Shown: piece by piece, positions 1 through 64,000 of the stretch
Position numbering within the stretch: position 1 is the stretch's first letter
Layout: each line of letters opens with the position of its first letter
Source: an uncultured bacterium
GTDB taxonomy: Bacteria; Armatimonadota; UBA5829
Direction of reading: 5' to 3'
Length of the DNA stretch: 64,000 nt
NCBI GenBank assembly: GCA_938074205.1
Contig: CALJES010000012.1
Location: 278,840 to 342,839, forward strand
The notes under the pieces: model-generated
Seen by the model: only the letters and a program-made list of their open reading frames with translations
Told to the model about the DNA's origin: nothing
The model's database searches: none
Program-made: the position numbers and the translations under genes

Positions 1-2
1 CT

Positions 3-398
3 TTGTTCGCAGCAGACTTCTTGCGTAGCAGCGCTGCTCAGTCGCATATCGGCAGATTGATCGAGGCCGCAGCCGGTGGAAAACTGGCAGATGTGGTAGT
101 TGTTGCCCAGCGGAAGCTGGCGCTCAATCTAATGCTTGTATCAACAAGTGTCTGGAGCAAATTGCTGGGGCTGAGTATAGCAGCTTCAGCGGTTATTTAC
201 CTAGTTTCGAGGAGCACACTCTCAGCTGACTCGAAGGTAGGCAGTAAGATCGACAGTGTCGCCCTGAAGGGTGGAGCTGTTGCTGTGTTTGCAGCTTTTA
301 TCTTCAATGACTCAGGTGTTCTGGCGGCAGCCTCTTGCGCGGTTGTACTTTGGTCTTATATGGCATTATGGTACCACGATCTAGCCAAAGCATCTTGA
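3..398 (+). CDS. C-terminal fragment of a hypothetical integral membrane protein; the gene starts upstream of the window.
   Basis: The ORF is open from the window edge. Translation shows several hydrophobic helices, and I recognise no family. Confidence 0.3.
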   Translation: MFAADFLRSSAAQSHIGRLIEAAAGGKLADVVVVAQRKLALNLMLVSTSVWSKLLGLSIAASAVIYLVSRSTLSADSKVGSKIDSVALKGGAVAVFAAFIFNDSGVLAAASCAVVLWSYMALWYHDLAKAS

Positions 399-423
399 AA
401 GCCGCAAAAAGCAGAAAGTTAGA

Positions 424-1239
424 ATGTGCATTCTACCGTCGAAGGTGACCGGGCAAAAAGATCCTGTGATCGTTCTGCTCCGCGAGCTAACTACTGAAGA
501 GGGGCGGAGAGCGAGAAATCTGTTCTTTGCCGAAGGAGAGGAACTGGTCAACCGAGCTTTTGACTTTGGGGCTGTTGTTCATAGCGTGATTCTTTCCGAA
601 AAGTTTGCCTCTTCTGAGCCCGCTAAAGCGTTGGTCAACAAAGCTAGTGCCTATTGTACGCCTGTGTACACCGCTTCTGAGGGACTGATCGCCAAGGTCC
701 TGCAAGCGAAGCCAACACCTGAATGCCTTGCCATTGTAGAGCGCAGGCTGGTATCGCTTAGCCAGGTCTTTTCTGCTGATTGTCCTCTTCTCATAATGGT
801 CGAGGCAGGCGAAAACGCAGACAATCTCGGAATGCTACTCCGCTCTGCTGAGGCGGCAGGAGTTAGCGGTGTGGTTCTGGCAGCGGACACGGTGGACCCA
901 TTTTGTCGGCGAGCGGTTAGGGGCTCACGCGGAGCAGTGTTTGCGCTGCCGTTGTGTATTCAGAAGAACCCTGCTCGAGTCATAGAAGCAGCACGCGAGA
1001 ATGGGCTTCAAGTCGTGGCAAGCTCAGCTTGGGCTGACACCGAATATGTGCACGTAGACTTGAGGAAGCCGACCCTGCTCATAGTCGGAAACGAGCATCG
1101 TGGTATCTCAGACGTAGTGCGCAGTATGTCGGACCAAGTTGTTCGCATACCGATGCTCGGGCGTATCAACTCGTTGAATATTGCTGTTGCCGCGAGCATT
1201 CTTATGTTCGAGGCGGTGAGGCAACAACAGCTCTCTTAG
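424..1239 (+). CDS. SpoU/TrmH-family RNA 2'-O-methyltransferase (RlmB-like).
   Basis: The C-terminal SPOUT motifs 'LLIVGNEHRGIS...VRIPMLGRINSLNIAVAASILMFE' are present, behind an N-terminal substrate-binding region. Confidence 0.8.
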   Translation: MCILPSKVTGQKDPVIVLLRELTTEEGRRARNLFFAEGEELVNRAFDFGAVVHSVILSEKFASSEPAKALVNKASAYCTPVYTASEGLIAKVLQAKPTPECLAIVERRLVSLSQVFSADCPLLIMVEAGENADNLGMLLRSAEAAGVSGVVLAADTVDPFCRRAVRGSRGAVFALPLCIQKNPARVIEAARENGLQVVASSAWADTEYVHVDLRKPTLLIVGNEHRGISDVVRSMSDQVVRIPMLGRINSLNIAVAASILMFEAVRQQQLS

Positions 1240-1346
1240 CGAGTGCTGCGACGCGCGTGGCAGACGCAGAAGGGCGGCACTTCTAGCGTCTCACATCTCT
1301 CGACTATGCTCGACTGTGTTATAATTTCCTCTGGGTAATCGCATCA

Positions 1347-2345
1347 ATGGTCACATCATCCACCTTCACAGAAGAAGACAAAATCAAAGCTCTCGAACGC
1401 GCCCGCCAGACCCTCAGAAGCGAGGCTGAGGGCATTCTCAAACTGATCGACCGTCTTGGCGACTCGTTTGTTCAAGCTGTTGAGATGATTCTGACTTGCC
1501 GGGGTAGGCTGGTCGTAACCGGAATGGGCAAGTCCGGCGCGATTGGCAAGAAGCTGGCTGGTACGTTTTCGAGCACCGGTACGCCTTCTCTCTTCCTTCA
1601 TCCTGCTGAGGGCATTCATGGTGACCTGGGGATGGTTACCGGAGAAGATGTGGTTCTCGCCATATCCAATAGCGGAGAGTCGGAAGAGCTTGTAAAAATA
1701 CTGCCGGCAATTGCCCGTATTGGCGCGAAGTTGATCGCGATGGTGGGACGAACCAAATCCACGCTTGCTAGGTATGCCGAAGTGGTTTTGAACGTGTCGG
1801 TCGATTCCGAAGCTTGTCCCCTGGACCTAGCACCTACTACCAGCACTACCGCCGCACTTGCCTTGGGCGATGCTCTCGCGCTCGCAGTTATGGAAGCTCG
1901 CCGCTTCACCAAAGATGATTATGCCTTGCTTCACCCGGGTGGAACTCTGGGCCGAAGGCTGCTTCTGCGTGTGTGCGATGTGATGCGCACGGGTGATGCG
2001 GTAGCCATCGTCAGCAAAGAAGCTCTGCTGCGAGATGCGATGTTCGCAATTACTCGTGCGGGTGCTGGCGCGGCTTGCATCGTTGACGAAGAGGGCAAAC
2101 TGGTCGGAATAATCACCGACGGGGACATACGCCGAGCCTTGCTTGCAGACGAGCGAGCACTACAGAAAAAGGCATACGAGGTAATGACTCCCAATCCACT
2201 TACAATTACCCCCGACCGACTTGCCACAGAAGGTTTGCGTCAGATGCAGGGACCTCCTAAAATAGGCGAAATGCCTGTCCTCGTCGAAGGCCGACCTGTT
2301 GGTATGCTGATGCTCAAGGATCTTGTGGATGCAGGCATTGTGTAG
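1347..2345 (+). CDS. kdsD: Arabinose-5-phosphate isomerase (KdsD/KpsF family) with an SIS domain and tandem CBS domains.
   Basis: The SIS motif 'GRLVVTGMGKSGAIGKKLAGTFSSTGTPSLFLHPAEGIHGDLG' is present. The C-terminal CBS pair reads 'ACIVDEEGKLVGIITDGDIRR'. Confidence 0.85.
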   Translation: MVTSSTFTEEDKIKALERARQTLRSEAEGILKLIDRLGDSFVQAVEMILTCRGRLVVTGMGKSGAIGKKLAGTFSSTGTPSLFLHPAEGIHGDLGMVTGEDVVLAISNSGESEELVKILPAIARIGAKLIAMVGRTKSTLARYAEVVLNVSVDSEACPLDLAPTTSTTAALALGDALALAVMEARRFTKDDYALLHPGGTLGRRLLLRVCDVMRTGDAVAIVSKEALLRDAMFAITRAGAGAACIVDEEGKLVGIITDGDIRRALLADERALQKKAYEVMTPNPLTITPDRLATEGLRQMQGPPKIGEMPVLVEGRPVGMLMLKDLVDAGIV

Positions 2346-2382
2346 TGCGGCTTGTGCACAGAGGTGATGACGGAGCTCTTCG

Positions 2383-2964
2383 GTGAAAAAAGATAAGAAC
2401 CACTTGCAAAAAAGGCTCGCGAATGTGAAGTTGCTCGCGATGGACGTGGACGGCACACTCACTGACGGCGCGATGGTCGTTCAAGATGGCCATCAAATCA
2501 AGTTCTTCCACGCCCACGACGGGTTGGGAATCCGCTTGGCAATGAACCACGGCATCAAGATTGCATGGATTACTGGAAACCTTTCGTCGGCAGTAGCCGA
2601 CAGGGCTAGAGCGTTGGGCGTGACTGATCTTTTCCAGAATTGTTGGGTCAAGTCAAGGGCGATCGACGAACTAGCAGATCGCTATGGGCTTGATCCTGAG
2701 GAAATAGCCTTTATGGGCGACGACCTCAACGATTTACCTGCTTTTGAACGCGTTGGCTTGGCGATAGCTGTCGCCAACGCCACTGATGAAGTGAAGAAAC
2801 AGGCTCACTGCGTCACTAGTCGTCCTGGGGGTCGCGGGGCTGTGCGAGAGGCTGTCGAGATGATCCTCAAGGCTCGCGGCGAATGGGAGGATGCAGTGGC
2901 TCGTTTCCTGGAAGCACTGGAAGTTCAAGAAGCTGAGGGCGGCGGTCCGGAGGCGGTCGCTTGA
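2383..2964 (+). CDS. kdsC: 3-deoxy-D-manno-octulosonate 8-phosphate phosphatase (KdsC, HAD superfamily).
   Basis: HAD motifs 'LLAMDVDGTLTDG' and 'FMGDDLNDLPAF' are present, and the gene lies immediately downstream of kdsD. Confidence 0.75.
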   Translation: MKKDKNHLQKRLANVKLLAMDVDGTLTDGAMVVQDGHQIKFFHAHDGLGIRLAMNHGIKIAWITGNLSSAVADRARALGVTDLFQNCWVKSRAIDELADRYGLDPEEIAFMGDDLNDLPAFERVGLAIAVANATDEVKKQAHCVTSRPGGRGAVREAVEMILKARGEWEDAVARFLEALEVQEAEGGGPEAVA

Positions 2965-3725
2965 CGCCGCGGCTGACGATTTTTCACACATCAGATATTC
3001 ACAATCGCTTGACTCCTGAGCGAGCACGTTTCCTTGCGGACCTCAAGAGCAGTGTGCCGGACAGCTTGATGCTGGATTCAGGCGATGCAATTTGGGCGGG
3101 GAACATATTCTGGAGGCCACGTGGAGAGCCTGTCCTAGACCTTATGAACCAGGTTCCCTATGATGCAATGTGCCTTGGTAACCGCGAATTCCATTTCACC
3201 GCCGTGGGACTCCGGTCCAAGACCTCTCGGGCGCGATTTCCTATTCTGAGTGCCAACTTGCGTCATACGCGCTCTGCGGACGATGACGGACCAGCATTGT
3301 CGGAGGACAACCTGAAGTCGCACATTATAGTGGAGCGTGCGGGACTCCGCATTTGCATCTTGGGTCTTTCAGTGCCGTGCATAACGGAACAAATGGCCAT
3401 TAGGCGGATCTCCGACTATTTCTTCTTGGATCCGATTGAAGCAGCCTCGAAGCTCGTGCCCAGCCTTCAAGCTGAGTGCCACCTTGTCATAGCTCTGACC
3501 CATATAGGGTTGCACAATGACTTGAGGCTGGCTAAGAGCGTTCCAGGAATAAACATCATCCTTGGTGGTCACACTCACACGATGTCAGAAGAGGTTTGTG
3601 GCGAACGGGCCGTGCCGGTTTTGCACCACGGTTATCACTGCAAGTATGTCGGCAGGGTTGATTTGGTCATTTCTGCGGATGGCATTCACATAACAAGGTC
3701 GCTCATACCTCTTAACGGAGAGTAG
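2961..3725 (+). CDS. Calcineurin-like metallophosphoesterase (5'-nucleotidase/UshA N-terminal-domain-like).
   Basis: Metallophosphatase motifs are present: 'IFHTSDIHNRL', 'DSGDAIWAG', 'GNREFHF' and 'GGHTHT'. Confidence 0.6.
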   Translation: MTPRLTIFHTSDIHNRLTPERARFLADLKSSVPDSLMLDSGDAIWAGNIFWRPRGEPVLDLMNQVPYDAMCLGNREFHFTAVGLRSKTSRARFPILSANLRHTRSADDDGPALSEDNLKSHIIVERAGLRICILGLSVPCITEQMAIRRISDYFFLDPIEAASKLVPSLQAECHLVIALTHIGLHNDLRLAKSVPGINIILGGHTHTMSEEVCGERAVPVLHHGYHCKYVGRVDLVISADGIHITRSLIPLNGE

Positions 3726-3728
3726 ATA

Positions 3729-5573
3729 GTGGAGAGCTTGGCGGCGGTGTGCTTGTCTGGTCTGGTGCTTTTCGCTGCGTCGGGTTTGGGACGTATGGCG
3801 CGCACTCGCCGACTCGAGCGGGAGGAATCGCTGGACGAGCGGTTTCTGTACGACACTGTTGTTGGTATGGGCATCCTCTCGCTTCTAATGTTTGTCCTGG
3901 CTGCCCTACATTTGCTTCACTGCAGATGGATCCCCGCCGCTGTGTGCGGTCTAGGCTTACTGGGAGTGGGGATATGGCTGCCTGAGATTGTAAACGGCGT
4001 GGCTCGGTTTTTCAGGCGGGAGCGGAGTAAATCTCATGTACTGTGCGGGCTGTTGTTATTGGCCCTGTTCGTTAGTGCGTTTGTTCCAGCTGTAGCGCCT
4101 CCGGCCATGAGTGATTGGGATTCACTGGCTTACCACATGGCAGTTGTGAAGCTTTGGGTAAAACGCGGCGGCTTTTACTACATCGATTTTGTCTCCCATT
4201 CCAATTTTCCGTTCCTCTTGGAGATGCTGTACGTCCCCGGTATTATGATAGACCAGCCAGGCGCTGCGAAGCTGGTGCATTATTGGGTGGGGGTGTTACT
4301 GGTAACTGCGGTCGTCGTCCTAGCCAGGCGCCACATATCAAGAGGGTCTGCGTGGCCATCGGCTTTGGCATTGGCCGGTATGCCGATAGTATTGTGGGAA
4401 GCAACCACTGCGTACATAGACCTGGCAACTGCGTTGTACACTGTGGTGAGCGTCTGTTTGCTTTTGAACTACTTCGACACTTCGGACCGGCACTACCTAA
4501 CGGCAAGCGCTGTTTGCACGGGTTTTGCCGCTTCGACTAAGATGACAGGACTTCTGCTCATCCCCCTGCTGTTTTTGTGGTTAGTGATAGACAGGCGGTT
4601 CTTGGAAAGGCAGTTCATTCTCAAAGATGCTGCGCGGTTTGCGGTTTTGGCAATCGCCGTGTGTTCTCCTTGGTATGTGAAAACTCTCGTATACACCGGA
4701 AACCCCGTGTATCCGTTCTTTTATCGACTGTTCGACGGGAGAGACTGGAGTCTTGAGCTTGCGCGAAATTATTCTATGCTCCAGCGTGAATTTGGATTGG
4801 GGCGCAGTGTTCATGCCTTTCTAACCCTGCCGTACGACCTAACATTTCGCTCGGATGCCTTTTACGATACGCCAGGATTATACGTGGGTCCGCTCTTCTT
4901 GGCTGCGGTTCCGGTGTTGATTGTAGCGCGATGCGGATCGAAAAAACTCGCAGGGCTGCTGTGTCTTTTTGCTGCACAGTTGGTTGTGTGGTTCGCAATG
5001 ACTCAGCAGAGCCGATACCTTATACCGGCTTTAGCATTACTGGCACCACTCGCCTCAGGCTTATTGTGGCGCGATATGAGGCTTCAGAAAGCACGATCGG
5101 CCTGGTGGACGATGGTGATCGCAACCGCGCTTTTCGGACTCGTAACCCTTGTGCCTGGACTCAGCCAATCCCTGCCATACATGCTCGGTGTACAGGACCG
5201 TGATGAATATCTGACAAAGGCTTTGGATATATATCCGGCAGTGAAATTTGCCAACGAGAATCTGCCGGCAAACTCAAAGCTTGCTTTGTTCGGCGACACA
5301 AGGGGATTTTATTTAGACTGCGACTATGTGTGGGCAGACTACGGTCACAACCTGCGTTTCAGCGAGCACTGTGCTTCGTTAGAAGAATTTCTCCATTTAC
5401 TTAAATCCAACAACGTGACACACGTGTTAGTGAATTTCAGGTTCTTTCCTAGGGAGCAGGACGCCGTAGGAAACGCTAAATTGGTGTACCAAGCTATTCG
5501 CACGGGTAGATTCGAGCCAATATATCCGCGCTCATACGACGGCGGAAGTGCCGCGATATTTCGAATCAGATGA
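3729..5573 (+). CDS. Polytopic membrane protein, probably a GT-C fold glycosyltransferase (ArnT/PMT/GT39-like).
   Basis: The 614-aa product has at least 10 predicted TM helices in its N-terminal two thirds and a soluble C-terminal domain. It is translationally coupled to a GT2 dolichyl-phosphate-sugar-synthase-like gene. Confidence 0.45.
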   Translation: MESLAAVCLSGLVLFAASGLGRMARTRRLEREESLDERFLYDTVVGMGILSLLMFVLAALHLLHCRWIPAAVCGLGLLGVGIWLPEIVNGVARFFRRERSKSHVLCGLLLLALFVSAFVPAVAPPAMSDWDSLAYHMAVVKLWVKRGGFYYIDFVSHSNFPFLLEMLYVPGIMIDQPGAAKLVHYWVGVLLVTAVVVLARRHISRGSAWPSALALAGMPIVLWEATTAYIDLATALYTVVSVCLLLNYFDTSDRHYLTASAVCTGFAASTKMTGLLLIPLLFLWLVIDRRFLERQFILKDAARFAVLAIAVCSPWYVKTLVYTGNPVYPFFYRLFDGRDWSLELARNYSMLQREFGLGRSVHAFLTLPYDLTFRSDAFYDTPGLYVGPLFLAAVPVLIVARCGSKKLAGLLCLFAAQLVVWFAMTQQSRYLIPALALLAPLASGLLWRDMRLQKARSAWWTMVIATALFGLVTLVPGLSQSLPYMLGVQDRDEYLTKALDIYPAVKFANENLPANSKLALFGDTRGFYLDCDYVWADYGHNLRFSEHCASLEEFLHLLKSNNVTHVLVNFRFFPREQDAVGNAKLVYQAIRTGRFEPIYPRSYDGGSAAIFRIR

Positions 5574-6241
5574 AACTCTCGATCATTATACCTGCGTACA
5601 ACGAGATAGATACTATCGGAGAGGTGCTGGAACGCGTTCGCGCGCAGCCGTTCGATAAAGAAATAATAGTCGCGGATGACGCCTCCACAGACGGCACACG
5701 GGAGTTTCTTAGGACGCAGCCCGATGTTAAGCTGGTGGAGCAGCCTTGTCAGATGGGCAAGGGTTGTGCTATACGTGCTGCGCTGGAAGAAGTAGGCGGA
5801 GACATAGTACTTATTCAGGACGCAGACCTCGAGTACAACCCAGACGATTACGCGGCTCTCATCGCACCGATTGTTGAAGGCAGAGCCGACATGGTCTACG
5901 GAACGCGATTTGCCCATGGCAGACCCAAGATGCGCTTGATTAACTACATCGCAAATCGAATATTCGCCTGGCTGGCTACGCTCTTGTACCGCACAAAGGT
6001 AACCGACGAGGCAACTTGCTACAAAGCATTTCGCACTGAGGTTCTCAAGAGCATTGATCTTCGATGCAAGCGATTCGAGTTTTGCCCTGAAGTTACTGCT
6101 CGACTCCTCAAGCGTGGCTATCGATATGCAGAGGTGCCGGTACGCTATGAAGCTCGGACGCACGCTCAGGGCAAAAAGATCAAATGGTACGACGGGCTGG
6201 AGTGTATTTGGACGCTGATAAAGTACAGGTTTGTCGGCTGA
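5570..6241 (+). CDS. Family 2 glycosyltransferase (polyprenol-phosphate sugar synthase, DPM1-like).
   Basis: GT-A motifs are present: 'LSIIIPAYNE', 'VADDASTDGT' and the DxD in 'IQDADLEYNP'. Confidence 0.75.
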   Translation: MKLSIIIPAYNEIDTIGEVLERVRAQPFDKEIIVADDASTDGTREFLRTQPDVKLVEQPCQMGKGCAIRAALEEVGGDIVLIQDADLEYNPDDYAALIAPIVEGRADMVYGTRFAHGRPKMRLINYIANRIFAWLATLLYRTKVTDEATCYKAFRTEVLKSIDLRCKRFEFCPEVTARLLKRGYRYAEVPVRYEARTHAQGKKIKWYDGLECIWTLIKYRFVG

Positions 6242-6350
6242 GTTGGTTAGAATGAACGATATAGTTGTGTCGAGCGTCTTTAAGATAGGGTATAGTAAGT
6301 ACGGTCGAACTCTTCTGTCATATAGGCAGCTAGGTTATGCGAGGTCAGAG

Positions 6351-7139
6351 ATGAAGAGGACTTACTACCGCTTGGCTTTTATAACCGTGTTCCTGACGGT
6401 GCTTGCAGCAGCGTCGGCTTTTTCTGAAGAGCAACCACGAGTGGCAGGAGCGGAAAAGATAGTGAACCTAGAACTAAAAGATGTCTCGATCGAAGATGCT
6501 ATTGACGCCATCTTCCGGGGTAGCAATGTGCCATACGCTGTCCGTCCGGGAGTTACTGGTAGAGTGAAGGAGCTAAAACTGCACGGTCTAACCGTAGATG
6601 ATGCCATCAAAGCGTTAGTCGATGCCGCCAAGCTATCGGTGCGCATTGAAAACGGTGTCTACGTAATCGAACCGAAAACGGGGACGAGTGATACCGAGTC
6701 GAGAGTCGTGATCGGCAAGAGATCCTCTGCCACCGAAACACAATCCGAAAAGCAAACGTCTTCCGCCGAACAGCCGGGGTTAGCAGATCAGTCCTCATCT
6801 ACTCAGCAGCAAGCTCAAGCTGAGTCACCCCAGGTGCCAGCAATTGACGAATGGAATGCCGTAGCTCCGCCGGGATATTATCCGCAACCTCTCGGACCTT
6901 ATGGAGAGCCGTATGGTTACTATCCGTATTACTTCCCTTACAGGCCATCATATCAGCTTGGTCAACTTCAGATTCTCGGCGGGCGACTGCCGATAATCAT
7001 TTCCGAACCCGGAATACCGCCTTCAGCATTCCGAGGTAGGCTTGGAGGTCCGCGGCGGCCGGTCGTTCCGTATGGACCTGTCGGGGGTTGGCTGGTTCCG
7101 GAGGCTCCTATAGTACCGTATCCGATTTACCCGTGGTAA
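6351..7139 (+). CDS. Secreted protein with an STN/secretin-N-like domain and a Pro/Tyr/Gly-rich low-complexity C-terminus.
   Basis: The signal peptide is 'MKRTYYRLAFITVFLTVLAAASAFS'. The STN-like segment reads 'LELKDVSIEDAIDAIFRGSNVPYAV...LTVDDAIKALVDAAKLSVRIENGVYVIEP'. The tail reads 'PPGYYPQPLGPYGEPYGYYPYYFPYRPSY'. I chose the start at the internal Met carrying the signal peptide rather than the longest ORF (6231). Confidence 0.5.
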   Translation: MKRTYYRLAFITVFLTVLAAASAFSEEQPRVAGAEKIVNLELKDVSIEDAIDAIFRGSNVPYAVRPGVTGRVKELKLHGLTVDDAIKALVDAAKLSVRIENGVYVIEPKTGTSDTESRVVIGKRSSATETQSEKQTSSAEQPGLADQSSSTQQQAQAESPQVPAIDEWNAVAPPGYYPQPLGPYGEPYGYYPYYFPYRPSYQLGQLQILGGRLPIIISEPGIPPSAFRGRLGGPRRPVVPYGPVGGWLVPEAPIVPYPIYPW

Positions 7140-7237
7140 CTGGTAGCTTTAAACCTTTTTTGGCTATCTGTTACACTAACCGATACTCCTTAGCTCTTTA
7201 TCTGCAAATTTTTTCTTACAAGAGCCTAACAAACCCA

Positions 7238-7266
7238 TTGACACCTCACATGTGATGTGGTACACT
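7238..7266 (+). promoter_or_regulatory. Sigma70-like promoter upstream of nrdR (-35 TTGACA, 17-nt spacer, -10 TACACT) with a 10-bp palindrome TCACATGTGA in the spacer.
   Basis: I read it directly: ttgaca at 7238-7243, the spacer cctcacatgtgatgtgg, then tacact at 7261-7266. Confidence 0.4.
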
Positions 7267-7337
7267 ACCCCACGACGCTACACCTAGCGTTTTCAGCCCG
7301 ACGCTTGTAGGGTGCTAGAAGTCTATTAGGGCTCGAT

Positions 7338-7823
7338 ATGAAGTGTCCCTTTTGCGGCTTTCAGGAAGACAAGGTCCTCGAATCGCGTGCTGTTCGAGAT
7401 GGGGCAGCCACGCGGCGGCGGCGCGAGTGCCTTTCGTGCGGCAGGCGCTTCACCACCGTGGAAGAAGTGAAGGAGCCCACAGTTATGGTTGTTAAGCGCG
7501 ATGGTCGGCGCGAGGCGTTCGATAGAAATAAGATCTTGCGGGGTATGATGCTCGCGTGTCAGAAAAGGCCTGTGGCAACGGAGACACTGGAGGCTGCGGC
7601 GGACGAGATTGAGCGCCGAGTGTATGATTCGGGAGAGAAAGAAATATCCTCACAGCTGTTGGGCGAAATGGTGATTGATGCGCTCCACAAGATAGACCAG
7701 GTAGCCTACGTGCGCTTCGCGTCAGTTTATAGGCAGTTTGAGGATATTAGTCAGTTCAAGGAACTCGTTGAAATGCTCACCAGGCGCAGCAGACGGAAGC
7801 GTGTTCGGAGGGAGAAAGCTTAG
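7338..7823 (+). CDS. nrdR: Transcriptional repressor NrdR (zinc ribbon plus ATP-cone).
   Basis: The N-terminus 'MKCPFCGFQEDKVLESR...RRRECLSCGRRFTT' is followed by an ATP-cone. The gene sits directly upstream of the RNR gene. Confidence 0.9.
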   Translation: MKCPFCGFQEDKVLESRAVRDGAATRRRRECLSCGRRFTTVEEVKEPTVMVVKRDGRREAFDRNKILRGMMLACQKRPVATETLEAAADEIERRVYDSGEKEISSQLLGEMVIDALHKIDQVAYVRFASVYRQFEDISQFKELVEMLTRRSRRKRVRREKA

Positions 7824-7940
7824 GTTGACCGTTCACAACGGCTATGAGTTGCTGCGGTAGAAGTTTTTGCGCTTCGGAGGCGGAAAAATCTTCAACAAGA
7901 GTGGATTAAAGCAGATAGTATTGCTAGGAGGGCAGGTCAA

Positions 7941-10166
7941 GTGCTAACACAAAACGCACTCACCGTACTGGAAAAGAGGTATCTGAGGAAGGACGAAAAT
8001 GGAAATCTGCTCGAAGACGCCGACGGGATGTTTTGGCGCGTAGCGAATGCTGTGGCGAAGGCGGAAAGGCTTTACGGCGGTTCCGAGAAACACGTTGAGG
8101 GAGTAGCGCGCGAGTTTTATGAGATGATGCGCAGCCTAGAGTTTCTACCAAACAGCCCCACATTGATGAATGCAGGCAGAGAGTTAGGGCAGCTCTCAGC
8201 TTGCTTCGTGCTTCCAATCGAGGATTCGATGGAGAGCATTTTTGAGACAGTGAAGAACACGGCACTGATCCACAAAAGCGGAGGCGGAACGGGCTTTTCT
8301 TTCTCGCGGCTTAGACCGGCGAGAGATGTGGTTAGGAGTACTAACGGCGTGTCTAGCGGTCCCGTCTCGTTTATGGAGGTCTTCAACGCCGCTACGGAAG
8401 CCATAAAGCAGGGGGGCACGCGGCGCGGCGCCAATATGGGGTGTTTGCGAGTTGACCATCCCGACATCTTGGAGTTCATTACCTGCAAGCGCGACACTTC
8501 GCGGCTCACGAACTTCAATATCAGCGTACTACTGACTGAGGATTTCATGAAAGCAGCAATGGAGGGACGCGACTACGACTTGATAAGTCCGCGGACCGGT
8601 CAGCCCGTCAAGAAACTCAACGCGCGCAAAGTTTTCGACATGATAGTCAACATGGCTTGGTCGACCGGTGAGCCAGGCATCATCTTCATTGATCGCGTTA
8701 ACCGAGACAACCCCACTCCGAAACTTGGAGAGATTGAATCGACGAACCCTTGTGGTGAGCAACCGCTGCTTCCTTACGAGTCGTGCAACCTTGGGTCGAT
8801 CAACTTGGCTAGAATGGTTAAGGAAACGGGCGGTACGACAGATATCGACTGGGATCGCCTGCGCCGAACTGTACGGCTCGCAGTGCGTTTCCTGGATGAC
8901 GTGATCGACGTAAATCGGTATCCTCTAGAACGGATTGAGAAAATGACCCTCGGCAACCGCAAGATAGGGCTGGGCGTGATGGGTTTTGCAGACTTGCTTA
9001 TCCAGCTTGGTATACCGTATGATTCGGAAGAGGGCGTCTTGGTTGCAGAGCGCGTTATGAGCTTCATATCGAGCGAAGGCAGGAAAGCCTCAAGTGAGCT
9101 TGCGGCCGAACGCGGTGTGTTTCCGAATTTTGAGGGAAGCATATACGATAAGCCCGATGGAATGCCAGTGCGCAACGCCACTGTAACCACAATCGCGCCC
9201 ACCGGCACACTCTCCATAATAGCTGGCTGTTCGAGCGGTATAGAGCCGCTTTTTGCCGTAACCTACATAAAGCGCGTGATGGATGGCACAGATCTTCTCG
9301 AAGTGAACCCTTATTTCGAAAAAGTAGCTCGCGAGAGGGGATTCTATTCTGAAGGGCTTATGCGCAAAATCGCTGAAAAGGGCAGTGTGCGAGGGATGTC
9401 GGAGGTTCCGGAGGACGTACAAAGGATATTCGCTACGGCACTGGACATTTCTCCAACTTGGCACGTTCGCATGCAGGCCGCGTTCCAAAGATTTACCGAC
9501 AACGCGGTATCAAAAACTGTGAACTTCCCGGAGGATGCTACACCTGAAGATGTGCGGCAGGTGTTTGAACTTGCTTACAAAGAAGGATGCAAAGGGTGCA
9601 CAATATACCGCTATGGAAGTCGTGACTCGCAGGTTCTAAATGTAGCCGGCAAGGATAAAGCGAAGCAGGAGGGGTATGCCGCCGTCAGGGGTCCGAGGCC
9701 ACGTCCTACTCGAACATACGGTGCTACTGAGCGAATTAGTACCGGCTGCGGCACGATGTATGTTACAATCAATGAGGATGATCAGGGCTTGTGTGAAGTG
9801 TTTGTCGCAATGGGCAAGACCGGCGGATGCAACGCGAGCCAGCTGGAAGCTATCGGACGACTCATTTCTCTTGCCCTTCGCGCAGGAGTAGATCCCAATT
9901 CGATTCACAAGCACCTGAGGGGCATTCGCTGTCATTCGCCAGCGTGGGGCAACGGTGGAGCGGTCATGTCCTGCGCTGACGCTATCGGCATTGCCATAGA
10001 GCACTACTTGCAGGAGCGCAGAACCGGCATACCCACGGACGTAATCACTAAGCCTACGGACAAGCTTGATGTTCTGGTCGGGGCGTGTCCAGACTGTGGT
10101 TCAGCAGTAGAGCATGAATCCGGGTGCATTATTTGCAGATGCTGCGGATTCAGTAGGTGTGGTTAA
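7941..10166 (+). CDS. nrdJ: Class II adenosylcobalamin-dependent ribonucleoside-diphosphate reductase (NrdJ).
   Basis: The 741-aa product has the RNR barrel motifs ('NPCGEQPL', 'SCNLGSINL'). The C-terminus carries a Cys cluster '[26 protein letters not shown]'. Confidence 0.9.
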
Positions 10167-10330
10167 GTCTGGCGAGCTGCTAAGCATGCCAGCGTATTTT
10201 GCAGGAGGCACGTCAAGAGGCAAGGATGCCGGGGGTCGGGGAAGGGATGCCCCGGCCGCCACTGAGCCGGCATCACAGGCATTCGATTTTGCTGGGAGTA
10301 CCAAAACTAAACTAACATGTATGTTCGAAA

Positions 10331-10363
10331 GGCCTAGAGACGCAAGTCTAGGCCTTTTGCTTT
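10331..10363. terminator. Intrinsic terminator between the convergent nrdJ and GH130 genes.
   Basis: The hairpin is GGCCTAGA-gacgcaag-TCTAGGCC, followed by TTTTGCTTT. An A/T run on the other side gives a weaker reverse-strand U-tract. Confidence 0.55.
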
Positions 10364-10370
10364 ACTGCAC

Positions 10371-11432
10371 TTATTTGTGGACGGGCTCTAGGGTTTGCAA
10401 GATTTCGTGCAAGCTAAGATCCGCGCCCGCTATTACTTCGTCTGAGGCCCCGTAGTAGACTGAAACAGTATCGCCCTTAACTATGGCTCCACACGTGAAG
10501 ACGACGTTCGGTTTGAACCCCGATGTTTCGTAGATCGCCTCGGGCTTCATGATGGGTTCCGGCGTTTTGGCGAGAACCCGCTCTGGATACTCTGCGTCCA
10601 AAAGGACGGCTCCGAGGCAATAGTGGTCGTCAGGTGTTGCCGCGTGATAGATTTCGAGCCATCCTTCATCAGTTAGGAATGGGATCGCGCCGCCACCAAT
10701 GCGTCCGCTTTCCCAGCTGTTTGGATCACAAGCCAGTAACAGCTTGTGTTCTCCCCAATGTATAAGATCCTCCGAATAAGCAAGCCACATGTTAGGTGCG
10801 CCTATAAACCTTGGCTGAGGTCGGTGCAAAGCTACGTACTTGCCGCGGACTCGCGAAGGGAAGATCATACCGTCCATATTCTCCGGGCAGAATATAATCC
10901 CGTGTTTCGTCCATTCTATAAAGTCGCGAGTACTTGCAAGACACTGCGTTATTCCGTTCTCTGATACGCCTTTGTAGACGACGTAGTAAGTGTCTTCGAT
11001 TTTTGTAATGCGCGGGTCTTCTAGTCCGAACGTTTCGTAAGGCTGGTCAGGAACAAGAGCCGGCTCAGGGTCGACCGTAAAATGCCTACCGTTTTTGCTG
11101 CGAGCGATCCTTAGATGCGATATGGAAGTAAGATAAACTCGGTCCGGAAAACACACAACGCGAGGGTCGCCCAGATTAATATTGGGGTCACTACGCGAAA
11201 ACTCCAGGACTTCCACTCTCGGCTCGGATGCCGTGCAGTCCAAGACTGGTACCAACACCTTGTTAGAATCGCCAGATACGGGCCGTTCGGCGACACGCAT
11301 CAATAGCAGTATCTCACCATTGTGTTCAATTACGCCTGGATTGAATGTACACATGACTTCCCAGCCGTCCATCCACGGCTTAACGTCTTTCGGTCTTATA
11401 AGCGGATTCTCTGGATAGCGATATATTCTCAA
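10371..11432 (-). CDS. Glycoside hydrolase family 130 (beta-mannoside phosphorylase family).
   Basis: The 353-aa product begins with the N-terminal 'YPENPLIRPKDVKPW' typical of GH130 and has the 5-bladed beta-propeller pattern. Confidence 0.75.
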   Translation of the reverse strand: MRIYRYPENPLIRPKDVKPWMDGWEVMCTFNPGVIEHNGEILLLMRVAERPVSGDSNKVLVPVLDCTASEPRVEVLEFSRSDPNINLGDPRVVCFPDRVYLTSISHLRIARSKNGRHFTVDPEPALVPDQPYETFGLEDPRITKIEDTYYVVYKGVSENGITQCLASTRDFIEWTKHGIIFCPENMDGMIFPSRVRGKYVALHRPQPRFIGAPNMWLAYSEDLIHWGEHKLLLACDPNSWESGRIGGGAIPFLTDEGWLEIYHAATPDDHYCLGAVLLDAEYPERVLAKTPEPIMKPEAIYETSGFKPNVVFTCGAIVKGDTVSVYYGASDEVIAGADLSLHEILQTLEPVHK

Positions 11433-11676
11433 AACGGTGCACCTCCGCTAATCAAACTTCGTACTATTGTTGAGTCGTTCCTGCTCGAACACATAAGAGT
11501 AAACTACTATCGCCGGGGTGTTGTCTAATAACCCGTCTGGTTTCAGTATCCCCTGAAGCGCTTTATGAGGGTTAGCTACCTTACCCAAACTCATGTTGTC
11601 CGTTTGGGCACAGTGACATTGTCTCATTGCAGATACTGTTGGGTAGAACTGCGCTGCAATACCAATTTGCCCCTAT

Positions 11677-11705
11677 TTGACAGTTGTACCGAGTGAAATT
11701 ATCAT
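11677..11705 (+). promoter_or_regulatory. Sigma70-like promoter for the symporter gene (TTGACA-N17-TATCAT).
   Basis: I read ttgaca at 11677-11682 and tatcat at 11700-11705, about 35 nt upstream of the TTG start. Confidence 0.4.
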
Positions 11706-11740
11706 TGAGCGCAGATTTTGTTGGCCGGAGGTTGCAGTAG

Positions 11741-13447
11741 TTGTTCGGCGCTATTGATGCGGTTTTCTTCCTAGCGTACATGGTGATCGTGATGGTCATC
11801 GGTTTTGCAGTAGGACGCAGGGAGAAAGCCACCGTTGCCGACTACTTCCGCGCAGGCAATACTCTGCCATGGTATGCCATAGGCTTCTCAATAATCGCTG
11901 CTGGGATCTCCTCTGAGCAGTTCGTCGGCGAAATGGGCTACGCCTATAAGCTCGGCATGCCGGTTGTCAATTGGGAATGGCTGATATTCCCTTCGCTTTC
12001 GATCCTCTTGTGGATATTCGTGCCCCTTTACGTTCGGAATCGCATTACCACGATGCCTGAGTACCTCGAGAGACGTTTTGGTCCGCGGTGCCGCACCCTT
12101 TATGCCTCGCTTATCGTTGCCAGCTATGTGTTCGCAAACTTTGCGCTGGTATTTTATACTGCAGGATTCGCCATGGAACGGATGTGGGGATTCAACCGCT
12201 TCTTAGCGGTATGGATACTGGCTATTGCAACCGGTGCCTACACGATCTACGGCGGTCTTGCATCAGTTGCTTGGACGGACTTCTTTCAGTGCGCCCTACT
12301 TCTAGGGGGAGGGCTATATGTTTTCTTCGCAGGTATGGCGCGCATAGGATGGGACTTTGCGGCAGTAATCGGCAGTGGCGACCGCGCCCACTTGATAAAT
12401 CACTCCTGTCCCGATGTTCCCTGGACTGCGCTTATCATCTTGGCTCTCTCCACAAATGTGTGGTACTACGCAACCGATCAGTTCATAAATCAGCGGTGTC
12501 TCGGAGCAAAAAGCGAGTGGCATTCGAAGATGGGGGTTCTTCTCGCAGGAGCGCTGCAGCTCGTCCTGCCCCTGGCAACATGTTTTCCAGGGATGATCTA
12601 TGCCGTCATAAACCCGAATCTGAAAATCTCCGACGAGGCGTATCCGCGTATTGTTTCTACTGTCGTCCCTGCCGGTTTACGTGGTTTGGTAGCTGCTGCC
12701 ATACTCGGGGCAATAATGTCGACTATATCAGGGCTCGTTAATTCTACGGCCACTATGGTTACATTGGACATTTTCCGAAGGTGGAAGGGACAGCAGCTAC
12801 CTGAACGCAGACTTATACGCTTCGGAATGTGGGCTGGCGGTATAGCGCTGTTCACAGGCGCGTGTTTTTCAATACTAGTTTCGAAATGGGAGAATATGTT
12901 CCGGTACTGTCAAGACATCTGGGCACCGATGGCAGCTCCGGCAGTTGTGGTATTCCTCTCTGGAGCACTGTGGAAAAGAGCTTCAGAACGAGGCGCAATC
13001 GCATGCCTGTGGATTTCCATTCTAACCGTTCCTCTCACCTTTGCCAAACAAATCCTTGCAGACCGGGGCGTTCATTTTCTACCGTCGCCTCTTGAGAACT
13101 CGATGGTATTTGCCGGACTCGTATTCGTTGCTTCAAGCGCGGTGATGGTTGCTTTGTCCCTGATTCGGTCACGTGTCTTGGGCGCCTTAGCTTCTGTGGT
13201 TGCCTGCATGCCACTAACGTGGATAGCGGTACTAAGCACAGCTGCTATAGCCCTTACGGTGCTGGCCGAGGTACTATTGGCAATATTTTGGTTCGGATGG
13301 ACAGCTCGGCAAAAACGAGAGAATATGTGGGACCGCTCGATGTTGGCGCTGCCCCCAGGTGAAATGGAGCGTTGGTACTCGAGCCTCTGGGTGTGGTGGG
13401 CCGTCATAGGATGCTGCTTCGCCGTAATATATTGGCGGTTCTGGTAG
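11741..13447 (+). CDS. Sodium:solute symporter (SSF/SGLT family).
   Basis: The 568-aa product has 13-14 TM helices and the SSF N-terminal pattern 'DYFRAGNTLPWYAIGFSIIAAGISSEQFVG'. It starts at a TTG codon. Confidence 0.8.
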   Translation: MFGAIDAVFFLAYMVIVMVIGFAVGRREKATVADYFRAGNTLPWYAIGFSIIAAGISSEQFVGEMGYAYKLGMPVVNWEWLIFPSLSILLWIFVPLYVRNRITTMPEYLERRFGPRCRTLYASLIVASYVFANFALVFYTAGFAMERMWGFNRFLAVWILAIATGAYTIYGGLASVAWTDFFQCALLLGGGLYVFFAGMARIGWDFAAVIGSGDRAHLINHSCPDVPWTALIILALSTNVWYYATDQFINQRCLGAKSEWHSKMGVLLAGALQLVLPLATCFPGMIYAVINPNLKISDEAYPRIVSTVVPAGLRGLVAAAILGAIMSTISGLVNSTATMVTLDIFRRWKGQQLPERRLIRFGMWAGGIALFTGACFSILVSKWENMFRYCQDIWAPMAAPAVVVFLSGALWKRASERGAIACLWISILTVPLTFAKQILADRGVHFLPSPLENSMVFAGLVFVASSAVMVALSLIRSRVLGALASVVACMPLTWIAVLSTAAIALTVLAEVLLAIFWFGWTARQKRENMWDRSMLALPPGEMERWYSSLWVWWAVIGCCFAVIYWRFW

Positions 13448-13472
13448 GCATTTACTAAAGAGATACGAAAAC

Positions 13473-15371
13473 CTACTTCCTAATTATTTCGACCAATGTG
13501 ACGCAGTTGTTCGGCATATCGAAGATAAACGTTGCGGAGCCATCATCGAGCGTTGGAGTTGCAGGAATCCACTCCAGCGCACATCGGGATTCGTCGTTCC
13601 AGAGATTTGAGTGCGTTGCGTCAACTACATAGCGCTTGCACGTTAGTTCGTTTTCTTTTACACCCGTCAGCCCTCGAACAACAAGCCTAACCTTTCTGGG
13701 TGTTCCAAACCGTTCACCGAAGTTAATTATCAGCACTGTCACGCGTCTGGAGGCAGGGTCCGTAGATGCTACCGACGCTATTTGATCGTCTTCGCCTTTG
13801 CACTGGATCTTTTCAGAGGCCATTATTACATTGAACATCCGACAAACATTGGCAACCGGCTTGGGTTTATTGTTTGCAGTGAACATTCCCCAGTCCCCAC
13901 ATGGAGGCCAGCAGCCGTCTCGGGCATAGAACCAGCAGGGCTTTTCCACACCGGCGGCCATCCACCCTCTGAGCATCGACGCGGCGGCCCATGCGGCGCC
14001 CACCTCGTTGTCGTGAGCTCTGTCGTGCCACCAGGCATAACTCCACTCCGTAATTGCAAACTCTTTGACCTGAGCTTTGACCTTGGGGTACTCGTTCAAA
14101 TATTCCCGTATCTGTTCTGCTTCTTTTTTCATTATCCAGTGAGGTTGGAAGTATTCGTGCCACGTAATGAAGTCGAGCGGTGCGCCGGTTTTCTCGCAGT
14201 GTTCCATCAAACCGCGCATGAACTTCTCGCCGTTTACGCCCGGACCCCTGGGATCATTTTCGTTCCAGGGTCCTGAGGCAATCGCAGGTCCCCCAATCCA
14301 AGCGTCGGGATCTGCTCTCCGGACAGCCTTCCAGCAAGTGTCGTAGAGTGTCAGGTACGTTTTCAAGTGATCCCATCCGGGAGGGTCACGCATCCACCCC
14401 GTGTTGATCTCGTTCCAGACCTCCCAGTATTTTACCCGCGTGCCCCGTTCCATGGCATGCTTGGCTGCCTGATATACGAGCTCTCCGAACTCGTCCCAGT
14501 CTCGGGGATAGGAGTGTCTTTCGGGGTCCGGGACAGCGTCGAAAGGCTCGGGCATGTAGGAAATACAGAAGATGAGCTCGCAGCCGATCTTTTTCATAAA
14601 GTCAAGGCGGCGGTCGAGATCAGTCCAGTCGTAGCGAAGCGTGCCGTCTTCGTTCTTTTTCACCGCGTTCGTCAGCAGATTGTCCATGCGGAACCATTTT
14701 ATTCCCAGATCGCGAAAAAGTGCTGCGAAGTCGTCACTGTAATCTCCCAATCCACCGCCTTGGGATAAACCCGCAAAGGGGCGAGGCAGTTTCCCAAGTT
14801 GAACCGAAGCGTCCACCGATACTTCTAATGGTTCCTTAATGAGCTTCCTGTCTATGATTGCCAGGTCGCACTCGCTAAGCTCTGCCTCGTGCTCAGCGTC
14901 GTCGGCTCCCATGAATACTCTAACCGCCACGGGTACCACCAGCCCTGGTTGCGCGTTCTCCGTGAGGACTATAAACGCTGGGTGGTCATTGTCGTAGCGC
15001 ACGCATATCTTTCCGTCGACGAAGCACTCACCTCCGTCGCCGGCATTCCATCTGATGCCGATGGCTTCGCCCGCCGTTGGTCTATCATCAATCTTTTCGG
15101 GGATTGAAATCCTACCGCGGAACCAAGCAAATTTGCTTGACTTCCACTTGTGTCGAAATCTTGCTTCCTGCCATAAAGAGTCGTCGAAGTCCGGGCGTGC
15201 GAACTCAAGACTGTCTTGAGTTGTGAAACGCCAAACGATCGAGCGGCCTGGGTTTAGTTCTTCCGAGAAGCAAGACACACTGGCAGCTAGCAGAAGAGTA
15301 ACGCCGACCTTCGCCAAAAAATTCATTTCTGATCCTCGCGTTGCTTGGTGGCCGCTAGTTGTGCAGCGCAT
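13473..15371 (-). CDS. Secreted clan GH-A glycoside hydrolase (GH5/GH39-like) with an N-terminal beta-sandwich domain.
   Basis: A signal peptide is present. The acid/base motif is 'YWEVWNEIN' and the candidate nucleophile region is 'FAITEW'. Confidence 0.55.
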   Translation of the reverse strand: MRCTTSGHQATRGSEMNFLAKVGVTLLLAASVSCFSEELNPGRSIVWRFTTQDSLEFARPDFDDSLWQEARFRHKWKSSKFAWFRGRISIPEKIDDRPTAGEAIGIRWNAGDGGECFVDGKICVRYDNDHPAFIVLTENAQPGLVVPVAVRVFMGADDAEHEAELSECDLAIIDRKLIKEPLEVSVDASVQLGKLPRPFAGLSQGGGLGDYSDDFAALFRDLGIKWFRMDNLLTNAVKKNEDGTLRYDWTDLDRRLDFMKKIGCELIFCISYMPEPFDAVPDPERHSYPRDWDEFGELVYQAAKHAMERGTRVKYWEVWNEINTGWMRDPPGWDHLKTYLTLYDTCWKAVRRADPDAWIGGPAIASGPWNENDPRGPGVNGEKFMRGLMEHCEKTGAPLDFITWHEYFQPHWIMKKEAEQIREYLNEYPKVKAQVKEFAITEWSYAWWHDRAHDNEVGAAWAAASMLRGWMAAGVEKPCWFYARDGCWPPCGDWGMFTANNKPKPVANVCRMFNVIMASEKIQCKGEDDQIASVASTDPASRRVTVLIINFGERFGTPRKVRLVVRGLTGVKENELTCKRYVVDATHSNLWNDESRCALEWIPATPTLDDGSATFIFDMPNNCVTLVEIIRK

Positions 15372-15492
15372 CGAAATTTAACTGTGCGAACCCTATAGGC
15401 GATCGCGCTCTCCTTTTGTTGCAACAGCCTTCGGTCGGAACGCATTGAACATTGCCAAACTCATATGTGATGTGATTGGTAAGAAGCGCTAG

Positions 15493-16383
15493 CTAGCTCG
15501 GCTTTTTGATCTCAGCAAGTATCTCCCTAAGGTAATCAGCGTCGTCTCGGAGTATAGCTTTTTGCTTTTCCAGATCGTAGCGCCCCAAGGATTCATTTTC
15601 GATGCACAGATCGCCTTGATATCCTGCGTCGGCGAGTGTCCTAACCACCCACTTCATGTCGATATCGCCTTCGCGCAGGGACGACGCATAAGTCTCGTAT
15701 TCCCAGCCTAACTCACGCTGAATCTCGCGCTTTTCCGGGGGGAAGTTGATGTTTTTTATGTGCGTGTGTTTTACTCGCGGCGCGAAGTACTTGATTATTT
15801 GATGTACTTTGGAGAGCGGATGGCCGAACCAGTAGAAATTGGCGGTGTCTATCGTCACACCCACGCGAGGAGAGTTGACCTTGTTCAACACCTTGTCGAG
15901 GAAGTCCGGATCATTGCCGAGCACGCCGTGATTCTCGATTCCCATGTGAACGTCCAGACTGCTGGTTGCATCAAGGACGCGTGCCATGCACTCTGCAAAG
16001 TACTGCGTGCGCTTGTCGAGGTCCCAATCTCTGGTATCGTGCATAATGGCGTCTATCCTGACGGCTTTTATTCCCAGCTTACCGGCAGTCCTGACAGCTG
16101 AGATTACATAATCTATCTCGGACTCGATGTCCTCCGCACCGAAGTTATTTGATAGCAGAAACGCGCTTGGCTTGATATTTAGGCCTCTGCACTTGTAGGC
16201 GAATGCTTCCACAGCGGCTTCGGTTGCGAGCGATTCTACACCTGTGCTGTCGAGTGAGTGCACAGTTTTATCTTTGTTATAGACCAGTTCGACGGTTTCC
16301 AGAGCCATGGCGTCGAGTCCGGCTTTGATAGAGCCGAACAGCCCGGGCAGATGACAATCCCTCACTGATATGTACATTAGCAC
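15493..16383 (-). CDS. Sugar phosphate isomerase/epimerase (xylose-isomerase-like TIM barrel).
   Basis: The 296-aa product has metal-binding His/Glu/Asp spacing typical of the AP-endonuclease-2/xylose-isomerase-like fold ('GIENHG', 'VTIDTANF'). Confidence 0.6.
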   Translation of the reverse strand: MLMYISVRDCHLPGLFGSIKAGLDAMALETVELVYNKDKTVHSLDSTGVESLATEAAVEAFAYKCRGLNIKPSAFLLSNNFGAEDIESEIDYVISAVRTAGKLGIKAVRIDAIMHDTRDWDLDKRTQYFAECMARVLDATSSLDVHMGIENHGVLGNDPDFLDKVLNKVNSPRVGVTIDTANFYWFGHPLSKVHQIIKYFAPRVKHTHIKNINFPPEKREIQRELGWEYETYASSLREGDIDMKWVVRTLADAGYQGDLCIENESLGRYDLEKQKAILRDDADYLREILAEIKKPS

Positions 16384-16722
16384 ACTCCTAAGAGTTTTAT
16401 TATGTGTTCGGCCGCCTTGACAGACGTGCTTGAGTCATCGACCTGTTCCCACTTACACAAAAATCATTGCTGAACCTTCAGAACACCAAGAAAACTTGCA
16501 CCCAGCGAATGGCCGAGCAAACGCGTCTTTGAGCCTTTCATTGGTAGGGCGATAAAGGTAACCATAACGTTCCAAGCCGCAGCCAGTCCCACTGCTGCAC
16601 CTAGTCCGGACCAACGTTTGAACTCGACAACCACCAGTTCTTGAGCATCATGCACCCGGATTGCTAGGGATTGCGGTTGTTGCAGTTCAGTGCTAGACTC
16701 ATAGCTACAAAGAACGAGGGCT

Positions 16723-19263
16723 GTGGGAATGGATTTAGTGCTTAGATTGTCACTTCTTCTTTTTTGTGTCTGCGGTGCGGTTAGTTTGACAGTGGCCGCT
16801 CGAGGGTCTGAGGATCTGTTGCGTTCGAATAAACTAAAATGGGTGGCGCCTGTCGAGGGACCTACTTGTGATTTGCAAGACGGATTAGCGATATTTCATG
16901 TACCCCAGGCTCAGGATGGGTACAACCACTGGGTAGACGGTGTTGCAAATTCTCCGTCCCTGAGAATGGAAGTACCCGAGGGCGACTGGGATCTCTCAGC
17001 AAAAATCGATCTGATCGACTTCACCCCAAACTCTAATTTCCACATCGGCTTGGTTGTAGGATTTGCAGACGCCTTTGTGATGATATTTGGACCTTTCCAG
17101 GGGCCAGCCGTTTGGAGTGATGGAAACTGGCCTGAACTGTGGATCGAGGCTACCGGTATGCCTGCAATATCGAGGACAAAGACGGATACCAAATCTTTAT
17201 ATCTCCAGATACGCAAGCGCCGAAATGAATATGCTTGCTACTACCGAACAGGCGAGGGCGGCGACTGGAAAAGATGCGGGGAATATCTAGGAGTATTCCC
17301 GCCGAGATTCGTCGGCGTGATAGGCAAAACATTCTCGAACGGCCCCGGTATTACTTTTTCGGTTCAACAACTGCGCATCGACAGGGCTTCGTCAGAGTCC
17401 AGAGACGCTCGCATATTTGTCCGTGCAGACACCATAAGTGGCCGCATAGACCGCAACATCTACGGCCACTTCATCGAGCATCTGAGCAGGTGCATTTATG
17501 GCGGGATATGGGCTGAAATGCTCTACAACCGCAAGTTTACCGGTGGCGTTGACGGCCAAGGCGTAATCGAGTCGTGGGCTGCATTTGGCGAGGGTGCAAA
17601 GTATTCGCGTGACAACATCGAGTTCTACACATCGTGCCAGTCGCAGAGGATCGAACTATCGCCGGGTAAGGAGGCAGGTATCGGCAAACGAGACGCAAAG
17701 CTGGCAATAAAGCCGCAGCGTTACGTAGTTAGAGCAGTGCTCAAACAGAGAGGCCTTTCGAACAGTGTAAGGATCGCTCTTCACCAGGGTAATCACGTCT
17801 ACGCAAGCGCGGTTATTCCTCGAGTAAGTGAGGAGTGGTCAGAATATACGGTGAATCTAGACGTCCAAGAGTCTGACCCTAACGCTCAATTCTCCGTTTC
17901 AGCCGCTGGCCCCGGCACGCTTTGGATTGGCTGCTTGTCTATGATGCCAGCGGACAACGTCGAGGGAATGCGCCGGGATGTTTTAGAAGCGATAAAGCGA
18001 ATTAAACCGCCGTTGATACGTTGGCCCGGCGGCAACATGGCCTCAGGTTACCATTGGGAAGACGGAATCGGCCCCAGAGACAAGCGCATGCCCAGATGGG
18101 AACGGGCGTGGAACGCCTGGGAATGGAACGACTTTGGGACGGACGAATACATTCGCTTTTGCAGGTTGGTCGGCACGGAACCTTATATCTGCGTGAACGC
18201 CGGCGAGGGTCAAGCCGACGAGGCAGCCAGGTGGGTGGAATACTGTAATGGCTCAGCGAACACGCCCTATGGTAGGTTACGAGCACTGAATGGACATCCC
18301 GAACCATATAGGGTTAAGTACTGGGGCATCGGCAATGAGATGTATGGCGATTGGCAGCTTGGCCACCTGGATGCCACAAAGTACGCCCTTAAGTCCATAG
18401 AGTTCGCGAGAGCCATGAAAGCGGTCGACCCTTCCATTGTTCTAGTAGGGGTAGGGGTGGATTACGACTCATTCGGCAATTGGAATTCCACCGTAGCCCA
18501 GATTGCCGGGAGCTATTATGACTACTTGTCAGTTCATTACTACAAGGGTCCAAGAGTAAAAGATCCTCAGGAACTAACTTATCTGAACCTAATCTGTGCC
18601 TCGCTTGAAATTGAAAAGATGCTCGCCGCAACGGCTGATATAGTTCAGCGCAGTTCACCAAAGAGACTGCCGCTGGCATTTGACGAGTGGAACATCTGGC
18701 TCCCTCATGGGCTGGAAAGCTCAATATATGCATTGCGCGACGGGCTTTTTGCTGCCGGAGTCTTCCACGCTCTGCACAGGCTTTGTGACCGCGTAACAAT
18801 GGCCAACTTGGCTCAGCTTGTAAACGTCCTCGGCGCGATTCAGACGAGCATGACCGAGCTGGTTGAGACGCCGATCTACAAAGCGTTTGAGTTGTATTCA
18901 AATCTGTGTGAGAACAACCGTGTTGAAGTAAAAGTCGAGTGCAACTCTTTCGACACGCCTGCTGGGCGGATGCCGGTGCTCGACGTTTCTGCCACAGTGA
19001 GTGACGATGGCAAGAAGCTCGTTCTGGCAGTGATAAACCGAGATCCGGTGTCGGATTACAGGACTACGATAAATATATCAGGGTTCAGTTCCAAGTCCCA
19101 AGCTCAAATCGCGGTGCTCAACGGGCCAACTGCATTCTCAGTCAATGACTTCGGCAAGCCTGACCATGTGACAATCACGCGCAGGAATGAGCCAATTGAT
19201 CTTACTAAGCCCTACTCGTTCCCAGCACATTCAGCGACGATTATGATCATGCAAGCTCGATAG
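16723..19263 (+). CDS. GH51 alpha-L-arabinofuranosidase with a roughly 400-aa N-terminal extension (signal peptide plus a lectin/CBM-like domain).
   Basis: GH51 signatures are 'IRWPGGNMASGYHWEDGIGP' and 'YWGIGNEMYGDWQLGH'. An N-terminal signal peptide is present. Confidence 0.75.
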   Translation: MGMDLVLRLSLLLFCVCGAVSLTVAARGSEDLLRSNKLKWVAPVEGPTCDLQDGLAIFHVPQAQDGYNHWVDGVANSPSLRMEVPEGDWDLSAKIDLIDFTPNSNFHIGLVVGFADAFVMIFGPFQGPAVWSDGNWPELWIEATGMPAISRTKTDTKSLYLQIRKRRNEYACYYRTGEGGDWKRCGEYLGVFPPRFVGVIGKTFSNGPGITFSVQQLRIDRASSESRDARIFVRADTISGRIDRNIYGHFIEHLSRCIYGGIWAEMLYNRKFTGGVDGQGVIESWAAFGEGAKYSRDNIEFYTSCQSQRIELSPGKEAGIGKRDAKLAIKPQRYVVRAVLKQRGLSNSVRIALHQGNHVYASAVIPRVSEEWSEYTVNLDVQESDPNAQFSVSAAGPGTLWIGCLSMMPADNVEGMRRDVLEAIKRIKPPLIRWPGGNMASGYHWEDGIGPRDKRMPRWERAWNAWEWNDFGTDEYIRFCRLVGTEPYICVNAGEGQADEAARWVEYCNGSANTPYGRLRALNGHPEPYRVKYWGIGNEMYGDWQLGHLDATKYALKSIEFARAMKAVDPSIVLVGVGVDYDSFGNWNSTVAQIAGSYYDYLSVHYYKGPRVKDPQELTYLNLICASLEIEKMLAATADIVQRSSPKRLPLAFDEWNIWLPHGLESSIYALRDGLFAAGVFHALHRLCDRVTMANLAQLVNVLGAIQTSMTELVETPIYKAFELYSNLCENNRVEVKVECNSFDTPAGRMPVLDVSATVSDDGKKLVLAVINRDPVSDYRTTINISGFSSKSQAQIAVLNGPTAFSVNDFGKPDHVTITRRNEPIDLTKPYSFPAHSATIMIMQAR

Positions 19264-19274
19264 CGCATAAATAT

Positions 19275-20966
19275 TTACCATGACGTGCCATACGGCCAGG
19301 CTGCCAAGCCGCCGTCAAGGAACCGTACGCGCGTGAAACCTTCTCCTTCTAGAATGCGCTGAGCCTCCCACGCACGCATACTGGTCTTGCAGAAGACTAC
19401 GATGTCCTTGTCGCGAGGCAGATCATCCATCCTTTCGCGCAGTTTGCCCAGGGGTATATGCACCACTCTATTTTCCCTAAAAGGTTGCTCTTCTACTTCG
19501 CCTGGCATCCGGACATCGAGAAGCACAAAGTCATCGCCTGCATCCAACCGACTCTTGAGCTCTTGCGGAGTGCAAGACTTGGCAAGCCCTGAAAGCTTAT
19601 TGTCTATAACATTTGCAGCGTGCTGGATTATGTCGACTGCGGTCGAGTAGGGAGGAGCGTAAGCAAGATCCAAATCTGAAACGTCCCTTGCGTCTATTCC
19701 AAAAGTGATGGCTGTTGCAGCAACATCTATTCGCTTGGCGACTTCGCCACGACCAAGCGCTTGCACGCCTAACAGTCTGCCATTCTCAGCATGCACGACC
19801 ATTTTCATAATCACAGGCTTGGACGTGGGGTAATAATGTGCGCAGTCCGGTCCTGGCACCAAAACTGTGATACATGGAATGCCGTGCTTCTTACAGTCAT
19901 TCTCTGAAAGGCCCACCTTTCCAACGTTGAATTCGAAGGCCTTGAAGACCACCGTGCCCAAAATACCCTCAAACCTAGTGTTGCCGCCGGTTATGTTATC
20001 TCCTATCACTCGGCCGTGCTTGTTGGCAGTTGAACCCATTGGAGCGTAGACGGGTTTGCCTGTTATAAGATGCACATTCTCTACGCAGTCTCCGCCGGCA
20101 TATATCGAAGGATCCGAGGTTTGGAGGTACTCGTTGACTTTTATACCTCCTGTTTCGCCCAGCTCGAGTCCGGCATCCTTTGCGAGCTTTACGTTGGGTT
20201 TAACACCTATGGACACGAGAACCAACTGCGCAGTGACTTTTCCCTTGTCGGTAACAACCTCACGAACTGCCCCGCGGTCGTCCGATTCGAAGCAGATTAC
20301 CTGTGTGTCTGTCAGCACGGTAACGCCTTTGGACTCCAGATGCCTCTGCAAATGTACGGCCAACTCAGGATCCAAAACAGCGGGGACAACCGTGGACAGC
20401 ATTTCGATCATTGTTACGCGCAATCCCTGAGAAGCAAGTGCCTCTGCGACCTCTACGCCGATGAGTCCTGCTCCAACGATTACTGCTTCTTTGCAGCCGT
20501 CAGAGATGGCTTTTCTGATACCTTCCGCATCATACGGATGATTCAACCGAAAAATGCCTTTCAGATCGACGCCGGAACACGGCGGTACTGCAGCATCCGC
20601 ACCGGTTGCTAGAACCAGTTTGTCGTAGGGAACCTCATGCCTCACTGCGGTCTCGAGCGATACCACCTCGACTACTTTTCTTTCTCGGTCGATGCGCTCT
20701 GCCAGCGTCCTGCTCATTACGTTTATCGCCTTGACCCCTTTGAAAAAGGCCTCGTCGCGAAGTGCTCCGGCGGGAGTCATCATAAGCTCGTCCATCGTTT
20801 CAACTTGACCCTGAATATAGTACGGCATACCGCAGCCGGCGTATGAGAGCAGGTCACCTCGTTCTATGATGGTGATGTCCGCGCTCGGATCACGTCGCCT
20901 GGCGCGAGCTGCTGCCTTCGGACCGCATGCTACTCCCCCGATAATCACTATTCTGTTCGTGGTCAT
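19275..20966 (-). CDS. CoA-disulfide reductase/NADH oxidase family flavoprotein with a C-terminal rhodanese domain.
   Basis: The FAD motif is 'IVIIGGVACGPKAAARA' and the redox Cys is in 'SYAGCGMPYY'. A C-terminal rhodanese domain reads 'FVLLDVRMPGE...CKTSMRAWEA'. Confidence 0.8.
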   Translation of the reverse strand: MTTNRIVIIGGVACGPKAAARARRRDPSADITIIERGDLLSYAGCGMPYYIQGQVETMDELMMTPAGALRDEAFFKGVKAINVMSRTLAERIDRERKVVEVVSLETAVRHEVPYDKLVLATGADAAVPPCSGVDLKGIFRLNHPYDAEGIRKAISDGCKEAVIVGAGLIGVEVAEALASQGLRVTMIEMLSTVVPAVLDPELAVHLQRHLESKGVTVLTDTQVICFESDDRGAVREVVTDKGKVTAQLVLVSIGVKPNVKLAKDAGLELGETGGIKVNEYLQTSDPSIYAGGDCVENVHLITGKPVYAPMGSTANKHGRVIGDNITGGNTRFEGILGTVVFKAFEFNVGKVGLSENDCKKHGIPCITVLVPGPDCAHYYPTSKPVIMKMVVHAENGRLLGVQALGRGEVAKRIDVAATAITFGIDARDVSDLDLAYAPPYSTAVDIIQHAANVIDNKLSGLAKSCTPQELKSRLDAGDDFVLLDVRMPGEVEEQPFRENRVVHIPLGKLRERMDDLPRDKDIVVFCKTSMRAWEAQRILEGEGFTRVRFLDGGLAAWPYGTSW

Positions 20967-21087
20967 CCTAACTATCCCCCATTTGACGTTCAGTTGGATA
21001 ATTATACTACCGCCTGTCTAGGCCGAATAATACCGCCGCAGGATTAGGAGCACCCGTCATAGAAGCACACATTGAGGTTACGCAAAT

Positions 21088-21699
21088 ATGGAAATACCGA
21101 GGGTTTTAGGCGAATTTGCCACTGTGGTGACCGCGTTGGTCATTGTTTTAGACCCGCTTGCCATAGTTCCCATACTCATAAGTCTCAGCTCTAACCACAC
21201 TCCCCGAGAAGGGCGTCGATTAGCTTACCGGATTGTTGCTGGCGCAACTGTACTACTACTATTTTTCACTGTGACCGGAACGTGGGTGCTGCAGCTGTTT
21301 GGCGTAACGCTCAACGATCTGCGTATCGGTGGCGGATTGCTCTTGCTCCTGATATCGCTCAAAATGGTTGTCGAGGGTCGAATCAGCCCGGGCAAGGAAC
21401 AAGACTACCGAGCAGCGATCGTGCCTCTAATCTCACCGCTTTTGGTCGGCCCGGGCGCAATTACAGCAGCAGTTGTATTGGCTGCAATGCACGGGGTTTG
21501 GTTCACCGCCGTGGCAGGATTGGTATCGATGCTGATCTGCCTTCTTATATTTCTGTCGGCTGGGTTTGTTCAGCGCGTGCTTGGAGAATCCGGAACGGAC
21601 CTCGTGACGCGGGTGATGGGCATACTTGTGGCAACCATTGCGGTGGGTTATATCCGCGAAGGCATATTCTCCAGCGTAAGGGATTTCAGAAAGCTGTAG
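21088..21699 (+). CDS. MarC/UPF0056 family integral membrane protein.
   Basis: The 203-aa product has 6 TM helices and the conserved 'DPLAIVPI' and 'LVGPGAITA' segments. Confidence 0.65.
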   Translation: MEIPRVLGEFATVVTALVIVLDPLAIVPILISLSSNHTPREGRRLAYRIVAGATVLLLFFTVTGTWVLQLFGVTLNDLRIGGGLLLLLISLKMVVEGRISPGKEQDYRAAIVPLISPLLVGPGAITAAVVLAAMHGVWFTAVAGLVSMLICLLIFLSAGFVQRVLGESGTDLVTRVMGILVATIAVGYIREGIFSSVRDFRKL

Positions 21700-21731
21700 A
21701 TAAAAATCGCTAGAATTCGCCCCTACTAACA

Positions 21732-22211
21732 GTGGAAGGGCACAGCTTGATGACCGACGATACTCAAAACTTGGTCCGCGTCGTATTAGACACAAATGTG
21801 TTTGTTGCTGCTTATTGGGCACCGTCAAGTGCGTCAGCTCAACTTATCCAAGCTTGTAGAAAGGGACTAGCTCGCGCCCAGTACTCCACTGAGGTTCGAG
21901 AAGAAGTCGAACGCGTGTTGCGGGCCATCAAAGCTAGACCCCAATTCGTTTATTCACTTGAAGCATTCTGGTCTGCTGCTGAGAAAGTCCGTGCAGTCAG
22001 CGTAGGTTCTGTCCGGGTGCCTGACCCCGACGACCAAAAGTTCTTGGAAGCCGCGGTTGGCGGGGCGAGTGACCTTTTGGTAACAAACGACAACCACCTA
22101 CTAAGCTTGAAATCCGTAGGCCGAACCGAAATAGTGACGCCGTCGACAGCGATGAAGATTGTTTGCCAAATATATCGCGTAGGACCGAGCCATCCTATTG
22201 GTCATAGTTGA
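21732..22211 (+). CDS. PIN-domain protein (putative toxin-type PIN nuclease, TIGR00305-like).
   Basis: Motifs 'VVLDTNVFVAA' and 'PDPDDQKFLEAAVGGASDLLVTNDNHLL...IVTPS' are present. Confidence 0.55.
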   Translation: MEGHSLMTDDTQNLVRVVLDTNVFVAAYWAPSSASAQLIQACRKGLARAQYSTEVREEVERVLRAIKARPQFVYSLEAFWSAAEKVRAVSVGSVRVPDPDDQKFLEAAVGGASDLLVTNDNHLLSLKSVGRTEIVTPSTAMKIVCQIYRVGPSHPIGHS

Positions 22212-22266
22212 ATAGACGTTGAGAGATAATTAAACTTGTATAAATTATGGAACTGGCTCTACCCGA

Positions 22267-25200
22267 ATGTTCAAACGGAATAAAGTGGCGAAGAAAATGG
22301 GTGCTCCAGCATTTTCCAATCAAGAAACGACAAGACGATTCATAGATAACTGTATCAGCGCATTGGAAGACGAAATCCAAGCCGCTGAACACACCGGAGG
22401 TTCCAAAAGGACAGTCGCACTAGCTAACGGACGCTTTCAAAGAACGATTGATCGAACTCATATATACGTGTTTGTAGCATCTGATGGCATGCCGCCGTCC
22501 TACGAAGATGCTCCTGTGCAAATATTGGTTTCAGGACAGGAGATAGACGGATCTGTTGTAGGCATAGAGGAGTTTGAGGTGATAATTGCTCTCGAAGAAT
22601 ACGTGGGAATGTACGTAGCTACAGCAGAACTCGTCGTCGACCTAACGTTCATACTTGAGAAGCTCAGAGAGCTTTTGACTGAGCGGGCCTCTGCTTTAGA
22701 GGTCCACGATGTAACCCTGAAAGTCTTTGGATTTGGTCAGCCACGTATCTCTTTAAGTTCTGCAAAACACCTTTCTGCTGACGAATGTTACATGAACGAA
22801 GCCCAGAAGCACGCATTGGGCAAGTGTCTAGGCAGCGACTTCGTAATGGTTTGGGGACCTCCCGGTACAGGAAAAACGCACGTTTTGGCGAGGGTTCTCG
22901 GCGAGCAGATTTTGCAAGGACAGTCCATTGCTCTACTCTCGAACACTAACATCGCTGTAGACCAAGCGCTTGAGCAGCTACTTAAACTCTGTGAAAATAA
23001 CGAAAGACTCAAGTGTTTGAAAGACGAAGGAAAGATAATACGCTTGGGCACACCTCAATTGGAAAGCGTCTTATCCATTACTCTCGATAGGATGGCTGAA
23101 CGCATAGCGTCCCAATTGAAAGACGAACTAACAAGGCTAAAGCGGCGCCGGGATAGACGAACTAAACGCTTGGAACAAGTGAGGTCGAGGATTAAAAGGC
23201 TTAGGGAATTGCTGGAGTTACATCGTAGACTCAATGAAGTAGTGGACTCGGAAAAACGCATTGCCCACGAGCTGAAAAAAGTGTGCCACCAATACCACGT
23301 GCTTGCAGACGAGCTTCTTGCGCTAAATTTGCGACTGTCCGTCATCCAAAAAAGGCGCCGCCTGCTACGCCTGATATACAGGTCCAAACAGCGCCGCTTG
23401 GAGCAGCTCGTGACTCAAAAAGAAGAGGGTTGCAGAAAAATAAACGAGAATATGCGTAAGTTAACCGAAAAAGTCTTGGCTCACCGCGCTGAGGTCGAAA
23501 AACTTCGCCAACGGATGGCCACCTTGACAAATGGCGTAGTCGATCCAGCGAAATGGGAAACCTGTCTGGCTCGGCTTACAAGTCTTGAGACGAGGCTACA
23601 AAATGAGATGGCCATCTTCGCAGCGAGAATCCACGAGCTTGAAATCGCTCTCCAGACAGTTGAAGCAAGAATTCTTAACGAGGCTCTCCTTGTAGGGTGT
23701 ACCTGCGCTAAGAGCACCCTCGACGTTAATGTCAGTAGCCGTAGGTTTTCAACGGTGGCTGTAGATGAATCCAGTATGGTCTCCCTTCCGCAAACACTCT
23801 GGTGTACGAACTTGGCTAATAAAAGGTTCCTTTGTTTTGGGGACTTTCGCCAGTTGCCACCGATCACCTTGATCAAACCAGATTCTGGGCAGGAGTCATA
23901 TGAGATCATGCATAGTAGCATATTCGAAAGACATCGGTTGGGCGAGAGTTTACAGGACGCCCTTGGGGATCCGCGGGTAGCTTTGCTAAATGAACAATAT
24001 CGTATGAATCCAGAAATATGTGAGCTCGTGAACAAATGGATGTATGGGGGCCGCTTGATTACGGTACCTGGGACCGGCTGCGGAGCTATGCTGTCCCAGG
24101 ATCCACCTCTTGCACTGGTTGACACGTCGTTATTTGGTGCATGGAGCGACAAGAACGCGGATTTTTCGTGGTACAATTGGCACCACGCATTTGTGGTGCT
24201 GGAACTCGTGCGAGAATTGAGAAATGATTCAGGTGCCCAGGCAGATCAAGGTGCGCTAGTGCTGATACTTACGCCGTACCGCGCTCAGGTTCGCCTAATT
24301 CGAGCATTGCTGGAAGAAGCAGACCTTCAAGAGAACGCGAGAGTATCAACCGTCTGGGGTTGCCAAGGAACAGAAGCAAGCGTTGTCATATTTGATACCG
24401 TGTGTGCCCCTCCGTACAGCAAACCGGGACGATGGTTTCTGCATGAACCGGGGCCAGCGGACGGTGCCAGGTTAATTAACGTCGCCATAACAAGAGCCAA
24501 GGACAAGTTGTATATAGTGGGGCATAGGCAGCACCTTGTGCGGAGCTGCCCATCAACCGCGTTCATAAGGAAAATTCTGGATTGCTTAATCGCAAATGAC
24601 CATATTATCGATTCACGGGAAATCGCGAAAAACTTGATACCGGAAGAACCAGCCGACGATGGTGGCTTTCCTATTGGCGCATTTGGGACTGCCTCGTTCA
24701 AGTTGTTCGACCAAGAGACGTTTCTAGAGGCGTTTATAAGCGATCTTTGTCAACTTCCGCCAGGATCGCGGATAACCATCTTCCGGCCGTTCTTAAGTGG
24801 GGAATCCTTTGCACGTTGCAAGTCGCATTTTTGCACATTGCTCAAAAATGGCTGCAGCATCGAGCTATTTACACGAGATCGCTCTGCGCAGAACAGGGGC
24901 AGGCCACTCGACGCTGTCGATTCTATGATTGATGAGCTGGAAAGATTGGGGGCAAAGGTTGGGATAGATTCGTATCTGCGGGGCCAAAGATTCGAGCACC
25001 ACAAGTTGGCTTTTCTCGAGTACCCGCAGGAATCAGACCGAAGAAGCGAACCTGTTATCTGGATCGACAGCAAAAGGATTCTTGGTCACCGCTCTGGTTG
25101 GGAGACTATGCTGCGAATTCAGTCGCGCAATGTGTACAGCGTCTTTGCGAGTATCATCGGTTTAGAAGACCGGCGCAAGCACGTACCAGTACACGTTTTG

Positions 25201-25521
25201 ATAAGCAAACTGGAGAACACACTTCAGCGACAGCTGCAAGCAATTTGTCCTGTTCACAAATTACACATGAAGCTTCGTTTCTCGGTTAGAAGTAGTAAAA
25301 AGTCATTTTTTATGTGTTGTCCTACGTGGAGCAAAAGCAGATGTGACCAGAAGATGAATGTGTCGGTTGAAGAGCTTAACAAAGCTCTGGAGTTCATTCG
25401 GGCGACGTGCTTGGAACCCGGCTGCGACGCTCCGTTGGATGCAAGACGAGGTCGTGAAGGCATATACATAAGGTGCTCCGAAGGACACTATGTCCCCCTT
25501 ATTTCATACTTCCGTAGATAA
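22267..25521 (+). CDS. Upf1-like (DNA2/NAM7) SF1 helicase with a roughly 250-aa coiled-coil insertion and a roughly 330-aa C-terminal region with an HxK motif and a Cys/His cluster.
   Basis: Helicase motifs are I 'GPPGTGKT', II 'VAVDESSMV', III 'GDFRQLPPI', IV 'LNEQYRMNPEI', V 'ILTPYRAQV' and 'VWGCQGTEASVVIFD', and VI 'INVAITRAKDKLYIVG'. A heptad-rich Arg/Leu/Glu segment sits between motifs I and II. The C-terminal region contains 'FEHHKLAFLEY' and 'CCPTWSKSRC...CLEPGC...CSEGH'. Confidence 0.7.
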   Translation: MFKRNKVAKKMGAPAFSNQETTRRFIDNCISALEDEIQAAEHTGGSKRTVALANGRFQRTIDRTHIYVFVASDGMPPSYEDAPVQILVSGQEIDGSVVGIEEFEVIIALEEYVGMYVATAELVVDLTFILEKLRELLTERASALEVHDVTLKVFGFGQPRISLSSAKHLSADECYMNEAQKHALGKCLGSDFVMVWGPPGTGKTHVLARVLGEQILQGQSIALLSNTNIAVDQALEQLLKLCENNERLKCLKDEGKIIRLGTPQLESVLSITLDRMAERIASQLKDELTRLKRRRDRRTKRLEQVRSRIKRLRELLELHRRLNEVVDSEKRIAHELKKVCHQYHVLADELLALNLRLSVIQKRRRLLRLIYRSKQRRLEQLVTQKEEGCRKINENMRKLTEKVLAHRAEVEKLRQRMATLTNGVVDPAKWETCLARLTSLETRLQNEMAIFAARIHELEIALQTVEARILNEALLVGCTCAKSTLDVNVSSRRFSTVAVDESSMVSLPQTLWCTNLANKRFLCFGDFRQLPPITLIKPDSGQESYEIMHSSIFERHRLGESLQDALGDPRVALLNEQYRMNPEICELVNKWMYGGRLITVPGTGCGAMLSQDPPLALVDTSLFGAWSDKNADFSWYNWHHAFVVLELVRELRNDSGAQADQGALVLILTPYRAQVRLIRALLEEADLQENARVSTVWGCQGTEASVVIFDTVCAPPYSKPGRWFLHEPGPADGARLINVAITRAKDKLYIVGHRQHLVRSCPSTAFIRKILDCLIANDHIIDSREIAKNLIPEEPADDGGFPIGAFGTASFKLFDQETFLEAFISDLCQLPPGSRITIFRPFLSGESFARCKSHFCTLLKNGCSIELFTRDRSAQNRGRPLDAVDSMIDELERLGAKVGIDSYLRGQRFEHHKLAFLEYPQESDRRSEPVIWIDSKRILGHRSGWETMLRIQSRNVYSVFASIIGLEDRRKHVPVHVLISKLENTLQRQLQAICPVHKLHMKLRFSVRSSKKSFFMCCPTWSKSRCDQKMNVSVEELNKALEFIRATCLEPGCDAPLDARRGREGIYIRCSEGHYVPLISYFRR

Positions 25522-25540
25522 GTGTGACCTTTTCTGCATG

Positions 25541-27004
25541 TTACTCGGACGAATTCGCCAACAGCTCGCATATCTTGTTCTGCACAGCCGTTGCAGCGCT
25601 ATTTGGGCAAGGGTGGTTGTTCATCAGTATGGAGAATACCAGCGGTTCGCCGGACTTTGTTGTGAGGTAACCTGAGAGACTGCTTACTCTGCTTAAATAC
25701 CCCGTTTTTGCGCGAACGTTGTTCTCCGCAGACGTGCCCTTCATCCTATTCTTCAGAGTGCCGTCTACGCCGGCCAACGGTAGCGAATCTATGAACGCAC
25801 GGGCATGCGGATGACGATACATATGACTCAAAAGCTCAACCAAGCTCCTCGCGGTCACACAGTTCAGCCTGGAAAGACCCGACCCGTCGGCTATATAAAT
25901 GCCGCCGAGGTCAATGCCTATCTGAGTCATGAATTCCTTCTCGACTTCACGGCCGCACTCAGCTGAGCCCTTTCCCTTAACAAATGCGCCCAGCGTTTTT
26001 AGAAGAATCTCAGCTATGAGGTTGTCGCTGGGCTTGTTGAGAAGCTCGAGAATTTTCGATAACGGTGGGGAAACATGCTCGCACAGCAACGTTGCATCGC
26101 TCGGAATTTTGCCGCGTTTAACTTCACCCTCCACTACTATGCCCTGCTTGTGAAGTTCATTCTTAAACACGTGACCAGTGTAAAGAGCCGGCTCGTGAAT
26201 GGTAATAATCGCTTCCGAGGCAGTAACTTTCGTCCCCACAGGTATGCTACCGCCCGCTCGGATTATATTGGTGCCCAGAACCCTATAGACCCAGACGGTT
26301 TTCTGTGAATCGGTCTCTCCTGTTATCGGACAGCTCTCAATCTGCAAGAACGAGTTGACGGGATCCAGTTGCACGATTGCTGGATCCCCAGGTTTCTTGC
26401 CAGGGTAGACCCACACGTTTACGACGTTTCGGTTAAGGTTCAGCGCAGTTATCTCTGCTGAGTAGTAATAACACAGGTCGTTCCACGGCCAACCTGTTCC
26501 AAGCCGACAGTCATCAAATAGAGAATCGTCCACGATCAAATCACCCGTTACCTTCTTGATGCCCTGGGTTTTCAGTTTTTGGGCCATCTCCACCAGATCG
26601 TTGGTTTCCAGGGTCGGATCGCCGCCGCCCACTAACGCAATAGAACCCTTGACCAAACCGTGTGGGTTCACTGGCGCGCATGTAAACACCTTGGTGACGT
26701 ATGTAAAATCCGGCCCCAGGCGGTCAAGCGCGGCAGCAGAGACTAGGAGCTTCATATTTGAAGCCGGGATCATAGCCAGATCAGCATTCCGTTCATACAG
26801 GGTTTTGCCAGTCTGCAGAGATTTTACCAAGACTGCTTGGATGCCGTGATTTAGGTTCGGATCGGCGAGCATTTGATCGATCTGGTGATGCAGACTATTT
26901 GCTTGTGCATAAGTCGCAATCCAAACCGCGAGAATGCACCATAGGAGTACTAAGCGCGCCCTGCGATACGAGACTGCTGATAGTCTTCGATTGCTCCTGT
27001 TCAT
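25541..27004 (-). CDS. dacB: D-alanyl-D-alanine carboxypeptidase/endopeptidase (peptidase S13, PBP4/DacB).
   Basis: A signal peptide is followed by the S13 active-site region 'PASNMKLLVSAAAL' (SxxK). Confidence 0.8.
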   Translation of the reverse strand: MNRSNRRLSAVSYRRARLVLLWCILAVWIATYAQANSLHHQIDQMLADPNLNHGIQAVLVKSLQTGKTLYERNADLAMIPASNMKLLVSAAALDRLGPDFTYVTKVFTCAPVNPHGLVKGSIALVGGGDPTLETNDLVEMAQKLKTQGIKKVTGDLIVDDSLFDDCRLGTGWPWNDLCYYYSAEITALNLNRNVVNVWVYPGKKPGDPAIVQLDPVNSFLQIESCPITGETDSQKTVWVYRVLGTNIIRAGGSIPVGTKVTASEAIITIHEPALYTGHVFKNELHKQGIVVEGEVKRGKIPSDATLLCEHVSPPLSKILELLNKPSDNLIAEILLKTLGAFVKGKGSAECGREVEKEFMTQIGIDLGGIYIADGSGLSRLNCVTARSLVELLSHMYRHPHARAFIDSLPLAGVDGTLKNRMKGTSAENNVRAKTGYLSRVSSLSGYLTTKSGEPLVFSILMNNHPCPNSAATAVQNKICELLANSSE

Positions 27005-27526
27005 CTAGCTCAACTCCATTGGCTACTGCCGGTGTATACCATTCGCTTCGATACCATGCCTGTCCATAAGTTAGTGAAGCCGGTTTAGCCCGCTAGGCAT
27101 CGAACGATGCCGTGTGTGAAACGCTTATAGTAATATGGTCTGGAAAAACAGACGATTGCTACCTTGCTATTCACATTATACGCCAGCCTGGACAGCAAAA
27201 GCTGGCGCGAACACCGGATGTCGCAAAATTTATCTCATTCTCCTCACCTTCGAGCACCTTGGAAGCTATTGGAATGGCAGTCGGAGTAAACCACCGATGG
27301 TCATTTCAAAGTTTGATATCTACCGTTTACGGCTCAATGTGAAAGTTCTTATCCGCATCATCCAGGCGGCAAAGCGTATCCTGAGCTGACTCCAGTCCCT
27401 AGTGAATGCCAGGGTCAAGCTAAGGCGAACTCTTCCAGGTCATTGCTAAGTCCAGCGGACAGGTGTAGGGTGACTTTTCTTTTGTATAATGCGGTGCAAA
27501 TGCGCTGGATGCAGGATCAAAAACGC

Positions 27527-28099
27527 TCAGCTGCGTCGCTCTCTTACGGGCCCAAGGGATATGTCTATGTCATCAGTCAGAAGCTCAGAACCACTCTGTC
27601 GCGCCTGGATCTCACCGCGCCTAGAATCCTCAACTGTCAGCAGGATAGAGCGTGTTCCTAAAGGAAACGATTTTTGATTTCGGCGCGCCCAAGCCGCAGC
27701 ATCTTTGTTTACGGGGCTTGCCAAGTTGTAGCTTTTGTACTGGATCATATCGGCGATGTGAACAATGACATCTACCAAAGTAACACCAGGAGACCAGTAA
27801 TCGCCTATGCAGACGTAATCTCCTATGTTCGGGTGCCATATCGGGGTGCGCATCGTGCATCTTGGACCCTGCCTCGGGTAACCGGTCGACAGTACTATAT
27901 CCACAACGTGCTTCTCTGACACCACAGCTCTACTCGATGCCTCATCCCAAACAAGTCCCGTCAGCCTGTAAGTAACTCGGTAATACCAAGGCGGGTTACC
28001 CTGAATCGGTTCTACACACACAAACTCGTTGCCGGAAAGTTCCGATAAGATCTTTTCGTATTCGCGACGCAGACGCCTTGTCCGAATTGTCTCGCTCAC
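27527..28099 (-). CDS. Prokaryotic ubiquitin-conjugating enzyme (E2/UBC fold) homolog.
   Basis: The UBC signature is 'RLRREYEKI...YPRQGPRCTMRTPIWHPNIGDYVCIGDYWSPGVTL'. This gives the HPN motif, a candidate catalytic Cys 7 residues later, and WSP. Confidence 0.75.
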   Translation of the reverse strand: MSETIRTRRLRREYEKILSELSGNEFVCVEPIQGNPPWYYRVTYRLTGLVWDEASSRAVVSEKHVVDIVLSTGYPRQGPRCTMRTPIWHPNIGDYVCIGDYWSPGVTLVDVIVHIADMIQYKSYNLASPVNKDAAAWARRNQKSFPLGTRSILLTVEDSRRGEIQARQSGSELLTDDIDISLGPVRERRS

Positions 28100-28114
28100 G
28101 ATACCGCACCTGCC

Positions 28115-29536
28115 TCACTTTGGCTTTCCCAGACTTGCGCAGATACGCTTGACCTTCCGCCGGTCGCTTTCAGACAGCGCATGGAAAAGTCTGTCATACG
28201 GCTCTTCGCGACAGATCACTCCGTAAGCTATCTCCCGACTTCGTTCACCGCGTAGCCACCGAACAGCTTTCTCATGCCAAGCGTTCGAACCATGCTCGTC
28301 ATGAACAGCTACGCTTAGCTTCAGCGACCGCACAATGTCCCTTACGCGGCAGGCTCTCTCGATCCGCTTCTCACGGCTTGCAGCCGCCCGCTTGTAGACT
28401 TGGAGGGCTTGTTTAACGTAGTCCGGCGAGGCTACAATAATATCAGGTCGACGACTATTGGATGTGAATGAGCTTTCTATGTCTTTCACCAGCGACGGTT
28501 CCTGCGCCCGCGGTAGCTGCCGGGCGAGACGCGCCGCTGCAGCTAACTGCAAGTTGATTCTATCGAGCTTTTCACCCTCTTCGTTGCCAATTTCGCTATC
28601 GGACAGCGCCGCGCTTACACGCTGAAACTCCAAAAACGCTTGTCGGTTTTCCGGGTTAGCTGAAAGTTCGAGCCTAAGCAACCTCTCACCGCCTGTAAGA
28701 TCACCTATCGAAAGCATTTCAATAGCGGTTTCCAGGTACGTAGTAGGATGTGTTGCCTGCCTCCCGCGGAAAACGACAAGCCACAAAGCGATCTGCGAAG
28801 CCGCCAATAGTATAATTAGTGACCAGATAATCCCAGGAACTCTACCGACGTTAAGGCGATTATTCATTTGTGCTGGTCCTCTAGCCGTGACCGTGGAATG
28901 ATCTGACGTTGCAGATAGCTCCCTCATACATTCCCGCAGTGCTTCTTCATTGCTGCGTGGGGCGAATACATAGAATCCGGAAATGCGTACAAGAGACTCC
29001 TGCGACCACTCAAAAATAGCCCATTCGCCCAACTTGGAGTCGACAACCATCGCTATCTGGTAGGAATCAGCGAAGTAGTGCTGGTGAATGAATTCGTCTT
29101 CCTTGGAAAGAAACGCTCCTAGCCCTGGGTGGCTGTGATACCAACCAACGATTCTCTCGCGTGAGTACCGCTGGGCAAGCTGCGCGTGCACCTGCTCCCA
29201 AGCCTCGTGGGTGAAAGTGAGCGATATACCGGTGCTTTCGGCCATCTCTGCTCGGATAATGTCGTTGACCTGAATAAAGTAACCCCTGCCAAACTTGCAG
29301 AACTCGCCTACCAACACTCCGCCGAGCTCACGCTCCGGATCTGCGAGAAGATGTTCCCTAATTGCCCGGACAGCTTGTTCACTGATGAAAACGGGATACA
29401 AATCATCGGCCGGCTGACCGCACGCGCAAACTCTCATCGCCCTGTTTTCAAGTGGGCTCTTTCTTTTGACGGCAGATAAGCGAGTTGACCTGCCTAGCTC
29501 CAGTTGTATGTCGTCGTTCTCTTCTTCGCGCTGCAT
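28115..29536 (-). CDS. JAB/JAMM (MPN+) metallo-isopeptidase with a TM helix and a roughly 220-aa C-terminal extension.
   Basis: JAMM motifs are 'ELGGVLVGE', 'HSHP' and 'SKED'. The predicted TM is 'VPGIIWSLIILLAASQIALWLVVF'. Confidence 0.75.
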   Translation of the reverse strand: MQREEENDDIQLELGRSTRLSAVKRKSPLENRAMRVCACGQPADDLYPVFISEQAVRAIREHLLADPERELGGVLVGEFCKFGRGYFIQVNDIIRAEMAESTGISLTFTHEAWEQVHAQLAQRYSRERIVGWYHSHPGLGAFLSKEDEFIHQHYFADSYQIAMVVDSKLGEWAIFEWSQESLVRISGFYVFAPRSNEEALRECMRELSATSDHSTVTARGPAQMNNRLNVGRVPGIIWSLIILLAASQIALWLVVFRGRQATHPTTYLETAIEMLSIGDLTGGERLLRLELSANPENRQAFLEFQRVSAALSDSEIGNEEGEKLDRINLQLAAAARLARQLPRAQEPSLVKDIESSFTSNSRRPDIIVASPDYVKQALQVYKRAAASREKRIERACRVRDIVRSLKLSVAVHDEHGSNAWHEKAVRWLRGERSREIAYGVICREEPYDRLFHALSESDRRKVKRICASLGKPK

Positions 29537-29554
29537 ACTCTCGAATGTGTCGAT

Positions 29555-30061
29555 TCAGATCACAAGCCGGATCAAGAAGACGATCCCGCTTGAGCTGATA
29601 CTGAAGAGCACAACCGCTGGTCCAAAGCAGTTTTCGAAAAAGCGGTTTTCCCTAGCTGTGAAACGACAGTGCACACAAATGATCTGATTCTGCTTCACCG
29701 GTCTTCCGCACTTTATGCACCGCAGAGGCTGATCACTTTCGTCTGTCAGGTCTGTAGGCGCAATGACAATACGGCCCTCTGCAGTAGGCGAAATGCGATC
29801 AGAGATCTGCCGGTTCCATATTGCCCAACCGTCGCAGCCGTATACAGAGCAGCGGCCGTTGGACTTCCAGCACTCAGCATGATGCATTACGCCGCACTTG
29901 GGACAGCGTATCGCTTCTTCTTTCGATTCGATCGGACTTAGACAGTATGGGCAGTTCAGGCTTTCGTTTGTTGATCTCACCTTTCCACTCGATCGAACGC
30001 TTTGGGTAGTTGGTCTATGGTATCGAGGCTGCCGGTAGGAACCGCCGCCACTATCAGCCAA
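29555..30061 (-). CDS. Membrane-anchored C4HC3 RING-variant-like zinc-finger protein (paralog 2), with a second CxxC...CxxC ribbon and a C-terminal TM.
   Basis: Cys/His spacing is 'CPYC..(13)..CPKCGVMHHAECWKSNGRCSVYGC', then 'CIKCGRPVKQNQIICVHC', then the hydrophobic tail 'AVVLFSISSSGIVFLIRLVI'. The 5' end overlaps the upstream paralog by 85 nt, so the true start may be internal or non-ATG. Confidence 0.5.
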   Translation of the reverse strand: MADSGGGSYRQPRYHRPTTQSVRSSGKVRSTNESLNCPYCLSPIESKEEAIRCPKCGVMHHAECWKSNGRCSVYGCDGWAIWNRQISDRISPTAEGRIVIAPTDLTDESDQPLRCIKCGRPVKQNQIICVHCRFTARENRFFENCFGPAVVLFSISSSGIVFLIRLVI

Positions 30062-30459
30062 GCTAACAGAACTGCTGAGACGAGCAACATAATCAGTATA
30101 GGTCCCACGTTCTTTGCGTCCTGGTGTTCTAGGATAGATGTGGGCCTACACGTATTGCAGTAGAGTTCCCCTGGAGGAACCTGCTTCCCGCAGTGCACAC
30201 ACGGGTTGGAAACGCTCATCGCTTTTCTGTTACTTGCAGATTCGACTGCCTCACGCGTTAGAAGGAGTCTACTCCTTGCCGGTGGTGTATCGAAGTTGAT
30301 TTCGATTATCCGTCTTGCTTTGGGACATTCCTTTGCACAGCAGCCGCGGTGCTCTTCCCAACAATCGAAGTGATACACCGAGCCGCATGCGTCGCAGGTC
30401 ACAGTTTTTTCCTGCAGGGCAATTTCGCTCATACAATAGCGACAACTTCTGTCTGCCAC
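29977..30459 (-). CDS. Membrane-anchored C4HC3 RING-variant-like zinc-finger protein (paralog 1).
   Basis: Cys/His spacing is 'CRYC..(12)..CDACGSVYHFDCWEEHRGCCAKEC', then 'CVHCGKQVPPGELYCNTC', then the TM 'ILIMLLVSAVLLAWLIVAAV'. Confidence 0.55.
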   Translation of the reverse strand: MADRSCRYCMSEIALQEKTVTCDACGSVYHFDCWEEHRGCCAKECPKARRIIEINFDTPPARSRLLLTREAVESASNRKAMSVSNPCVHCGKQVPPGELYCNTCRPTSILEHQDAKNVGPILIMLLVSAVLLAWLIVAAVPTGSLDTIDQLPKAFDRVER

Positions 30460-30509
30460 TTCTGCTCACGTGTTAAAGTCGTTTGCTACGCGCCGCGCAA
30501 GCTATTCTC

Positions 30510-31721
30510 TTACGAACCCGGCAGTACGGATTTGGCATCTGATGATATCTCAATCTGCACGCAGCCTCTTTGCGATACCGCAGGAAGAATCTCCAATTGA
30601 CCAAAACCAAGCTCTTTTAGTGTGATATCTTCGTAGGGCGCGCCGCGCATATACTCGACATCTACTTCCGGCAGTCGCTCTGCGCCGCAGTCGGGACATC
30701 TTGCCTCTTCAGCGCGGATGCTATGTGCCAATCGGTAGAACGGTTGCGTGGAGCCACACCGATTGCACTTAAGTGATTTTACCATCTCAGAAGGTAGACC
30801 AATCACAGGGTTTGCACCCACGTAACGTGTTGCGAGATCCGCAACCTCAGCCAGCGTTGCTGATTCGCTGTTGAGCTGGGTTTCTACGATGTTTTCGAAC
30901 AACTCGTGGCTCATGCAGTCTTCGTTTCTCACGTAGTCAATAATGAAGCAGTCGTAGGTTGTGGCGTCAAAGTAGAAAGCCTTCCCGACCAGGGTAGGGC
31001 TCAGCCTCTGTCCTGGCGTTTGCAGGCAGGAGCGCGAGTGCAAGAGCTTTACGGCTTCGTGTACCTGGATGCCGGCTATTATGGATGCCATTGTAGGCGT
31101 CGTAGGAGTCCTGTCTTGAATATGAGCTTGAGCTGCCAGGATACCGCACGACTCACGCCACGCCATAATTTTTCTGTCCTGTTCGCCGAGCGTACACTCG
31201 TAGCAAGGGGTATCTGGGGGCACGAAGCTGCGCACAATACCGCGAGTGTCATCGACCGCTCCATCTACCCAGGGTGTGCCAACCTTCCAGCAAGCTCGGT
31301 TGATTGCAAGCCGCGCCTCACGGTTATCCAGTCCGCCGATCACGACATCCACGCGCCTGAAAATGCCAAGACCGATGTCCCTAGTTACATCAGCCTCCAG
31401 GCCGATGAACCGGCAGTCAGGATTCAGCGCCTCAGCTGCGCTCGCCGCTACTTGGGCTTTGGGCTTGCCTTCGTCTTGGGCTCTGAATAATGGACTTCGC
31501 GAAAGGTTGGAGAGCTCAACACGATCGAAGTCGACTATGATCACCGTCCCTGCGCCCAATAGTGCAAGGTTCTTTATTATCTCATTGCCAAGCGCACCGG
31601 CTCCAACGACCATGATTGATGCGGCGCGTAGGACGTCTTGGTTCCACCAGGAGATCAAGCGTAAACGCCAATATCGATCTTCTCCGATGTCAATCGGGAA
31701 GTGGGATTTCTCAGCAGACAC
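30510..31721 (-). CDS. E1-like adenylating enzyme (ThiF/MoeB/UBA family) with a C-terminal zinc-ribbon extension.
   Basis: The nucleotide-binding motif is 'VVGAGALGNEIIKNLALLGAGTVIIVDFDRVELSNLSRS'. CxxC is 'CYEC', and a later ribbon reads 'CNRCG...CPDCG'. The gene overlaps the Ubl gene by 11 nt. Confidence 0.8.
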   Translation of the reverse strand: MSAEKSHFPIDIGEDRYWRLRLISWWNQDVLRAASIMVVGAGALGNEIIKNLALLGAGTVIIVDFDRVELSNLSRSPLFRAQDEGKPKAQVAASAAEALNPDCRFIGLEADVTRDIGLGIFRRVDVVIGGLDNREARLAINRACWKVGTPWVDGAVDDTRGIVRSFVPPDTPCYECTLGEQDRKIMAWRESCGILAAQAHIQDRTPTTPTMASIIAGIQVHEAVKLLHSRSCLQTPGQRLSPTLVGKAFYFDATTYDCFIIDYVRNEDCMSHELFENIVETQLNSESATLAEVADLATRYVGANPVIGLPSEMVKSLKCNRCGSTQPFYRLAHSIRAEEARCPDCGAERLPEVDVEYMRGAPYEDITLKELGFGQLEILPAVSQRGCVQIEISSDAKSVLPGS

Positions 31722-31998
31722 AAAAGCACCCGCCTGCGGTGATCTCAGGTATTAGTCTGAGAACGTCCCCGTCTAGGACGTTGCATTCTGAAAGCGTGAG
31801 ATTGTCCAGCAAATGCCTGCCGGTTCCTTTGTGCAGGAGTTTGTAAGAAATCGGCGCGCCTGCGGTGTTGACCACTGGTAGGTAAAGAACCTCGACTAGT
31901 TTGTCAATAATTCTACTGATAGGCACGTCGTCTGGGAGCGTCGCATCTTGTTCTTTGCTTCCCGTTACGTCTATGATTGTGACGTTAACCTTACCCAT
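31711..31998 (-). CDS. Ubiquitin-like beta-grasp protein (95 aa) ending in ...AGG followed by a CFCVC tail.
   Basis: The beta-grasp pattern is 'KVNVTIIDVTGSKEQDATLPDDVPISRIIDKLVEVL...GDVLRLIPEITAGG'. A penultimate diglycine precedes a 5-residue Cys-rich extension. It is the first gene of the operon and overlaps E1. Confidence 0.6.
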   Translation of the reverse strand: MGKVNVTIIDVTGSKEQDATLPDDVPISRIIDKLVEVLYLPVVNTAGAPISYKLLHKGTGRHLLDNLTLSECNVLDGDVLRLIPEITAGGCFCVC

Positions 31999-32171
31999 TG
32001 GTGTTCACATTCCAATTCGGTTAATATTTCAGACGTTACATCGAGCAGAGTTGCCGAGATCTTGGCGTCCGCGTATTCGCCGCACCGCGGAAACCTTCCC
32101 TGCTGTATTATACCTCATTCCGTTAGTAAGATTCTTGGCGAATCAACAGGGAAGGGATGTTTTGCAGTACG

Positions 32172-32200
32172 TTGACAACCGTAAAACCTGATGTTATTCT
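32172..32200 (+). promoter_or_regulatory. Candidate sigma70 promoter (TTGACA-N17-TATTCT) for the GAF-PP2C gene, followed by a GC hairpin in the 5'UTR.
   Basis: I read ttgaca at 32172-32177 and tattct at 32195-32200. The hairpin CCTCGCGC...GCGCGAGG lies at 32201-32234. Confidence 0.3.
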
Positions 32201-32248
32201 CCTCGCGCTGCTGGTCTGAGTCGCGGCGCGAGGCAGCAAAAGAAGAAC

Positions 32249-34537
32249 ATGGAGAAACAGTCAATGCTCAAGGGAGTAGCACGCGCGGATGGGAGTGATT
32301 TCCCTGAAGACAGATACACTGCTATAGTGGCGCTATCGCATCTTTCTGAGAGGTTGGCTTCCGTAGAGTCGAAAAAGGCTTTCGTCATAGCTGCAGAAAC
32401 GGCCGCCACCTTGCTCCGAATGTCTTCTGTGCTCATATTTACAAAGGAAACCGACGGCCGGCTTGAGCTCCAGGCAGTGTATGCTGATTCGGCATCTGAA
32501 GAACTGGTCAGCGCATCGGGCAAAATAGCTCAGGAAGCGCTGAGTGTCAGCTCGCCGCTTTTGATTCCCAACACCGCGGCAACATCTTCTACTGCCGCGA
32601 AAATTATCCAGCGCAACGGGGTAGCGTCCTTGATATGTGTGCCAATGAGAATCGGCGGAACGGCATTGGGGGCGATCGTATGCCTTTCCGAGCAGGTCCG
32701 CAGTTTTTCACCGAGAGACATCGAACTCTTACACGTGATCGCATCTCATGCTGCCATAGCGGCGATGCGAACGAGAGCAGGCACCGAACGGCAGACACTA
32801 CCCAGCAGCGATGATCTTCTGGCGCTTGCGGACAGAAAGATTCGAGAGCTCTCGCTTCTCAACCAAATAAGCGAGGCAATGAACTCCACGTTGGAGCTCG
32901 ATGCGGTGCTCGACATCGCTTTGGAAGAATGCCTCGCGGCGATAGACGCCGACGCCGGCTCGCTGATGTTGATAAACGAGGATACGGGCAAGCTTGAGAT
33001 CGCGGCGTCGCGTGGTCTGCCGGAGGAACTGGTCGAGTCTACCTCGCAGGAGATCGGGCAGAGTATTGCCGGCTGGGTGGCTGAGCACGGTGAGAGCGTT
33101 CTCGTTACGGACGCACGCAATGACGACCGTTTTGAGATGCCATTCTATCGCGATGCCATCACTTCGTCCGCCTCGGTGCCGCTGAAGTCCAGAAACGGCT
33201 GCATTGGCGTGCTCAACGTTAACACTACGCGGCCTGATCGGATCTTCGACGAACGCGACCTCCAGTTTCTACAGACTATAGCAAACCAAATGGCTGCTGC
33301 TATCCAGAACGCCAGACTCTACACGCGCGTTCGCCGACGAACCCAACAACTCGACGGCTTGCTGAGGGTTTCGCGCAGCGTGACCTCCACGCTGAGCTTG
33401 GAAGATCGCTTGAAGCTCTTGAGCGAGGAAATGTGTAAGCTGCTGGAGTTTGATGTCTGCGTGATATTCCTAGTGGACGAAATTACAGGCAGGCTGCGGC
33501 ACGGAGTCGGCAGAGGGCTGAGAACGCGCTACAGATTCACCTACTATAACTTAGCAAATCCTCTGGCCCAGAAGGTTCTCAAAACGCGCAGAACGGTGTA
33601 TTTGAAGGATATCAATTCTTCGCCCACTGCGGCAAGCGATGTGTCGAAATCGGAGCGATTGACGTGTGCATTGGGACTGCCGCTGAGGAGCAATGGGAGG
33701 ATAGTAGCTGTTGCAACGCTTTTCGCTCGGGCTCCGCAAGAGCTACCACCGTCCAGACGTGCAGCATTGAAAATGCTAGCCGACTTGGCGGGCGTTGCCA
33801 TACACAACGCTTTGGCATATCAAAATAAGTATAGAGTGGCTTCATTGGTTCAAAGCAGGTTGGTACCCGCCGACGCCCCGACGGTTGACGGGCTCGAGAT
33901 AGGGCATAAGTTCTTCTCGGTGCGCGAGGTGGGCGGCGATTACTACGATTTCATTGTGCTTAATGATCGGCAGATCGGGATTGTAGTCGCCGATGTTTCG
34001 GGAAGCGATGTAGAAGCTGCCGAACACACCGCCATGAGCAGGCATGTTATACGTGCCTACGCACGGGAGTTTCCGCGTCCCGCTGATGTGCTCTATAAGA
34101 CGAACAACGTTATTTGCGAACTGACAAGTGCCGAGACGTTCGTAAGTGCATTCTACTGTGTAATCGACTTGGGTCGCGAGTGCTTCACGCACGCCAACGC
34201 CGGCTGTGAACCCCCGCTTCTCTACTGCGCAGCTCACGGAAACGTTCGGGACCTGCACACAAGCGGTGTTCTGCTCGGAGTAGCTGCAGGAATGCAATAC
34301 GCGGAGCAAGAGGTGTCCTTCAGATCTAAAGACGTTCTTGTCGCGTTCACCGACGGTGTAACTGAAGCATCCTGTGGTAATTCTCGTTTTGGAACGGACG
34401 CAGTGAAGCGCGTATTGTCGGCTAACGCTCATCTGGGTGCCCAGGCGATCGCGGACAAGCTCTTCGACGCTATTATGGAGTTTACCAACGGCAAGGTTTC
34501 CGATGACGTAGCGGTAGTCGTGGCAAAACGAGTGTAG
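32249..34537 (+). CDS. Multi-GAF-domain PP2C-type serine phosphatase (SpoIIE/RsbU family).
   Basis: The 762-aa product has 3 or more GAF-like segments. The C-terminal PP2C/SpoIIE domain carries 'GGDYYDF', 'VADVSG' and 'FTDGVTEA'. Confidence 0.75.
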   Translation: MEKQSMLKGVARADGSDFPEDRYTAIVALSHLSERLASVESKKAFVIAAETAATLLRMSSVLIFTKETDGRLELQAVYADSASEELVSASGKIAQEALSVSSPLLIPNTAATSSTAAKIIQRNGVASLICVPMRIGGTALGAIVCLSEQVRSFSPRDIELLHVIASHAAIAAMRTRAGTERQTLPSSDDLLALADRKIRELSLLNQISEAMNSTLELDAVLDIALEECLAAIDADAGSLMLINEDTGKLEIAASRGLPEELVESTSQEIGQSIAGWVAEHGESVLVTDARNDDRFEMPFYRDAITSSASVPLKSRNGCIGVLNVNTTRPDRIFDERDLQFLQTIANQMAAAIQNARLYTRVRRRTQQLDGLLRVSRSVTSTLSLEDRLKLLSEEMCKLLEFDVCVIFLVDEITGRLRHGVGRGLRTRYRFTYYNLANPLAQKVLKTRRTVYLKDINSSPTAASDVSKSERLTCALGLPLRSNGRIVAVATLFARAPQELPPSRRAALKMLADLAGVAIHNALAYQNKYRVASLVQSRLVPADAPTVDGLEIGHKFFSVREVGGDYYDFIVLNDRQIGIVVADVSGSDVEAAEHTAMSRHVIRAYAREFPRPADVLYKTNNVICELTSAETFVSAFYCVIDLGRECFTHANAGCEPPLLYCAAHGNVRDLHTSGVLLGVAAGMQYAEQEVSFRSKDVLVAFTDGVTEASCGNSRFGTDAVKRVLSANAHLGAQAIADKLFDAIMEFTNGKVSDDVAVVVAKRV

Positions 34538-34659
34538 TATTGAGGCTGCCACTCGCTTGGCAGTGAGTGTTACCCATAGAGCAGCGCGCAATACCTGCCA
34601 AAAATTAATAATGGATGTAAGGGGACGAGCACGTCCCTTAGTTTGAGGAGTGCAGTAGG

Positions 34660-35064
34660 TTGAGGCAAGGTGAGAGTATTCATTTGGAAATTCCCAGCTC
34701 ACCGGAGTACGTTGCTGTTGTCAGACGCGCTATTGAGGGAATCGCACAAAGAATGCATTTCAACGCAGCTCAGATTGAAGACTTGAAGGTAGCTGTAGGC
34801 GAAGCCTGCGCAAACGCGATTCTGCATGGGTGTCCGCGGTCTGAAGAAAACAATGTAGAAGTGCATTGTGAAGTACGCGCTGACGGTTTGCTTGTCGAAG
34901 TGAGAAACACCGTGGAAGGTCAATGCCGTCCGCACATACCAGCAAAGCCCGAGTTAAACCGCGAAGGAGGGCTGGGGCTCTATATCATTAACCAGCTTAT
35001 GGATGAAGTGCAGTTCACCTGGACCAACAGGACCGCAGTGCTACGTATGCTCAAGCGCCTGTGA
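34660..35064 (+). CDS. Anti-sigma regulatory factor/serine-protein kinase (RsbW/SpoIIAB-like, GHKL ATPase).
   Basis: The 134-aa HATPase_c domain has 'VGEACANAILHG' (N-box) and 'GGLGLYII' (G-box). Confidence 0.7.
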   Translation: MRQGESIHLEIPSSPEYVAVVRRAIEGIAQRMHFNAAQIEDLKVAVGEACANAILHGCPRSEENNVEVHCEVRADGLLVEVRNTVEGQCRPHIPAKPELNREGGLGLYIINQLMDEVQFTWTNRTAVLRMLKRL

Positions 35065-36477
35065 ATCTTTTGTTTCCGCTAGGATCTGGCGAGCCTTTTC
35101 GATCTGCCGTCTGACCTCCGCAGGAGCTGTTCCGCCATAGCAAGATCTACGATTCACACTGGAGTCCAGGGTTATCTCTTGTAAGGCGCTCGGTGCAGCA
35201 TTCGGCGCAAAGCGTCTTATTTCCTCGATCGAAAGGTTGGCAAGCTCCTTGCCGTTTTCTATACACCATGCCACCAGCTTGCCTACTTGCTCATGCGCTG
35301 TTCGGAAGGGAACTCCCTGGCGCACGAGATGCTCCGCCAGATCAGTCGCCGTGAGAAATCCTTGCAGTGCGGCTTGTCGCATTCGCTTGACGTTAAATCT
35401 AGCTGTACTGAGCATAAGCGCGAACGCCTGCACAGCGCCTGATACGGTATCCACGGTGTCGAACAGCGGTTCTTTATCCTCTTGCAGGTCCCTATTATAA
35501 GCCAAAGGCAGCCCCTTCTGCATACTCAAAAGGTTAACCGTGTTTCCTATCACCCTTGCGCACTTACCGCGAATGAGCTCTGCAACATCCGGGTTCTTCT
35601 TTTGAGGCATGAGCGATGAACCGGTTGCTACGGAGTCGTCTAGCTCTATGAAGCCGAATTCCTGTGTGTTCCAGACGATTATCTCTTCTGAAAAGCGTGA
35701 GAGGTGCGTCATCAAGATTGCGCAATCAGCTGCGAACTCGGCTGCAAAGTCCCTGTCTGAAACCGCGTCAATGCTGTTTTCGGATATGCTATCGAAACCA
35801 AGCTCACGTGCGACGAAATCGCGATCAATTGGCAGAGTAGTGCCAGCAAGGGCGCCAGAACCCAAGGGGCAGACGTTAACACGCTCAGCACAACTTGCCA
35901 ACCTTGCCTTGTCGCGCTCCAGCATCCAAAACCACGACATCAAGAGGTGCCCGAGGGTAATCGGCTGCGCATGCTGGAGATGTGTAAAGCCGGGCATTAT
36001 CGACTCCGCATGTTCCTGAGCTTTGTCAAGTATCACACTCTGCAAGTCTACCAGCGAGGAGAGAATGCCAGAGATCTGCTGTCTAAGGAAAAGCCTAATA
36101 TCTAAACAGACCTGATCGTTTCGGCTTCGGGCGGTGTGCAGCTTGCCGGCGGCCTCGCCGATTTTCTCAAAAAGGAGCCTTTCAACGTTCATATGAACGT
36201 CTTCAGCCGACGGATCAAACTCGACTTTCCCAGCCCTAGCATCTGCCAGGATGGCTTCTAATCCCTGAACGATTTTTTCTACTTCCTCTTGGCTTATAAT
36301 CCCGCACTTGCCGAGCATTTTCGCATGTGCGATTGACCCAGTTATGTCATGTTCTAGAAGACGGTAATCAAAACTGATGGACTGTGTAAACTGCTCCACC
36401 AGCTTGTCAGTTGACTTCGAAAACCGTCCGGACCAAGCCTTGCCTATCAACCCTGAGTTCTCCTTACGATCTGCCAC
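35041..36477 (-). CDS. argH: Argininosuccinate lyase.
   Basis: The fumarate-lyase signature 'GSSLMPQKKNPD' is present, with the N-terminal 'WSGRFSKSTD'. Confidence 0.9.
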   Translation of the reverse strand: MADRKENSGLIGKAWSGRFSKSTDKLVEQFTQSISFDYRLLEHDITGSIAHAKMLGKCGIISQEEVEKIVQGLEAILADARAGKVEFDPSAEDVHMNVERLLFEKIGEAAGKLHTARSRNDQVCLDIRLFLRQQISGILSSLVDLQSVILDKAQEHAESIMPGFTHLQHAQPITLGHLLMSWFWMLERDKARLASCAERVNVCPLGSGALAGTTLPIDRDFVARELGFDSISENSIDAVSDRDFAAEFAADCAILMTHLSRFSEEIIVWNTQEFGFIELDDSVATGSSLMPQKKNPDVAELIRGKCARVIGNTVNLLSMQKGLPLAYNRDLQEDKEPLFDTVDTVSGAVQAFALMLSTARFNVKRMRQAALQGFLTATDLAEHLVRQGVPFRTAHEQVGKLVAWCIENGKELANLSIEEIRRFAPNAAPSALQEITLDSSVNRRSCYGGTAPAEVRRQIEKARQILAETKDSQALEHT

Positions 36478-37643
36478 ATCCGCGCCTGCATCCCATGCGT
36501 TTTGACAATGCCTACGGCTTCAGACTGGTCAAACGTCTTTGAATCAAATGACGCTAAGTCCTCGTTGTAGAGGGCATATGGAGAACTGCGACCTATTACC
36601 GTGCAGCTGCCCTTATAGAGTCTAAGGTGAACGGTGCCCCTAACACGTGGCTGGATGTTGTTGATGAACGCTTCCAGGTCTTCCTTGAACGGGTCGTACC
36701 AAAGTCCCGCGTAAGCAAGCTCTCCCCATTTTTGATCGACCACTGCTTTGAAAGCCCTTTCTTCCTTAGTGCATACTAGAGCCTCCAGTGCTTGGTGGGC
36801 CGGAATAATCACCTTGGCTGCAGGGCATTCGTAGTTCTCTCGAACCTTTAGGCCGATTAGCCGGTCTTCCATAATGTCTATCCGGCCAACGCCGTTTGCC
36901 CCTGCTATCTTGTGAACCTCTTGAATCAATTCCAACCCAGGCATTTGTGAGCCGTTTAGAGCTACGGGCACGCCATTTTCAAACTCCAGGGTTATTTCCG
37001 TGGGAGTGTCCGGCGCCTTGCGTGGGTCAACCGTCCACTGGTAAATCTCCTCCGGCGGTGGAAAGTCCGGCTCTTCAAGCCGTCCGCCTTCTATAGATCT
37101 GCCCCAGAGGTTTTCGTCTATGGACCATATCTTCTCTTTAGATTGGCCTATAGGTATGCCTTTCTTTTGAGCGTACTCTATTTCCCAGCTTCGAGTGAGT
37201 GTTCTCTCGCGCATGGGTGCTATTATGGGAGTGTCGGGCATAAACGTGCGCATCACGAACTCGATTCTGAATTGGTCATTGCCCTTTCCCGTGCATCCGT
37301 GACAAAATGCATCAGCACCGATCTTCTGAGCAACCTCCACAGCTTTGAGCGCGATCAGCGGTCTGGCGATAGCCGTGCTTAATGGGTAGCCTTGGTAATC
37401 ACCGTTGGCTTTTATGGCTGGGAAGATGTAGTTTTCAACGAACTCCCGTTTCGCATCGATAGTGTAATGCTCGGTGCCCAGCAGCTTCGCCTTTTCTTCG
37501 GCTTGCTTGAGTTCCTCTGGCGGAAGTCCCACATCTACTGTGACAGTGACTACCCGCTCGAATCCGTAATCTTCCCGCATCATCGGTATGCAAACCGACG
37601 TATCAAGGCCTCCGGAGTACACCAAAACAACTGTTTTCGGCAT
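36447..37643 (-). CDS. argG: Argininosuccinate synthase.
   Basis: The N-terminus reads 'VVLVYSGGLDTSVCIPMM', and the body has the ArgG signature. Confidence 0.9.
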   Translation of the reverse strand: MPKTVVLVYSGGLDTSVCIPMMREDYGFERVVTVTVDVGLPPEELKQAEEKAKLLGTEHYTIDAKREFVENYIFPAIKANGDYQGYPLSTAIARPLIALKAVEVAQKIGADAFCHGCTGKGNDQFRIEFVMRTFMPDTPIIAPMRERTLTRSWEIEYAQKKGIPIGQSKEKIWSIDENLWGRSIEGGRLEEPDFPPPEEIYQWTVDPRKAPDTPTEITLEFENGVPVALNGSQMPGLELIQEVHKIAGANGVGRIDIMEDRLIGLKVRENYECPAAKVIIPAHQALEALVCTKEERAFKAVVDQKWGELAYAGLWYDPFKEDLEAFINNIQPRVRGTVHLRLYKGSCTVIGRSSPYALYNEDLASFDSKTFDQSEAVGIVKTHGMQARMWQIVRRTQG

Positions 37644-37678
37644 TTTGCTGGCTCCTATTCTGATTCCCTAGTTATTGT

Positions 37679-39085
37679 TTACGTTTGCGACAGGAGAACC
37701 ATAACAGCTTTCTGCACGTGCAGCCTGTTCTCAGCTTCATCGAACACTATGCTCTGCGGCGAATCGATAACATCATCCGTTACTTCGGACCCACGATGCG
37801 CCGGTAAGCAATGCATAAATACGGCATCCGGCTTCGCAAGCTTCATCAGCTCAGCATTGACCTGATATGGTGCAAAGATCTTTGCGCGTTCTTCAGCTTC
37901 GTATTCTTGTCCCATGCTTGCCCAGACGTCCGTGTATACAACATCCGCATCCGCAACTGCTTCTTTCGGATCTCGGATCACCTCGATTGTCGCGTTCGTT
38001 TCTGCTGCATCTTTACGAGCTTGTTCAACTATGTTAGTGTTGGGCTCGTAACCCTCCGGACAGGCTATGGTGAAATTTGTACCCACCTTTGCCGCAAGCA
38101 ACATCAAAGAGTGCGCTACGTTGTTACCGTCTCCCACAAAGACCACTTTAAGCCCCTGCAGAGTACCCTTTTTCTCGATAATTGTAAAGAAATCTGCCAG
38201 CGCTTGACACGGATGTTCGAGATCGGAAAGGCCGTTTATTACCGGAACACTCGCATGCTCGGCCAGCTCAACGACCGTGTTGTGCGCAAAAGTCCTCGCC
38301 ATTATGAGATCACACATTCGATCCAATGTGCGCGCCGCATCGGCTATGGACTCTCTCTTACCCAACTGAATATCGGAAGGCGCAAGATAGATCGCGTGCC
38401 CACCTAGTTGCGTCATTCCTGCTTCGAAAGACACCCGAGTGCGGAGGCTCGGCTTCTCAAATATCATCGCCAAGTTCTTCCCAGCTAGCAGCTGGCGCTG
38501 CTCTTCTGCTGGCACGTCACACTTGAGCCTGCGTGCCATATCGAAGACAGCCTCGATGTTTGAACGATCCAGCGAAGAAATGCTGATAAGGTCTTGGCCT
38601 GATAGTTTCTTTGATGGGTTACCAGCCACAAAATCCGACGAGGCCGTTCCCGCGTTTTGCTGCAGTTTGGCAACCGCATCTCTCGTTTTCTGGAGATCTA
38701 TGCCCATGGAGGCAAGAACCTTTGCAGCAATTCCTTCAGCTTCGCCAATCAGACCCAAAAGCAGGTGTTCCGTCCCGATAAAGTCGTTCATCATGCGCCG
38801 CGCCTCGTTATACGCAATGTCGATAGCACGCTTCGCACGCGGTGTGAGCTGTATATCTTCCCCCAGGCAAGACTCCCTATCTGCTATGTACTCTTCGATC
38901 TTCGAACGGACGTCGGCCGGATCCGCGGACATAGCTAGAAGCGCCCGACAAGCCAGACAGTTTTCGGCGCGTAGAATACCCAGCAGCAGGTGCTCTGTCG
39001 ACACGTGGCTCTCACCGTGTTTGCCGGCTTCCTCTGTGGCAAAGAATACTACCCGCCTTGCATCCTGAGTGAATCGCTGCCACAT
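37679..39085 (-). CDS. argF: Ornithine carbamoyltransferase fused to an N-terminal Clp_N (ClpA/ClpB N-domain) repeat domain.
   Basis: The C-terminal roughly 310 aa carry OTC motifs 'STRTRVSFE', 'HCLPA' and 'DVWASMG'. The N-terminal roughly 150 aa, 'RFTQDARRVVFFATEEAGKHGESHVSTEHLLLGILR...IGTEHLLLGLI', form a double Clp_N repeat. Confidence 0.8.
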   Translation of the reverse strand: MWQRFTQDARRVVFFATEEAGKHGESHVSTEHLLLGILRAENCLACRALLAMSADPADVRSKIEEYIADRESCLGEDIQLTPRAKRAIDIAYNEARRMMNDFIGTEHLLLGLIGEAEGIAAKVLASMGIDLQKTRDAVAKLQQNAGTASSDFVAGNPSKKLSGQDLISISSLDRSNIEAVFDMARRLKCDVPAEEQRQLLAGKNLAMIFEKPSLRTRVSFEAGMTQLGGHAIYLAPSDIQLGKRESIADAARTLDRMCDLIMARTFAHNTVVELAEHASVPVINGLSDLEHPCQALADFFTIIEKKGTLQGLKVVFVGDGNNVAHSLMLLAAKVGTNFTIACPEGYEPNTNIVEQARKDAAETNATIEVIRDPKEAVADADVVYTDVWASMGQEYEAEERAKIFAPYQVNAELMKLAKPDAVFMHCLPAHRGSEVTDDVIDSPQSIVFDEAENRLHVQKAVMVLLSQT

Positions 39086-39133
39086 TATTTGTTCCTCCCG
39101 CTTTATTCTGACGTCTCGACCGACCTGCGGATA

Positions 39134-40327
39134 TCACAGGCATTCCCAAAGAATTGCCACGGCTCGATCAACGAGTTCCGTCGTAATTGTCAGCGGCGGT
39201 ACGAACCGGAGAACGTGTTCCCCTATCGAGTTGACGATCAACCCCTTCTCAAGAGCGCAAGTCGCGACCGACTTCGCCTTCGGCTCGTCAAACTCTACCG
39301 CAATCATCAATCCGAGCCCTCGCACTTCTCGGATTCCAGGGAGATGGGACAACTGCTCTCTGAAGTGCGTTCCGACTCTTTCAGCGTTAGCAACCCAGCC
39401 TCCATCCTTGATCTCGCGCACAGCGGCGAGCGCTGCAGCGCAAGCAAGAGGATTGCCCCCGAACGTGCATGCGTGATCGCCAGGTTCAAAGACCTCTGCC
39501 CACTTGTCGCGCGCCAGACAGCATCCGATAGGAAAACCGCCTCCCAATGTCTTAGCCAACGTAAGCACATCGGGCCGAACGCCGTAGTGTTCGAATGCAA
39601 ACATCTTACCTGTGCGACCCAATCCAGTCTGTACCTCGTCGAATATAAGCGCGGCGTTGTACTTGTCGCAGCATTCGCGGGCGGCTATCATAAACTCTCG
39701 ATCGGCTGGATGAACGCCACTCTCGCCCTGAACCGGCTCAAGCATAACGGCGCAAGTGTTTTCATTCACGGCTGCGAGAAGGGACTTCGTATCGTTAAAT
39801 GGCACCGCTTTGAAGCCTGGTATCAGCGGTTCAAAAGGTTTTTGATACTTCGGTTGCGCTGTTGCGGAAACGGCGCCCATGGTTCGGCCATGGAATGATT
39901 GCTCGGCAGTTACTATTTCGAACTTATTTGGATTTCCCGATTTCTTTGCGGCTTTTCGTGCAAGCTTTATAGCCGCTTCATTGGCTTCCGCGCCGGAATT
40001 GCAGAAGAAAGCTCGACTCATGCCGCTTATCTGAGTTAGGATTTCGGCTAGCTTGGGCTGCTGGAGCGTATAGTACAGGTTGCTCGTATGCATAAGTTCG
40101 GAAGCCTGTTCGCAGATTGCCGACACAACTTTGGGATGGCAGTGTCCCAACCCGTTAACAGCTATTCCGGCAACGAGATCTATATATTCCTTGCCTTCGA
40201 CGTCATAGAGGAAGCAGTTATCGCCTCTAACGAAGACAACAGGCATCCGCGCATAGGTGCGCATTACGTACTTGCCGTCGAGTTCAAAAACATCTGTTTC
40301 CTTTAATTGCGGTATGTTCACTTTCAC
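39134..40327 (-). CDS. argD: Acetylornithine aminotransferase (class III PLP aminotransferase).
   Basis: The PLP-lysine region is 'IFDEVQTGLGRTGKMFAFEH', and the gene sits in the arg cluster. Confidence 0.85.
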   Translation of the reverse strand: MKVNIPQLKETDVFELDGKYVMRTYARMPVVFVRGDNCFLYDVEGKEYIDLVAGIAVNGLGHCHPKVVSAICEQASELMHTSNLYYTLQQPKLAEILTQISGMSRAFFCNSGAEANEAAIKLARKAAKKSGNPNKFEIVTAEQSFHGRTMGAVSATAQPKYQKPFEPLIPGFKAVPFNDTKSLLAAVNENTCAVMLEPVQGESGVHPADREFMIAARECCDKYNAALIFDEVQTGLGRTGKMFAFEHYGVRPDVLTLAKTLGGGFPIGCCLARDKWAEVFEPGDHACTFGGNPLACAAALAAVREIKDGGWVANAERVGTHFREQLSHLPGIREVRGLGLMIAVEFDEPKAKSVATCALEKGLIVNSIGEHVLRFVPPLTITTELVDRAVAILWECL

Positions 40328-40346
40328 TCCCTAGCTGCTGTGAACC

Positions 40347-41207
40347 CTATGGAACGATCATCGTTCCTATTCCTGTGTCGGTGAATATTTCAACTAAAAG
40401 AGCATGAGGAGCTGTGCCGTCGATGATGTGCGCCCGCTCAACGGATCCCGCCAAGGCGGTTATGCAAGCCTCGACCTTGGGGATCATGCCCTTGTCGATC
40501 TGCTTGGAGTCTATCATCCGCCGAGCCTGTTCTACTGTAAGTTCAGAAATCAGTGTCGACTTGTCCGAAAAGTCGCGGTAGATTCCCGGAACGTCCGTCA
40601 TCATGATCAGCTTGGTCGCTCCGATAGCTGCTGCTATCTCGCCAGCGATGTGGTCCGCATTCACGTTAAAGCTTTCGCCGCCTGGGCCGATCGCTACTGA
40701 GGAGATTACTGGTATGTACCCGTGGTCCATTAGATCAAGAAGTATTGACGGGTTTATCTTGGCCACTTCACCGACATAGCCGAGATCCACATCCCGCTCG
40801 GCTTTGTCTGCAACTATCAAATTTGCATCCTTGCCCGAAAGTCCGACCGCCTTTCCACCCACGTTGTTGATTATAGATACGATGCCCTTGTTAGTCTTGC
40901 CGGCAAGGACCATTTCCACGATTTCCATAGTCTCCGCGTCGGTTACGCGAAGGCCGTTTACGAACTCCGGCTTTTTGCCAAGTTTGTGCATCAGTGCGCT
41001 GATCTCAGGTCCACCGCCGTGCACCAGGATCGGCTTCATGCCGACGTAGTGCATAAGTACGATGTCTCGGCAGACTGAGCGTTTGAGCTCCTCGTCGATC
41101 ATGGCGTTGCCGCCATATTTGATGACAATTATCTTGCCATAATAGCGCTGAATATAAGGCAGTGCTTGAACAAGGATGTTGGCTTCTGCACTGGTGTAAC
41201 TCATCAT
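40347..41207 (-). CDS. argB: Acetylglutamate kinase.
   Basis: The amino-acid-kinase motifs 'IVIKYGGNAM' and 'LVHGGGPEI' are present. Confidence 0.9.
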   Translation of the reverse strand: MMSYTSAEANILVQALPYIQRYYGKIIVIKYGGNAMIDEELKRSVCRDIVLMHYVGMKPILVHGGGPEISALMHKLGKKPEFVNGLRVTDAETMEIVEMVLAGKTNKGIVSIINNVGGKAVGLSGKDANLIVADKAERDVDLGYVGEVAKINPSILLDLMDHGYIPVISSVAIGPGGESFNVNADHIAGEIAAAIGATKLIMMTDVPGIYRDFSDKSTLISELTVEQARRMIDSKQIDKGMIPKVEACITALAGSVERAHIIDGTAPHALLVEIFTDTGIGTMIVP

Positions 41208-41317
41208 GTGGAACTATCCAGGTGTCGAGTTGTTGGGACATACCATTCTAAGCGGTACGATAGGGATCGTCAAGGACACGGTCGCGCTTCCGGCTACACC
41301 AGCTGCTACCAGCTGCA

Positions 41318-41899
41318 TCATTCCAGGGCTTCGAATGCTGCTGTATAAGCATAGAACGTCTTGTTGTCGAAAAGCACGAAACGTACGAGTTGAATGCCGT
41401 CTCGGTTCCGTACGAAATCAGCAACTGTCGAGATCGCTATCTGAGCAGCTTCTTCTACCGGATATCGGTAGGCTCCGCAGCTTATAGCAGGGAACGCTAT
41501 GGACTTTATCCCATTTTCCAAAGCTATTTCCAAACTGCGTCGATAACAGCTTGCCAGGAGTTCTGGCTCGCCGTGTTTGCCGTCGCGATAGACCGGTCCC
41601 ACTGCGTGAATTACCCACTTCGCCTTCAGATTACCGCCGGTAGTGATCTTGGCGTCGCCGGTCTCGCAGCCGCCGAGTTTGCGGCATTCTTCCAGTATGG
41701 CAGGTCCTCCTGCGCGGTGTATGGCTCCGTCCACACCTCCGCCGCCCAGAAGCGTCTTATTCGCGGCATTCACAATGGCTTCGGTGTCCTGCTGCGTTAT
41801 GTCACCTTGGATTAGCTCTATCGCGCAGTCTCCTATCTGCTTTCTCATAGGGCCAACCTCCATCTCACGATACAGATTTTGTATGCTGAGCTCTACCAA
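41318..41899 (-). CDS. Macro domain protein (ADP-ribose/O-acetyl-ADP-ribose processing, YmdB-like).
   Basis: Motifs 'IELIQGDITQQDTEAIVNAAN' and 'GGGGVDGAIHRAGG' are present. Confidence 0.8.
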   Translation of the reverse strand: MVELSIQNLYREMEVGPMRKQIGDCAIELIQGDITQQDTEAIVNAANKTLLGGGGVDGAIHRAGGPAILEECRKLGGCETGDAKITTGGNLKAKWVIHAVGPVYRDGKHGEPELLASCYRRSLEIALENGIKSIAFPAISCGAYRYPVEEAAQIAISTVADFVRNRDGIQLVRFVLFDNKTFYAYTAAFEALE

Positions 41900-42047
41900 G
41901 CCAAAGTGCAGTCCCTTCGGCTGCTACCTCTGCAATTATATCATCGCCGTCCGCACAGGGTTTGCTGAGATGCCTTGGGCAGTGATATCATTCCCCTGCA
42001 CAATGGGGATAAACACTCGGTAGAGTCACTGTGGAGGAAACAGCCAA

Positions 42048-43160
42048 ATGACCGATCCGCGGATGCTCAAACTTGCCGACGTCTTGGTAGGCTACTCGAC
42101 CAAAGTGCAGCCTGGCGAGCGAGTATTAATCGACGCATACGACGTGCCTGAGGAGATGGTCTGCGTGCTTGTAGATCGGGTCGTGCAGGCAGGCGGACTG
42201 CCATTTGTGCAAGAGCACAGAGGACGCGTGGGACGCTCGATGTTAATGGTGGCCACTGATGAGCAGCTTGAGATTATAGGCAAACACGCCCTCGAGTTAA
42301 TGAAGGATATGAACTGCTATATTGGCCTGAGAGGCAGCCACAACATAACTGAGCTCGCAGACGTACCCGACGAAAAGATCAAGCTTCGAGAAACATATCT
42401 AAAGCCTGTGCTAGACTACAGGGTGAATAATACGAAATGGGTTGTTCTGCGTTGGCCCTCGCCTTCGATGGCGCAGTTAGCAGGAATGTCTACTGAGCAG
42501 TTCGAAAACTTTTACTTCGCCGTTTGCACAATCGACTACGCCAAGATGGCTGTCGCGGAAGTCCCGCTGAAAGAGAGAATGGAAAGGACCGACAAGGTGC
42601 GCATTATCGGTCCTATGGACACCAATATAACGTTTTCGATAAATGGCATGCCCGCAATTCCGTGCGTAGGAGAAAGAAACATTCCTGACGGCGAGCTCTA
42701 CACTGCGCCGGTTCGCGACAGCATAAACGGCGTCATCCACTTCAACGCAGGCACGATATACCACGGCCGGCCGTTTGACGATATACGACTGGTGTTCGAA
42801 AAGGGCAAGATAATCGAAGCGACCGCTTCAGACACCAAAGCCCTAAACGACATTTTGGACACCGATGAGGGTGCCCGCTACGTCGGCGAGTTTTCACTTG
42901 GGTTCAATCCTCATATAACTTGCCCCATACGAGATATTCTCTTCGACGAGAAGATCAGAGGTTCTATTCACCTAACTCCGGGACAAGCATACGCCGAAGC
43001 GGATAACGGCAACCGGTCTAAGATACACTGGGACTTGGTGCTGATTCAGACGGCGGAATACGGCGGCGGGGAGATTTGGTTCGATGACGAACTCATCCGC
43101 AAGGACGGGCTCTTCGTCCCGGATTATCTTCAGCCACTAAACCCAGAAAACCTGGTATGA
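42048..43160 (+). CDS. Aminopeptidase, peptidase family M29 (AmpS/PepS-like).
   Basis: The 370-aa product shows the M29 family pattern throughout ('LADVLVGYSTKVQPGERVLI'). Confidence 0.7.
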   Translation: MTDPRMLKLADVLVGYSTKVQPGERVLIDAYDVPEEMVCVLVDRVVQAGGLPFVQEHRGRVGRSMLMVATDEQLEIIGKHALELMKDMNCYIGLRGSHNITELADVPDEKIKLRETYLKPVLDYRVNNTKWVVLRWPSPSMAQLAGMSTEQFENFYFAVCTIDYAKMAVAEVPLKERMERTDKVRIIGPMDTNITFSINGMPAIPCVGERNIPDGELYTAPVRDSINGVIHFNAGTIYHGRPFDDIRLVFEKGKIIEATASDTKALNDILDTDEGARYVGEFSLGFNPHITCPIRDILFDEKIRGSIHLTPGQAYAEADNGNRSKIHWDLVLIQTAEYGGGEIWFDDELIRKDGLFVPDYLQPLNPENLV

Positions 43161-43198
43161 GAACGTATTGCCGCCTGTCAAATAGGAAATGGTTGCTG

Positions 43199-43227
43199 TT
43201 GACACACCGCCAACCTAGTGATATAGT
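43199..43227 (+). promoter_or_regulatory. Strong sigma70-type promoter (TTGACA-N17-TATAGT) inside the ampS-glcD intergenic region.
   Basis: I read ttgaca at 43199-43204 and tatagt at 43222-43227. Confidence 0.5.
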
Positions 43228-43234
43228 GGGGACG

Positions 43235-43418
43235 ACAAGAAGGGAGGTGGTGACTAGCATGGTAGATAGTCAACGAGGTGACCGCGGGGGCTAGTATTTT
43301 AGCCTGTGGTTAGCTAACCACCCTGGTCATGAATGCGAGCCCTCACGCGCAAGCCTCAACTACTCGTGAGGGTAGGAAAAACGAAAGGCTGCTGCCCCGT
43401 AGGCAGCGGCCTTTTCAC
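43235..43418 (+). ncRNA. Candidate small RNA or riboregulatory leader, about 185 nt, ending in a strong intrinsic terminator. I could not assign a family.
   Basis: The promoter lies just upstream. An internal hairpin is CCCTCACG-(17 nt)-CGTGAGGG. The terminal stem GGCUGCUGCC-ccgua-GGCAGCGGCC is followed by UUUU. No ORF longer than 11 codons starts near the 5' end. Confidence 0.3.
43387..43418 (+). terminator. Rho-independent terminator.
   Basis: A 10-bp GC-rich stem with one G.U pair and a 5-nt loop is followed by a TTTT tract. Confidence 0.6.
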
Positions 43419-43524
43419 TGTATCGAGAAAACTGCACATTCCTGTGGGAACGACGGCGCGGTGGTCTGGATTCAGTATCTGGGGTGCCACACAAGCTTTC
43501 CACCGATTTCCTTAACCCGAAAGC

Positions 43525-44961
43525 ATGCTCAGCAATTTGACTGAGCTCAAGTGTAAGCGTATCCTGTACACTATGAAACCGTCTCGAATATCTTCCTCCG
43601 TAGTAGAAAAGCTGGTATCTATTGTTGGCGGCGAGCACGTTCTCGTGAGTGATGAAGATCGTTTGGCCTACGCATACGACAGCCAGCGAGTAGAGTTTAT
43701 TCCAGACGCAGTTGTTAGACCAGGCACCGCCGATGACATTGCCCAGATTATGCGGATTGCAAACGAAGAACTCTTCCCTGTTGTACCGCGAGGCTCCGGG
43801 ACTGGGCTGAGCGGTGGTTCAGTGGCATCTCAAGGTGGTGTTGTGCTGGACCTTTCAAGGATGAACCGCATAGTCGAAATTGATCTCGGAAACCTCCATG
43901 CAGTATGTCAGCCTGGGGTAATAACTGCCACTCTCGCTACGGCGGTCGAAAAGCACGGTCTTCTCTATCCTCCTGATCCCGGCAGCATAAAAGTGTCCAC
44001 GTTGGGGGGAAACGTGGCAGAAAACGCAGGCGGGTTGCGCGCCATAAAGTACGGCGTTACGCGGAATTACTTGATGCAGGTGTGCGCCGTGGTTCCCACG
44101 GGGGAAGAGTTCGTGAGCGGCGCAAAAACCCGAAAGTGCGTAGCCGGATACGATCTAGCATCGCTTCTTTGCGGTTCTGAGGGTACGCTAGCAGTGATAA
44201 CTGAGATAACGGTGCGTTTGGTGCCGTTCCCAAGGTTCAGACGTTCTCTCACCGCAGTTTTCGAAACTGCCTCAGCTGCAGGGCGTGCCGTATCGGAGAT
44301 TATGGCTGAAGGCCTCACACCGGCAACTCTGGAGATACTTGATCAGCGCACTATTCAAGTTGTCGAAGACTATGCGCACCTAGGTCTGCCAACCGAAGCC
44401 GGAGCCCTGCTGCTCGCTGAGTTCGACGGTTTCTCAGAAACTGCAGTTGCTGATGAAGCCGAAGCGGCGCGCGCTGTGCTTGAGCGAAGCAGCGCGCAGC
44501 AAATCAGAGAAGCCCAAGATGCTGAAGAGCGAGAACGTATTTGGGAAGCCCGACGCGTGGCGCTTGCTGCTTTGGCGCGTGTGCGACCGACGACTATTCT
44601 AGAAGATGTGACTGTGCCACTTCCGAAGCTGAGCGCCATGATAGAACGTATTGCCGAAATAGCCCGCAGCAATTCCCTTCTGATAGGAACATTTGGACAT
44701 GCCGGAGATGGCAATCTGCACCCGACCATACTGACCGACGAACGGGATGCGGAAGAAATGGAGCGAGTTGAAAAGGCGATTGCGCAACTTTTCGAAGCTG
44801 CTCTTGAACTCGGCGGCACAGTAAGTGGTGAACACGGAATCGGTTTCGCCAAAGCCCCTTTTCTGCCTAAGGAAGTGGGCGAGAACACTATCGAGATAAT
44901 GCGTCGAATCAAGCGATCGCTGGATCCGAACAATATCCTAAACCCAGGCAAATTCCTCTGA
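43525..44961 (+). CDS. glcD: FAD-linked oxidase (glycolate oxidase subunit GlcD/D-lactate dehydrogenase family).
   Basis: The FAD-binding PCMH domain has 'VVPRGSGTGLSGG', and the C-terminal FAD-oxidase_C domain follows. Confidence 0.75.
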   Translation: MLSNLTELKCKRILYTMKPSRISSSVVEKLVSIVGGEHVLVSDEDRLAYAYDSQRVEFIPDAVVRPGTADDIAQIMRIANEELFPVVPRGSGTGLSGGSVASQGGVVLDLSRMNRIVEIDLGNLHAVCQPGVITATLATAVEKHGLLYPPDPGSIKVSTLGGNVAENAGGLRAIKYGVTRNYLMQVCAVVPTGEEFVSGAKTRKCVAGYDLASLLCGSEGTLAVITEITVRLVPFPRFRRSLTAVFETASAAGRAVSEIMAEGLTPATLEILDQRTIQVVEDYAHLGLPTEAGALLLAEFDGFSETAVADEAEAARAVLERSSAQQIREAQDAEERERIWEARRVALAALARVRPTTILEDVTVPLPKLSAMIERIAEIARSNSLLIGTFGHAGDGNLHPTILTDERDAEEMERVEKAIAQLFEAALELGGTVSGEHGIGFAKAPFLPKEVGENTIEIMRRIKRSLDPNNILNPGKFL

Positions 44962-45024
44962 TGATCTGCTTTCCAAAAACGCCGACTGCATTTTGTCGTT
45001 GGGACAGCTGGAACAAGACCGAGA

Positions 45025-46284
45025 ATGCAAGATAAGTTAGCCTATAGACTAGATGATTTGGTTGCTGCGTGCATGAAGTGCGGCTTTTGTAAAGCCGTCT
45101 GCCCTCTACATTCGGATATCGAAACTACATCGCCGCGTGCCAAGGTGAGATTAGCAAAGGCTATAATGCGAGGCGAGCTTCAAGTGGGCACCGGCGTCAG
45201 ATATCAAATGGAGCGTTGCTTAAACTGCCGAGCTTGTGCAAGCGAGTGCCCCAGCGGTGTCGAGCCGAACAAAGTTGCACTGGCTATGCGGGCTCTCTAT
45301 GTCGAACAGTTTGGAATGCACCCCATAAAGCGACTGGTGTTTCGAGTGGGGCTGTCTAGACCGCGGCTTATGGCTTGGGCGCTAAAGGGCTTGGGGCTGA
45401 TCGAGCAATTGACAGCTATAGAACTCCAAAATAACCCGCTGCGATGTGTACTGCCTCTCGTGGGCCTCAGACAGGACAAAGACCTGCCTACGCTCGGTCG
45501 CCGCACTCTTATGTCGCGAATTCCGGAGCGAATTCGCCCCTTCGGCGAAATTAAGACCAGCGTTCTATACTTCCCAGGTTGCGCGATAAATTTCATTTAT
45601 CCCGAGATGGGACTTGCGACGGTGAGTATTTTGAGGAAGCTGGGTGCAGAGGTCGTGCTTCCCCATAACCTAGTATGCTGCTCCACTCCGGTATTTAACT
45701 CGGGAGATCTAGACGCCGCGCGGGCTCTGGCAAGTAGGAATATCGAAATTATGCTCGGCGCGAACGTCGAGACTATAGTCACCTCCTGCGGTTCGTGTGG
45801 GCTAACTATCAAACACGAGTGGGCCGACACATTGGGCGTACAAGGTGCAGATACCATATCGAGGAAAGCAATGGACATCACCGAGTTTGTTGCGCAGTAT
45901 TTTCAAGAAAGAATGCTCAAGCGGCTTGATAGTCTCGGGGTCGTGACGTACCACGATTCCTGTCACCTGCGCCGCGGTATGGGTGTTCAATCAGAACCTC
46001 GGTATCTTCTGGCCGCCGCTTTTGGCAATCACTTCGTGGGAATGGAACAAGCCGATAGATGCTGCGGCGGAGGCGGCACGTTCAGCATTTTCCATCCGGA
46101 GCTGTCGCAAGATGTGGCAGAGTTAAAGGTTCAGCGTGTAATTGAGTCGGGAGCGAGCATCGTTGCTGCCGGTTGTCCAGCGTGCGTAATGCAACTTCGC
46201 GATTCGTTCATTCATCGTAGAGTCAACTGCAAAGCTGTTCACACAGTTGAGATTATTGATCAGGCGCTGCTATCAGGCGTATAA
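45025..46284 (+). CDS. glcF: Glycolate oxidase iron-sulfur subunit-like protein (2x 4Fe-4S plus CCG domains).
   Basis: Two ferredoxin-type CxxCxxCxxxCP motifs are followed by two Cys-rich CCG repeats. Confidence 0.7.
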   Translation: MQDKLAYRLDDLVAACMKCGFCKAVCPLHSDIETTSPRAKVRLAKAIMRGELQVGTGVRYQMERCLNCRACASECPSGVEPNKVALAMRALYVEQFGMHPIKRLVFRVGLSRPRLMAWALKGLGLIEQLTAIELQNNPLRCVLPLVGLRQDKDLPTLGRRTLMSRIPERIRPFGEIKTSVLYFPGCAINFIYPEMGLATVSILRKLGAEVVLPHNLVCCSTPVFNSGDLDAARALASRNIEIMLGANVETIVTSCGSCGLTIKHEWADTLGVQGADTISRKAMDITEFVAQYFQERMLKRLDSLGVVTYHDSCHLRRGMGVQSEPRYLLAAAFGNHFVGMEQADRCCGGGGTFSIFHPELSQDVAELKVQRVIESGASIVAAGCPACVMQLRDSFIHRRVNCKAVHTVEIIDQALLSGV

Positions 46285-47629
46285 CCCTACAGGTTGTCTC
46301 CGTAACTCTGGCTTCCTCAGAAGCTGTAACGCCGACCACCCACAGCACCCTTTCGTCGTCAACAACCACTGCAGCTTGGCTCCGCTCGCCAGGCGGGATC
46401 TTCTTGTCCACAAAGACGTCTTGAAGTTTCTTAGTGCCCGTCATGCCAAACGGTTGGATTCGGTCTCCAGGTTTTGCGTTTCGTATGCGAAGCCTGCCGC
46501 GAACTTTGTCGGCGTCAAGCAGAGCCACGTTGGGTTTCACTCGTAGAACTCGCACCTTGTCCAAGAGTTGCGTTTCAATTGTGATGCCCAGTGCTGGAAT
46601 ATTCGTGCATCCTGGCACAGCAAGGTCTATCTCGAACGGCTCGGCACGCTCATAGGCTTCGCGAGGTCCTATTCGGATATCGTTGCCCAGCTTCTCGACC
46701 GATATATCCCCGCCGGGAAGCTCAATTGCGAAATCCTCGCCCTGCAGAATACCCGCCAGAATCTGTTCTACGTGTTCGTACGTTACATCCTTCAGATCGC
46801 CTCTTACCCTTTGTATTTCTGCTCGAATAACTTCCGCAGCAAGTCCCGGTAGCAGGTCAGATGCAAGCCTCGCGTCAAGCGCAGATCCGTACTCTACCGC
46901 AAGTGCAGTTTGCGAGGCAAAATACTCCATAGCTTCCACAGATCGCTCTGCGATTTTGCCTATTCGGATGAGTGCGTGTTTTATCTGCGGGTTGTAGTCC
47001 TTTTCCAGAAGAGGCACCAGCTGCAATCTGATTCGATTTCGCACATACGAGGTGTCTAGGTTAGAACTATCGATTCTGTGTGCGAGACCGTTCTTGAGTA
47101 GGTACTCGATGATCTCGGTTCGCCATGTTTCGATTAACGGTCTTACTACATGTCCTGCGATGGGACGCATGCAAGCCAAGCCATCCAGTCCTGTTCCTCT
47201 GAGAATGTTGAGGAGAATAGTTTCGGCTTTATCGTCAGCCGTATGCCCTACTGCAAGCTTGTTACAGCCAAGCTCTGATAAAGAATATTGCAAAAAATTA
47301 TATCTAAGCTGTCGGGCTGCTTCCTCTTCACCCAGCTTTGCATTTTTCCGATAGCTTCTCACTTCGGCTCGACCTGTTTTATACGGCAACTTGAGCGCAT
47401 TAGCCAATTCGATGACAAAGCGTTCGTCTTCATCGGATTCTGCCCCTCGAAGGCAGTGGTTGAAGTGAGCGACGTGAAGAATTATGCCTAGCTCTTCAGC
47501 ACACAGGTGGAGCGCATGAAGCATGGCTACGGAATCCGGTCCGCCGGAAACGGCGACGAGCACGCGATCGCCGGGCGAGAACATGGAATGCAAACGCGCT
47601 GCTTTGAGGATGTCAGGTATACAGCTCAT
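46253..47629 (-). CDS. tilS: tRNA(Ile)-lysidine synthetase.
   Basis: The PP-loop is 'RVLVAVSGGPDSVAMLHAL'. The C-terminal TilS substrate-binding domain follows. Confidence 0.8.
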   Translation of the reverse strand: MSCIPDILKAARLHSMFSPGDRVLVAVSGGPDSVAMLHALHLCAEELGIILHVAHFNHCLRGAESDEDERFVIELANALKLPYKTGRAEVRSYRKNAKLGEEEAARQLRYNFLQYSLSELGCNKLAVGHTADDKAETILLNILRGTGLDGLACMRPIAGHVVRPLIETWRTEIIEYLLKNGLAHRIDSSNLDTSYVRNRIRLQLVPLLEKDYNPQIKHALIRIGKIAERSVEAMEYFASQTALAVEYGSALDARLASDLLPGLAAEVIRAEIQRVRGDLKDVTYEHVEQILAGILQGEDFAIELPGGDISVEKLGNDIRIGPREAYERAEPFEIDLAVPGCTNIPALGITIETQLLDKVRVLRVKPNVALLDADKVRGRLRIRNAKPGDRIQPFGMTGTKKLQDVFVDKKIPPGERSQAAVVVDDERVLWVVGVTASEEARVTETTCRVIRLIAAPDQ

Positions 47630-47638
47630 CGAATAATA

Positions 47639-48835
47639 TTATTCAATTTGGAAGAGCATTTTCATCAAATTCGGAGCGTACTCGACTCGCAACTTCGTAT
47701 CTTCCACGGCACGTTCATCGAAAGGCAAATGGTTTCTTTCCGGCTTGGTCGAATCGAACAACAAAAACGGTACTGGATGTTCTGAATGTGAGCCGGAAGA
47801 AATTGGCGTTCGATGGTCTGGCATCAGCAGTATTCGGACGTCATAACCGTGTTTCTTTATACCGTCCAGGATGGTTCCCAGTACCTTCTGGTCACATTCC
47901 TGGATTGCCTCGATTTTCTTGTCGACGTCTCTTTCGTGTCCGGCTTCATCCGGCGCTTCGACGTGCACCCAAACGAAGTCGTAATTGCTGAGTGCGCGAA
48001 CTGCGTACTGTCCCTTCCCGAGATAATTCGTATCTACATAACCGGTCGCGCCTGGCACATCGATCAACTTTAAACCAACTAATCTCCCCAAGCCTCGTAT
48101 AAGATCGACTGCTGCAACGACTGCGCCGGTTCTACCAAATTGCTGAAAGAAACTGGGCATTTCTGGAGCTGTGCTTTCTCCCCAGAGCCAAATCATATTG
48201 GCAGGAAGCAAACCTTCTTCTTTCCTGCGACGGTTAATCGGGTGATTGTCCAATATTTCATAAGAATCTTCCATTAACCTAATCAACTTTTCGGCGCCGT
48301 CGCCAGCTGGATAGTACTGCTTAAAGGGTTGATCGTGGAACTTATATGGTGCGGTGCAGTGGATGTCCCTGGGTCCGCCGTGCCATATCATTATGTGGCG
48401 GTAGCTCACTCCGGGATAGAACCGAATCACGTTCGTGCGCAGCTTTTCGTCTACCAGGCTAATTAGTTCGCGCGCATCTTCGGTTGAAATGTGGCCGCCT
48501 GTGGAGTCTAACATAAGCTCGCCATCAGTAGAAACTAGATTGGCCCGGAATACGATATCCGACTTTTCGAGTGGAATGTCTAGGCTTGCAGCTTCAATTG
48601 CACCTCTGCCCGTATAATAGTCGCGCGGGTCGTATCCCAGGATTGCCATATTTGTTATGTCGCTGCCGGGCGGCATGCCCTGGGGGGTAGTGGTCACTGC
48701 GCCGACAACGCTCTGAGACGCCAGATCGTCCATATAGGGCTTCTTGGCAACCTGCATTGGGGTCTTACCGTCAAGTTCTTCAATCGGTTCATCTGCCATT
48801 CCGTCGAATACGATCAGAAGATACTTCATCATCAC
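47639..48835 (-). CDS. apgM: Cofactor-independent phosphoglycerate mutase, archaeal-type (ApgM family).
   Basis: The N-terminus 'MKYLLIVFDGMADEP' and overall length match ApgM. Confidence 0.75.
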   Translation of the reverse strand: MMMKYLLIVFDGMADEPIEELDGKTPMQVAKKPYMDDLASQSVVGAVTTTPQGMPPGSDITNMAILGYDPRDYYTGRGAIEAASLDIPLEKSDIVFRANLVSTDGELMLDSTGGHISTEDARELISLVDEKLRTNVIRFYPGVSYRHIMIWHGGPRDIHCTAPYKFHDQPFKQYYPAGDGAEKLIRLMEDSYEILDNHPINRRRKEEGLLPANMIWLWGESTAPEMPSFFQQFGRTGAVVAAVDLIRGLGRLVGLKLIDVPGATGYVDTNYLGKGQYAVRALSNYDFVWVHVEAPDEAGHERDVDKKIEAIQECDQKVLGTILDGIKKHGYDVRILLMPDHRTPISSGSHSEHPVPFLLFDSTKPERNHLPFDERAVEDTKLRVEYAPNLMKMLFQIE

Positions 48836-48951
48836 CTTACACCCAAACTAGCACACCTATAAACACTTCAGCTCATGGAGACAAGCGGTTCGGTTCACTA
48901 TTCCAAGATTCTCAAATGACTACCGCTAGGATGAGGCCGAGGAATCCTAGA

Positions 48952-49887
48952 TTACGTTAAAGGTTTACCGACAAGCCTATGATATGCTTCTCGATATTTC
49001 TCTGCAGTCCTGGCTACAATATCCTCGGGCAGCTCCGGGCCAGGATAAGTGCGGTCCCAATCAAGACCCAGCAAGTAGTCCCTCACAAACTGCTTGTCGA
49101 AACTCGGCTGGCTTCGTCCTGGAGTATATAGATTTGCGTCCCAAAACCTAGACGAGTCCGGCGTCAGGACCTCGTCTATCAAGATAATGCGATCGTTGAG
49201 CTGTCCGAACTCAAATTTAGTATCGCTTATTATGATCCCATGTTCGGCTGCGTATTCTGAAGCGCGATTATACAACGCAAGGCTTAAAGCCTCGAGCTGC
49301 TTTCCAAGATCTTCTCCTACGATCTGCCGCGCTTGCTGAGCACTAATGTTCACATCGTGTCCCGTACTCTCCTTTGTCGCAGGTGTGAAAACAGGCCGGG
49401 GCATTTTCTGGCATTCGACCATATCTGCCGGCAGCTCGATTCCGTGAAGCACCACCGGCTTACTGCTGCCGGAAGCCGTTCGCAGGACAGAATACTCCTT
49501 CCACGCGGAGCCTGCTAGGTAACCCCTTACAACGCACTCGATCGGAATCGGCTTCGTCTTTACGACAAGCATTGACCGCCCGTCCAGCAGCTCCCTGTAT
49601 TGCTCGGGATTTTCAACTCCAGCGTTTCTAATACGTGCAAGGATCTCATCGGTATTCGCGGTAATTAGGTGGTTTTCTACGATGTCCTTGGTGAGGTCGA
49701 ACCAAAAGAGTGACATCTGCGTCAGGACTTTTCCCTTATCTGGTATCGGCGTGGGCAGCACCACATCAAACGCCGAAATCCGGTCCGTCGCCACAATCAG
49801 CAGTTCGTTTCCAAGGTCGTACACATCCCGCACCTTGCCTGTAACGAATTTGGGCAAGCCTTTGATGTCTGTTGTGGTGACGATCAT
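48952..49887 (-). CDS. purC: Phosphoribosylaminoimidazole-succinocarboxamide synthase (SAICAR synthetase).
   Basis: Motifs '[25 protein letters not shown]' and 'KFEFG' are present. Confidence 0.9.
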
Positions 49888-51032
49888 ATGAGCCTCATCT
49901 CCTTTGCAACCGCTTCGGTATCAGCCGGCAGTTCAATGATCGGCGGCGCAATCTTGATCGCTCGGTCCGGATCCTTCAAACCGTGTCCCGTCAGCACGCA
50001 AACTACCTCGCACTTTTCTTTGAAGAAACCTTCTTTGGCTTTCTTTATCACCCCGGCAACTGACGCCGCTGATGCCGGCTCGCAGAAGATACCTTCCGTA
50101 GAGGCAAGCAGCTTCTGCGCGTCGGTTATCTCGTCGTCAGTGACCTTGTCAATGATACCTCCAGACTCGTCTCGTGCTGCCACCGCCTGCTTCCAGCTTG
50201 CTGGATTACCGATGCGTATCGCGGTCGCTATGGTTTCAGGATTTTCAATTGGGTGACCGTCTACTATAGGAGCCGATTTGGCGGCTTGGAAACCCAGCAT
50301 TATGGGCAATCTGTCAATCTTTCCCGCGCTGTAATATGCCTTATATCCTGCCCAATAGGCCGTTATGTTGCCGGCATTGCCCACTGGGATTGCATGATAA
50401 GTGGGTGCTTTCCCCAACTCGTCACAGATTTCAAAAGCACCTGTCTTCTGCCCCTCTATTCTGTAGGGGTTTAGCGAGTTGACCAACGTAATGGGAAAGG
50501 ACTCAGAGATTTCACGCGTGATTCTTAGTGCGTCGTCGAAGTTGCCGTCTACTGCAATTACCTTCGCGCCGTGAATAAGCGATTGAGATACCTTCCCAAT
50601 TGCAACGGCTCCTTTGGGTAATATAACGGCACATACCAGTCCTGCACGCGCCGAATAAGCAGCCGCAGAGGCGGCAGTATTACCAGTAGAAGCGCAGATA
50701 GTGGCCTTGCTGCCTGCTTCCACCGCTTTGGAGATCGCCATGGTCATCCCGCGATCCTTGAAGCTGCCCGTTGGGTTCATTCCTTCAAACTTGAGATAAA
50801 GCGTCACCTTATCACCAAGCATAGATGCTAGCCTATCCGCTCTAACTAGCGGAGTGTAACCTTCCGAAAGCGAAATGATGGGGGTGCGGTCGGTGACGGG
50901 TAGAAAATCGCGGTATCTCTCAATTAGAGGAACCCTTTTAAATGACTGAAAACTCATAGGCTCTCCTAGTGGTGTTCGGGTAAACAATAAACTTTTTCGT
51001 GTGTCAGTCTTCAACCCTGATTCTGCTTCCAA
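49884..51032 (-). CDS. thrC: Threonine synthase.
   Basis: The PLP-lysine motif is '[11 protein letters not shown]', and the product has ThrC length. Confidence 0.85.
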
Positions 51033-52290
51033 TCTGCTTTACAACTGGCAGGTGCCCTATCGCATCCAGCGCGGCTCTCATACTCGGCTCCGGAGCTTCA
51101 TGGGTAAGCCAGACAATTTCCGCGCAAGAATCGGGAAGCACGTGTTGCAGTACCGATTCTATAGACACGTCATAGTTAGCGAACTCTGCTGCGATGGCTG
51201 CAAGTACCCTGGGCTTGTCCTCGGCAATTATTCTGACATAGTTCCGGCAGCTCACGCTTTCCATCCCAAGCATGGGCAGCTGGTCAAAACATGTACACGG
51301 CACGCGTCCGGTGGCACCCATGTTTATGTTGCGGGCAATGTCAATTATGTCGCCCACTACTGCGCTGCCTGCTGCCTCACTGCCAGCACCTCTACCGAAG
51401 AACATCACCTCGCCGACTGCGCTCCCGCGTACAAATATCGCGTTATATACGCCATGAACGTGCGCCAACGGATGAGTCTTCGGCACAAATGCAGGGTGGA
51501 CTCGCACCGACATTCCATCGCTGAACTTTTTTGCGATTGCAAGAAGCTTCACTGCAAATCCGAGCTGATCGGCATAATTAAGGTCGTCGGCAGTTATCTC
51601 CCTGATACCTTCACGGTAAACAGCCGTAACATCTGCTCTGCTTGTAAACGCGATCGATGCGAGGATTGCTATCTTGTACGCCGCGTCGTGTCCGTCGACG
51701 TCGCTTGTAGGGTCGGCTTCCGCATAGCCTTTTTCTTGTGCTTGACGCAGCGCCTCCACAAACGATATCCCCTCGTCTTTCATTCGGGTCAAGATATAGT
51801 TGGTGGTGCCGTTTACTATGCCCTTAATCTCGAGTATTTCGTTTCCCGCTAGACACGTCTTGAGGGGCCGGATTATAGGGATCCCGCCGCCGACAGAGGC
51901 TTCGAACATCAGGTCGCGCTTCAACTGAGAGGCTAGCGGAAACAGATTTGCGCCTTCCTTGGCAATGAGCTCCTTGTTTGCGGTCACTACGTGCTTTCCG
52001 AATTCAAGCGCGCGCTTGATGTAGTCGCCAGCTGGGCTCACACCCCCTATGACCTCGACAACTATATCGATCTCCGGATCGTTGAGGATATCATCAGCGT
52101 TCGTAGTAAGCAGCGATGGATCCATGGATACCGATCTCGGTGTAGTTATGTCTAGGTCCGCAATGCGCTTTATGACGAGTCTAGATCCGACTTTGCGAGC
52201 TATTGAATCAGCATTTTCGGACAGCAGTTTGACTGTCCCGACTCCAACTGTCCCGAAACCTATGATTCCGACGTTGATAACTTCCTTCAC
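51004..52290 (-). CDS. hom: Homoserine dehydrogenase with a C-terminal ACT domain.
   Basis: The Rossmann motif is 'INVGIIGFGTVGVG', and the gene is adjacent to thrC. Confidence 0.85.
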   Translation of the reverse strand: MKEVINVGIIGFGTVGVGTVKLLSENADSIARKVGSRLVIKRIADLDITTPRSVSMDPSLLTTNADDILNDPEIDIVVEVIGGVSPAGDYIKRALEFGKHVVTANKELIAKEGANLFPLASQLKRDLMFEASVGGGIPIIRPLKTCLAGNEILEIKGIVNGTTNYILTRMKDEGISFVEALRQAQEKGYAEADPTSDVDGHDAAYKIAILASIAFTSRADVTAVYREGIREITADDLNYADQLGFAVKLLAIAKKFSDGMSVRVHPAFVPKTHPLAHVHGVYNAIFVRGSAVGEVMFFGRGAGSEAAGSAVVGDIIDIARNINMGATGRVPCTCFDQLPMLGMESVSCRNYVRIIAEDKPRVLAAIAAEFANYDVSIESVLQHVLPDSCAEIVWLTHEAPEPSMRAALDAIGHLPVVKQIGSRIRVED

Positions 52291-52793
52291 TCTTCGACCC
52301 TTACTCTGACCAGCGTTTCACCCTTTTGGACGAGCTTGCCGTTCTCCGCTGGAATAGCAACCACTTCTCCGGCGACATCGCTTGGTATCGGACTAAATAC
52401 TTTCATCGCCTCAATCAGTCCTATTTCGGTCCCTACCTCGATATGATCTCCGACTTCCACAAACGGAGGCGCATCCGGCGCCGGAGCTCGATAGAATACG
52501 CCTACCAAAGGCGCGACGATGTCCACTATATTGCCCACCAGCTCCGGCTCGACCGTTGTTTCGGATGTAAGTTCTGTGGTCCCCGATACATCCTCCGAAG
52601 TCGCTGAGTCTTGTGTCTGGGCTGCGTTTGCAGGCACCGAGACAGCAGCGGAGGAATCGGGCGCAGGTTCTGACGAGCTCTTAATGGTGACAATCAGATC
52701 GCCTTCTTCAACGGTCAGTTCAGCCAGGCCGTGTGCTTCAACGAGTTTGAGAAGCTTGCCGATTTGCTCTACGTCTATTTCTCGCTTTGCCAA
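52287..52793 (-). CDS. accB: Biotin carboxyl carrier protein (AccB-like). The start is probably a TTG rather than the longest ORF.
   Basis: The N-terminal helix 'AKREIDVEQIGKLLKLVEAHGLAELTVEEGD' is followed by a Pro/Ala/Ser linker and the biotinyl domain 'GVFYRAPAPDAPPFVEVGD...IEAMKV'. The longest ORF runs to 52868 but adds a non-AccB leader. Confidence 0.6.
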   Translation of the reverse strand: MAKREIDVEQIGKLLKLVEAHGLAELTVEEGDLIVTIKSSSEPAPDSSAAVSVPANAAQTQDSATSEDVSGTTELTSETTVEPELVGNIVDIVAPLVGVFYRAPAPDAPPFVEVGDHIEVGTEIGLIEAMKVFSPIPSDVAGEVVAIPAENGKLVQKGETLVRVRVEE

Positions 52794-53208
52794 ATATGTA
52801 CCACCTACATGCAAAAACAGAAGGACGGACCCACTTCCGCCCTCCTGGACGTTACGTTCCCTCGGCAACAGCTAGTATAACATTGGCCAACTTATGCGTC
52901 AACTTACCTACGGGCTAGTCAGGACGGGTTATTATATTGCGGGTTTGGAGTGTAACAATCTTCGAGATAGCACATCGCAAGCTACCTAAGCTTCCATTGA
53001 GTCTGAGGATCTCAATTATAGCGAAGACGACAAGTTCATGGATTACACCGTTTAGATGTATGATGATCGCTTGGAGCTTTTGTCTTGATTCCCTGAGTGC
53101 AGGTCAATACTTGTAAGACGGCCGGGTCTGTTGTGCTGGGCTGCAGTTCTTCAGATCTTAATCCCCTATCGGGAATTTGGTGTTTTCAGACCGTCTGCAC
53201 ACCGTCAG

Positions 53209-53254
53209 TTGACTCTAGGGGCTTTCAAGGATACACTGCAAAAAATGGTATAAC
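53209..53254 (+). promoter_or_regulatory. Two overlapping candidate promoters for the C1 peptidase gene: TTGACT-N17-TACACT and an extended -10 TGgTATAAC.
   Basis: I read ttgact at 53209-53214, tacact at 53232-53237, and tggtataac at 53246-53254. Confidence 0.35.
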
Positions 53255-53278
53255 TTCGTCGAAGGGAAGTTTTCCAGG

Positions 53279-56200
53279 ATGTATTCCTTTTGTTTGTCAC
53301 ATGCTAGGCTGCTGGGATGGCTCGCAATTTCAGCCCTGGGGAGTGTGTCTTGGGCTGCACAACCCAGTCTAGCTCCCCACAACCCAGCTTTTGAGAAATT
53401 CCTTACATCTTCAGAATTAGCTGCTCTCGGTTCTTCGGATGAACAGCACAGCTTAGGGTTGGTACCTCCACCTTTAGACCTGTATCACAATAAGGGCAAG
53501 CGTATAATGGTCGGCGGTGCAGTGCTCTGGAGTTTCCCACCTTCGTTTGATCTGCGTACCGTTTCTCCCGCTAAGCTAACCCCGGTTAGATCTCAGGGCA
53601 ACTGCGGAAGCTGTTGGGCGTTTGCCTCCTATGGTTCGCTGGAATCGTGTTTGCTACCGGCTGAGTTGTTCGATTTTTCAGAGAACCATATGAAAAACAC
53701 ACATGGTTTTGACCCATCCTGCTGCGATGGCGGCAACCACTGGATGGCGACAGCGTATCTTGCTCGCTGGTCTGGCCCTGCGCTGGAATCGGATGATCCT
53801 TATAACCCTTCCTCCTGCATATCTGCCTCAAACGTGCCTGTAATAAAACACATACAACGTGTCGATTTCCTGCCAGATCGCGCCGGACCGCTCGACAACG
53901 ATAATATTAAGCAAGCCGTGATGACTTACGGTGCCGTCTACACCTCCTTTTACTGGAACAGCAACTACTACAAAGCTTCCACCTATTCCTATTACTATCA
54001 CAAGACGACTGACTTAGCCAACCACGCCGTGTGCATAGTCGGTTGGGACGACAACTACGACAAAAGCCGTTTCGCAACCACTCCGCCAGGCAATGGAGCC
54101 TTTATTGTTAGGAACAGCTGGGGATCTGGCTTTGGACAGGGAGGCTACTTCTATATTTCTTACTACGACACCTTAATCGGGTGCCAGAACGCGGTTTTCG
54201 CAACCGCGGAAGATGTTACCAACTACGACCAAGTTTACCAGTACGATCCTCTTGGGTGGACCGATAGCTTAGGGTACGGCAACAATACTGCTTGGTTTGC
54301 CAATGTTTTTACGGCTGTCTCGAATGCTGATCTTCGAGCGGTTAGTTTTTACACGGCGTCGCCTAATTCGACATACGAGCTGCGAGTCTACTTAGACCCG
54401 AACGCCGGACCAATTCGAACGACCGGTCCAGTGCTTACTCAAACCGGCACCATTGCGAATGCGGGTTACCAGACGGTCGTACTGAACTCGAGTGTCGGAA
54501 TAGTAGGTGGACAGAAGTTCTCTGTGGTAGTTAAGCTGACGACCCCCGGCTATAACTACCCGGTGCCGTTTGAGCAACCGATCAACGGATACTCCAGTGC
54601 GGCAACTGCTAGTCCGGGCCAGAGCTATATAAGTTCCAACGGTGTCTCCTGGACGGACATTACTTCAGTCTACTCTAACTCCAACGTTTGCCTTAAAGCT
54701 TTTGCTACATCACTTGGCGGCATTTCGGTAGAGCCTACTACGGACTTCACAACGTGTGGGCCGATCGGTGGTCCGTTTGCCCCTTCCGAGGTTGTTTATC
54801 GAATTACCAACAACGGTTCCTCGAGTGTTCAGTGGATGGCACAGTCAAGCAGTTCTTGGGTAAACCTATCGATTACTAGCGGAACACTTGGCCCCGGTCA
54901 AAGCTGTGACGTCACAGTTTCCATTGACCCCTCAGCACAGAGTTTGCCTCCCGGACACTATGCCGCTTCGGTTGCCTTTACCAATCTAACAAACGGAAAC
55001 GGCAACACAACACGAAGCATCACTATGGACATTTTCACGCCTTACCATATTAAGTCAGCGCGTTTTGCTTGGATGGATCCTTCTACTCACATTGAACTGG
55101 CGCTTTCGGACGACGGTGTGAGTCAGGCAATTCCAATTCCTTTCGACTTCAGTTTGTATGAGAGGCCTTTCCAAGAACTCTATGTTGGCGCAAACGGACT
55201 GCTGGGATTCTTGAACGTGGGTCTCAATTCATATGCGAATACCGATATTCCGAGCACTGGCTTCCCTAACGCTGCTTTGTACCCTTACTGGGACGATCTT
55301 AATCCTGCTGCAGCTGGGAGTGTGCGTGTAGGAGTTGAGGGCGCTCCTCCAAACCGAAAGCTTGTGGTCAGCTGGGTAGGAGTTCCACATTTCTACTCGC
55401 GCCAGAGTACTCTGCACTTCCAGGTAGTGCTTTTCGAAGGGACTCGGGACATCTTGTTCCAGTATCTTGATGTCAAACCTGCCGACCAGACCTACGGTGC
55501 CGGCCGCAGTGCCACGGTCGGTATCGAAGGCATATGCGGCACTTTCGCAGCGAAGTATTCTTACAACGGAAGCTCGCTGCTTGGCAACCGCCAAGCCATA
55601 CTCTTCTCGTCGCGTGGTCCTGAGATCTCCGAAATCAAGCGTCTTCCGGACGGGGCCAGTGTGGTTGTCAGAAGGGCTGTGGTTACGAGGGTGTTCGACA
55701 ACATATTCTACATCGAATCCGATGACAGGACATCAGGGATTCGAGTGGCAACAAGTGGTCATTCGTTGACATCAGGAATGAGGGCGGATGTAATTGGTGT
55801 GCTCGCGACGAACGCAGACGGCGAGCGGTATGTTATGGCATCGTGGGTAAACGAATCGGGTGAAGGGTCTGTTCAGCCGGTCGGTGTGAGCGGCATATCG
55901 GTAGGAGGCGGCGACTACGAGTACAACCCCGTCACAGGCGCTGGCCAGCGGGGAGTTACAGCATGGCGTAGAGTGCGAGATGAAGGGGGCGACTGGCGTT
56001 GGGAGCCTTATCAGGTTCAGGGGCTTAACAACATAGGCTTACTGGTTCGGACGTGGGGGCGTGTAACTTGGTCCGGCGACGACGAGTTTTATATAGACGA
56101 TGGAAGCGGTCTCAGGGACGCCAGTGGGCACTCTGGTCTGCGAGTGTACGCACCAAATGCAGATCTTCCTTCAGTAGGTGATTTCGTTAAGGTGACCGGG

Positions 56201-56284
56201 ATCGTGTCCTGCTGGGAAGCAAGTGGCGTGTTGTGCAGGATGCTACTTGTGGCCGATCAGTCGGACATTATTGTCGTTTATTGA
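53279..56284 (+). CDS. Secreted papain-family (C1A) cysteine peptidase with a roughly 600-aa C-terminal beta-rich extension.
   Basis: The signal peptide ends 'VSWA|AQ'. The catalytic Cys is in 'QGNCGSCWAFAS' and the catalytic His in 'NHAVCIVGWDDN'. The long Thr/Ser/Gly-rich C-terminal domains are predicted beta-sandwich. Confidence 0.75.
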   Translation: MYSFCLSHARLLGWLAISALGSVSWAAQPSLAPHNPAFEKFLTSSELAALGSSDEQHSLGLVPPPLDLYHNKGKRIMVGGAVLWSFPPSFDLRTVSPAKLTPVRSQGNCGSCWAFASYGSLESCLLPAELFDFSENHMKNTHGFDPSCCDGGNHWMATAYLARWSGPALESDDPYNPSSCISASNVPVIKHIQRVDFLPDRAGPLDNDNIKQAVMTYGAVYTSFYWNSNYYKASTYSYYYHKTTDLANHAVCIVGWDDNYDKSRFATTPPGNGAFIVRNSWGSGFGQGGYFYISYYDTLIGCQNAVFATAEDVTNYDQVYQYDPLGWTDSLGYGNNTAWFANVFTAVSNADLRAVSFYTASPNSTYELRVYLDPNAGPIRTTGPVLTQTGTIANAGYQTVVLNSSVGIVGGQKFSVVVKLTTPGYNYPVPFEQPINGYSSAATASPGQSYISSNGVSWTDITSVYSNSNVCLKAFATSLGGISVEPTTDFTTCGPIGGPFAPSEVVYRITNNGSSSVQWMAQSSSSWVNLSITSGTLGPGQSCDVTVSIDPSAQSLPPGHYAASVAFTNLTNGNGNTTRSITMDIFTPYHIKSARFAWMDPSTHIELALSDDGVSQAIPIPFDFSLYERPFQELYVGANGLLGFLNVGLNSYANTDIPSTGFPNAALYPYWDDLNPAAAGSVRVGVEGAPPNRKLVVSWVGVPHFYSRQSTLHFQVVLFEGTRDILFQYLDVKPADQTYGAGRSATVGIEGICGTFAAKYSYNGSSLLGNRQAILFSSRGPEISEIKRLPDGASVVVRRAVVTRVFDNIFYIESDDRTSGIRVATSGHSLTSGMRADVIGVLATNADGERYVMASWVNESGEGSVQPVGVSGISVGGGDYEYNPVTGAGQRGVTAWRRVRDEGGDWRWEPYQVQGLNNIGLLVRTWGRVTWSGDDEFYIDDGSGLRDASGHSGLRVYAPNADLPSVGDFVKVTGIVSCWEASGVLCRMLLVADQSDIIVVY

Positions 56285-56309
56285 TACCGTTTGGGCAGGA
56301 CTCGTTATT

Positions 56310-57050
56310 TTATTCTTCCTCCCGGCGTGCGGCTTCGAGTGCTTCGGGCAGTGTAAGCGTACCCGAATACAAAGCGGTGACAACTACAACCGCTTCTACC
56401 CCGAACTCTTCCAGTTTTTTCAGGGATTTGATGTCTTGCACGTTGCGAACGCCCCCGGATGCGATAATCGGAACGGTAACTGCTTCTGCTATTCGCTTGA
56501 CGGATGACACGTTGACTCCGCCACGCAGACCCTTCCGGGAGACGTCGGTGAAAACTAGGCGCTTAGCACCTAGCGCAACCATGCGCTTTGCGAAATCTTC
56601 GGCCCGCTCATCAGTTCTCGCTTGCCAATCCCGCACGGCCACGTAGCCATTCAAGCTGGCTACACTTACTATGGTTAGATCTCCGACCGCGTCCAGTATC
56701 TCTCGAGCTAGTTCTTCCTCAAGCGCCGCGGTGGTGCCGATAACTATGCGGTCCGCGCCGGCGGCAAGCACTTGCTCTGCTTGTTTAATGGTTCGGATAC
56801 CGCCTCCGAAATCCAACCGAAGCCCTTCAGGTATTGCATCTAGAATGGCGGGTACTGCATCCAGGTTCTGAGGGTTGCCCATTCGAGCGCCATCAAGATC
56901 TGCCAAATAGATCCTGGTAGCTCCCTGATCTACCCACATTTTTGCCACTTCTACCGGGTTGTGCGAAAATGTCCCAGTACGAGCAAATGACATGTGTACT
57001 GGACAGACGGATTTTCCGTCCATCAAATCTATGCCAGGGATTACTTCCAT
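56310..57050 (-). CDS. HisA/HisF-family (beta/alpha)8 barrel protein. It is a second, divergent HisA-like paralog and could act as the cyclase.
   Basis: Motifs 'VIPGIDLMDGKSV...', 'GGGIRTIKQAEQVLAAGADRIVIGTTA' and 'VIASGGVRNVQDIKSL' are present. Confidence 0.6.
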   Translation of the reverse strand: MEVIPGIDLMDGKSVCPVHMSFARTGTFSHNPVEVAKMWVDQGATRIYLADLDGARMGNPQNLDAVPAILDAIPEGLRLDFGGGIRTIKQAEQVLAAGADRIVIGTTAALEEELAREILDAVGDLTIVSVASLNGYVAVRDWQARTDERAEDFAKRMVALGAKRLVFTDVSRKGLRGGVNVSSVKRIAEAVTVPIIASGGVRNVQDIKSLKKLEEFGVEAVVVVTALYSGTLTLPEALEAARREEE

Positions 57051-57056
57051 GGTCGG

Positions 57057-57785
57057 CTAACTCGCTGCAGCAAGAGCATCGGAAAACTTTAATTCTCCGG
57101 AGTATAGGGCTCTGCCGAGAATTGCGCCTTCGACTCCGAGCTGTTCCAGTTCCTTCAGCGCTTTTATGTCTTTTATTGTGCTTATGCCGCCAGAAGCTAT
57201 AACTGGTATTGACAACGCCTCAGCCATTAGCCGTATGCTCTCGATGTTAGCTCCCGCAAGCGTGCCGTCGCGGGCGATGTCCGTATAGATCACTCTGGAT
57301 GCCCCCAGTGTTTCCATGCGATGCGCAAACTCTATTGCATCTTCGACTGTTGTCTCAATCCAACCCTTGACAGCCACTTTGCCATCTCGGGCGTCTATCG
57401 CGAGAGCTATCTTGCTGCCCAGAGCTTGAAAAAGTTCGCGCGCAAGACCTTCGTCAAGAACAGCCGACGTTCCCACGATTACGCGCTCGACTCCCATATC
57501 AAGCATTCTGAGGGCAGTCTCGAGGTTTCTTATGCCGCCACCTACTTGCACCGGCACGCTGGTTGCGGCTAGGATGCGCTGCAGAGAGCGAATCTCTTGC
57601 GGTTCGCCGACGGCAGAACCCTTGAGGTCGACCACGTGAATCCTCGTCGCTCCTTGGTCGGCCCACATCTTAGCTGCATCTGCGGGGTTGTCAAAGTAGA
57701 CCGTTACTTGGTCAAATCTGCCCTGATGGAGGCGAACACATTTGCCGTCCAGGATGTCGATAGCAGGTATTATCTCCACATCCAC
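57057..57785 (-). CDS. hisA: ProFAR isomerase (HisA).
   Basis: Motifs 'IIPAIDILDGKCVRLHQG', 'VQVGGGIRN' and 'IYTDIARDGTLAG' are present. Confidence 0.8.
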   Translation of the reverse strand: MDVEIIPAIDILDGKCVRLHQGRFDQVTVYFDNPADAAKMWADQGATRIHVVDLKGSAVGEPQEIRSLQRILAATSVPVQVGGGIRNLETALRMLDMGVERVIVGTSAVLDEGLARELFQALGSKIALAIDARDGKVAVKGWIETTVEDAIEFAHRMETLGASRVIYTDIARDGTLAGANIESIRLMAEALSIPVIASGGISTIKDIKALKELEQLGVEGAILGRALYSGELKFSDALAAAS

Positions 57786-58004
57786 TAGTATAGCAAAGCT
57801 GACTGCTGCTGTGCCAGTGGATGGTCTTTACAAGTGTTCAACAATCGTATACAATTCTCGACGGTTGATTCAATAATCTCGCTGCGGCGAAGAGCGCAGA
57901 GATCCTATCAAGGTCAAAGGCTTACAAATGCCGTGGCAGGGATAGTTCGGTGTCGGAGGGATCGGCGGATAACGCGGCGCTATCTGATTCATTGTAGTTG
58001 ATGT

Positions 58005-58526
58005 TTGCTAAGAACGCGTTGTCGGAACGGGCGTGTTATGCCTATACGAGAAGAAAGGATTGACTACTACGAAGCCAAACGGTGGTTTTGGTTGCGCACT
58101 TGGTTATGGTTCTTATTAGGCAGCGTGGTCTCTACCGTGGTGTGCTTCTTTTTCAGTGGACGATTGATAGAAGACTCTGGTGCTAGGTTTTGGTTGTCGG
58201 TTTCGCTTGGATTGGGTTTGGAGCTGCTGGGCTTGTTGGCTGCTTACGTTTCGCTCCAGTTTCCGTGGATGCGTTCCGGTTGGCGTTCCAGCTTTTTGCT
58301 TAATGGTCCTGTTTGCGCGGCGATATCCGCTGTCTGCGCGTTTATGTGCGCGGGAGTGGTTTTCGCTTATTTGCAGAGCGATGCGGCACATCTGCCATCG
58401 GCGGAATTGATACAGCTTGCGCAAACAGTGATGGTATTTGGCATTGTCGTGGGCGCTCTGTGGGGATTCGTGCTCGGAAGTTGGTTTGCCCTAAGGCGCG
58501 ACAAGTACTTCTTGGAGCCAATCTAG
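58005..58526 (+). CDS. Hypothetical 4-TM membrane protein.
   Basis: The call rests on ORF length and hydrophobic helices only. Confidence 0.3.
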   Translation: MLRTRCRNGRVMPIREERIDYYEAKRWFWLRTWLWFLLGSVVSTVVCFFFSGRLIEDSGARFWLSVSLGLGLELLGLLAAYVSLQFPWMRSGWRSSFLLNGPVCAAISAVCAFMCAGVVFAYLQSDAAHLPSAELIQLAQTVMVFGIVVGALWGFVLGSWFALRRDKYFLEPI

Positions 58527-58557
58527 GCCTCCCCTACGTTCGCGGCACGTTACTAGT

Positions 58558-61257
58558 GTGCCGGAATCTTCATCGTCATACGCAAAACCTTGGGAGTTTT
58601 TGGGGAAAGTTATGCGCGATCCAAAATCGTTGCCTACCGTATATGATCCAAGCAATGTGGAGCAGAAGTGGTATGCCTTCTGGCTCGAAAAACGCTATTT
58701 TCACGCAGAGGTTGACCCCTCACGGCCTCGGTATTGCATAACCATTCCGCCGCCCAATGTAACCGGATCACTCCATATCGGTCATGCACTCTGCTACACT
58801 ATTCAAGACGTATTAACTCGTTGGAAGAGAATGCAGGGTTACAATACTTTGTGTCTGCCAGGCACCGACCACGCCGGTATAGCTACACAAAACAAGGTGG
58901 AGCAGCAGCTTGCTGAGGAAGGTCTGACTAGGCACGACCTCGGAAGAGAAGAGTTTCTGAAGCGAGTTTGGGCTTGGAAGGAGAAATACGGCAGCGAAAT
59001 TCTTAACCAATTCAAACGAATGGGCTTTTCGTTCGACTGGGAACGCGAGCGGTTTACAATGGACGATGATTACGTGGACGCGGTCTTGGAAGCGTTTGTG
59101 CGCCTTTTCAACAAGGGTTACATATATCGAGGCGTACGCGTTATCAACTGGTGTCCGCGGTGTCATACTGCCATCTCCGACATAGAAGTCGAGTATATCG
59201 AGCAACCGAGCTACCTTTGGTATATCCGGTATCCTTACGAGGACAGCTCGGGCTACATAACCGTCGCAACCACTCGTCCCGAGACAATGCTGGGCGATAC
59301 GGCTGTAGCTGTCAATCCGAGTGATCCGCGCTACAAAGAGATAGTGGGCAAGACGGTTCGCCTTCCTCTGGTTAATCGTCTGATACCTGTCGTCGCTGAC
59401 GAGTTTGTGGACCCCGAGTTTGGAACCGGTGCGGTAAAGGTTACACCGGCTCACGACCCCAACGACTTCGAAATAGGACTTCGCCACAACCTGCCGCAAG
59501 TTATCGTGATAGGTCCTGAAGGGATGATGACAGAGGAGGCCGGTGAGCGATACAAGGATCTGGATCGCTTTGTTGCACGCGCAAGAGTAGTGAAAGATCT
59601 TGAGGCTCAAGGACTGGTTGAAAAGATTGAAGATTATGTGCACTCTGTGGGCAAGTGTGCACGGTGTGACACGATTATAGAGCCGCTTCTTTCGGAACAG
59701 TGGTTCTGTCGGATGAAAGAGTTGGCGCAGCCGGCAATCGATGTCGTTCGAGAAGGCCAGATCAAGTTCTACCCTGATCGCTACGCCCGTTCTTACATCG
59801 AATGGCTCGAGAATGTGCGCGACTGGTGCATCAGCCGTCAGCTTTGGTGGGGACACCGCATTCCTGTGTGGAAGTGCAACGACTGCGGGGAGTATACTGC
59901 TTCGAAGCAAGCTGTCGATGCCTGCTCGAAGTGCGGCAGTCCGAACGTCGTGCAGGAAGAAGACGTGCTCGATACGTGGTTTTCGTCGGCCCTGTGGCCG
60001 TTTGCGACCCTTGGTTGGCCCAAGCAGACACCAGAACTCGAATACTTCTACCCCACTGATGTACTCGTCACCGCTCGTGACATCATCTACCTGTGGGTAG
60101 CGCGAATGGTTTTTTCCAGCTTGGAGTACCTGGGCAAGATTCCGTTCCGAGATGTTTACATATACGCAACCGTGCTCAACGAAGAGGGCAAGCGGATGTC
60201 TAAGTCGTTGGGTACTGGCGTGGATCCCCTGGAAGCAATAGAGCGATTTGGCGCAGACGCTCTGCGGTTTGCTCTAATTCAACAGACCGGCAAAACTCAG
60301 GATATACGTTTCTCCGACAGACGCGTTGAGCTCGCCAGAAACTTCGCCAACAAGATCTGGAACGCTTCCAGATTCGTGATAATGAACCTTGAGGGCTGGA
60401 AACCGGTTGAACTCGGGGAGGTGCCGGAGAACTCGCTTAGACTCGAGGACCGGTGGATACTGTCGCGGCTCACTAACACTATCCGGACGGTGAACGCGGC
60501 GCTCTCATCTTACGATATGGACCACGCTGCTAGGGCTCTGTATGAGTTTGTGTGGAGTGAGTTCTGTGATTGGTACGTTGAACTTGCCAAACCCAGGCTT
60601 CGAGACGAAGCAGGCGAAAGGCATGTTGTGCAAACAATACTTTACCACGTTCTTGAGACCACTCTTCGACTCCTCCATCCGATTATGCCCTTCATAACAG
60701 AGGAAATATGGCAAGCGTTACCTCACGAAGGCGAGAGCATTATGGTTGCATCCTTTCCTGTACCGGACGATTTGCTAGTGGACGAGCCTGCAGAACGTTT
60801 GATGAACCTCGTGATGGAAGGCGTGCGAGCGCAGCGAGATCTCAAAGCAACCGCCGGCATTCCGGTTCGAAAAACCGTCGAAATAAAATGTCAGCCGGCG
60901 TCACGTGATTTGCTAGCTGACGAGGTAAAAACGCTGCTCGAGCGAGGAGCTGGCGCAGTGATCAAGTATACCGATACGTCCCCAGCCGATTCACAGTCTT
61001 GTCTGGTGCAGACCGTTCCGGACGTCGGCGTTTTCTATCTGCGGGTGCCTGAAGTCGACCGAGAGAAAGAACGCGCGCGCATTTCGGCGGAGTTGGAATC
61101 GGTCAAACGAGACCTAGCTCGTTCCCAGGCAAAGCTTGCCAATGAACAGTTCCTCTCTCGTGCGCCTGCCCAAATTGTAGAGAAGGAACGGCGTATAGCT
61201 GCCGAACTGGCGGAAAAAGCTGCCAAGCTGGAGGAACAGCTTGCGGCACTGGCTTAA
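58558..61257 (+). CDS. valS: Valine--tRNA ligase.
   Basis: The HIGH motif is 'PPPNVTGSLHIGHAL' and the KMSKS motif is 'KMSKSLGT'. A C-terminal coiled coil is present. The biological start may be the internal Met at 58612. Confidence 0.9.
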   Translation: MPESSSSYAKPWEFLGKVMRDPKSLPTVYDPSNVEQKWYAFWLEKRYFHAEVDPSRPRYCITIPPPNVTGSLHIGHALCYTIQDVLTRWKRMQGYNTLCLPGTDHAGIATQNKVEQQLAEEGLTRHDLGREEFLKRVWAWKEKYGSEILNQFKRMGFSFDWERERFTMDDDYVDAVLEAFVRLFNKGYIYRGVRVINWCPRCHTAISDIEVEYIEQPSYLWYIRYPYEDSSGYITVATTRPETMLGDTAVAVNPSDPRYKEIVGKTVRLPLVNRLIPVVADEFVDPEFGTGAVKVTPAHDPNDFEIGLRHNLPQVIVIGPEGMMTEEAGERYKDLDRFVARARVVKDLEAQGLVEKIEDYVHSVGKCARCDTIIEPLLSEQWFCRMKELAQPAIDVVREGQIKFYPDRYARSYIEWLENVRDWCISRQLWWGHRIPVWKCNDCGEYTASKQAVDACSKCGSPNVVQEEDVLDTWFSSALWPFATLGWPKQTPELEYFYPTDVLVTARDIIYLWVARMVFSSLEYLGKIPFRDVYIYATVLNEEGKRMSKSLGTGVDPLEAIERFGADALRFALIQQTGKTQDIRFSDRRVELARNFANKIWNASRFVIMNLEGWKPVELGEVPENSLRLEDRWILSRLTNTIRTVNAALSSYDMDHAARALYEFVWSEFCDWYVELAKPRLRDEAGERHVVQTILYHVLETTLRLLHPIMPFITEEIWQALPHEGESIMVASFPVPDDLLVDEPAERLMNLVMEGVRAQRDLKATAGIPVRKTVEIKCQPASRDLLADEVKTLLERGAGAVIKYTDTSPADSQSCLVQTVPDVGVFYLRVPEVDREKERARISAELESVKRDLARSQAKLANEQFLSRAPAQIVEKERRIAAELAEKAAKLEEQLAALA

Positions 61258-61322
61258 TAAGTTCGCAGTCGGCTAGCTTATTACGAATGCCGAACAGCAA
61301 ATCTTTGGGAGAGTTACTTCTC

Positions 61323-64000
61323 ATGCAGTGGGTAGTGTCGTTTCTAGCGCTGTTGTCTTTGAACTTTGTCGTTGTGGCATCAATTCCAAGTAGAGCTTTC
61401 GGAGGAATCATGGTCGCTGCCAAACCGACTATCACGGCTCTTTATATCGGGGCGAACTGGACACCTAAGAATATCGAAGAAGAGATTTGGATTAAAGCAG
61501 AACGGCACGGGGGGTTTCGTTTGGTCGAAGCCAATCTCCCAGCCACGCAGCAAACTGACGTACGCATATGCTACGACCGCACCGCACTTTACGTTCGCTT
61601 CGATTGTTTCGAAGACCGAATGGACTCATTGGTTACGGCTTTCAAGAAAGATGGTGAACCTGTTTGGCAGGACGATTCCGTGGAGTTTTGGATTTCTCCT
61701 TATGCAGTAGCTTCGCGAGATAAGTGCTACCAGTTTGTCGTCAATGCGAGTGGAGTCAAGACGTGTTTGAAAGCCGATTTTACACCTCATCAATGCAAAT
61801 GGGAAGCTAAAACCGTAAAAATGCCTGACCGTTGGGTTGCGATCTTGACCATTCCATATACCGCGCTGAGCCCGACCGGACGTAACGAAGATTGCTGGCG
61901 TGTGTTGTTTGGTCGAAATGAGCGACCCCACATGGAAACCAGCAGCTGGCCTAGCGTGCCTCAGTTTTTCGCAACGTTTTCTCATTTTGCCCGGCTAGTT
62001 CCATCTTCATCACTTTTCCGATTCAACACGTTCAGAGGTAAACTGACAGTGTTGACGCCACCTTCGGATGCTCCTTCCGGACTCGAGCTAGTTACTGTGC
62101 CGGTCAAGTCGGCTTCCCGTAAGGCGCCGTTAGTGATTCCTGAGCCTCAGGAAATACACGTCCGCACAAGTGTTGAGCCCTTCGCTTTTTCATCTGCGAC
62201 GAAAATCATTATAGATTCGGACGCTGATGAAACGGATCTTTGGGCAGTGGAAGAGCTGAATGATGCCATCGAGCAGCTCGGCGGCAAGAGATTGGAGACC
62301 GTACATGCTTTTGCTGTAACGAAAGACCCTTCAGCAATTCGCGATGCTATCATTTTGGGGGAGACATCCAGAAACGAAGTGCTTCAAGCTATCTGCCAGG
62401 CGGAGAACATTTGGCAACCGAGTTCTCCGTGGGGAACTGGTGCGTACGTTGTAGATGTTAATAACTCGCGCGTGGTGCTGTGGGGCGAGAACAAGGTAGA
62501 AACATTTTATGCGGTGCAAACTCTAAAGCAGTTGATCCAAAAAGGGGAGGGCAGTAGGCTATACGTTCCCAGTGTCGTAATCCGCGACTACCCTCGCTTT
62601 GCCTTTAGAGGAACGCATTTACTTTCTGCCAAGGATGGGCTGCAGTATATAGGAAAACTGATCGAAAGGGTTTTGGCTCCTTTGAAGGTCAATCATATCG
62701 TGTTGCAGATGGATAAGGTTGCTTGGACGAGTCATCCGGAGATTGTGGATCCCCAGAACCATATGACCCCGGATGATGTTCGTCAGCTGGTAGATATTGC
62801 ACGGCGCCATCACATCGCTTTAACTCCACTCGTTCAGTCTCCGGGCCATCTTGAGTGGGCATTCCGCGACAAACGAAATCTTGAGTTCGCTGAGGATCCC
62901 GAACATCCCTATAGTTATTGCATGTCAAACCCCAAGTCCTACGATTTTATTTTCTCAATCATGGACGAAGCAATAGAAATGTGCGGAAATCCGGAGTACT
63001 TGCACGCTGGGAGAGACGAATTTGACATGCGGGGCAGGATGCCTTTTGACGACAAATGCAAGGAGACAGGAAAAGAAAAGCTTTACATTCAGGATACGCT
63101 TCGCATATATGAGCACCTAAAGTCAAAAGGCTGCAAGATGATGATGTGGGGCGATGTTCTAATTAGGCCGGAGTTTAGCGAGTTTGTGGACGACCTTCCA
63201 AAGGATATTCTGATCAACGACTGGCACTATGCGCCTACGGAGACCTATCCAAGCATAGACTTCTACGTGTCACACGGGTTTCCGGTTGTGGGCTGCACTT
63301 GGTACGATCCGCGCAACATTGCCCGTTTCTCCCGGTACGCTGCTGAACGCAGCGTTCTGGGAATGATGCAGACTACCTGGACCGGTTTCCAGCCGGAGGA
63401 AGTAGTGCTTAAAAAATGGCCTGAGCAGGCTTACGCATACGTTTTGTCCGCTGCCTGGGCCTGGAATCCGAAAACTGCTGATCTTGCCAAACTACCTTAT
63501 AGGGGCGACGTAGTTTTCAAAAAAGCTTGGGGTGAACTACCTTCGCATCAATCTGGCAAGTACGCCGTTGTTAGGTTGGATAGTTACTGCAATGTGGCTC
63601 GTGTTGATTCGGCGCGCAAAATAGGATGGCTGGGTGTCGGGCGCGGATACGACTTGGGGGAACTGCCAGCAGGGCTCGTTTCCATAGATGAGGTTCCTTT
63701 CTATATATTGCCTGCAAATAGGAACACGCCGTCTGCAATAATGCTCGGCGGAACTGGTGTGGCGCAAGACCTTCCGAGTGTTGTCAAGCAGGTTCGTCTA
63801 GATGGTTACGTAAAATCGCTTCGTTTCCTGCACGGTTGCGCCTATGGGGTCGAAAGTGGGTGCGGCGTCGGCAAGTACGTTGTACGCTTCGAAGACGGCA
63901 CAACGGAAATGATCGAGTTGATATGTGGGAACAATATCTTTGCTTGGGATGACCAATCGACAGCGGCTACCTACGGGCATTCTTGGAAGACTCTTCTGCG
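61323..64000 (+). CDS. Secreted GH20-like glycoside hydrolase (beta-N-acetylhexosaminidase family) with an N-terminal CBM9/DOMON-like domain. It is truncated at the window end.
   Basis: This ORF is not in the supplied track because it has no stop within the window. I translated it myself. The signal peptide is 'MQWVVSFLALLSLNFVVVASIP'. The GH20 motifs are 'RDYPRFAFRGTHL' and 'HAGRDE'. A CBM9-like segment reads 'LYVRFDCFED...WQDDSVEFWISP'. Confidence 0.55.
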   Translation, partial: MQWVVSFLALLSLNFVVVASIPSRAFGGIMVAAKPTITALYIGANWTPKNIEEEIWIKAERHGGFRLVEANLPATQQTDVRICYDRTALYVRFDCFEDRMDSLVTAFKKDGEPVWQDDSVEFWISPYAVASRDKCYQFVVNASGVKTCLKADFTPHQCKWEAKTVKMPDRWVAILTIPYTALSPTGRNEDCWRVLFGRNERPHMETSSWPSVPQFFATFSHFARLVPSSSLFRFNTFRGKLTVLTPPSDAPSGLELVTVPVKSASRKAPLVIPEPQEIHVRTSVEPFAFSSATKIIIDSDADETDLWAVEELNDAIEQLGGKRLETVHAFAVTKDPSAIRDAIILGETSRNEVLQAICQAENIWQPSSPWGTGAYVVDVNNSRVVLWGENKVETFYAVQTLKQLIQKGEGSRLYVPSVVIRDYPRFAFRGTHLLSAKDGLQYIGKLIERVLAPLKVNHIVLQMDKVAWTSHPEIVDPQNHMTPDDVRQLVDIARRHHIALTPLVQSPGHLEWAFRDKRNLEFAEDPEHPYSYCMSNPKSYDFIFSIMDEAIEMCGNPEYLHAGRDEFDMRGRMPFDDKCKETGKEKLYIQDTLRIYEHLKSKGCKMMMWGDVLIRPEFSEFVDDLPKDILINDWHYAPTETYPSIDFYVSHGFPVVGCTWYDPRNIARFSRYAAERSVLGMMQTTWTGFQPEEVVLKKWPEQAYAYVLSAAWAWNPKTADLAKLPYRGDVVFKKAWGELPSHQSGKYAVVRLDSYCNVARVDSARKIGWLGVGRGYDLGELPAGLVSIDEVPFYILPANRNTPSAIMLGGTGVAQDLPSVVKQVRLDGYVKSLRFLHGCAYGVESGCGVGKYVVRFEDGTTEMIELICGNNIFAWDDQSTAATYGHSWKTLL

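Follow-up and report, generated by a model that had tools for sequence, protein, structure and literature searches.

One short gene of an uncultured armatimonadotal bacterium bears on the question of whether, and to what end, a complete E1-E2-RING cascade of the eukaryotic type operates in bacteria. The window, i.e. the whole stretch of 64,000 nucleotides analysed here, contains an open reading frame (ORF) that an earlier note, made from the sequence alone, had read as a bona fide ubiquitin-conjugating enzyme (E2) standing alone at the end of an operon. The identity of this protein, the genes with which it is associated and the process that it may serve are considered in turn.

Identity and predicted fold of the E2

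The gene and the elements of its active site are located as follows.

27527..28099, minus strand: E2, UBC-fold ubiquitin-conjugating enzyme homolog, 190 aa, GTG start, final gene of the cassette
27776..27841, minus strand: active-site segment IWHPNIGDYVCIGDYWSPGVTL of the E2, residues 87-108, from the translation
27827..27835, minus strand: HPN triad of the E2, residues 89-91, from the translation, with the loop-7 W-S-P-G downstream
27809..27811, minus strand: candidate catalytic Cys97 of the E2, from the translation, invariant in the homolog alignment

The product of this ORF is a classical HPN-type eukaryote-like E2, a reading on which the profile score, the invariant catalytic residues and the predicted fold agree. 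The Pfam family UQ_con (PF00179), a search against which had been proposed by the earlier note, matches it with 41.0 bits (E=1.8e-10, gathering cutoff 27 bits), residues 64-145 aligning with profile positions 47-132 of 140. Among PDB sequences, phmmer retrieves 246 E2 chains headed by EhUbc5, the Ubc5 of Entamoeba (4gpr, 8e-8), and followed by UBE2E, Ubc12, Ubc9, Ubc4/5, and Ubc13. A profile built from 39 homologs again finds classical E2s only, with a top match at 1.5e-9. The resemblance of the active-site string to the eukaryotic UBC signature, which had first drawn attention to the ORF, is thus real, spans residues 87-108 and lies far beyond chance. The residues invariant across the 39-homolog alignment include H89, P90, N91, C97, W102, N125, S128, and P129, together with R6, R9, and L10 of the N-terminal helix; S103-P104 of the loop-7 W-S-P are also present. 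With its 190 aa and no E1 domain, the protein is, as had been claimed, a stand-alone E2 and not an E1-E2 fusion like Cap2 of CBASS.

Eukaryotic class I E2s (Ubc4/5 or UbcH5, Ubc13, UBE2E) provide the best matches in both sequence and structure, and share with the window E2 the HPN, Cys, WSP, and loop-8 N..(D/S)P motifs. Nevertheless, identity to the closest solved structures, all eukaryotic, is only about 23%. Pairwise alignment with the PDB match shows that deletions flank the cysteine, the spacing from HPN to Cys being two residues shorter than in eukaryotic E2s and that from Cys to Trp three residues shorter. The same alignment and the family consensus place Arg/Lys where UbcH5 has Phe62 in loop 4. 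This phenylalanine is presumably a RING contact, so that E2 and RING may meet through an interface unlike the classical one. The window E2 further departs from class I enzymes by an additional tail and by a C-terminal region in which no clear fourth helix is seen in the predicted structure.

That structure was obtained with AlphaFold2 on the 39-sequence alignment (mean pLDDT 79.8, pTM 0.73), core blocks being mostly above 90. It comprises a helix at residues 5-21, a β-sheet within residues 27-83, and helices at 108-119 and 132-140. A Foldseek search of the model against the PDB gave 334 matches at E<=0.001, of which the best 50 are all classical E2s (probability 1.0, target-normalised TM 0.62-0.69), many of them in complexes with a RING, UbcH5 and Ubc13 included. 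When the model was compared with predicted viral structures, the E2s of ASFV and giant viruses led, and the CBASS E2 domain came at rank 26 with a probability of 0.25 and a TM of 0.25. The UBC fold, whose absence would have spoken against the earlier reading, is therefore recovered by model and structure search alike, and in its classical form.

Organization and surroundings of the operon

The E2 gene follows five others on the same strand.

31711..31998, minus strand: Ubl (ubiquitin-like protein), YukD-type β-grasp, 95 aa, Pfam YukD 53.6 bits
30510..31721, minus strand: E1, ThiF-family adenylating enzyme, 403 aa, Pfam ThiF 182 bits
29977..30459, minus strand: RING1, Prok-RING_1 family, 160 aa, Pfam 30.7 bits (cutoff 29.1)
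29555..29980, minus strand: RING2, Prok-RING_1 family, 141 aa, Pfam 37.2 bits (cutoff 29.1)
28115..29536, minus strand: JAB/JAMM metallopeptidase, 473 aa, Pfam JAB and Prok-JAB

These six co-directional genes are arranged in the order Ubl-E1-RING1-RING2-JAB-E2, and all five families (Ubl, E1, E2, RING, and JAB) score above the Pfam gathering thresholds within six adjacent genes. The packing is tight: the Ubl and E1 reading frames overlap by 11 nt, 50 nt separate E1 from RING1, the two RING genes meet at a GTGA start/stop overlap, and gaps of 18 and 15 nt precede the JAB and E2 genes, respectively. Downstream of the E2 gene, a gap of 522 nt leads to the gene of a PBP4-type carboxypeptidase. This gap, together with the same gene order in the closest relatives, bears out by arrangement the earlier description of the E2 as the terminal gene of the operon. 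Neither an intrinsic terminator nor a convincing promoter was found in 26900-32400, where candidates were no more frequent than in shuffled sequence and none follows the E2 stop, and the RNA fold of the 146 nt spanning the E2 stop and the region downstream is not more stable than that of shuffles (z=+1.25).

The surroundings on the contig consist of housekeeping genes such as argG, argH, and the PBP4 gene, and GC content is flat at 0.48-0.55, with no signature of horizontal transfer. Thiamine and molybdopterin genes are absent from the operon, and its neighbourhood lacks a CD-NTase or effector gene. About 2 kb from the operon lie a gene for an MkoA/MkoC-like helicase (PADLOC 2e-61) and a PIN_3 gene; this pair stands beside the operon in none of 84 other loci. 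A GAF-SpoIIE gene near the operon is common only to the closest relative (L006), and no conserved neighbour beyond the six genes was found in the compared loci. Neither PADLOC nor NCBIfam has a match to the E2, the Ubl or the two RING proteins.

Ubl and E1

The Ubl family terminates in the invariant end L-R-L-x-x-E-I-T-A-G89, the codon of G89 occupying positions 31732..31734 in the window. In most homologous ORFs, the protein ends directly after EITAG. The window Ubl continues for six residues beyond G89, GCFCVC, whose coding sequence overlaps the start of the E1 gene. Across Ubl homologs, G89 is invariant and G90 is not conserved, so that Gly89 is the likely mature end and trimming would be needed.

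The E1 carries its candidate catalytic residue just past a zinc-binding pair.

31146..31157, minus strand: R-E-S-C of the E1 with candidate catalytic Cys192, invariant in 68 homologs

In these 68 homologs, the pattern around Cys192 is R-x-S-C and immediately follows the zinc pair C173-x2-C176, the zinc ligands being C173, C176, C269, and H272. A C-terminal zinc ribbon is formed by C319, C322, C342, and C345, four cysteines that are likewise invariant in the 68 homologs. Among PDB sequences, the E1 is most similar to the active adenylation domains of UBA7, UBA1, SAE2, and UBA3, with ThiF/MoeB ranking behind. Within NCBIfam, the nearest models are those of ThiF/MoeB, all below their cutoffs, and PADLOC gives weak matches, reaching 5.8e-17 for E1-E2 (Cap2) models and 4.6e-10 for BilD.

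RING proteins and JAB peptidase

Bacterial members of Prok-RING_1 bear transmembrane (TM) helices. Both window proteins of this family follow that pattern: RING1 combines a RING-like finger at residues 6-44 with a zinc ribbon and a TM segment at about 118-140, and RING2 displays a C4-H-C3 cross-brace at 10-49, a second zinc ribbon at 88-105 and a C-terminal TM segment at 119-141. The longest ORF of RING2 extends to 30061 and overlaps RING1 by 85 nt; its probable start was placed at the GTG at 29980 on the basis of the GTGA junction and of 49 homologs of 140-142 aa. The RING2 gene is uncalled in the public annotation of the same contig.

Homologs of RING2 retain an invariant C-x2-C / C-x2-C / H-x2-C / C..C pattern and the second zinc ribbon, and their profile finds the RING-H2 finger of EL5 as its best PDB match (E=0.005); assignment to the cross-brace class is thus supported by sequence comparison. 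The AlphaFold2 model of RING2 (pLDDT 75) yielded no significant global match by structure search, its local and non-significant Foldseek matches (E>=0.29) comprising both PHD and RING-H2 fingers. Since the model does not separate RING from PHD, it is from the family assignment that we infer RING E3 activity.

The third protein of this part of the operon is the putative deconjugating peptidase.

29096..29137, minus strand: H134-S-H-P...S144..D147 of the JAB, JAMM motif of its N-terminal JAB domain, with E70
28769..28840, minus strand: TM helix of the JAB, residues 233-256, from a hydropathy scan

The JAMM set E70, H134, H136, S144, and D147 is invariant in 72 JAB homologs, and the C-terminal region of about 215 aa is of unassigned fold. 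The hydropathy scan detects a single hydrophobic segment in each of JAB, RING1, and RING2 and none in Ubl, E1, and E2. Accordingly placed in the membrane by prediction, RING1 and RING2 would be tail-anchored and the JAB membrane-anchored.

The C-terminal tail of the E2

Beyond the UBC core, the E2 continues into a tail ending in a short conserved motif.

27530..27664, minus strand: C-terminal tail of the E2, residues 146-190 (45 aa), a variable linker followed by the conserved terminal motif
27536..27574, minus strand: conserved C-terminal motif DDIDISLGPVRER, residues 176-188, from the homolog alignment and the tail listing

Residues 157-179 have a pLDDT below 50 and are disordered in the AlphaFold2 model. 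The earlier note had described a tail of about 50 residues, acidic and possibly mediating partner binding. The tail is present and the family is indeed acidic (median charge -0.13 per residue), but the window copy does not fit this description, being neutral with 8 D+E against 7 K+R. A partner-binding function of the tail is plausible in view of its conserved end. The window E2 ends in DDIDISLGPxRxR, the alignment consensus is D-D-x-D-I-x-L-G-P-x-R-x-R, and I180, L182, G183, and P184 are nearly invariant among the 39 homologs. The peptide carrying the tail motif of this E2 is DDIDISLGPVRERRS.

Nearly all E2s of the family have one to three copies of such an acidic-hydrophobic motif after the UBC core, e.g., 'DLYQPEVDIDLL...EEDDLGIELL'. 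Its core, D-Φ-x-I-x-Φ, written as [DE][ILVF]x-I-x-[LFIVM], occurs in 55 of 89 E2 tails, where shuffles that preserve composition lead one to expect 2.6 (with a maximum of 9 over 500 shuffles); the size of this enrichment is somewhat inflated, as the pattern was defined after viewing the data. The same motif is found in the acidic N-termini of FHA-membrane proteins encoded at related loci. SIM and AIM motifs bind their partners by strand addition. D-Φ-x-I-x-Φ, as a short strand-like motif at the end of the tail, probably docks a partner of the system. By analogy with SIM and AIM, a first guess for this partner would be the Ubl, with E1 or RING as alternatives.

Distribution and additional modules

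Close homologs of the E2 number 99, with 46-79% identity and mostly 180-190 aa; some of them carry the NCBI name 'ubiquitin-conjugating enzyme E2 [Armatimonadota bacterium]'. A survey of representative genomes, one for each GTDB species, yielded 142 stretches that encode relatives. Their hosts are Armatimonadota (the closest), Abditibacteriota, WS1, many Clostridia, and some Actinomycetota, and include the cultured Clostridium weizhouense, Tissierella creatinini, Anoxynatronum sibiricum, and Lachnospiraceae MC2017. Searched against 1.84 billion representative proteins, the E2 profile collects 262 clusters (at 50% identity) with E<=1e-30 and 1133 with E<=1e-10.

Comparison of the six window proteins with the six-frame ORFs of 85 loci by phmmer shows that the partners travel with the E2: JAB is present in 75 of the 85 loci, RING in 74, E1 in 73, and Ubl in 69, and nearly all loci with sufficient flank carry every component of the cassette. 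The order Ubl-E1-RING-RING-JAB-E2 is kept in the closest armatimonadotal loci.

Relatives add further modules. In Clostridium weizhouense (L039), the E2 reaches 580 aa with a C-terminal FHA domain, and is followed by a Trypsin_2 protease, a RING protein with DUF2628 and a JAB ending in LysM. Protease homologs at other related loci have hydrophobic, signal-peptide-like N-termini and are therefore probably secreted. Such trypsin-like proteases and the FHA-membrane proteins recur across 52 loci. The four most frequent clusters of additional proteins, of which the first joins FHA-membrane with secreted-protease sequences, were each compared with the window through one representative, and none of these four proteins matched an ORF; the window operon thus looks like a minimal version.

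Proposed mechanism and role

The E2 is probably a catalytically competent conjugating enzyme belonging to a self-contained, membrane-associated Ubl modification system. For this system, we infer each chemical step, docking through the tail, and the targets. The JAB/JAMM peptidase would cut the six-residue extension off the Ubl precursor and expose Gly89 (...EITAG). The E1 would adenylate Gly89 and then hold the Ubl as a thioester on Cys192, from which it would be transferred to Cys97 of the E2, the likely contact with the E1 being the basic N-terminal helix that bears R6, R9, and L10. The two tail-anchored RING-type proteins would gather the charged E2~Ubl on the cytoplasmic side of the membrane and stimulate transfer of the Ubl to lysines of the targets, and the membrane-anchored JAB could also undo the modification.

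As to the role of such a system, the best guess would be that it regulates envelope or membrane proteins or controls their quality, and does not provide a degradation signal of the proteasome type, because relatives add an E2-fused FHA domain, a secreted trypsin-like protease and a LysM-tailed JAB.

Alternative explanations

The same biochemistry could serve anti-phage defence in a module like Bil, the Ubl being conjugated to phage proteins on infection. Such a role would have precedent, the characterised bacterial operons with E1, E2, and Ubl, namely type II CBASS and Bil, being defence systems (PMC11601596, PMC11601603). The sporadic distribution of the operon across phyla, the helicase and PIN_3 genes close to it and the weak PADLOC matches of the E1 to the Cap2 E1-E2 and BilD models point in the same direction. 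However, PADLOC matches neither the E2, the Ubl nor the two RING proteins, the helicase and PIN neighbours are missing beside the operon in the 84 other loci, and the surroundings are of housekeeping type with even GC content. Moreover, the modules recurring in relatives (secreted protease, FHA, and LysM) resemble envelope signalling rather than defence effectors. On balance, a defence function seems rather unlikely for this operon.

That the E2 is dead or non-conjugating, like a UEV adaptor, or a scaffold beside an E1 and Ubl devoted to sulfur transfer (as ThiF/ThiS or MoeB/MoaD), appears highly improbable. It is true that E1 and Ubl descend from sulfur-carrier systems, that NCBIfam places the E1 nearest to ThiF/MoeB models, albeit below cutoffs, and that the Ubl falls in YukD, whose members are not known to undergo conjugation. 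Yet Cys97 and HPN are invariant in the 39 homologs, unlike in UEVs, the best solved relatives of the E1 are the conjugating E1s UBA7, UBA1, SAE2, and UBA3, and the operon is devoid of thiamine and molybdopterin genes. The joint presence of RING proteins, a JAMM peptidase and a Ubl whose C-terminal Gly is invariant, and often has to be exposed by trimming, fits conjugation only. Still less credible is a eukaryotic provenance of the E2 gene, by contamination or very recent transfer, to which one might be led by the eukaryotic nature of all the closest solved structures, with an identity of about 23%. The gene has a GTG start, follows its upstream neighbour by 15 nt within an operon whose start and stop codons overlap, and shares a contig of uniform composition with bacterial housekeeping genes; 142 bacterial species representatives carry homologs set in the same kind of operon. 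Together, these observations effectively refute this provenance.

Relation to known systems

Burroughs, Iyer and Aravind (Mol Biosyst 2011) reportedly predicted prokaryotic Ubl-E1-E2-RING-JAB operons, in work said to be the source of the Pfam families Prok-RING_1 and Prok-JAB. The window operon is a further example of the kind then predicted, and as a concept it is ordinary: the same five protein families occur in one operon, and the E2 of the window copy is a classical HPN enzyme. In later papers, the prediction is summarised as 'uncharacterized ubiquitylation operons' in diverse bacteria (PMC4197634), 'complete operons' in bacteria are mentioned (PMC5654768) and a 'complete prokaryotic Ubl-conjugation' system with a RING-type E3 is described (PMC7159879).

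The closest archaeal counterpart is the Ub/E1/E2/srfp(RING)/Rpn11 cluster of Candidatus Caldiarchaeum subterraneum (PMC3082918), whose E1/E2/RING cascade was reconstituted in vitro in 2017 (PMC5654768). Both are compact operons with Ubl, E1, classical E2, small RING and JAMM peptidase, one of each in the archaeon. The features of the archaeal E2 are all found in the window E2, i.e., an N-terminal helix with a conserved Arg, the HPN loop, the catalytic Cys, the loop-7 WSPA/S, and the loop-8 Pro. In contrast, the window has two RING genes, and both RINGs as well as the JAB are membrane-anchored by prediction; its Ubl is YukD-like and ends in AG instead of GG, its E2 carries a motif-bearing tail of 45 aa, and its host is a bacterium.

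Bacterial defence operons of the Bil group (type I/II) are ISG15-like and encode BilA (Ubl), BilB (E2), BilC (JAB), and BilD (E1) (PMC11601596). They resemble the window operon in having separate Ubl, E2, JAB, and E1 genes in each operon and a conjugation cascade. They differ from it by lacking RING genes, of which the window has two; furthermore, the window E2 and Ubl have no PADLOC match, the BilD match of the E1 is weak (4.6e-10) and those of the JAB are generic. Type II CBASS is related through the folds of the E1 part of Cap2, an E2-E1 fusion, and of the Cap3 JAB, whereas in the window, the E2 (190 aa) and the E1 (403 aa) are encoded separately with three other genes in between, and neither CD-NTase nor effector lies nearby.

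The bacterial operons reported in 2006 later became CBASS and Bil. At that time, Iyer et al. described bacterial E2-like/E1/JAB operons with a '6d' class of E2-like proteins devoid of the classical His (PMC1779556). Unlike in these '6d' proteins, HPN is invariant in the family of the window E2. The E2s of type II CBASS, Bil, and Bub are diverged, and no RING E3 takes part in these systems. Conjugation has been demonstrated for all three (PMC11601596, PMC11601603). A literature search found no experimental study of a bacterial RING-containing Ubl operon. The AG-ended YukD-type Ubl, the E2 tail motif and the FHA fusions are undescribed in the literature found, in which the 2011 prediction is represented by papers that summarise it.

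Significance and a possible wiring of the system

The cassette is compact, complete and widely distributed, and comprises a classical E2; as relatives exist in cultured bacteria, it is directly testable. It is also relevant to how ubiquitin signalling arose outside the archaeal lineage.

A more ambitious reading, which we put forward tentatively and consider doubtful as a whole, is that of a ubiquitination dependent on membrane RING E3s, whose parts would be wired by the acidic-Φ-x-I-x-Φ motif, and which in relatives would be coupled to the reading of phospho-threonine and to extracytoplasmic modules. If true, it would amount to a trans-envelope signalling or quality-control pathway and to the first eukaryotic-type E1-E2-E3 cascade in bacteria. 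Under this reading, the motif, borne by E2 tails in one to three copies and by the cytoplasmic N-termini of FHA-membrane proteins, would bind the YukD-type Ubl much as a SIM or AIM does its partner. The E2-FHA fusions of relatives would read phospho-threonine, the LysM-JAB and the secreted protease representing the extracytoplasmic modules. The bacteria covered by such a pathway would be Armatimonadota, many gut and rumen Clostridia, and some Actinomycetota.

Accessory domains in related loci

Most of the E2 homologs from Clostridia (loci L038-L085 of the related set) reach 550-700 aa and end with an FHA domain, which binds phospho-threonine, as in Clostridium weizhouense:

L039 9992..11734, E2 fused to a C-terminal FHA domain

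The Clostridia operons also include a trypsin-like protease, a LysM-tailed JAB and a DUF2628-RING protein. Signal-peptide-like N-termini in related loci suggest that the protease is secreted. Taken together, the FHA-bearing E2 and these three additions point to a coupling of Ubl conjugation with phospho-signalling and the cell envelope.

FHA domains are also found at the C-terminus of membrane proteins encoded in the following loci:

L003 12048..13328, membrane protein with C-terminal FHA
L013 11341..12435, membrane protein with C-terminal FHA
L017 10533..12566, membrane protein with C-terminal FHA
L020 4377..6080, membrane protein with C-terminal FHA
L025 1592..2860, membrane protein with C-terminal FHA

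Their acidic N-termini repeat the motif D-Φ-x-I-x-Φ (e.g., 'DTLVIEFDDL...DTLVIELGPED'), which is also carried by the E2 tails, suggesting a docking motif common to the proteins of the system.

Several Armatimonadota loci are expanded (L003/L004, L013-L016, L018, L021, L023, L026, L030, and L035). They have two E2 paralogs and between three and five RING genes, together with two or three JAB genes; L003/L004 also carry genes for M48 peptidase, VWA, and FHA proteins.

Putative Ubl fusion precursors

Some Ubls constitute the N-terminal domain of proteins of 200-500 aa (Ubl ORFs of L041, L058, L063, L064, L070-L072, L074, L076, and L079; also L042, L046, L062, and L078), resembling in this eukaryotic ubiquitin-fusion precursors. 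Beyond the junction, which stands directly past the invariant EITAG end of the mature Ubl, comes a Zn ribbon or a TM segment; this layout implies obligatory processing by JAB.

JAB and RING2 of the window operon

28115..28768 (-), JAB residues ~257-473, ~215 residues past the TM helix
29555..29980 (-), RING2, second RING gene

No match to JAB residues ~257-473 was found in Pfam, NCBIfam or PADLOC. As Clostridia JAB proteins carry LysM at the equivalent position, this region may be an extracytoplasmic sensing domain. RING2, absent from the public gene calls of the same contig (L001), nevertheless scores above the cutoff of Pfam Prok-RING_1, and 49 homologs of it are 140-142 aa long. The gene starts at a GTG that overlaps the RING1 stop codon as GTGA, an arrangement suggesting translational coupling of both genes.

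Neighbouring genes

21732..22211 (+), PIN_3 gene, ahead of the helicase gene
22267..25521 (+), SF1 helicase, 1084 aa
32249..34537 (+), triple-GAF SpoIIE/PP2C phosphatase gene, divergent from the operon

The helicase, which strongly matches the PADLOC Mokosh models MkoA (2e-61) and MkoC (4e-32) and displays an HxK-like motif 'EHHKLAF' close to its C-terminus, may form with the PIN_3 gene product a defence pair located ~2 kb from the Ub-like operon; in none of the 84 other loci examined do such genes adjoin the operon. The GAF-SpoIIE gene, common among related loci only to the window and its closest relative (L006), is for this reason probably outside the Ubl system. It is followed on the contig by an HATPase_c_2 (RsbW-like) gene.

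Follow-up and report, generated by a model that had tools for sequence, protein, structure and literature searches.

A predicted membrane-anchored JAMM isopeptidase with an orphan C-terminal domain in a RING-type ubiquitin-like conjugation operon of an Armatimonadota-type bacterium

A stretch of 64,000 nucleotides of bacterial DNA (the window) contains a six-gene, eukaryote-like ubiquitin-like protein (Ubl) operon. In the explanation that we favour, its deubiquitinase-like JAB protein is bitopic in the membrane and carries an envelope-facing C-terminal domain; we put the probability of this reading as a whole at about 0.6. The JAB gene is a real single gene for an enzyme of the ubiquitin-removing type, tied to the membrane by one helix, with an activity that is predicted from its sequence. 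New here is the orphan-domain variant of a system that has been predicted computationally and is experimentally uncharacterised. The bacterial ubiquitin-like systems that have been characterised experimentally (type II CBASS, Bil and Bub) act against phage, are soluble and lack RING E3s. Among the bacterial classes, the one that includes the locus described here is the most eukaryote-like, with a UBC-type E2 that has an HPN motif, RING E3s and an Rpn11-like deubiquitinase.

The JAB open reading frame runs uninterrupted on the minus strand from ATG to stop over 473 codons (28115–29536; open reading frame list and translation), and stops occur throughout the plus-strand frame of the same interval. 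The initial annotation had the architecture right, with the strand to be corrected to minus. The gene and its parts are:

28115..29536, minus strand: whole gene, JAB–TM–C-terminal domain protein, 473 aa (translation, full-length homologues, alignment A1)
29393..29536, minus strand: N-terminal extension, aa 1–48, with invariant E13, G15, P28 and P42 (alignment A1, AF2 pLDDT)
28904..29392, minus strand: JAMM/MPN+ catalytic core with trailing helix, aa 49–211 (Pfam, alignment A1, Foldseek, phmmer)
28841..28903, minus strand: disordered, poorly conserved linker of low confidence, aa 212–232 (pLDDT below 50 for aa 213–232; variable columns in A1)
28766..28840, minus strand: single transmembrane helix, aa 233–257 (KD19, homologues, column counts, AF2 helix 235–261)
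28118..28765, minus strand: C-terminal all-alpha domain of ten helices with an orphan fold, aa 258–473 (AF2, Foldseek, profile searches)
28601..28750, minus strand: TPR-like helical hairpins within that domain, aa ~263–312 (TPR_14, tail of the exhaustive profile search)

A missed frameshift or stop that splits off the C-terminal region as a separate gene, which the initial annotation had named as grounds for withdrawing its claim, was not found. Around 35 homologues with 32–64% identity, mostly from Armatimonadota-type MAGs, each cover 91–99% of the query as one protein, keeping the JAMM core, the TM helix and the C-terminal domain together in one ORF. We reject a separate or fused C-terminal gene because of these full-length homologues and because alignment A1 shows invariant positions within the C-terminal part as well (D325, R391, R394, A395 and E431). 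A split JAB gene occurs only at one related locus (L006), where the break falls within the MPN core.

The catalytic assignment is supported by profile, motif and fold. At aa 49–154, Pfam matches to Prok-JAB (PF14464; E=5.6e-11, 42.8 bits, cut-off 25) and JAB (PF01398; E=1.9e-10, 41.0 bits, cut-off 22.5) both exceed their gathering scores. The JAMM motif E-x(n)-H-x-H-x(7)-S-x(2)-D is complete (E70, H134, H136, S144 and D147) and invariant in 34 homologues. In the AF2 model, residues 1–19 are disordered, residues 20–48 pack on the MPN core and the core itself has a pLDDT of about 85–96. Its best Foldseek neighbours are Rpn11 and the Caldiarchaeum Rpn11 homologue, with E values of about 1e-8 and TM-to-target scores of 0.76–0.80 (Rpn11 5u4p_B: E=7.8e-9, 0.80), and phmmer relates it to Rpn11/PSMD14 at 1.6e-10; the similarity in structure and sequence extends over Rpn11, CSN5 and the Caldiarchaeum protein. 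The core thus has the hallmarks of a JAMM/MPN+ metalloisopeptidase, for which Zn-dependent cleavage after the Ubl glycine is predicted.

The other five genes of the operon are co-directional with the JAB gene, in the order Ubl, E1, RING E3, RING E3, JAB, E2:

31711..31998, minus strand: Ubl, YukD-like beta-grasp protein, 95 aa, first operon gene (Pfam YukD 3.8e-14; alignment A3)
30510..31721, minus strand: E1, ThiF-family adenylating enzyme, 403 aa (Pfam ThiF 1.2e-53; NCBIfam)
29977..30459, minus strand: first RING E3 (RING1), 160 aa, Prok-RING_1 with zinc ribbon, TM helix and a tail of ~20 aa (Pfam; KD19 = 2.96)
29555..29980, minus strand: second RING E3 (RING2), Prok-RING_1 with zinc ribbon and C-terminal TM helix, tail-anchored (Pfam; KD19 = 2.30)
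27527..28099, minus strand: E2, UBC fold, 190 aa, last operon gene (Pfam UQ_con 1.8e-10; HPN and Cys positions)

Judged by its gene content (Ubl, E1, E2, RING and JAB), the locus is a prokaryotic RING-type Ubl-conjugation operon. The Ubl ends in ...PEITAG-GCFCVC, and the C terminus of the E1 forms a CxxC...CxxC zinc ribbon by its cysteine positions. In the RING proteins, the Zn ligands C6, C9, C22, C25, H30, C33, C40 and C45 are invariant across six aligned RINGs and are joined by four ribbon cysteines. The likely start of RING2 is a GTG at 29980 that overlaps the RING1 stop (GTGA), as indicated by the sequence and by alignment with the starts at related loci L001 and L002. In this subfamily RING1 has a post-TM tail of ~20 aa, and RING2 ends at the membrane. 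The E2 has its HPN motif at aa 89–91, followed by a Cys in YVCIG, and its best PDB sequence matches are eukaryotic E2s. The six-gene order is kept at 46% and 36% JAB identity in differing flanking contexts; it is identical in L001, L002/L003 and L006, with variants in about 75 further loci. A promoter and terminator scan of the operon gave counts no higher than in shuffles.

The transmembrane segment noticed in the initial annotation was borne out. The Kyte–Doolittle 19-residue maximum (KD19) of the JAB is 2.33, at aa 236–254, without any second hydrophobic segment, and an equivalent helix is present in 34/34 aligned family members (KD19 2.1–2.8), with conserved W238 (32/34), Q248 (30/34) and a Gly or Ala at 252 (23/34). 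One hydrophobic helix of ~20 residues, found family-wide, is what is expected of a bitopic protein, and we infer an N-in/C-out topology. Summed over the 34 family proteins, the net charge of the flanks is +63 on the N side and +24 on the C side. The 18 LysM-type control proteins have the same direction more strongly (+23 and −12). The positive-inside signal is weak in the family because the C flank is itself net positive, with an Arg nearly always directly after the helix, and because Arg and Lys abound in the C-terminal domain (net charge +7; the N-terminal part has −8). The C-terminal domain is nevertheless most likely extracytoplasmic: one TM helix follows a 230-aa cytoplasmic catalytic domain, and the module after the helix in related JABs is often a LysM, from which we argue that the tail lies outside. 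This argument from equivalent position to equivalent compartment is one of analogy, between modules that share no detectable homology.

The C-terminal domain itself spans 216 aa (258–473), in line with the earlier estimate of about 220 residues without a recognised motif. It is conserved as much as the remaining protein (identities of 26–63% in alignment A2), and N328, Y381, W420 and Y438 are near-invariant alongside its five invariant residues. AF2 predicts the domain alone with a pLDDT of 86.9 and a pTM of 0.79, compared with a pTM of 0.46 at full length, and in the full-length model the JAB and C-terminal domains do not touch each other. Structure and profile searches of the kind proposed in the initial annotation gave no significant relative in the PDB, BFVD, Pfam or NCBIfam. 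No Pfam family is matched significantly by the query or by 25 members, and the domain matches no NCBIfam family; the best E value of a PDB profile search was 0.037, a chance-level SWR1/STING match. Foldseek with the domain model gave no significant neighbour in the PDB (best E = 0.26, TM 0.31 or less) or in BFVD (best E = 0.48).

An exhaustive profile scan of 1.84 billion proteins found the domain only fused to a JAB of this kind. Short matches that could pass for free-standing copies have their first residue at the Met inside the JAMM motif or within the TM helix and are probably truncated gene calls. The weak tail of the same scan consists of genuine TPR proteins that match profile positions ~5–60 only; TPR_14 matches 4/25 members at E of about 0.005, the query itself has no TPR match above threshold, and Foldseek TM scores to Pex5-type TPR structures are 0.24 or less. 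We therefore do not regard the domain as a TPR repeat protein, as its weak TPR likeness is confined to the first ~55 residues. LysM is absent from the query and its family by Pfam and present in other clade members. A search for homology in the post-TM parts of related JABs (hmmsearch, filters off) recovered L001–L003 and L006 only, and hhalign gave probabilities of 0.1% for the Pirellulaceae inter-TM loops and 0.27% for Planctomycetia tails with a look-alike 'W..E...(I/V)A.YG' motif. By these comparisons, homology of the domain to the LysM, coiled-coil and Planctomycetia tails is not detectable. It constitutes a small, clade-restricted family, of limited general importance unless a ligand is found.

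Membrane anchoring is the norm among the relatives. Related operons occur in at least 566 species genomes, broadly spread within phyla, and a TM helix is present in 72/79 clade JAB ORFs of at least 250 aa. Cultured bacteria with a related operon include Lacipirellula limnantheis I41 and Patulibacter minatonensis DSM 18081. The earlier statement that a JAB is normally a small soluble protein thus applies to CBASS and Bil but does not hold within the RING-containing operon class. The module after the helix varies: LysM modules occur in Armatimonadota, Ignavibacteria, Lachnospiraceae and one Solirubrobacterales-like (actinobacterial-type) locus, coiled coils are also found, and Pirellulaceae JABs have a loop between two TM helices. 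RING types co-vary with the type of JAB tail across lineages.

The relatives also bear on what the JAB does. In 37/76 related operons the last codons of the Ubl gene are those of the conserved ...PEI[T/V]AG, and a JAB is nonetheless retained; these tail-less Ubls include those of L002/L003, whose JAB has the same JAB–TM–C-terminal architecture. There is nothing to trim on such Ubls, so that a role of the JAB beyond precursor processing, as initially proposed, is likely: it would deconjugate as well as process. The accompanying suggestion of substrate recognition by the C-terminal domain has to be recast. With the domain most likely outside, Ubl conjugates in the cytoplasm would be beyond its direct reach; the substrates it recognised, if any, would be envelope components, and any regulation would act across the membrane.

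Put together, these features suggest a bitopic inner-membrane, deubiquitinase-like JAB in a six-gene Ubl operon of an Armatimonadota-type bacterium. Its cytoplasmic, Rpn11-like JAMM domain would cut after ...PEITAG of the Ubl, here freeing the GCFCVC tail, and would also strip Ubl from modified proteins. The TM helix, with its conserved Trp and a Gln-x3-Gly/Ala packing motif, may hold the JAB beside the two TM-anchored RING E3s, a contact suggested by one conserved polar residue, and membrane-proximal proteins would then be the targets of conjugation and deconjugation alike. The helical domain of 216 aa would project outside as a lineage-specific replacement of the LysM and coiled-coil modules found at the same position. 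Binding or sensing of an envelope component is its most likely role there, by which it may position or gate the isopeptidase. Three of the six proteins are membrane-anchored, and the conserved, probably outside-facing module is swapped between lineages (orphan helical, LysM or coiled coil), which points to envelope-coupled Ubl tagging of membrane-proximal targets.

A bolder version, which we consider doubtful, is a one-component transmembrane signalling deubiquitinase: the outside domain would monitor the envelope, with peptidoglycan, misfolded cargo or a periplasmic protein as the possible cue, and switch cytoplasmic Ubl deconjugation on or off through a TM helix packed on the two RING E3s. 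Such a system would be ERAD/MARCH-like, housekeeping rather than antiviral, and common across Planctomycetota, Acidobacteriota, Armatimonadota and Solirubrobacterales, its outside modules being exchangeable. Testable hypotheses follow, concerning the role of a complete E1–E2–E3–deubiquitinase cascade in free-living bacteria and whether membrane-linked ubiquitin-type tagging predated eukaryotes.

Rather than a sensor or anchor, the outside helical domain might serve an ERAD-like system for quality control of the envelope, either as its assembly scaffold or as the receptor for its substrates. It would bind misfolded proteins of the periplasm or membrane, or else the short tail that RING1 has in the periplasm, and tag editing would fall to the cytoplasmic JAB. 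In ERAD, the lumenal Sel1/TPR protein Hrd3/SEL1L partners the membrane RING ligase Hrd1, and a similar pairing could account for the TPR-like start of the domain, the joint encoding of three membrane-anchored components, the contrast between the RING1 tail and a RING2 that ends at the membrane, and the co-variation of RING and JAB tail types. However, no AAA+ retrotranslocase or protease is conserved beside the operon, the TPR similarity is weak and covers just a quarter of the domain, and Foldseek finds no structural match to Sel1/Hrd3-type repeats, leaving this account unlikely. We regard it as quite unlikely that the C-terminal domain is instead cytoplasmic, with the helix docked peripherally or uninserted and the domain binding Ubl, E2 or substrates in the manner of the C-terminal helices of Rpn11 and CSN5 or the accessory domains of AMSH and BRCC36, in keeping with the substrate recognition that the initial annotation suggested. 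C-terminal helices do serve complex assembly in eukaryotic JAMM enzymes, and the positive charge of the domain and the Arg that nearly always follows the helix would suit a cytoplasmic location. Against this, the hydrophobic helix, at ~22 residues and with a KD19 of 2.1–2.8 throughout the 34 members, is a membrane span of the classical kind, the N flank is more positive than the C flank, the first TM helix is followed in relatives by a LysM or by another TM helix, and the AF2 model lacks a contact between the JAB and C-terminal domains, with its pTM of 0.46 at full length and 0.79 for the domain alone.

The operon could also be an anti-phage defence system of the Bil or CBASS kind, with the C-terminal domain as its sensor of infection at the envelope. 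Published Ubl/E1/E2/JAB operons (Bil and type II CBASS) are defence systems, and an antiviral role has been predicted for RING-containing operons that are still uncharacterised (bioRxiv 10.1101/2023.09.26.559546). In the present operon, however, PADLOC gives weak matches to JAB and E1, generic and at the domain level only (best E 1e-7), and none to the Ubl, E2 or RINGs; there is no CD-NTase or effector gene. The cluster lies among housekeeping genes (arg genes and PBP4) in synteny with L001, the examined region (about 16.7–40.3 kb of the window) has no integrase or mobile-element gene, and the clade is spread broadly within phyla across its at least 566 species genomes. A defence role of this kind is very unlikely in our view, and the bitopic, envelope-facing JAB remains the reading that we prefer.

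With Rpn11/PSMD14 and the Caldiarchaeum subterraneum Rpn11 homologue (CsRpn11; PDB 6FJU/6FNN) this JAB shares the MPN+/JAMM fold and the complete E...HxH...S..D zinc site. The CsRpn11 gene lies in an operon with genes for a ubiquitin-like protein, E1, E2 and a small RING protein (PMC6043591), and the JAB here likewise sits with Ubl, E1, E2 and RING genes, from which Ubl precursor processing and deconjugation would be expected. Rpn11 and CsRpn11 are soluble (CsRpn11 constructs of ~150–230 aa; Rpn11 with lid-bundle helices), whereas the core of the present protein is followed by a TM helix and by the orphan domain of 216 aa, and its YukD-like Ubl has AG in place of a terminal GG.

BilC of Bil and Cap3 of type II CBASS are, like the present protein, JAMM isopeptidases beside E1, E2 and Ubl-like partners, and act on Ubl-type C termini in processing or deconjugation. 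Both are small soluble proteins from defence operons without RING E3s or TM segments (PMC11601603). The locus here has no CD-NTase, E1–E2 fusion or BilABCD neighbours and no match to a system-specific model; with NCBIfam cap2_3 the score is 20.8 bits, where the cut-off is 320.

Predicted prokaryotic RING-type Ubl operons were reportedly described by Burroughs, Iyer and Aravind in 2011, with a YukD-like Ubl, E1, UBC-like E2, Prok-RING_1 E3 and JAB. The gene set here is the same and the neighbourhood is conserved; the C-terminal helical domain fits no Pfam or NCBIfam family, and we found no description of it. The searchable literature yielded no experimental work on this RING-containing class of bacterial Ubl operons or on membrane-anchored bacterial JABs, and Grau-Bove 2015 makes no mention of such operons. 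Close architectural parallels are the JAB–TM–LysM proteins of the same clade (for example P0039, P0044 and P0050–P0053; L051, L055, L058, L059 and L073), which have the TM helix in the same place and an adjoining gene for a UBC-type E2. After the helix they carry a coiled-coil or Pro-rich segment and a peptidoglycan-binding LysM, where the present protein has its helical orphan domain.

The JAB gene is well supported and the observation of its unusual architecture is real. It is a single minus-strand open reading frame (28115-29536) that runs uninterrupted for 473 codons, and the plus-strand frame of the same interval is broken by many stops. The initial annotation had located the gene correctly without stating its strand, and its description of a JAMM core, a transmembrane (TM) helix and an uncharacterised C-terminal region in one gene agrees with the reading frame, the Pfam matches at residues 49-154 (Prok-JAB, E = 5.6e-11; JAB, E = 1.9e-10; both above gathering scores) and a Kyte-Doolittle scan. 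The catalytic domain passes profile, motif and fold tests and is a bona fide MPN+/JAMM member. With Foldseek, the whole model matches Rpn11, CSN5 and the Caldiarchaeum Rpn11 homologue (E ~1e-8; TM-to-target 0.76-0.80 for isolated MPN structures), and a phmmer search of PDB sequences matches Rpn11/PSMD14 (1.6e-10) and CsRpn11 (5e-9).

Among 5.8 billion protein clusters searched, about 35 homologues came up, 431-516 aa long except for one of 607 aa, with query coverage of 91-99% and identity of 32-64%; Armatimonadota MAGs are the annotated source of two. In a 34-sequence alignment, the JAMM residues E70, H134, H136, S144 and D147 are invariant, as are D325, R391, R394, A395 and E431 in the C-terminal part, where N328, Y381, W420, A424, L428 and Y438 are near-invariant. 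The C-terminal part alone is 26-63% identical to the query, on par with whole-protein identity. A separate C-terminal gene, hidden by a missed frameshift or stop, had been considered at the outset; the uninterrupted frame and the full-length, one-protein homologues, with invariant positions of their own in the C-terminal part, exclude both a frameshift and a two-gene fusion. Upstream of the MPN core, an N-terminal extension (29393-29536, minus strand) carries invariant E13, G15, P28 and P42 in the pattern 'D-F-x-I-E-L-G ... S-P-L', with residues 1-19 predicted to be disordered, and could serve to dock E2, RING or Ubl.

JAB comes fifth in a closely packed row of six genes that share one direction.

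Genes of the Ubl operon in the window
31711-31998, minus strand: Ubl, YukD-like beta-grasp protein
30510-31721, minus strand: E1, ThiF family, 11-nt overlap with the Ubl gene
29977-30459, minus strand: RING1, Prok-RING_1 with Zn ribbon and TM helix
29555-29980, minus strand: RING2, Prok-RING_1 with Zn ribbon and TM helix
28115-29536, minus strand: JAB, JAMM with TM helix and orphan C-terminal domain
27527-28099, minus strand: E2, UBC type, HPN motif then Cys

RING2 most likely starts at the GTG at 29980, not at the upstream TTG (30061) given by the ORF finder; this GTG overlaps the RING1 stop codon as GTGA (29977-29980), and the 4-nt overlap recurs in the related loci L001 and L002. The six genes keep their order around JAB homologues at 46% (L001) and 36% (L002/L003) identity. 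The flank of L001 is that of the window (argG/argH/GAF-SpoIIE), and those of L002/L003 are unrelated to it (TatC, FeoB).

Scanning one genome per GTDB species, we found at least 566 genomes that encode a JAB of this clade, mainly in Planctomycetota, Acidobacteriota, Armatimonadota, Solirubrobacterales and Ignavibacteria, with Lacipirellula limnantheis I41 and Patulibacter minatonensis DSM 18081 among the cultured carriers. Open reading frames called in 85 loci and searched with the six window proteins showed nearly all loci to be Ubl/E1/JAB/RING/E2 operons, with somewhat variable gene order. A hydrophobic helix follows the core in 72 of 79 JAB frames of at least 250 aa, and in only 1 of 28 small second-copy JABs; nearly all RING proteins of the clade carry between one and four TM helices. 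Membrane anchoring is thus the norm of the operon class: the tethered JAB first noted here is real, but not peculiar to this locus. The JAB-TM architecture is typical of a little-studied operon class.

What varies among clade JABs is the part past the TM helix. The orphan helical domain occurs, among the loci surveyed, only in the JAB family of the window and in L006. A coiled coil or Pro-rich linker with LysM takes this place in other Armatimonadota (L051, L055, L059), Ignavibacteria (L058), Lachnospiraceae (L073), the Solirubrobacterales-like (actinobacterial-type) L005 and Bacteroidota-type proteins. Pirellulaceae JABs have a coiled-coil loop of about 170 aa closed by a second TM helix, and the remainder bear other tails without an assigned family. 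In profile-profile comparisons the orphan domain proved homologous to none of these alternative modules.

Several of these loci have arrangements of their own. Pirellulaceae-type operons (L007, L009, L012-L015, L017, L021, L024, L026, L030, L033, L039, L042, L046, L048, L049, L056, L063) each encode two E2s and two JABs, one small and soluble (~180 aa) and one of ~450-510 aa with two TM helices around the loop. Ignavibacteria L004 (7001-8473) and L058 have only a JAB-TM-(coiled coil/LysM) gene and an adjoining UBC-type E2 gene, with no Ubl, E1 or RING in flanks of 6-7 kb; of all parts of the system, JAB and E2 stay together most persistently. Among GTDB species-representative genomes, only that of L006 (~5682-7065) has the orphan domain, and there the JAB gene is split within the MPN core (131 + 324 aa), by a frameshift, an assembly error or as a pseudogene. 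The larger L005 operon (6212-14767) encodes a Zn-ribbon protein, JAB-TM-LysM, E2, an FHA-like protein (Yop-YscD_cpl), a second E2-like gene, a trypsin-like protease, YukD-Ubl, E1, a second TM-JAB and a RING-DUF4234 protein.

The Ubl of the operon class has an invariant ...PEI[T/V]AG end, Ala-Gly rather than Gly-Gly. Its gene stops exactly at ...AG in 37 of 76 loci, including L002/L003, where the JAB shares the TM helix and C-terminal domain of the window protein, and continues for a variable 1-57 residues in 34 of 76 (G-CFCVC in the window, G-VASVLPEISTND in L001). The Cys-rich window tail is unconserved even in the closest operon. Given the tail-less genes, precursor trimming would be needed in the window and dispensable in sister operons. 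A JAB with an intact active site is nevertheless universally kept, so that its conserved function, judged from these sequences, must include deconjugation. The proposed role beyond precursor processing thus gains support from the tail-less Ubls, not from the extra domain.

AlphaFold2, run on the family alignment, models the full-length JAB (mean pLDDT 82.7) as an ordered N-terminal extension (~20-48), a well-defined MPN core, a disordered linker (213-232), a long helix (235-261) and an all-helical C-terminal domain; a pTM of 0.46 indicates that the MPN and C-terminal domains have no defined relative placement. Modelled alone, the C-terminal domain forms ten helices (pLDDT 86.9, pTM 0.79). Its 216 residues (258-473) have no Pfam or NCBIfam match, its profile no significant PDB sequence match, and its model no significant Foldseek neighbour in the PDB (best E = 0.26) or BFVD (best E = 0.48).

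Exhaustive HMMER comparison of the C-terminal profile with 1.84 billion representative proteins gave 37 matches at E ≤ 1e-3. About 25 share the JAB architecture, with the domain at ~255-470; short matches begin inside the TM helix or at the internal Met of 'MS[KR]EDEFIH', and are thus putative truncated gene calls. Most of the weak tail (E 1e-7 to 6e-4) is made up of true TPR proteins with multiple repeats, which align to profile positions ~5-60 only, usually several times per protein. Together with TPR_14 matches in 4 of 25 JAB family members, this makes the first ~55 post-membrane residues weakly TPR-like. Past these, the domain is an orphan sequence family that this search found only on JABs of this type, and it is restricted to a small lineage.

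The sole strong hydrophobic segment of JAB, GIIWSLIILLAASQIALWLVVF at residues 236-254, reaches a 19-residue Kyte-Doolittle mean of 2.33, with no comparable second segment elsewhere in the protein; all 34 family members have the helix (2.1-2.8), which bears out the TM prediction. Within it (28766-28840, minus strand), W238 is kept in 32 of 34, mid-membrane Q248 in 30 (Glu and Asn replace it once each) and Gly/Ala at 252, four residues on, in 23, a polar helix-packing motif that points to an intramembrane partner. With one TM helix, and a 230-residue N-terminal part that has no signal peptide and meets the cytoplasmic, ATP-dependent E1/E2 cascade, the C-terminal domain should be extracytoplasmic (N-in/C-out). 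LysM, a peptidoglycan-binding module, at the corresponding position in relatives supports this, and the net charge of the 15-residue flanks (N +63 versus C +24 in 34 family proteins) runs in the same direction as in 18 LysM-type control JABs (N +23 versus C -12). As the C-flank is itself net positive and the domain Arg/Lys-rich (net +7), the orientation is one that we infer; a cytoplasmic domain serving as a Ubl- or substrate-binding module would suit these charges and not the LysM position, and we consider it quite unlikely.

In the mechanism that we favour, Ubl would be activated by E1 and handed to the UBC-type E2, and the two RING E3s, both membrane-bound through a TM helix at the C-terminus, would ligate it to targets on the inner side of the cytoplasmic membrane. 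JAB, tethered in the same membrane and possibly packing on the E3 helices through its conserved Gln-x3-Gly/Ala face, would mature Ubl and reverse conjugation, and the outside-facing helical domain may bind or sense an envelope component, as LysM would in relatives, and so localise or gate JAB. That the domain acts instead as a Hrd3-like receptor or scaffold would fit its weakly TPR-like start and the membrane RINGs encoded beside it, but no Sel1/Hrd3-type repeat structure matches it, and this role seems doubtful. Still more improbable is an anti-phage function of the operon: PADLOC gave weak matches, to generic JAB and E1 domains only, and none for Ubl, E2 or the RINGs, and the neighbours are housekeeping genes (arg genes, a PBP4-type peptidase).

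RING-containing prokaryotic Ubl systems were reportedly predicted by Burroughs, Iyer and Aravind (2011), and the window operon matches them. Such operons were still termed uncharacterised (Chambers et al., bioRxiv 2023), and the Bil/Bub classification has no RING or TM components (PMC11601603); gene content and the PADLOC result lead us to reject CBASS or Bil membership. The closest studied analogue is the archaeal Caldiarchaeum operon (PMC5654768, PMC6043591), whose Rpn11 homologue is soluble, unlike the TM-bearing window JAB. The orphan domain by itself is of less interest than the whole Ubl system, with its membrane-centred, eukaryote-like character.

Around the operon, a triple-GAF SpoIIE/PP2C phosphatase and an RsbW-like HATPase_c_2 kinase (32249-35064, plus strand) lie divergent from it; these partner-switching genes are syntenic in L001 and absent beside L002. 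In the arg cluster, adjoining argG (36447-37643) and argH (35041-36477), one gene (37679-39085, minus strand) carries a Clp_N double repeat (aa ~1-145) N-terminal to a complete ornithine/aspartate carbamoyltransferase (OTCace_N + OTCace). The fusion is unusual and hints that an enzyme of the arginine pathway is regulated in the manner of Clp adaptors. At 21732-25521 (plus strand), a PIN_3 gene (21732-22211) precedes a 1084-aa Upf1-like SF1 helicase (AAA_11/AAA_12) whose C-terminal extension of ~330 aa, without a Pfam match, is Cys-rich close to its end.

Follow-up and report, generated by a model that had tools for sequence, protein, structure and literature searches.

The stretch of DNA analyzed here (64,000 nucleotides, hereafter the window) carries on its minus strand a co-directional gene cluster that is headed by a ubiquitin-like protein (Ubl) and continues with an E1, two RING proteins, a JAB peptidase and an E2. 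The Ubl precursor ORF (31711..31998, minus strand) encodes 95 amino acids, begins with ATG and belongs to the YukD-type beta-grasp family of Pfam. The neighboring gene (30510..31721, minus strand) encodes an E1-like activating enzyme of 403 amino acids (ThiF, 1.2e-53). RING protein a (29977..30459, minus strand; Prok-RING_1, 3.1e-07, above the cut-off) carries a zinc ribbon and, at residues 115-145, a C-terminal hydrophobic helix. RING protein b (29555..30061, minus strand; Prok-RING_1, 2.9e-09) has a double zinc ribbon, followed by a C-terminal hydrophobic helix at residues 145-168, and its true start probably lies downstream of the listed TTG. The cluster is completed by an Rpn11-like JAB/JAMM peptidase of 473 amino acids with a long C-terminal region (28115..29536, minus strand; Pfam families Prok-JAB and JAB) and by an E2-like conjugating enzyme of 190 amino acids (27527..28099, minus strand; UQ_con, 1.8e-10). 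The Pfam cut-offs were exceeded by all operon components, namely the Ubl, the ThiF-type E1, the E2 (UQ_con) and the Prok-RING and Prok-JAB proteins. A promoter and terminator scan of the region 27000..32400 revealed no more sites than were present in shuffled sequences.

Catalytic residues of the E1, the E2 and the JAB were analyzed by aligning 60-76 homologues taken from related loci. The E1, whose best solved relatives are the canonical eukaryotic E1s UBA7, UBA1, SAE2 and UBA3, contains an invariant Cys192 just after the C173/C176/C269/H272 site. The best solved relatives of the E2 are canonical E2s, with which it aligns through both the catalytic Cys and the HPN motif, and H89-P90-N91 as well as C97 are invariant in 60 sequences. 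For the JAB, the best solved relatives are Rpn11 and the Rpn11-like protein of Caldiarchaeum. Its JAMM site is intact, conservation of E70, H134, H136, S144 and D147 being complete or almost complete (0.98-1.00), and a single, strongly hydrophobic helix is located at residues 233-258. Judged from these sequences, the operon is a complete, catalytically competent and membrane-associated cassette of the ubiquitination type.

A preliminary description of this DNA had noted a 95-residue ubiquitin-like ORF ending in Gly-Gly and a CFCVC tail, and both the ending and the ubiquitin-like identity were confirmed. The product terminates PEITAGGCFCVC; the C-terminal stretch of the ORF reads ...LRLIPEITAGGCFCVC and is followed by a TGA stop codon. 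The Gly-Gly pair corresponds to residues 89-90, and Cys is found at positions 91, 93 and 95, hence three times within the final five residues. Pfam YukD (PF08817) matches the Ubl with an E-value of 3.8e-14 and a score of 53.6 bits (cut-off 27). An AF2 model, based on an alignment of 41 homologues, displays a confident beta-grasp (pLDDT 84) with the topology b-b-a-b-b-b. When this model was compared with solved structures using Foldseek, the best neighbors were SUMO, Caldiarchaeum ubiquitin, NEDD8 and ubiquitin (E ~1e-6). The confidence drops along the last residues, with pLDDT below 50 for residues 93-95, and the tail is modeled as disordered. The ubiquitin-like domain of EccD matches the Ubl weakly, and homologues are named 'EsaB/YukD family protein' by NCBI. 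No Pfam match to ThiS was obtained for the Ubl at E <= 0.1, and searches of the Ubl, the RING proteins and the E2 against PADLOC and NCBIfam yielded nothing informative.

The preliminary description had also considered that the true stop might lie earlier owing to a sequencing error, which was not borne out. A Logan contig of 161 kb (L085), assembled separately but probably from the same organism, is 100% identical over 6288 nt. The nearest orthologue, located in a different Armatimonadota MAG (L001), has an ORF equal in length to the Ubl of the window. Because of this identity and this equal length, the stop codon of the Ubl ORF is evidently not an assembly error.

To delimit the functional end of the protein, we relied on homologues. 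In an alignment of 41 Ubl sequences, the residues are invariant or near-invariant through Pro84-Glu85-Ile-Thr87-Ala88-Gly89, with G89 found in 41/41 sequences, and past G89 no conservation is seen. A conserved core of residues 1-89 (31732..31998, minus strand), ending P84-E85-x-T87-A88-G89, was defined by the alignment and by a codon comparison with L001. The unconserved tail comprises residues 90-95 (GCFCVC; 31714..31731, minus strand) and was defined by homologue tails, the AF2 model and the same codon comparison. Among 141 distinct homologues, 38 stop directly after Gly89. The preliminary description had named homologues stopping at the glycine and lacking a conserved tail as evidence against its own reading, and this is essentially what was observed. 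Where a residue follows G89 (position +1), it is Gly in 49 homologues, Ala in 25, Arg in 7 and Ser in 6, the remaining ones being N, K, C, Y, L, E, T, V or I; a residue other than Gly occurs in 54/141. At +1, Gly is more common than any other residue (35%), and together with Ala it makes up 72% of the residues after G89. Some selection may act at this position; the JAB could have a P1' preference, or some lineages could use a Gly-Gly end. The family motif is Ala-Gly and not a di-glycine end. The Ubl family has a conserved C-terminal glycine, exposed or exposable, at G89, and a non-conserved extension beyond this putatively reactive glycine.

The extension is variable in every respect. Its length ranges from 0 to 167 residues across the 141 homologues and is mostly 1-6. 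The composition of the short tails (n = 90) is near-random, with Cys at 3.7% compared to 3.3% expected (2/61 sense codons), and only two of the 90 contain two or more Cys. The terminal CVC is restricted to the window and L001, in both of which this stretch overlaps the beginning of the E1 gene, and is absent in other homologues; a conserved terminal Cys motif of the kind used for CXC or CaaX-type lipidation was not found across homologues. In L001 the operon is alike, the Ubl is 89% and the E1 75% identical, and the Ubl terminates PEITAGESFRVC. Its C-terminus, AGESFRVC, has Glu at position 90 and is without Gly-Gly, and C91 and C93 are replaced by Ser and Arg, respectively.

The tail is closely tied to the downstream gene. 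Junction alignment with L001 revealed an 11-nt overlap (31711..31721, minus strand) between the 3' end of the Ubl gene and the start of the E1 gene (GTG 31721..31719), with the Ubl stop codon 8 nt inside the E1 gene. This overlap fixes Val94, Cys95 and the stop, together with two bases of the Cys93 codon: the E1 start GTG TCT GCT GAg, when read out of frame, gives tGT GTC TGC TGA. Besides GTG 31721, no further in-frame E1 start is present before the conserved EDRY motif. Default megablast gave no match between the window and L001, and the two were compared codon by codon. The tail reads GGG TGC TTT TGT GTC TGC TGA in the window and GAG TCG TTT CGT GTC TGC TGA in L001. Here, the overlap part is identical, and 4 of the 12 bases of the free part differ. 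Three of the four free tail codons are changed, none synonymously and three non-synonymously, compared to 35 codons with synonymous and 7 with non-synonymous changes in the 89-codon core (one-sided Fisher p ~0.008, own arithmetic). Constraint on the Ubl tail is relaxed. As the start of the E1 constrains two of the three Cys codons and Cys occurs at random level in short tails, the three tail cysteines are no more than chance plus constraint gives. Thus, the cysteines at 91, 93 and 95 that the preliminary description had called unusual are present, but their number calls for no special explanation. Since conservation stops at G89 and the tail codons are unconstrained or overlap the E1 gene, the reactive end of the Ubl is most likely Ala-Gly89.

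In most loci, the E1 start generally lies ~5-20 nt past the G89 codon. A Shine-Dalgarno-like GGNGG often falls on the codons of G89 and +1, for example in GGC GGT GAA AAC TGATGG, and in the window GCA GGC GGG is located 7 nt upstream of the E1 GTG. We infer that the frequent +1 Gly may have a non-protein cause, namely the Shine-Dalgarno box of the E1. Programmed frameshifting into the E1 was also considered and was set aside: L001 shares the stop position and the GTG overlap, and in most homologues the Ubl stop lies before or overlaps the normal E1 start.

These results make it likely that the Ubl ORF encodes the modifier precursor of a bacterial E1-E2-RING-JAB operon, in which residues 1-89 would form the functional part and GCFCVC would be unselected and lineage-specific. 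The tail would exist because the Ubl stop codon falls inside the overlapping E1 gene, which makes it an out-of-frame translation of the beginning of E1 and of the sequence immediately preceding it. Owing to the extension beyond the conserved Gly and the intact JAB, E1, E2 and RING genes adjoining, the natural reading is that the JAB removes a propeptide, and by analogy GCFCVC is probably a disposable propeptide. Hence, the pro-peptide proposed in the preliminary description is retained, but the conserved end to be exposed is Ala-Gly89 and not Gly-Gly. In our model, the 95-residue pro-Ubl would not be open to adenylation by the E1, as is the case for Caldiarchaeum pro-ubiquitin. The membrane-anchored Rpn11-like JAB would cut the Gly89-Gly90 bond and remove GCFCVC. 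The carboxylate of Gly89 would subsequently be adenylated by the E1 and form a thioester on Cys192, the Ubl would be handed from the E1 to Cys97 of the E2, and the two membrane-anchored RING proteins would direct transfer to target lysines. The modification could be reversed by the same JAB (deconjugation). The cleavage, its exact site and the conjugation are steps that we infer. In Caldiarchaeum, CsRpn11 takes a 9-aa propeptide off CsUb, whose pro-form E1 does not activate (PMC5654768, PMC6043591). In Ensifer aridi, BilC cleaves BilA at Gly97/Ala98, and the resulting Ala-Gly terminus is conjugated to lysines (PMC10557695). A further operon (L002) encodes a Ubl without a tail and still keeps the JAB. 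As the JAB is kept in such tail-less operons, propeptide removal would not be its only role and is perhaps not its main one.

Several other readings of the C-terminus were weighed against this model. Gly89-Gly90 could be a true ubiquitin-like di-glycine end, from which the JAB trims only CFCVC. The pair is indeed present in the window Ubl, Gly is the most frequent +1 residue (49/141), and the archaeal CsRpn11 cleaves after Gly-Gly (PMC6043591). However, the homologues that end at G89 (38/141) or have a residue other than Gly at +1 (54/141) do not fit such an end, and close relatives carry Glu, Ser, Ala, Cys or nothing at this position. L001, in spite of an 89% identical Ubl and a 75% identical E1, has Glu there, and closely related E1s would need to accept C-termini differing by one residue. 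Moreover, the Shine-Dalgarno-like block of the E1 falls on the codon for the +1 Gly. We therefore regard a di-glycine end as unlikely. A function of the Cys-rich tail itself, as a metal or redox element, as a lipidation site or in sulfur or cyclisation chemistry, would account for three Cys within five residues and the terminal C-x-C. The terminal CVC resembles the Rab-type CXC lipidation motif, and with membrane-anchored JAB and RING partners a lipid anchor would be topologically sensible. The tail is unconserved even in L001 (C91 to Ser, C93 to Arg), though, and short tails with at least two Cys (2/90) and the random Cys frequency likewise speak against a function, as does the position of the Cys95 codon wholly, and of the Cys93 codon with two of three bases, within the E1 overlap. 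Metal binding or lipidation, as suggested in the preliminary description, found no support, the sequence, length and Cys content of the tail all being unconserved in homologues, and neither did the suggested thiocarboxylate, sulfur-carrier or cyclisation role. Pfam matches of the Ubl to ThiS/MoaD and nearby sulfur-transfer genes are both absent, and an operon that includes an E2 and RING proteins points to conjugation rather than sulfur carriage. Carriers of the ThiS/MoaD type match that family, end in Gly-Gly and pair with an E1-like protein in the absence of an E2, none of which holds for the Ubl. Overall, a functional tail is highly improbable. The idea that in this lineage the Cys-rich tail was co-opted as a safety catch (metal, redox or S-acylation), by which inactive pro-Ubl is kept at the membrane near the JAB and RING proteins, is in our view extremely improbable; if true, cleavage by the JAB in response to a certain stress would switch on the whole cascade.

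An entirely different reading holds that the Ubl is a non-conjugated adaptor of the YukD/EsaB type, whose C-terminus is irrelevant. The Pfam YukD match above the cut-off, the NCBI naming of homologues and the weak match to the EccD ubiquitin-like domain are in line with this, and YukD/EsaB of type VIIb secretion shares PF08817 and the beta-grasp fold with the window Ubl. Yet YukD is reported to be non-conjugated and is encoded in ESAT-6 secretion clusters without a gene context such as that found here (PMC1779556), whereas the window Ubl has the invariant Ala-Gly end and E1, E2, RING and JAB neighbors. This end and a strictly conserved linkage of the Ubl to the E1, and usually also to the E2, JAB and RING genes, hold in the 80 genome loci retained from our scan. 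Type VII secretion genes are absent from the neighborhood: no EssC/FtsK-type ATPase or WXG100 genes were found among the ORFs within ~8 kb or in syntenic loci. An adaptor role is thus very unlikely. A true Ubl stop located earlier or later, through a sequencing or assembly error, would be suggested by the unusual ending alone; given the identical sequence in the separately assembled L085 and the equal ORF length and equal E1 overlap in L001, its probability is negligible. Our preferred reading therefore remains a modifier precursor with Ala-Gly89 as its reactive end, and the tail is most likely an ordinary variable, lineage-specific propeptide.

Bacterial operons with ubiquitin, E1, E2, RING and JAB components were reportedly predicted by Burroughs, Iyer and Aravind in 2011, and the Pfam families Prok-RING_1 and Prok-JAB found in the window operon presumably stem from that work. 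All components of the window operon match the Pfam families of this operon type. The window system corresponds to the kind of operon predicted at that time, and the Ubl is a further member. Such operons have been cited as rare and uncharacterised (PMC10557695), and our literature search found no experimental study of RING-containing bacterial Ubl operons. The operon of Caldiarchaeum subterraneum has the same parts list, consisting of a beta-grasp modifier, an E1, an E2, a RING protein (small in that case) and an Rpn11-like JAB, and the window Ubl and JAB count CsUb and CsRpn11 among their closest structural or sequence matches. Akin to the CsUb precursor with its 9-aa propeptide removed by CsRpn11, the window Ubl carries a short extension (PMC5654768, PMC6043591). 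In contrast, CsUb ends Gly-Gly and the Ubl family of the window ends Ala-Gly, and the window Ubl falls into the Pfam YukD family and not, as CsUb, into the ubiquitin family. Unlike in the Caldiarchaeum operon, the JAB and both RING proteins of the window have hydrophobic membrane helices, and the host is bacterial (an Armatimonadota-like lineage) instead of archaeal. The antiphage system Bil (BilABCD) has a bacterial Ubl, E1, E2 and JAB in common with the window operon, and the Ala-Gly end of BilA and its processing by BilC match the logic that we propose for the window Ubl (PMC10557695). However, Bil is without RING proteins, of which the window operon has two. PADLOC gave a weak BilD match for the window E1 (4.6e-10), and its Bil models did not match the window Ubl, E2 or RING proteins. 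Membership of the operon in Bil, Bub or CBASS was rejected on the PADLOC result. The operon is absent from the defence systems catalogued in PADLOC.

Relatives of the Ubl are encoded in at least 564 genomes, according to a scan with one genome per species; Armatimonadota, Clostridia, Syntrophomonadaceae, Ignavibacteria, Bacteroidota and WS1 are among the matches listed. In the 84 loci that were compared, the E1 gene almost always directly follows the Ubl gene, and all six operon parts are detectable in 43 of them, the complete set being present in L001 and L002. Clostridia carry natural fusions in which the Ubl is joined to a zinc ribbon and a membrane segment.

By itself, the tail GCFCVC is of little weight, being one more variable propeptide on a Ubl modifier. 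Of greater consequence is that a large bacterial Ubl family, with at least 564 species representatives, most likely uses an Ala-Gly end and not Gly-Gly, and biochemical constructs should therefore stop at Gly89. The clostridial fusions of Ubl, zinc ribbon and membrane segment may serve as ready-made substrates for JAB processing. Finally, the public label 'EsaB/YukD family' appears to hide the modifiers of complete, membrane-associated E1-E2-RING-JAB operons.

In six homologous loci from Clostridia, the ubiquitin-like protein (Ubl) with its conserved PEITAG core end does not stand alone and is fused directly, after the Ala-Gly, to a protein of 107-167 aa. The fusion partner carries a zinc ribbon (CxxC...CxxC) as well as C-terminal transmembrane helices. 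Taking the first base past the Gly89 codon as its start, the fused portion begins at position 2996 in locus L041, at 3839 in L051, at 7267 in each of L054, L065 and L081, and at 3612 in L083. These proteins are natural precursors of the ubiquitin-fusion type, for which a cut after Gly89 would be required. In public records, members of the Ubl family (P0001, P0026, P0071 and others) carry the names 'EsaB/YukD family protein' or 'uncharacterized ubiquitin-like protein YukD'. The Ubls so named are encoded in E1/E2/RING/JAB operons, not in type VII secretion loci.

Another arrangement was observed in a Ruminiclostridium MAG (L059, 8472..13453). Here the E2 is 612 aa long; it includes a membrane region of several helices, and its C-terminus is FHA-like. 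After it come a trypsin-like serine protease anchored in the membrane, a JAB protein with a TM helix, a RING protein that has TM helices, and another JAB protein. Domain identities in this locus were assigned solely from sequence motifs. Within the operon of the window, the ORFs listed for the two RING proteins have 85 nt in common (29977..30061, minus strand), and the true start of the second RING probably lies downstream of the listed TTG. In the nearest orthologous locus (L001), the second RING is absent from the gene calls, yet was detected by tblastn.

Beyond the E2, at a distance of about 2 kb with one 487-aa ORF in between (25541..27004), a superfamily-1 helicase of 1084 aa (AAA_11/AAA_12) is encoded on the plus strand (22267..25521). 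It matched two Mokosh models of PADLOC, MkoA at 2.2e-61 and MkoC at 4.3e-32. On the other side, divergent to the Ubl gene, lies a gene for a triple-GAF SpoIIE/PP2C phosphatase (32249..34537, plus strand), followed by that for a small HATPase_c_2 protein (34660..35064, plus strand). The two look like a regulatory pair of the partner-switching type, and the pair also adjoins the operon in L001, in L085 (a separately assembled contig, probably of the same organism) and in L086.

In the last of these, a syntenic Armatimonadota relative (L086/L087, 7001..7961), the operon itself has decayed. The flanks match those of the window (argF/argG/argH, HATPase_c_2 and GAF-SpoIIE); what remains between them is one RING remnant and a 101-aa chimera, which joins the N-terminal half of the Ubl to an apparent E1 C-terminal zinc ribbon, while JAB and E2 are gone. 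Given this decay, the E1-E2-RING-JAB cassette looks to be dispensable.
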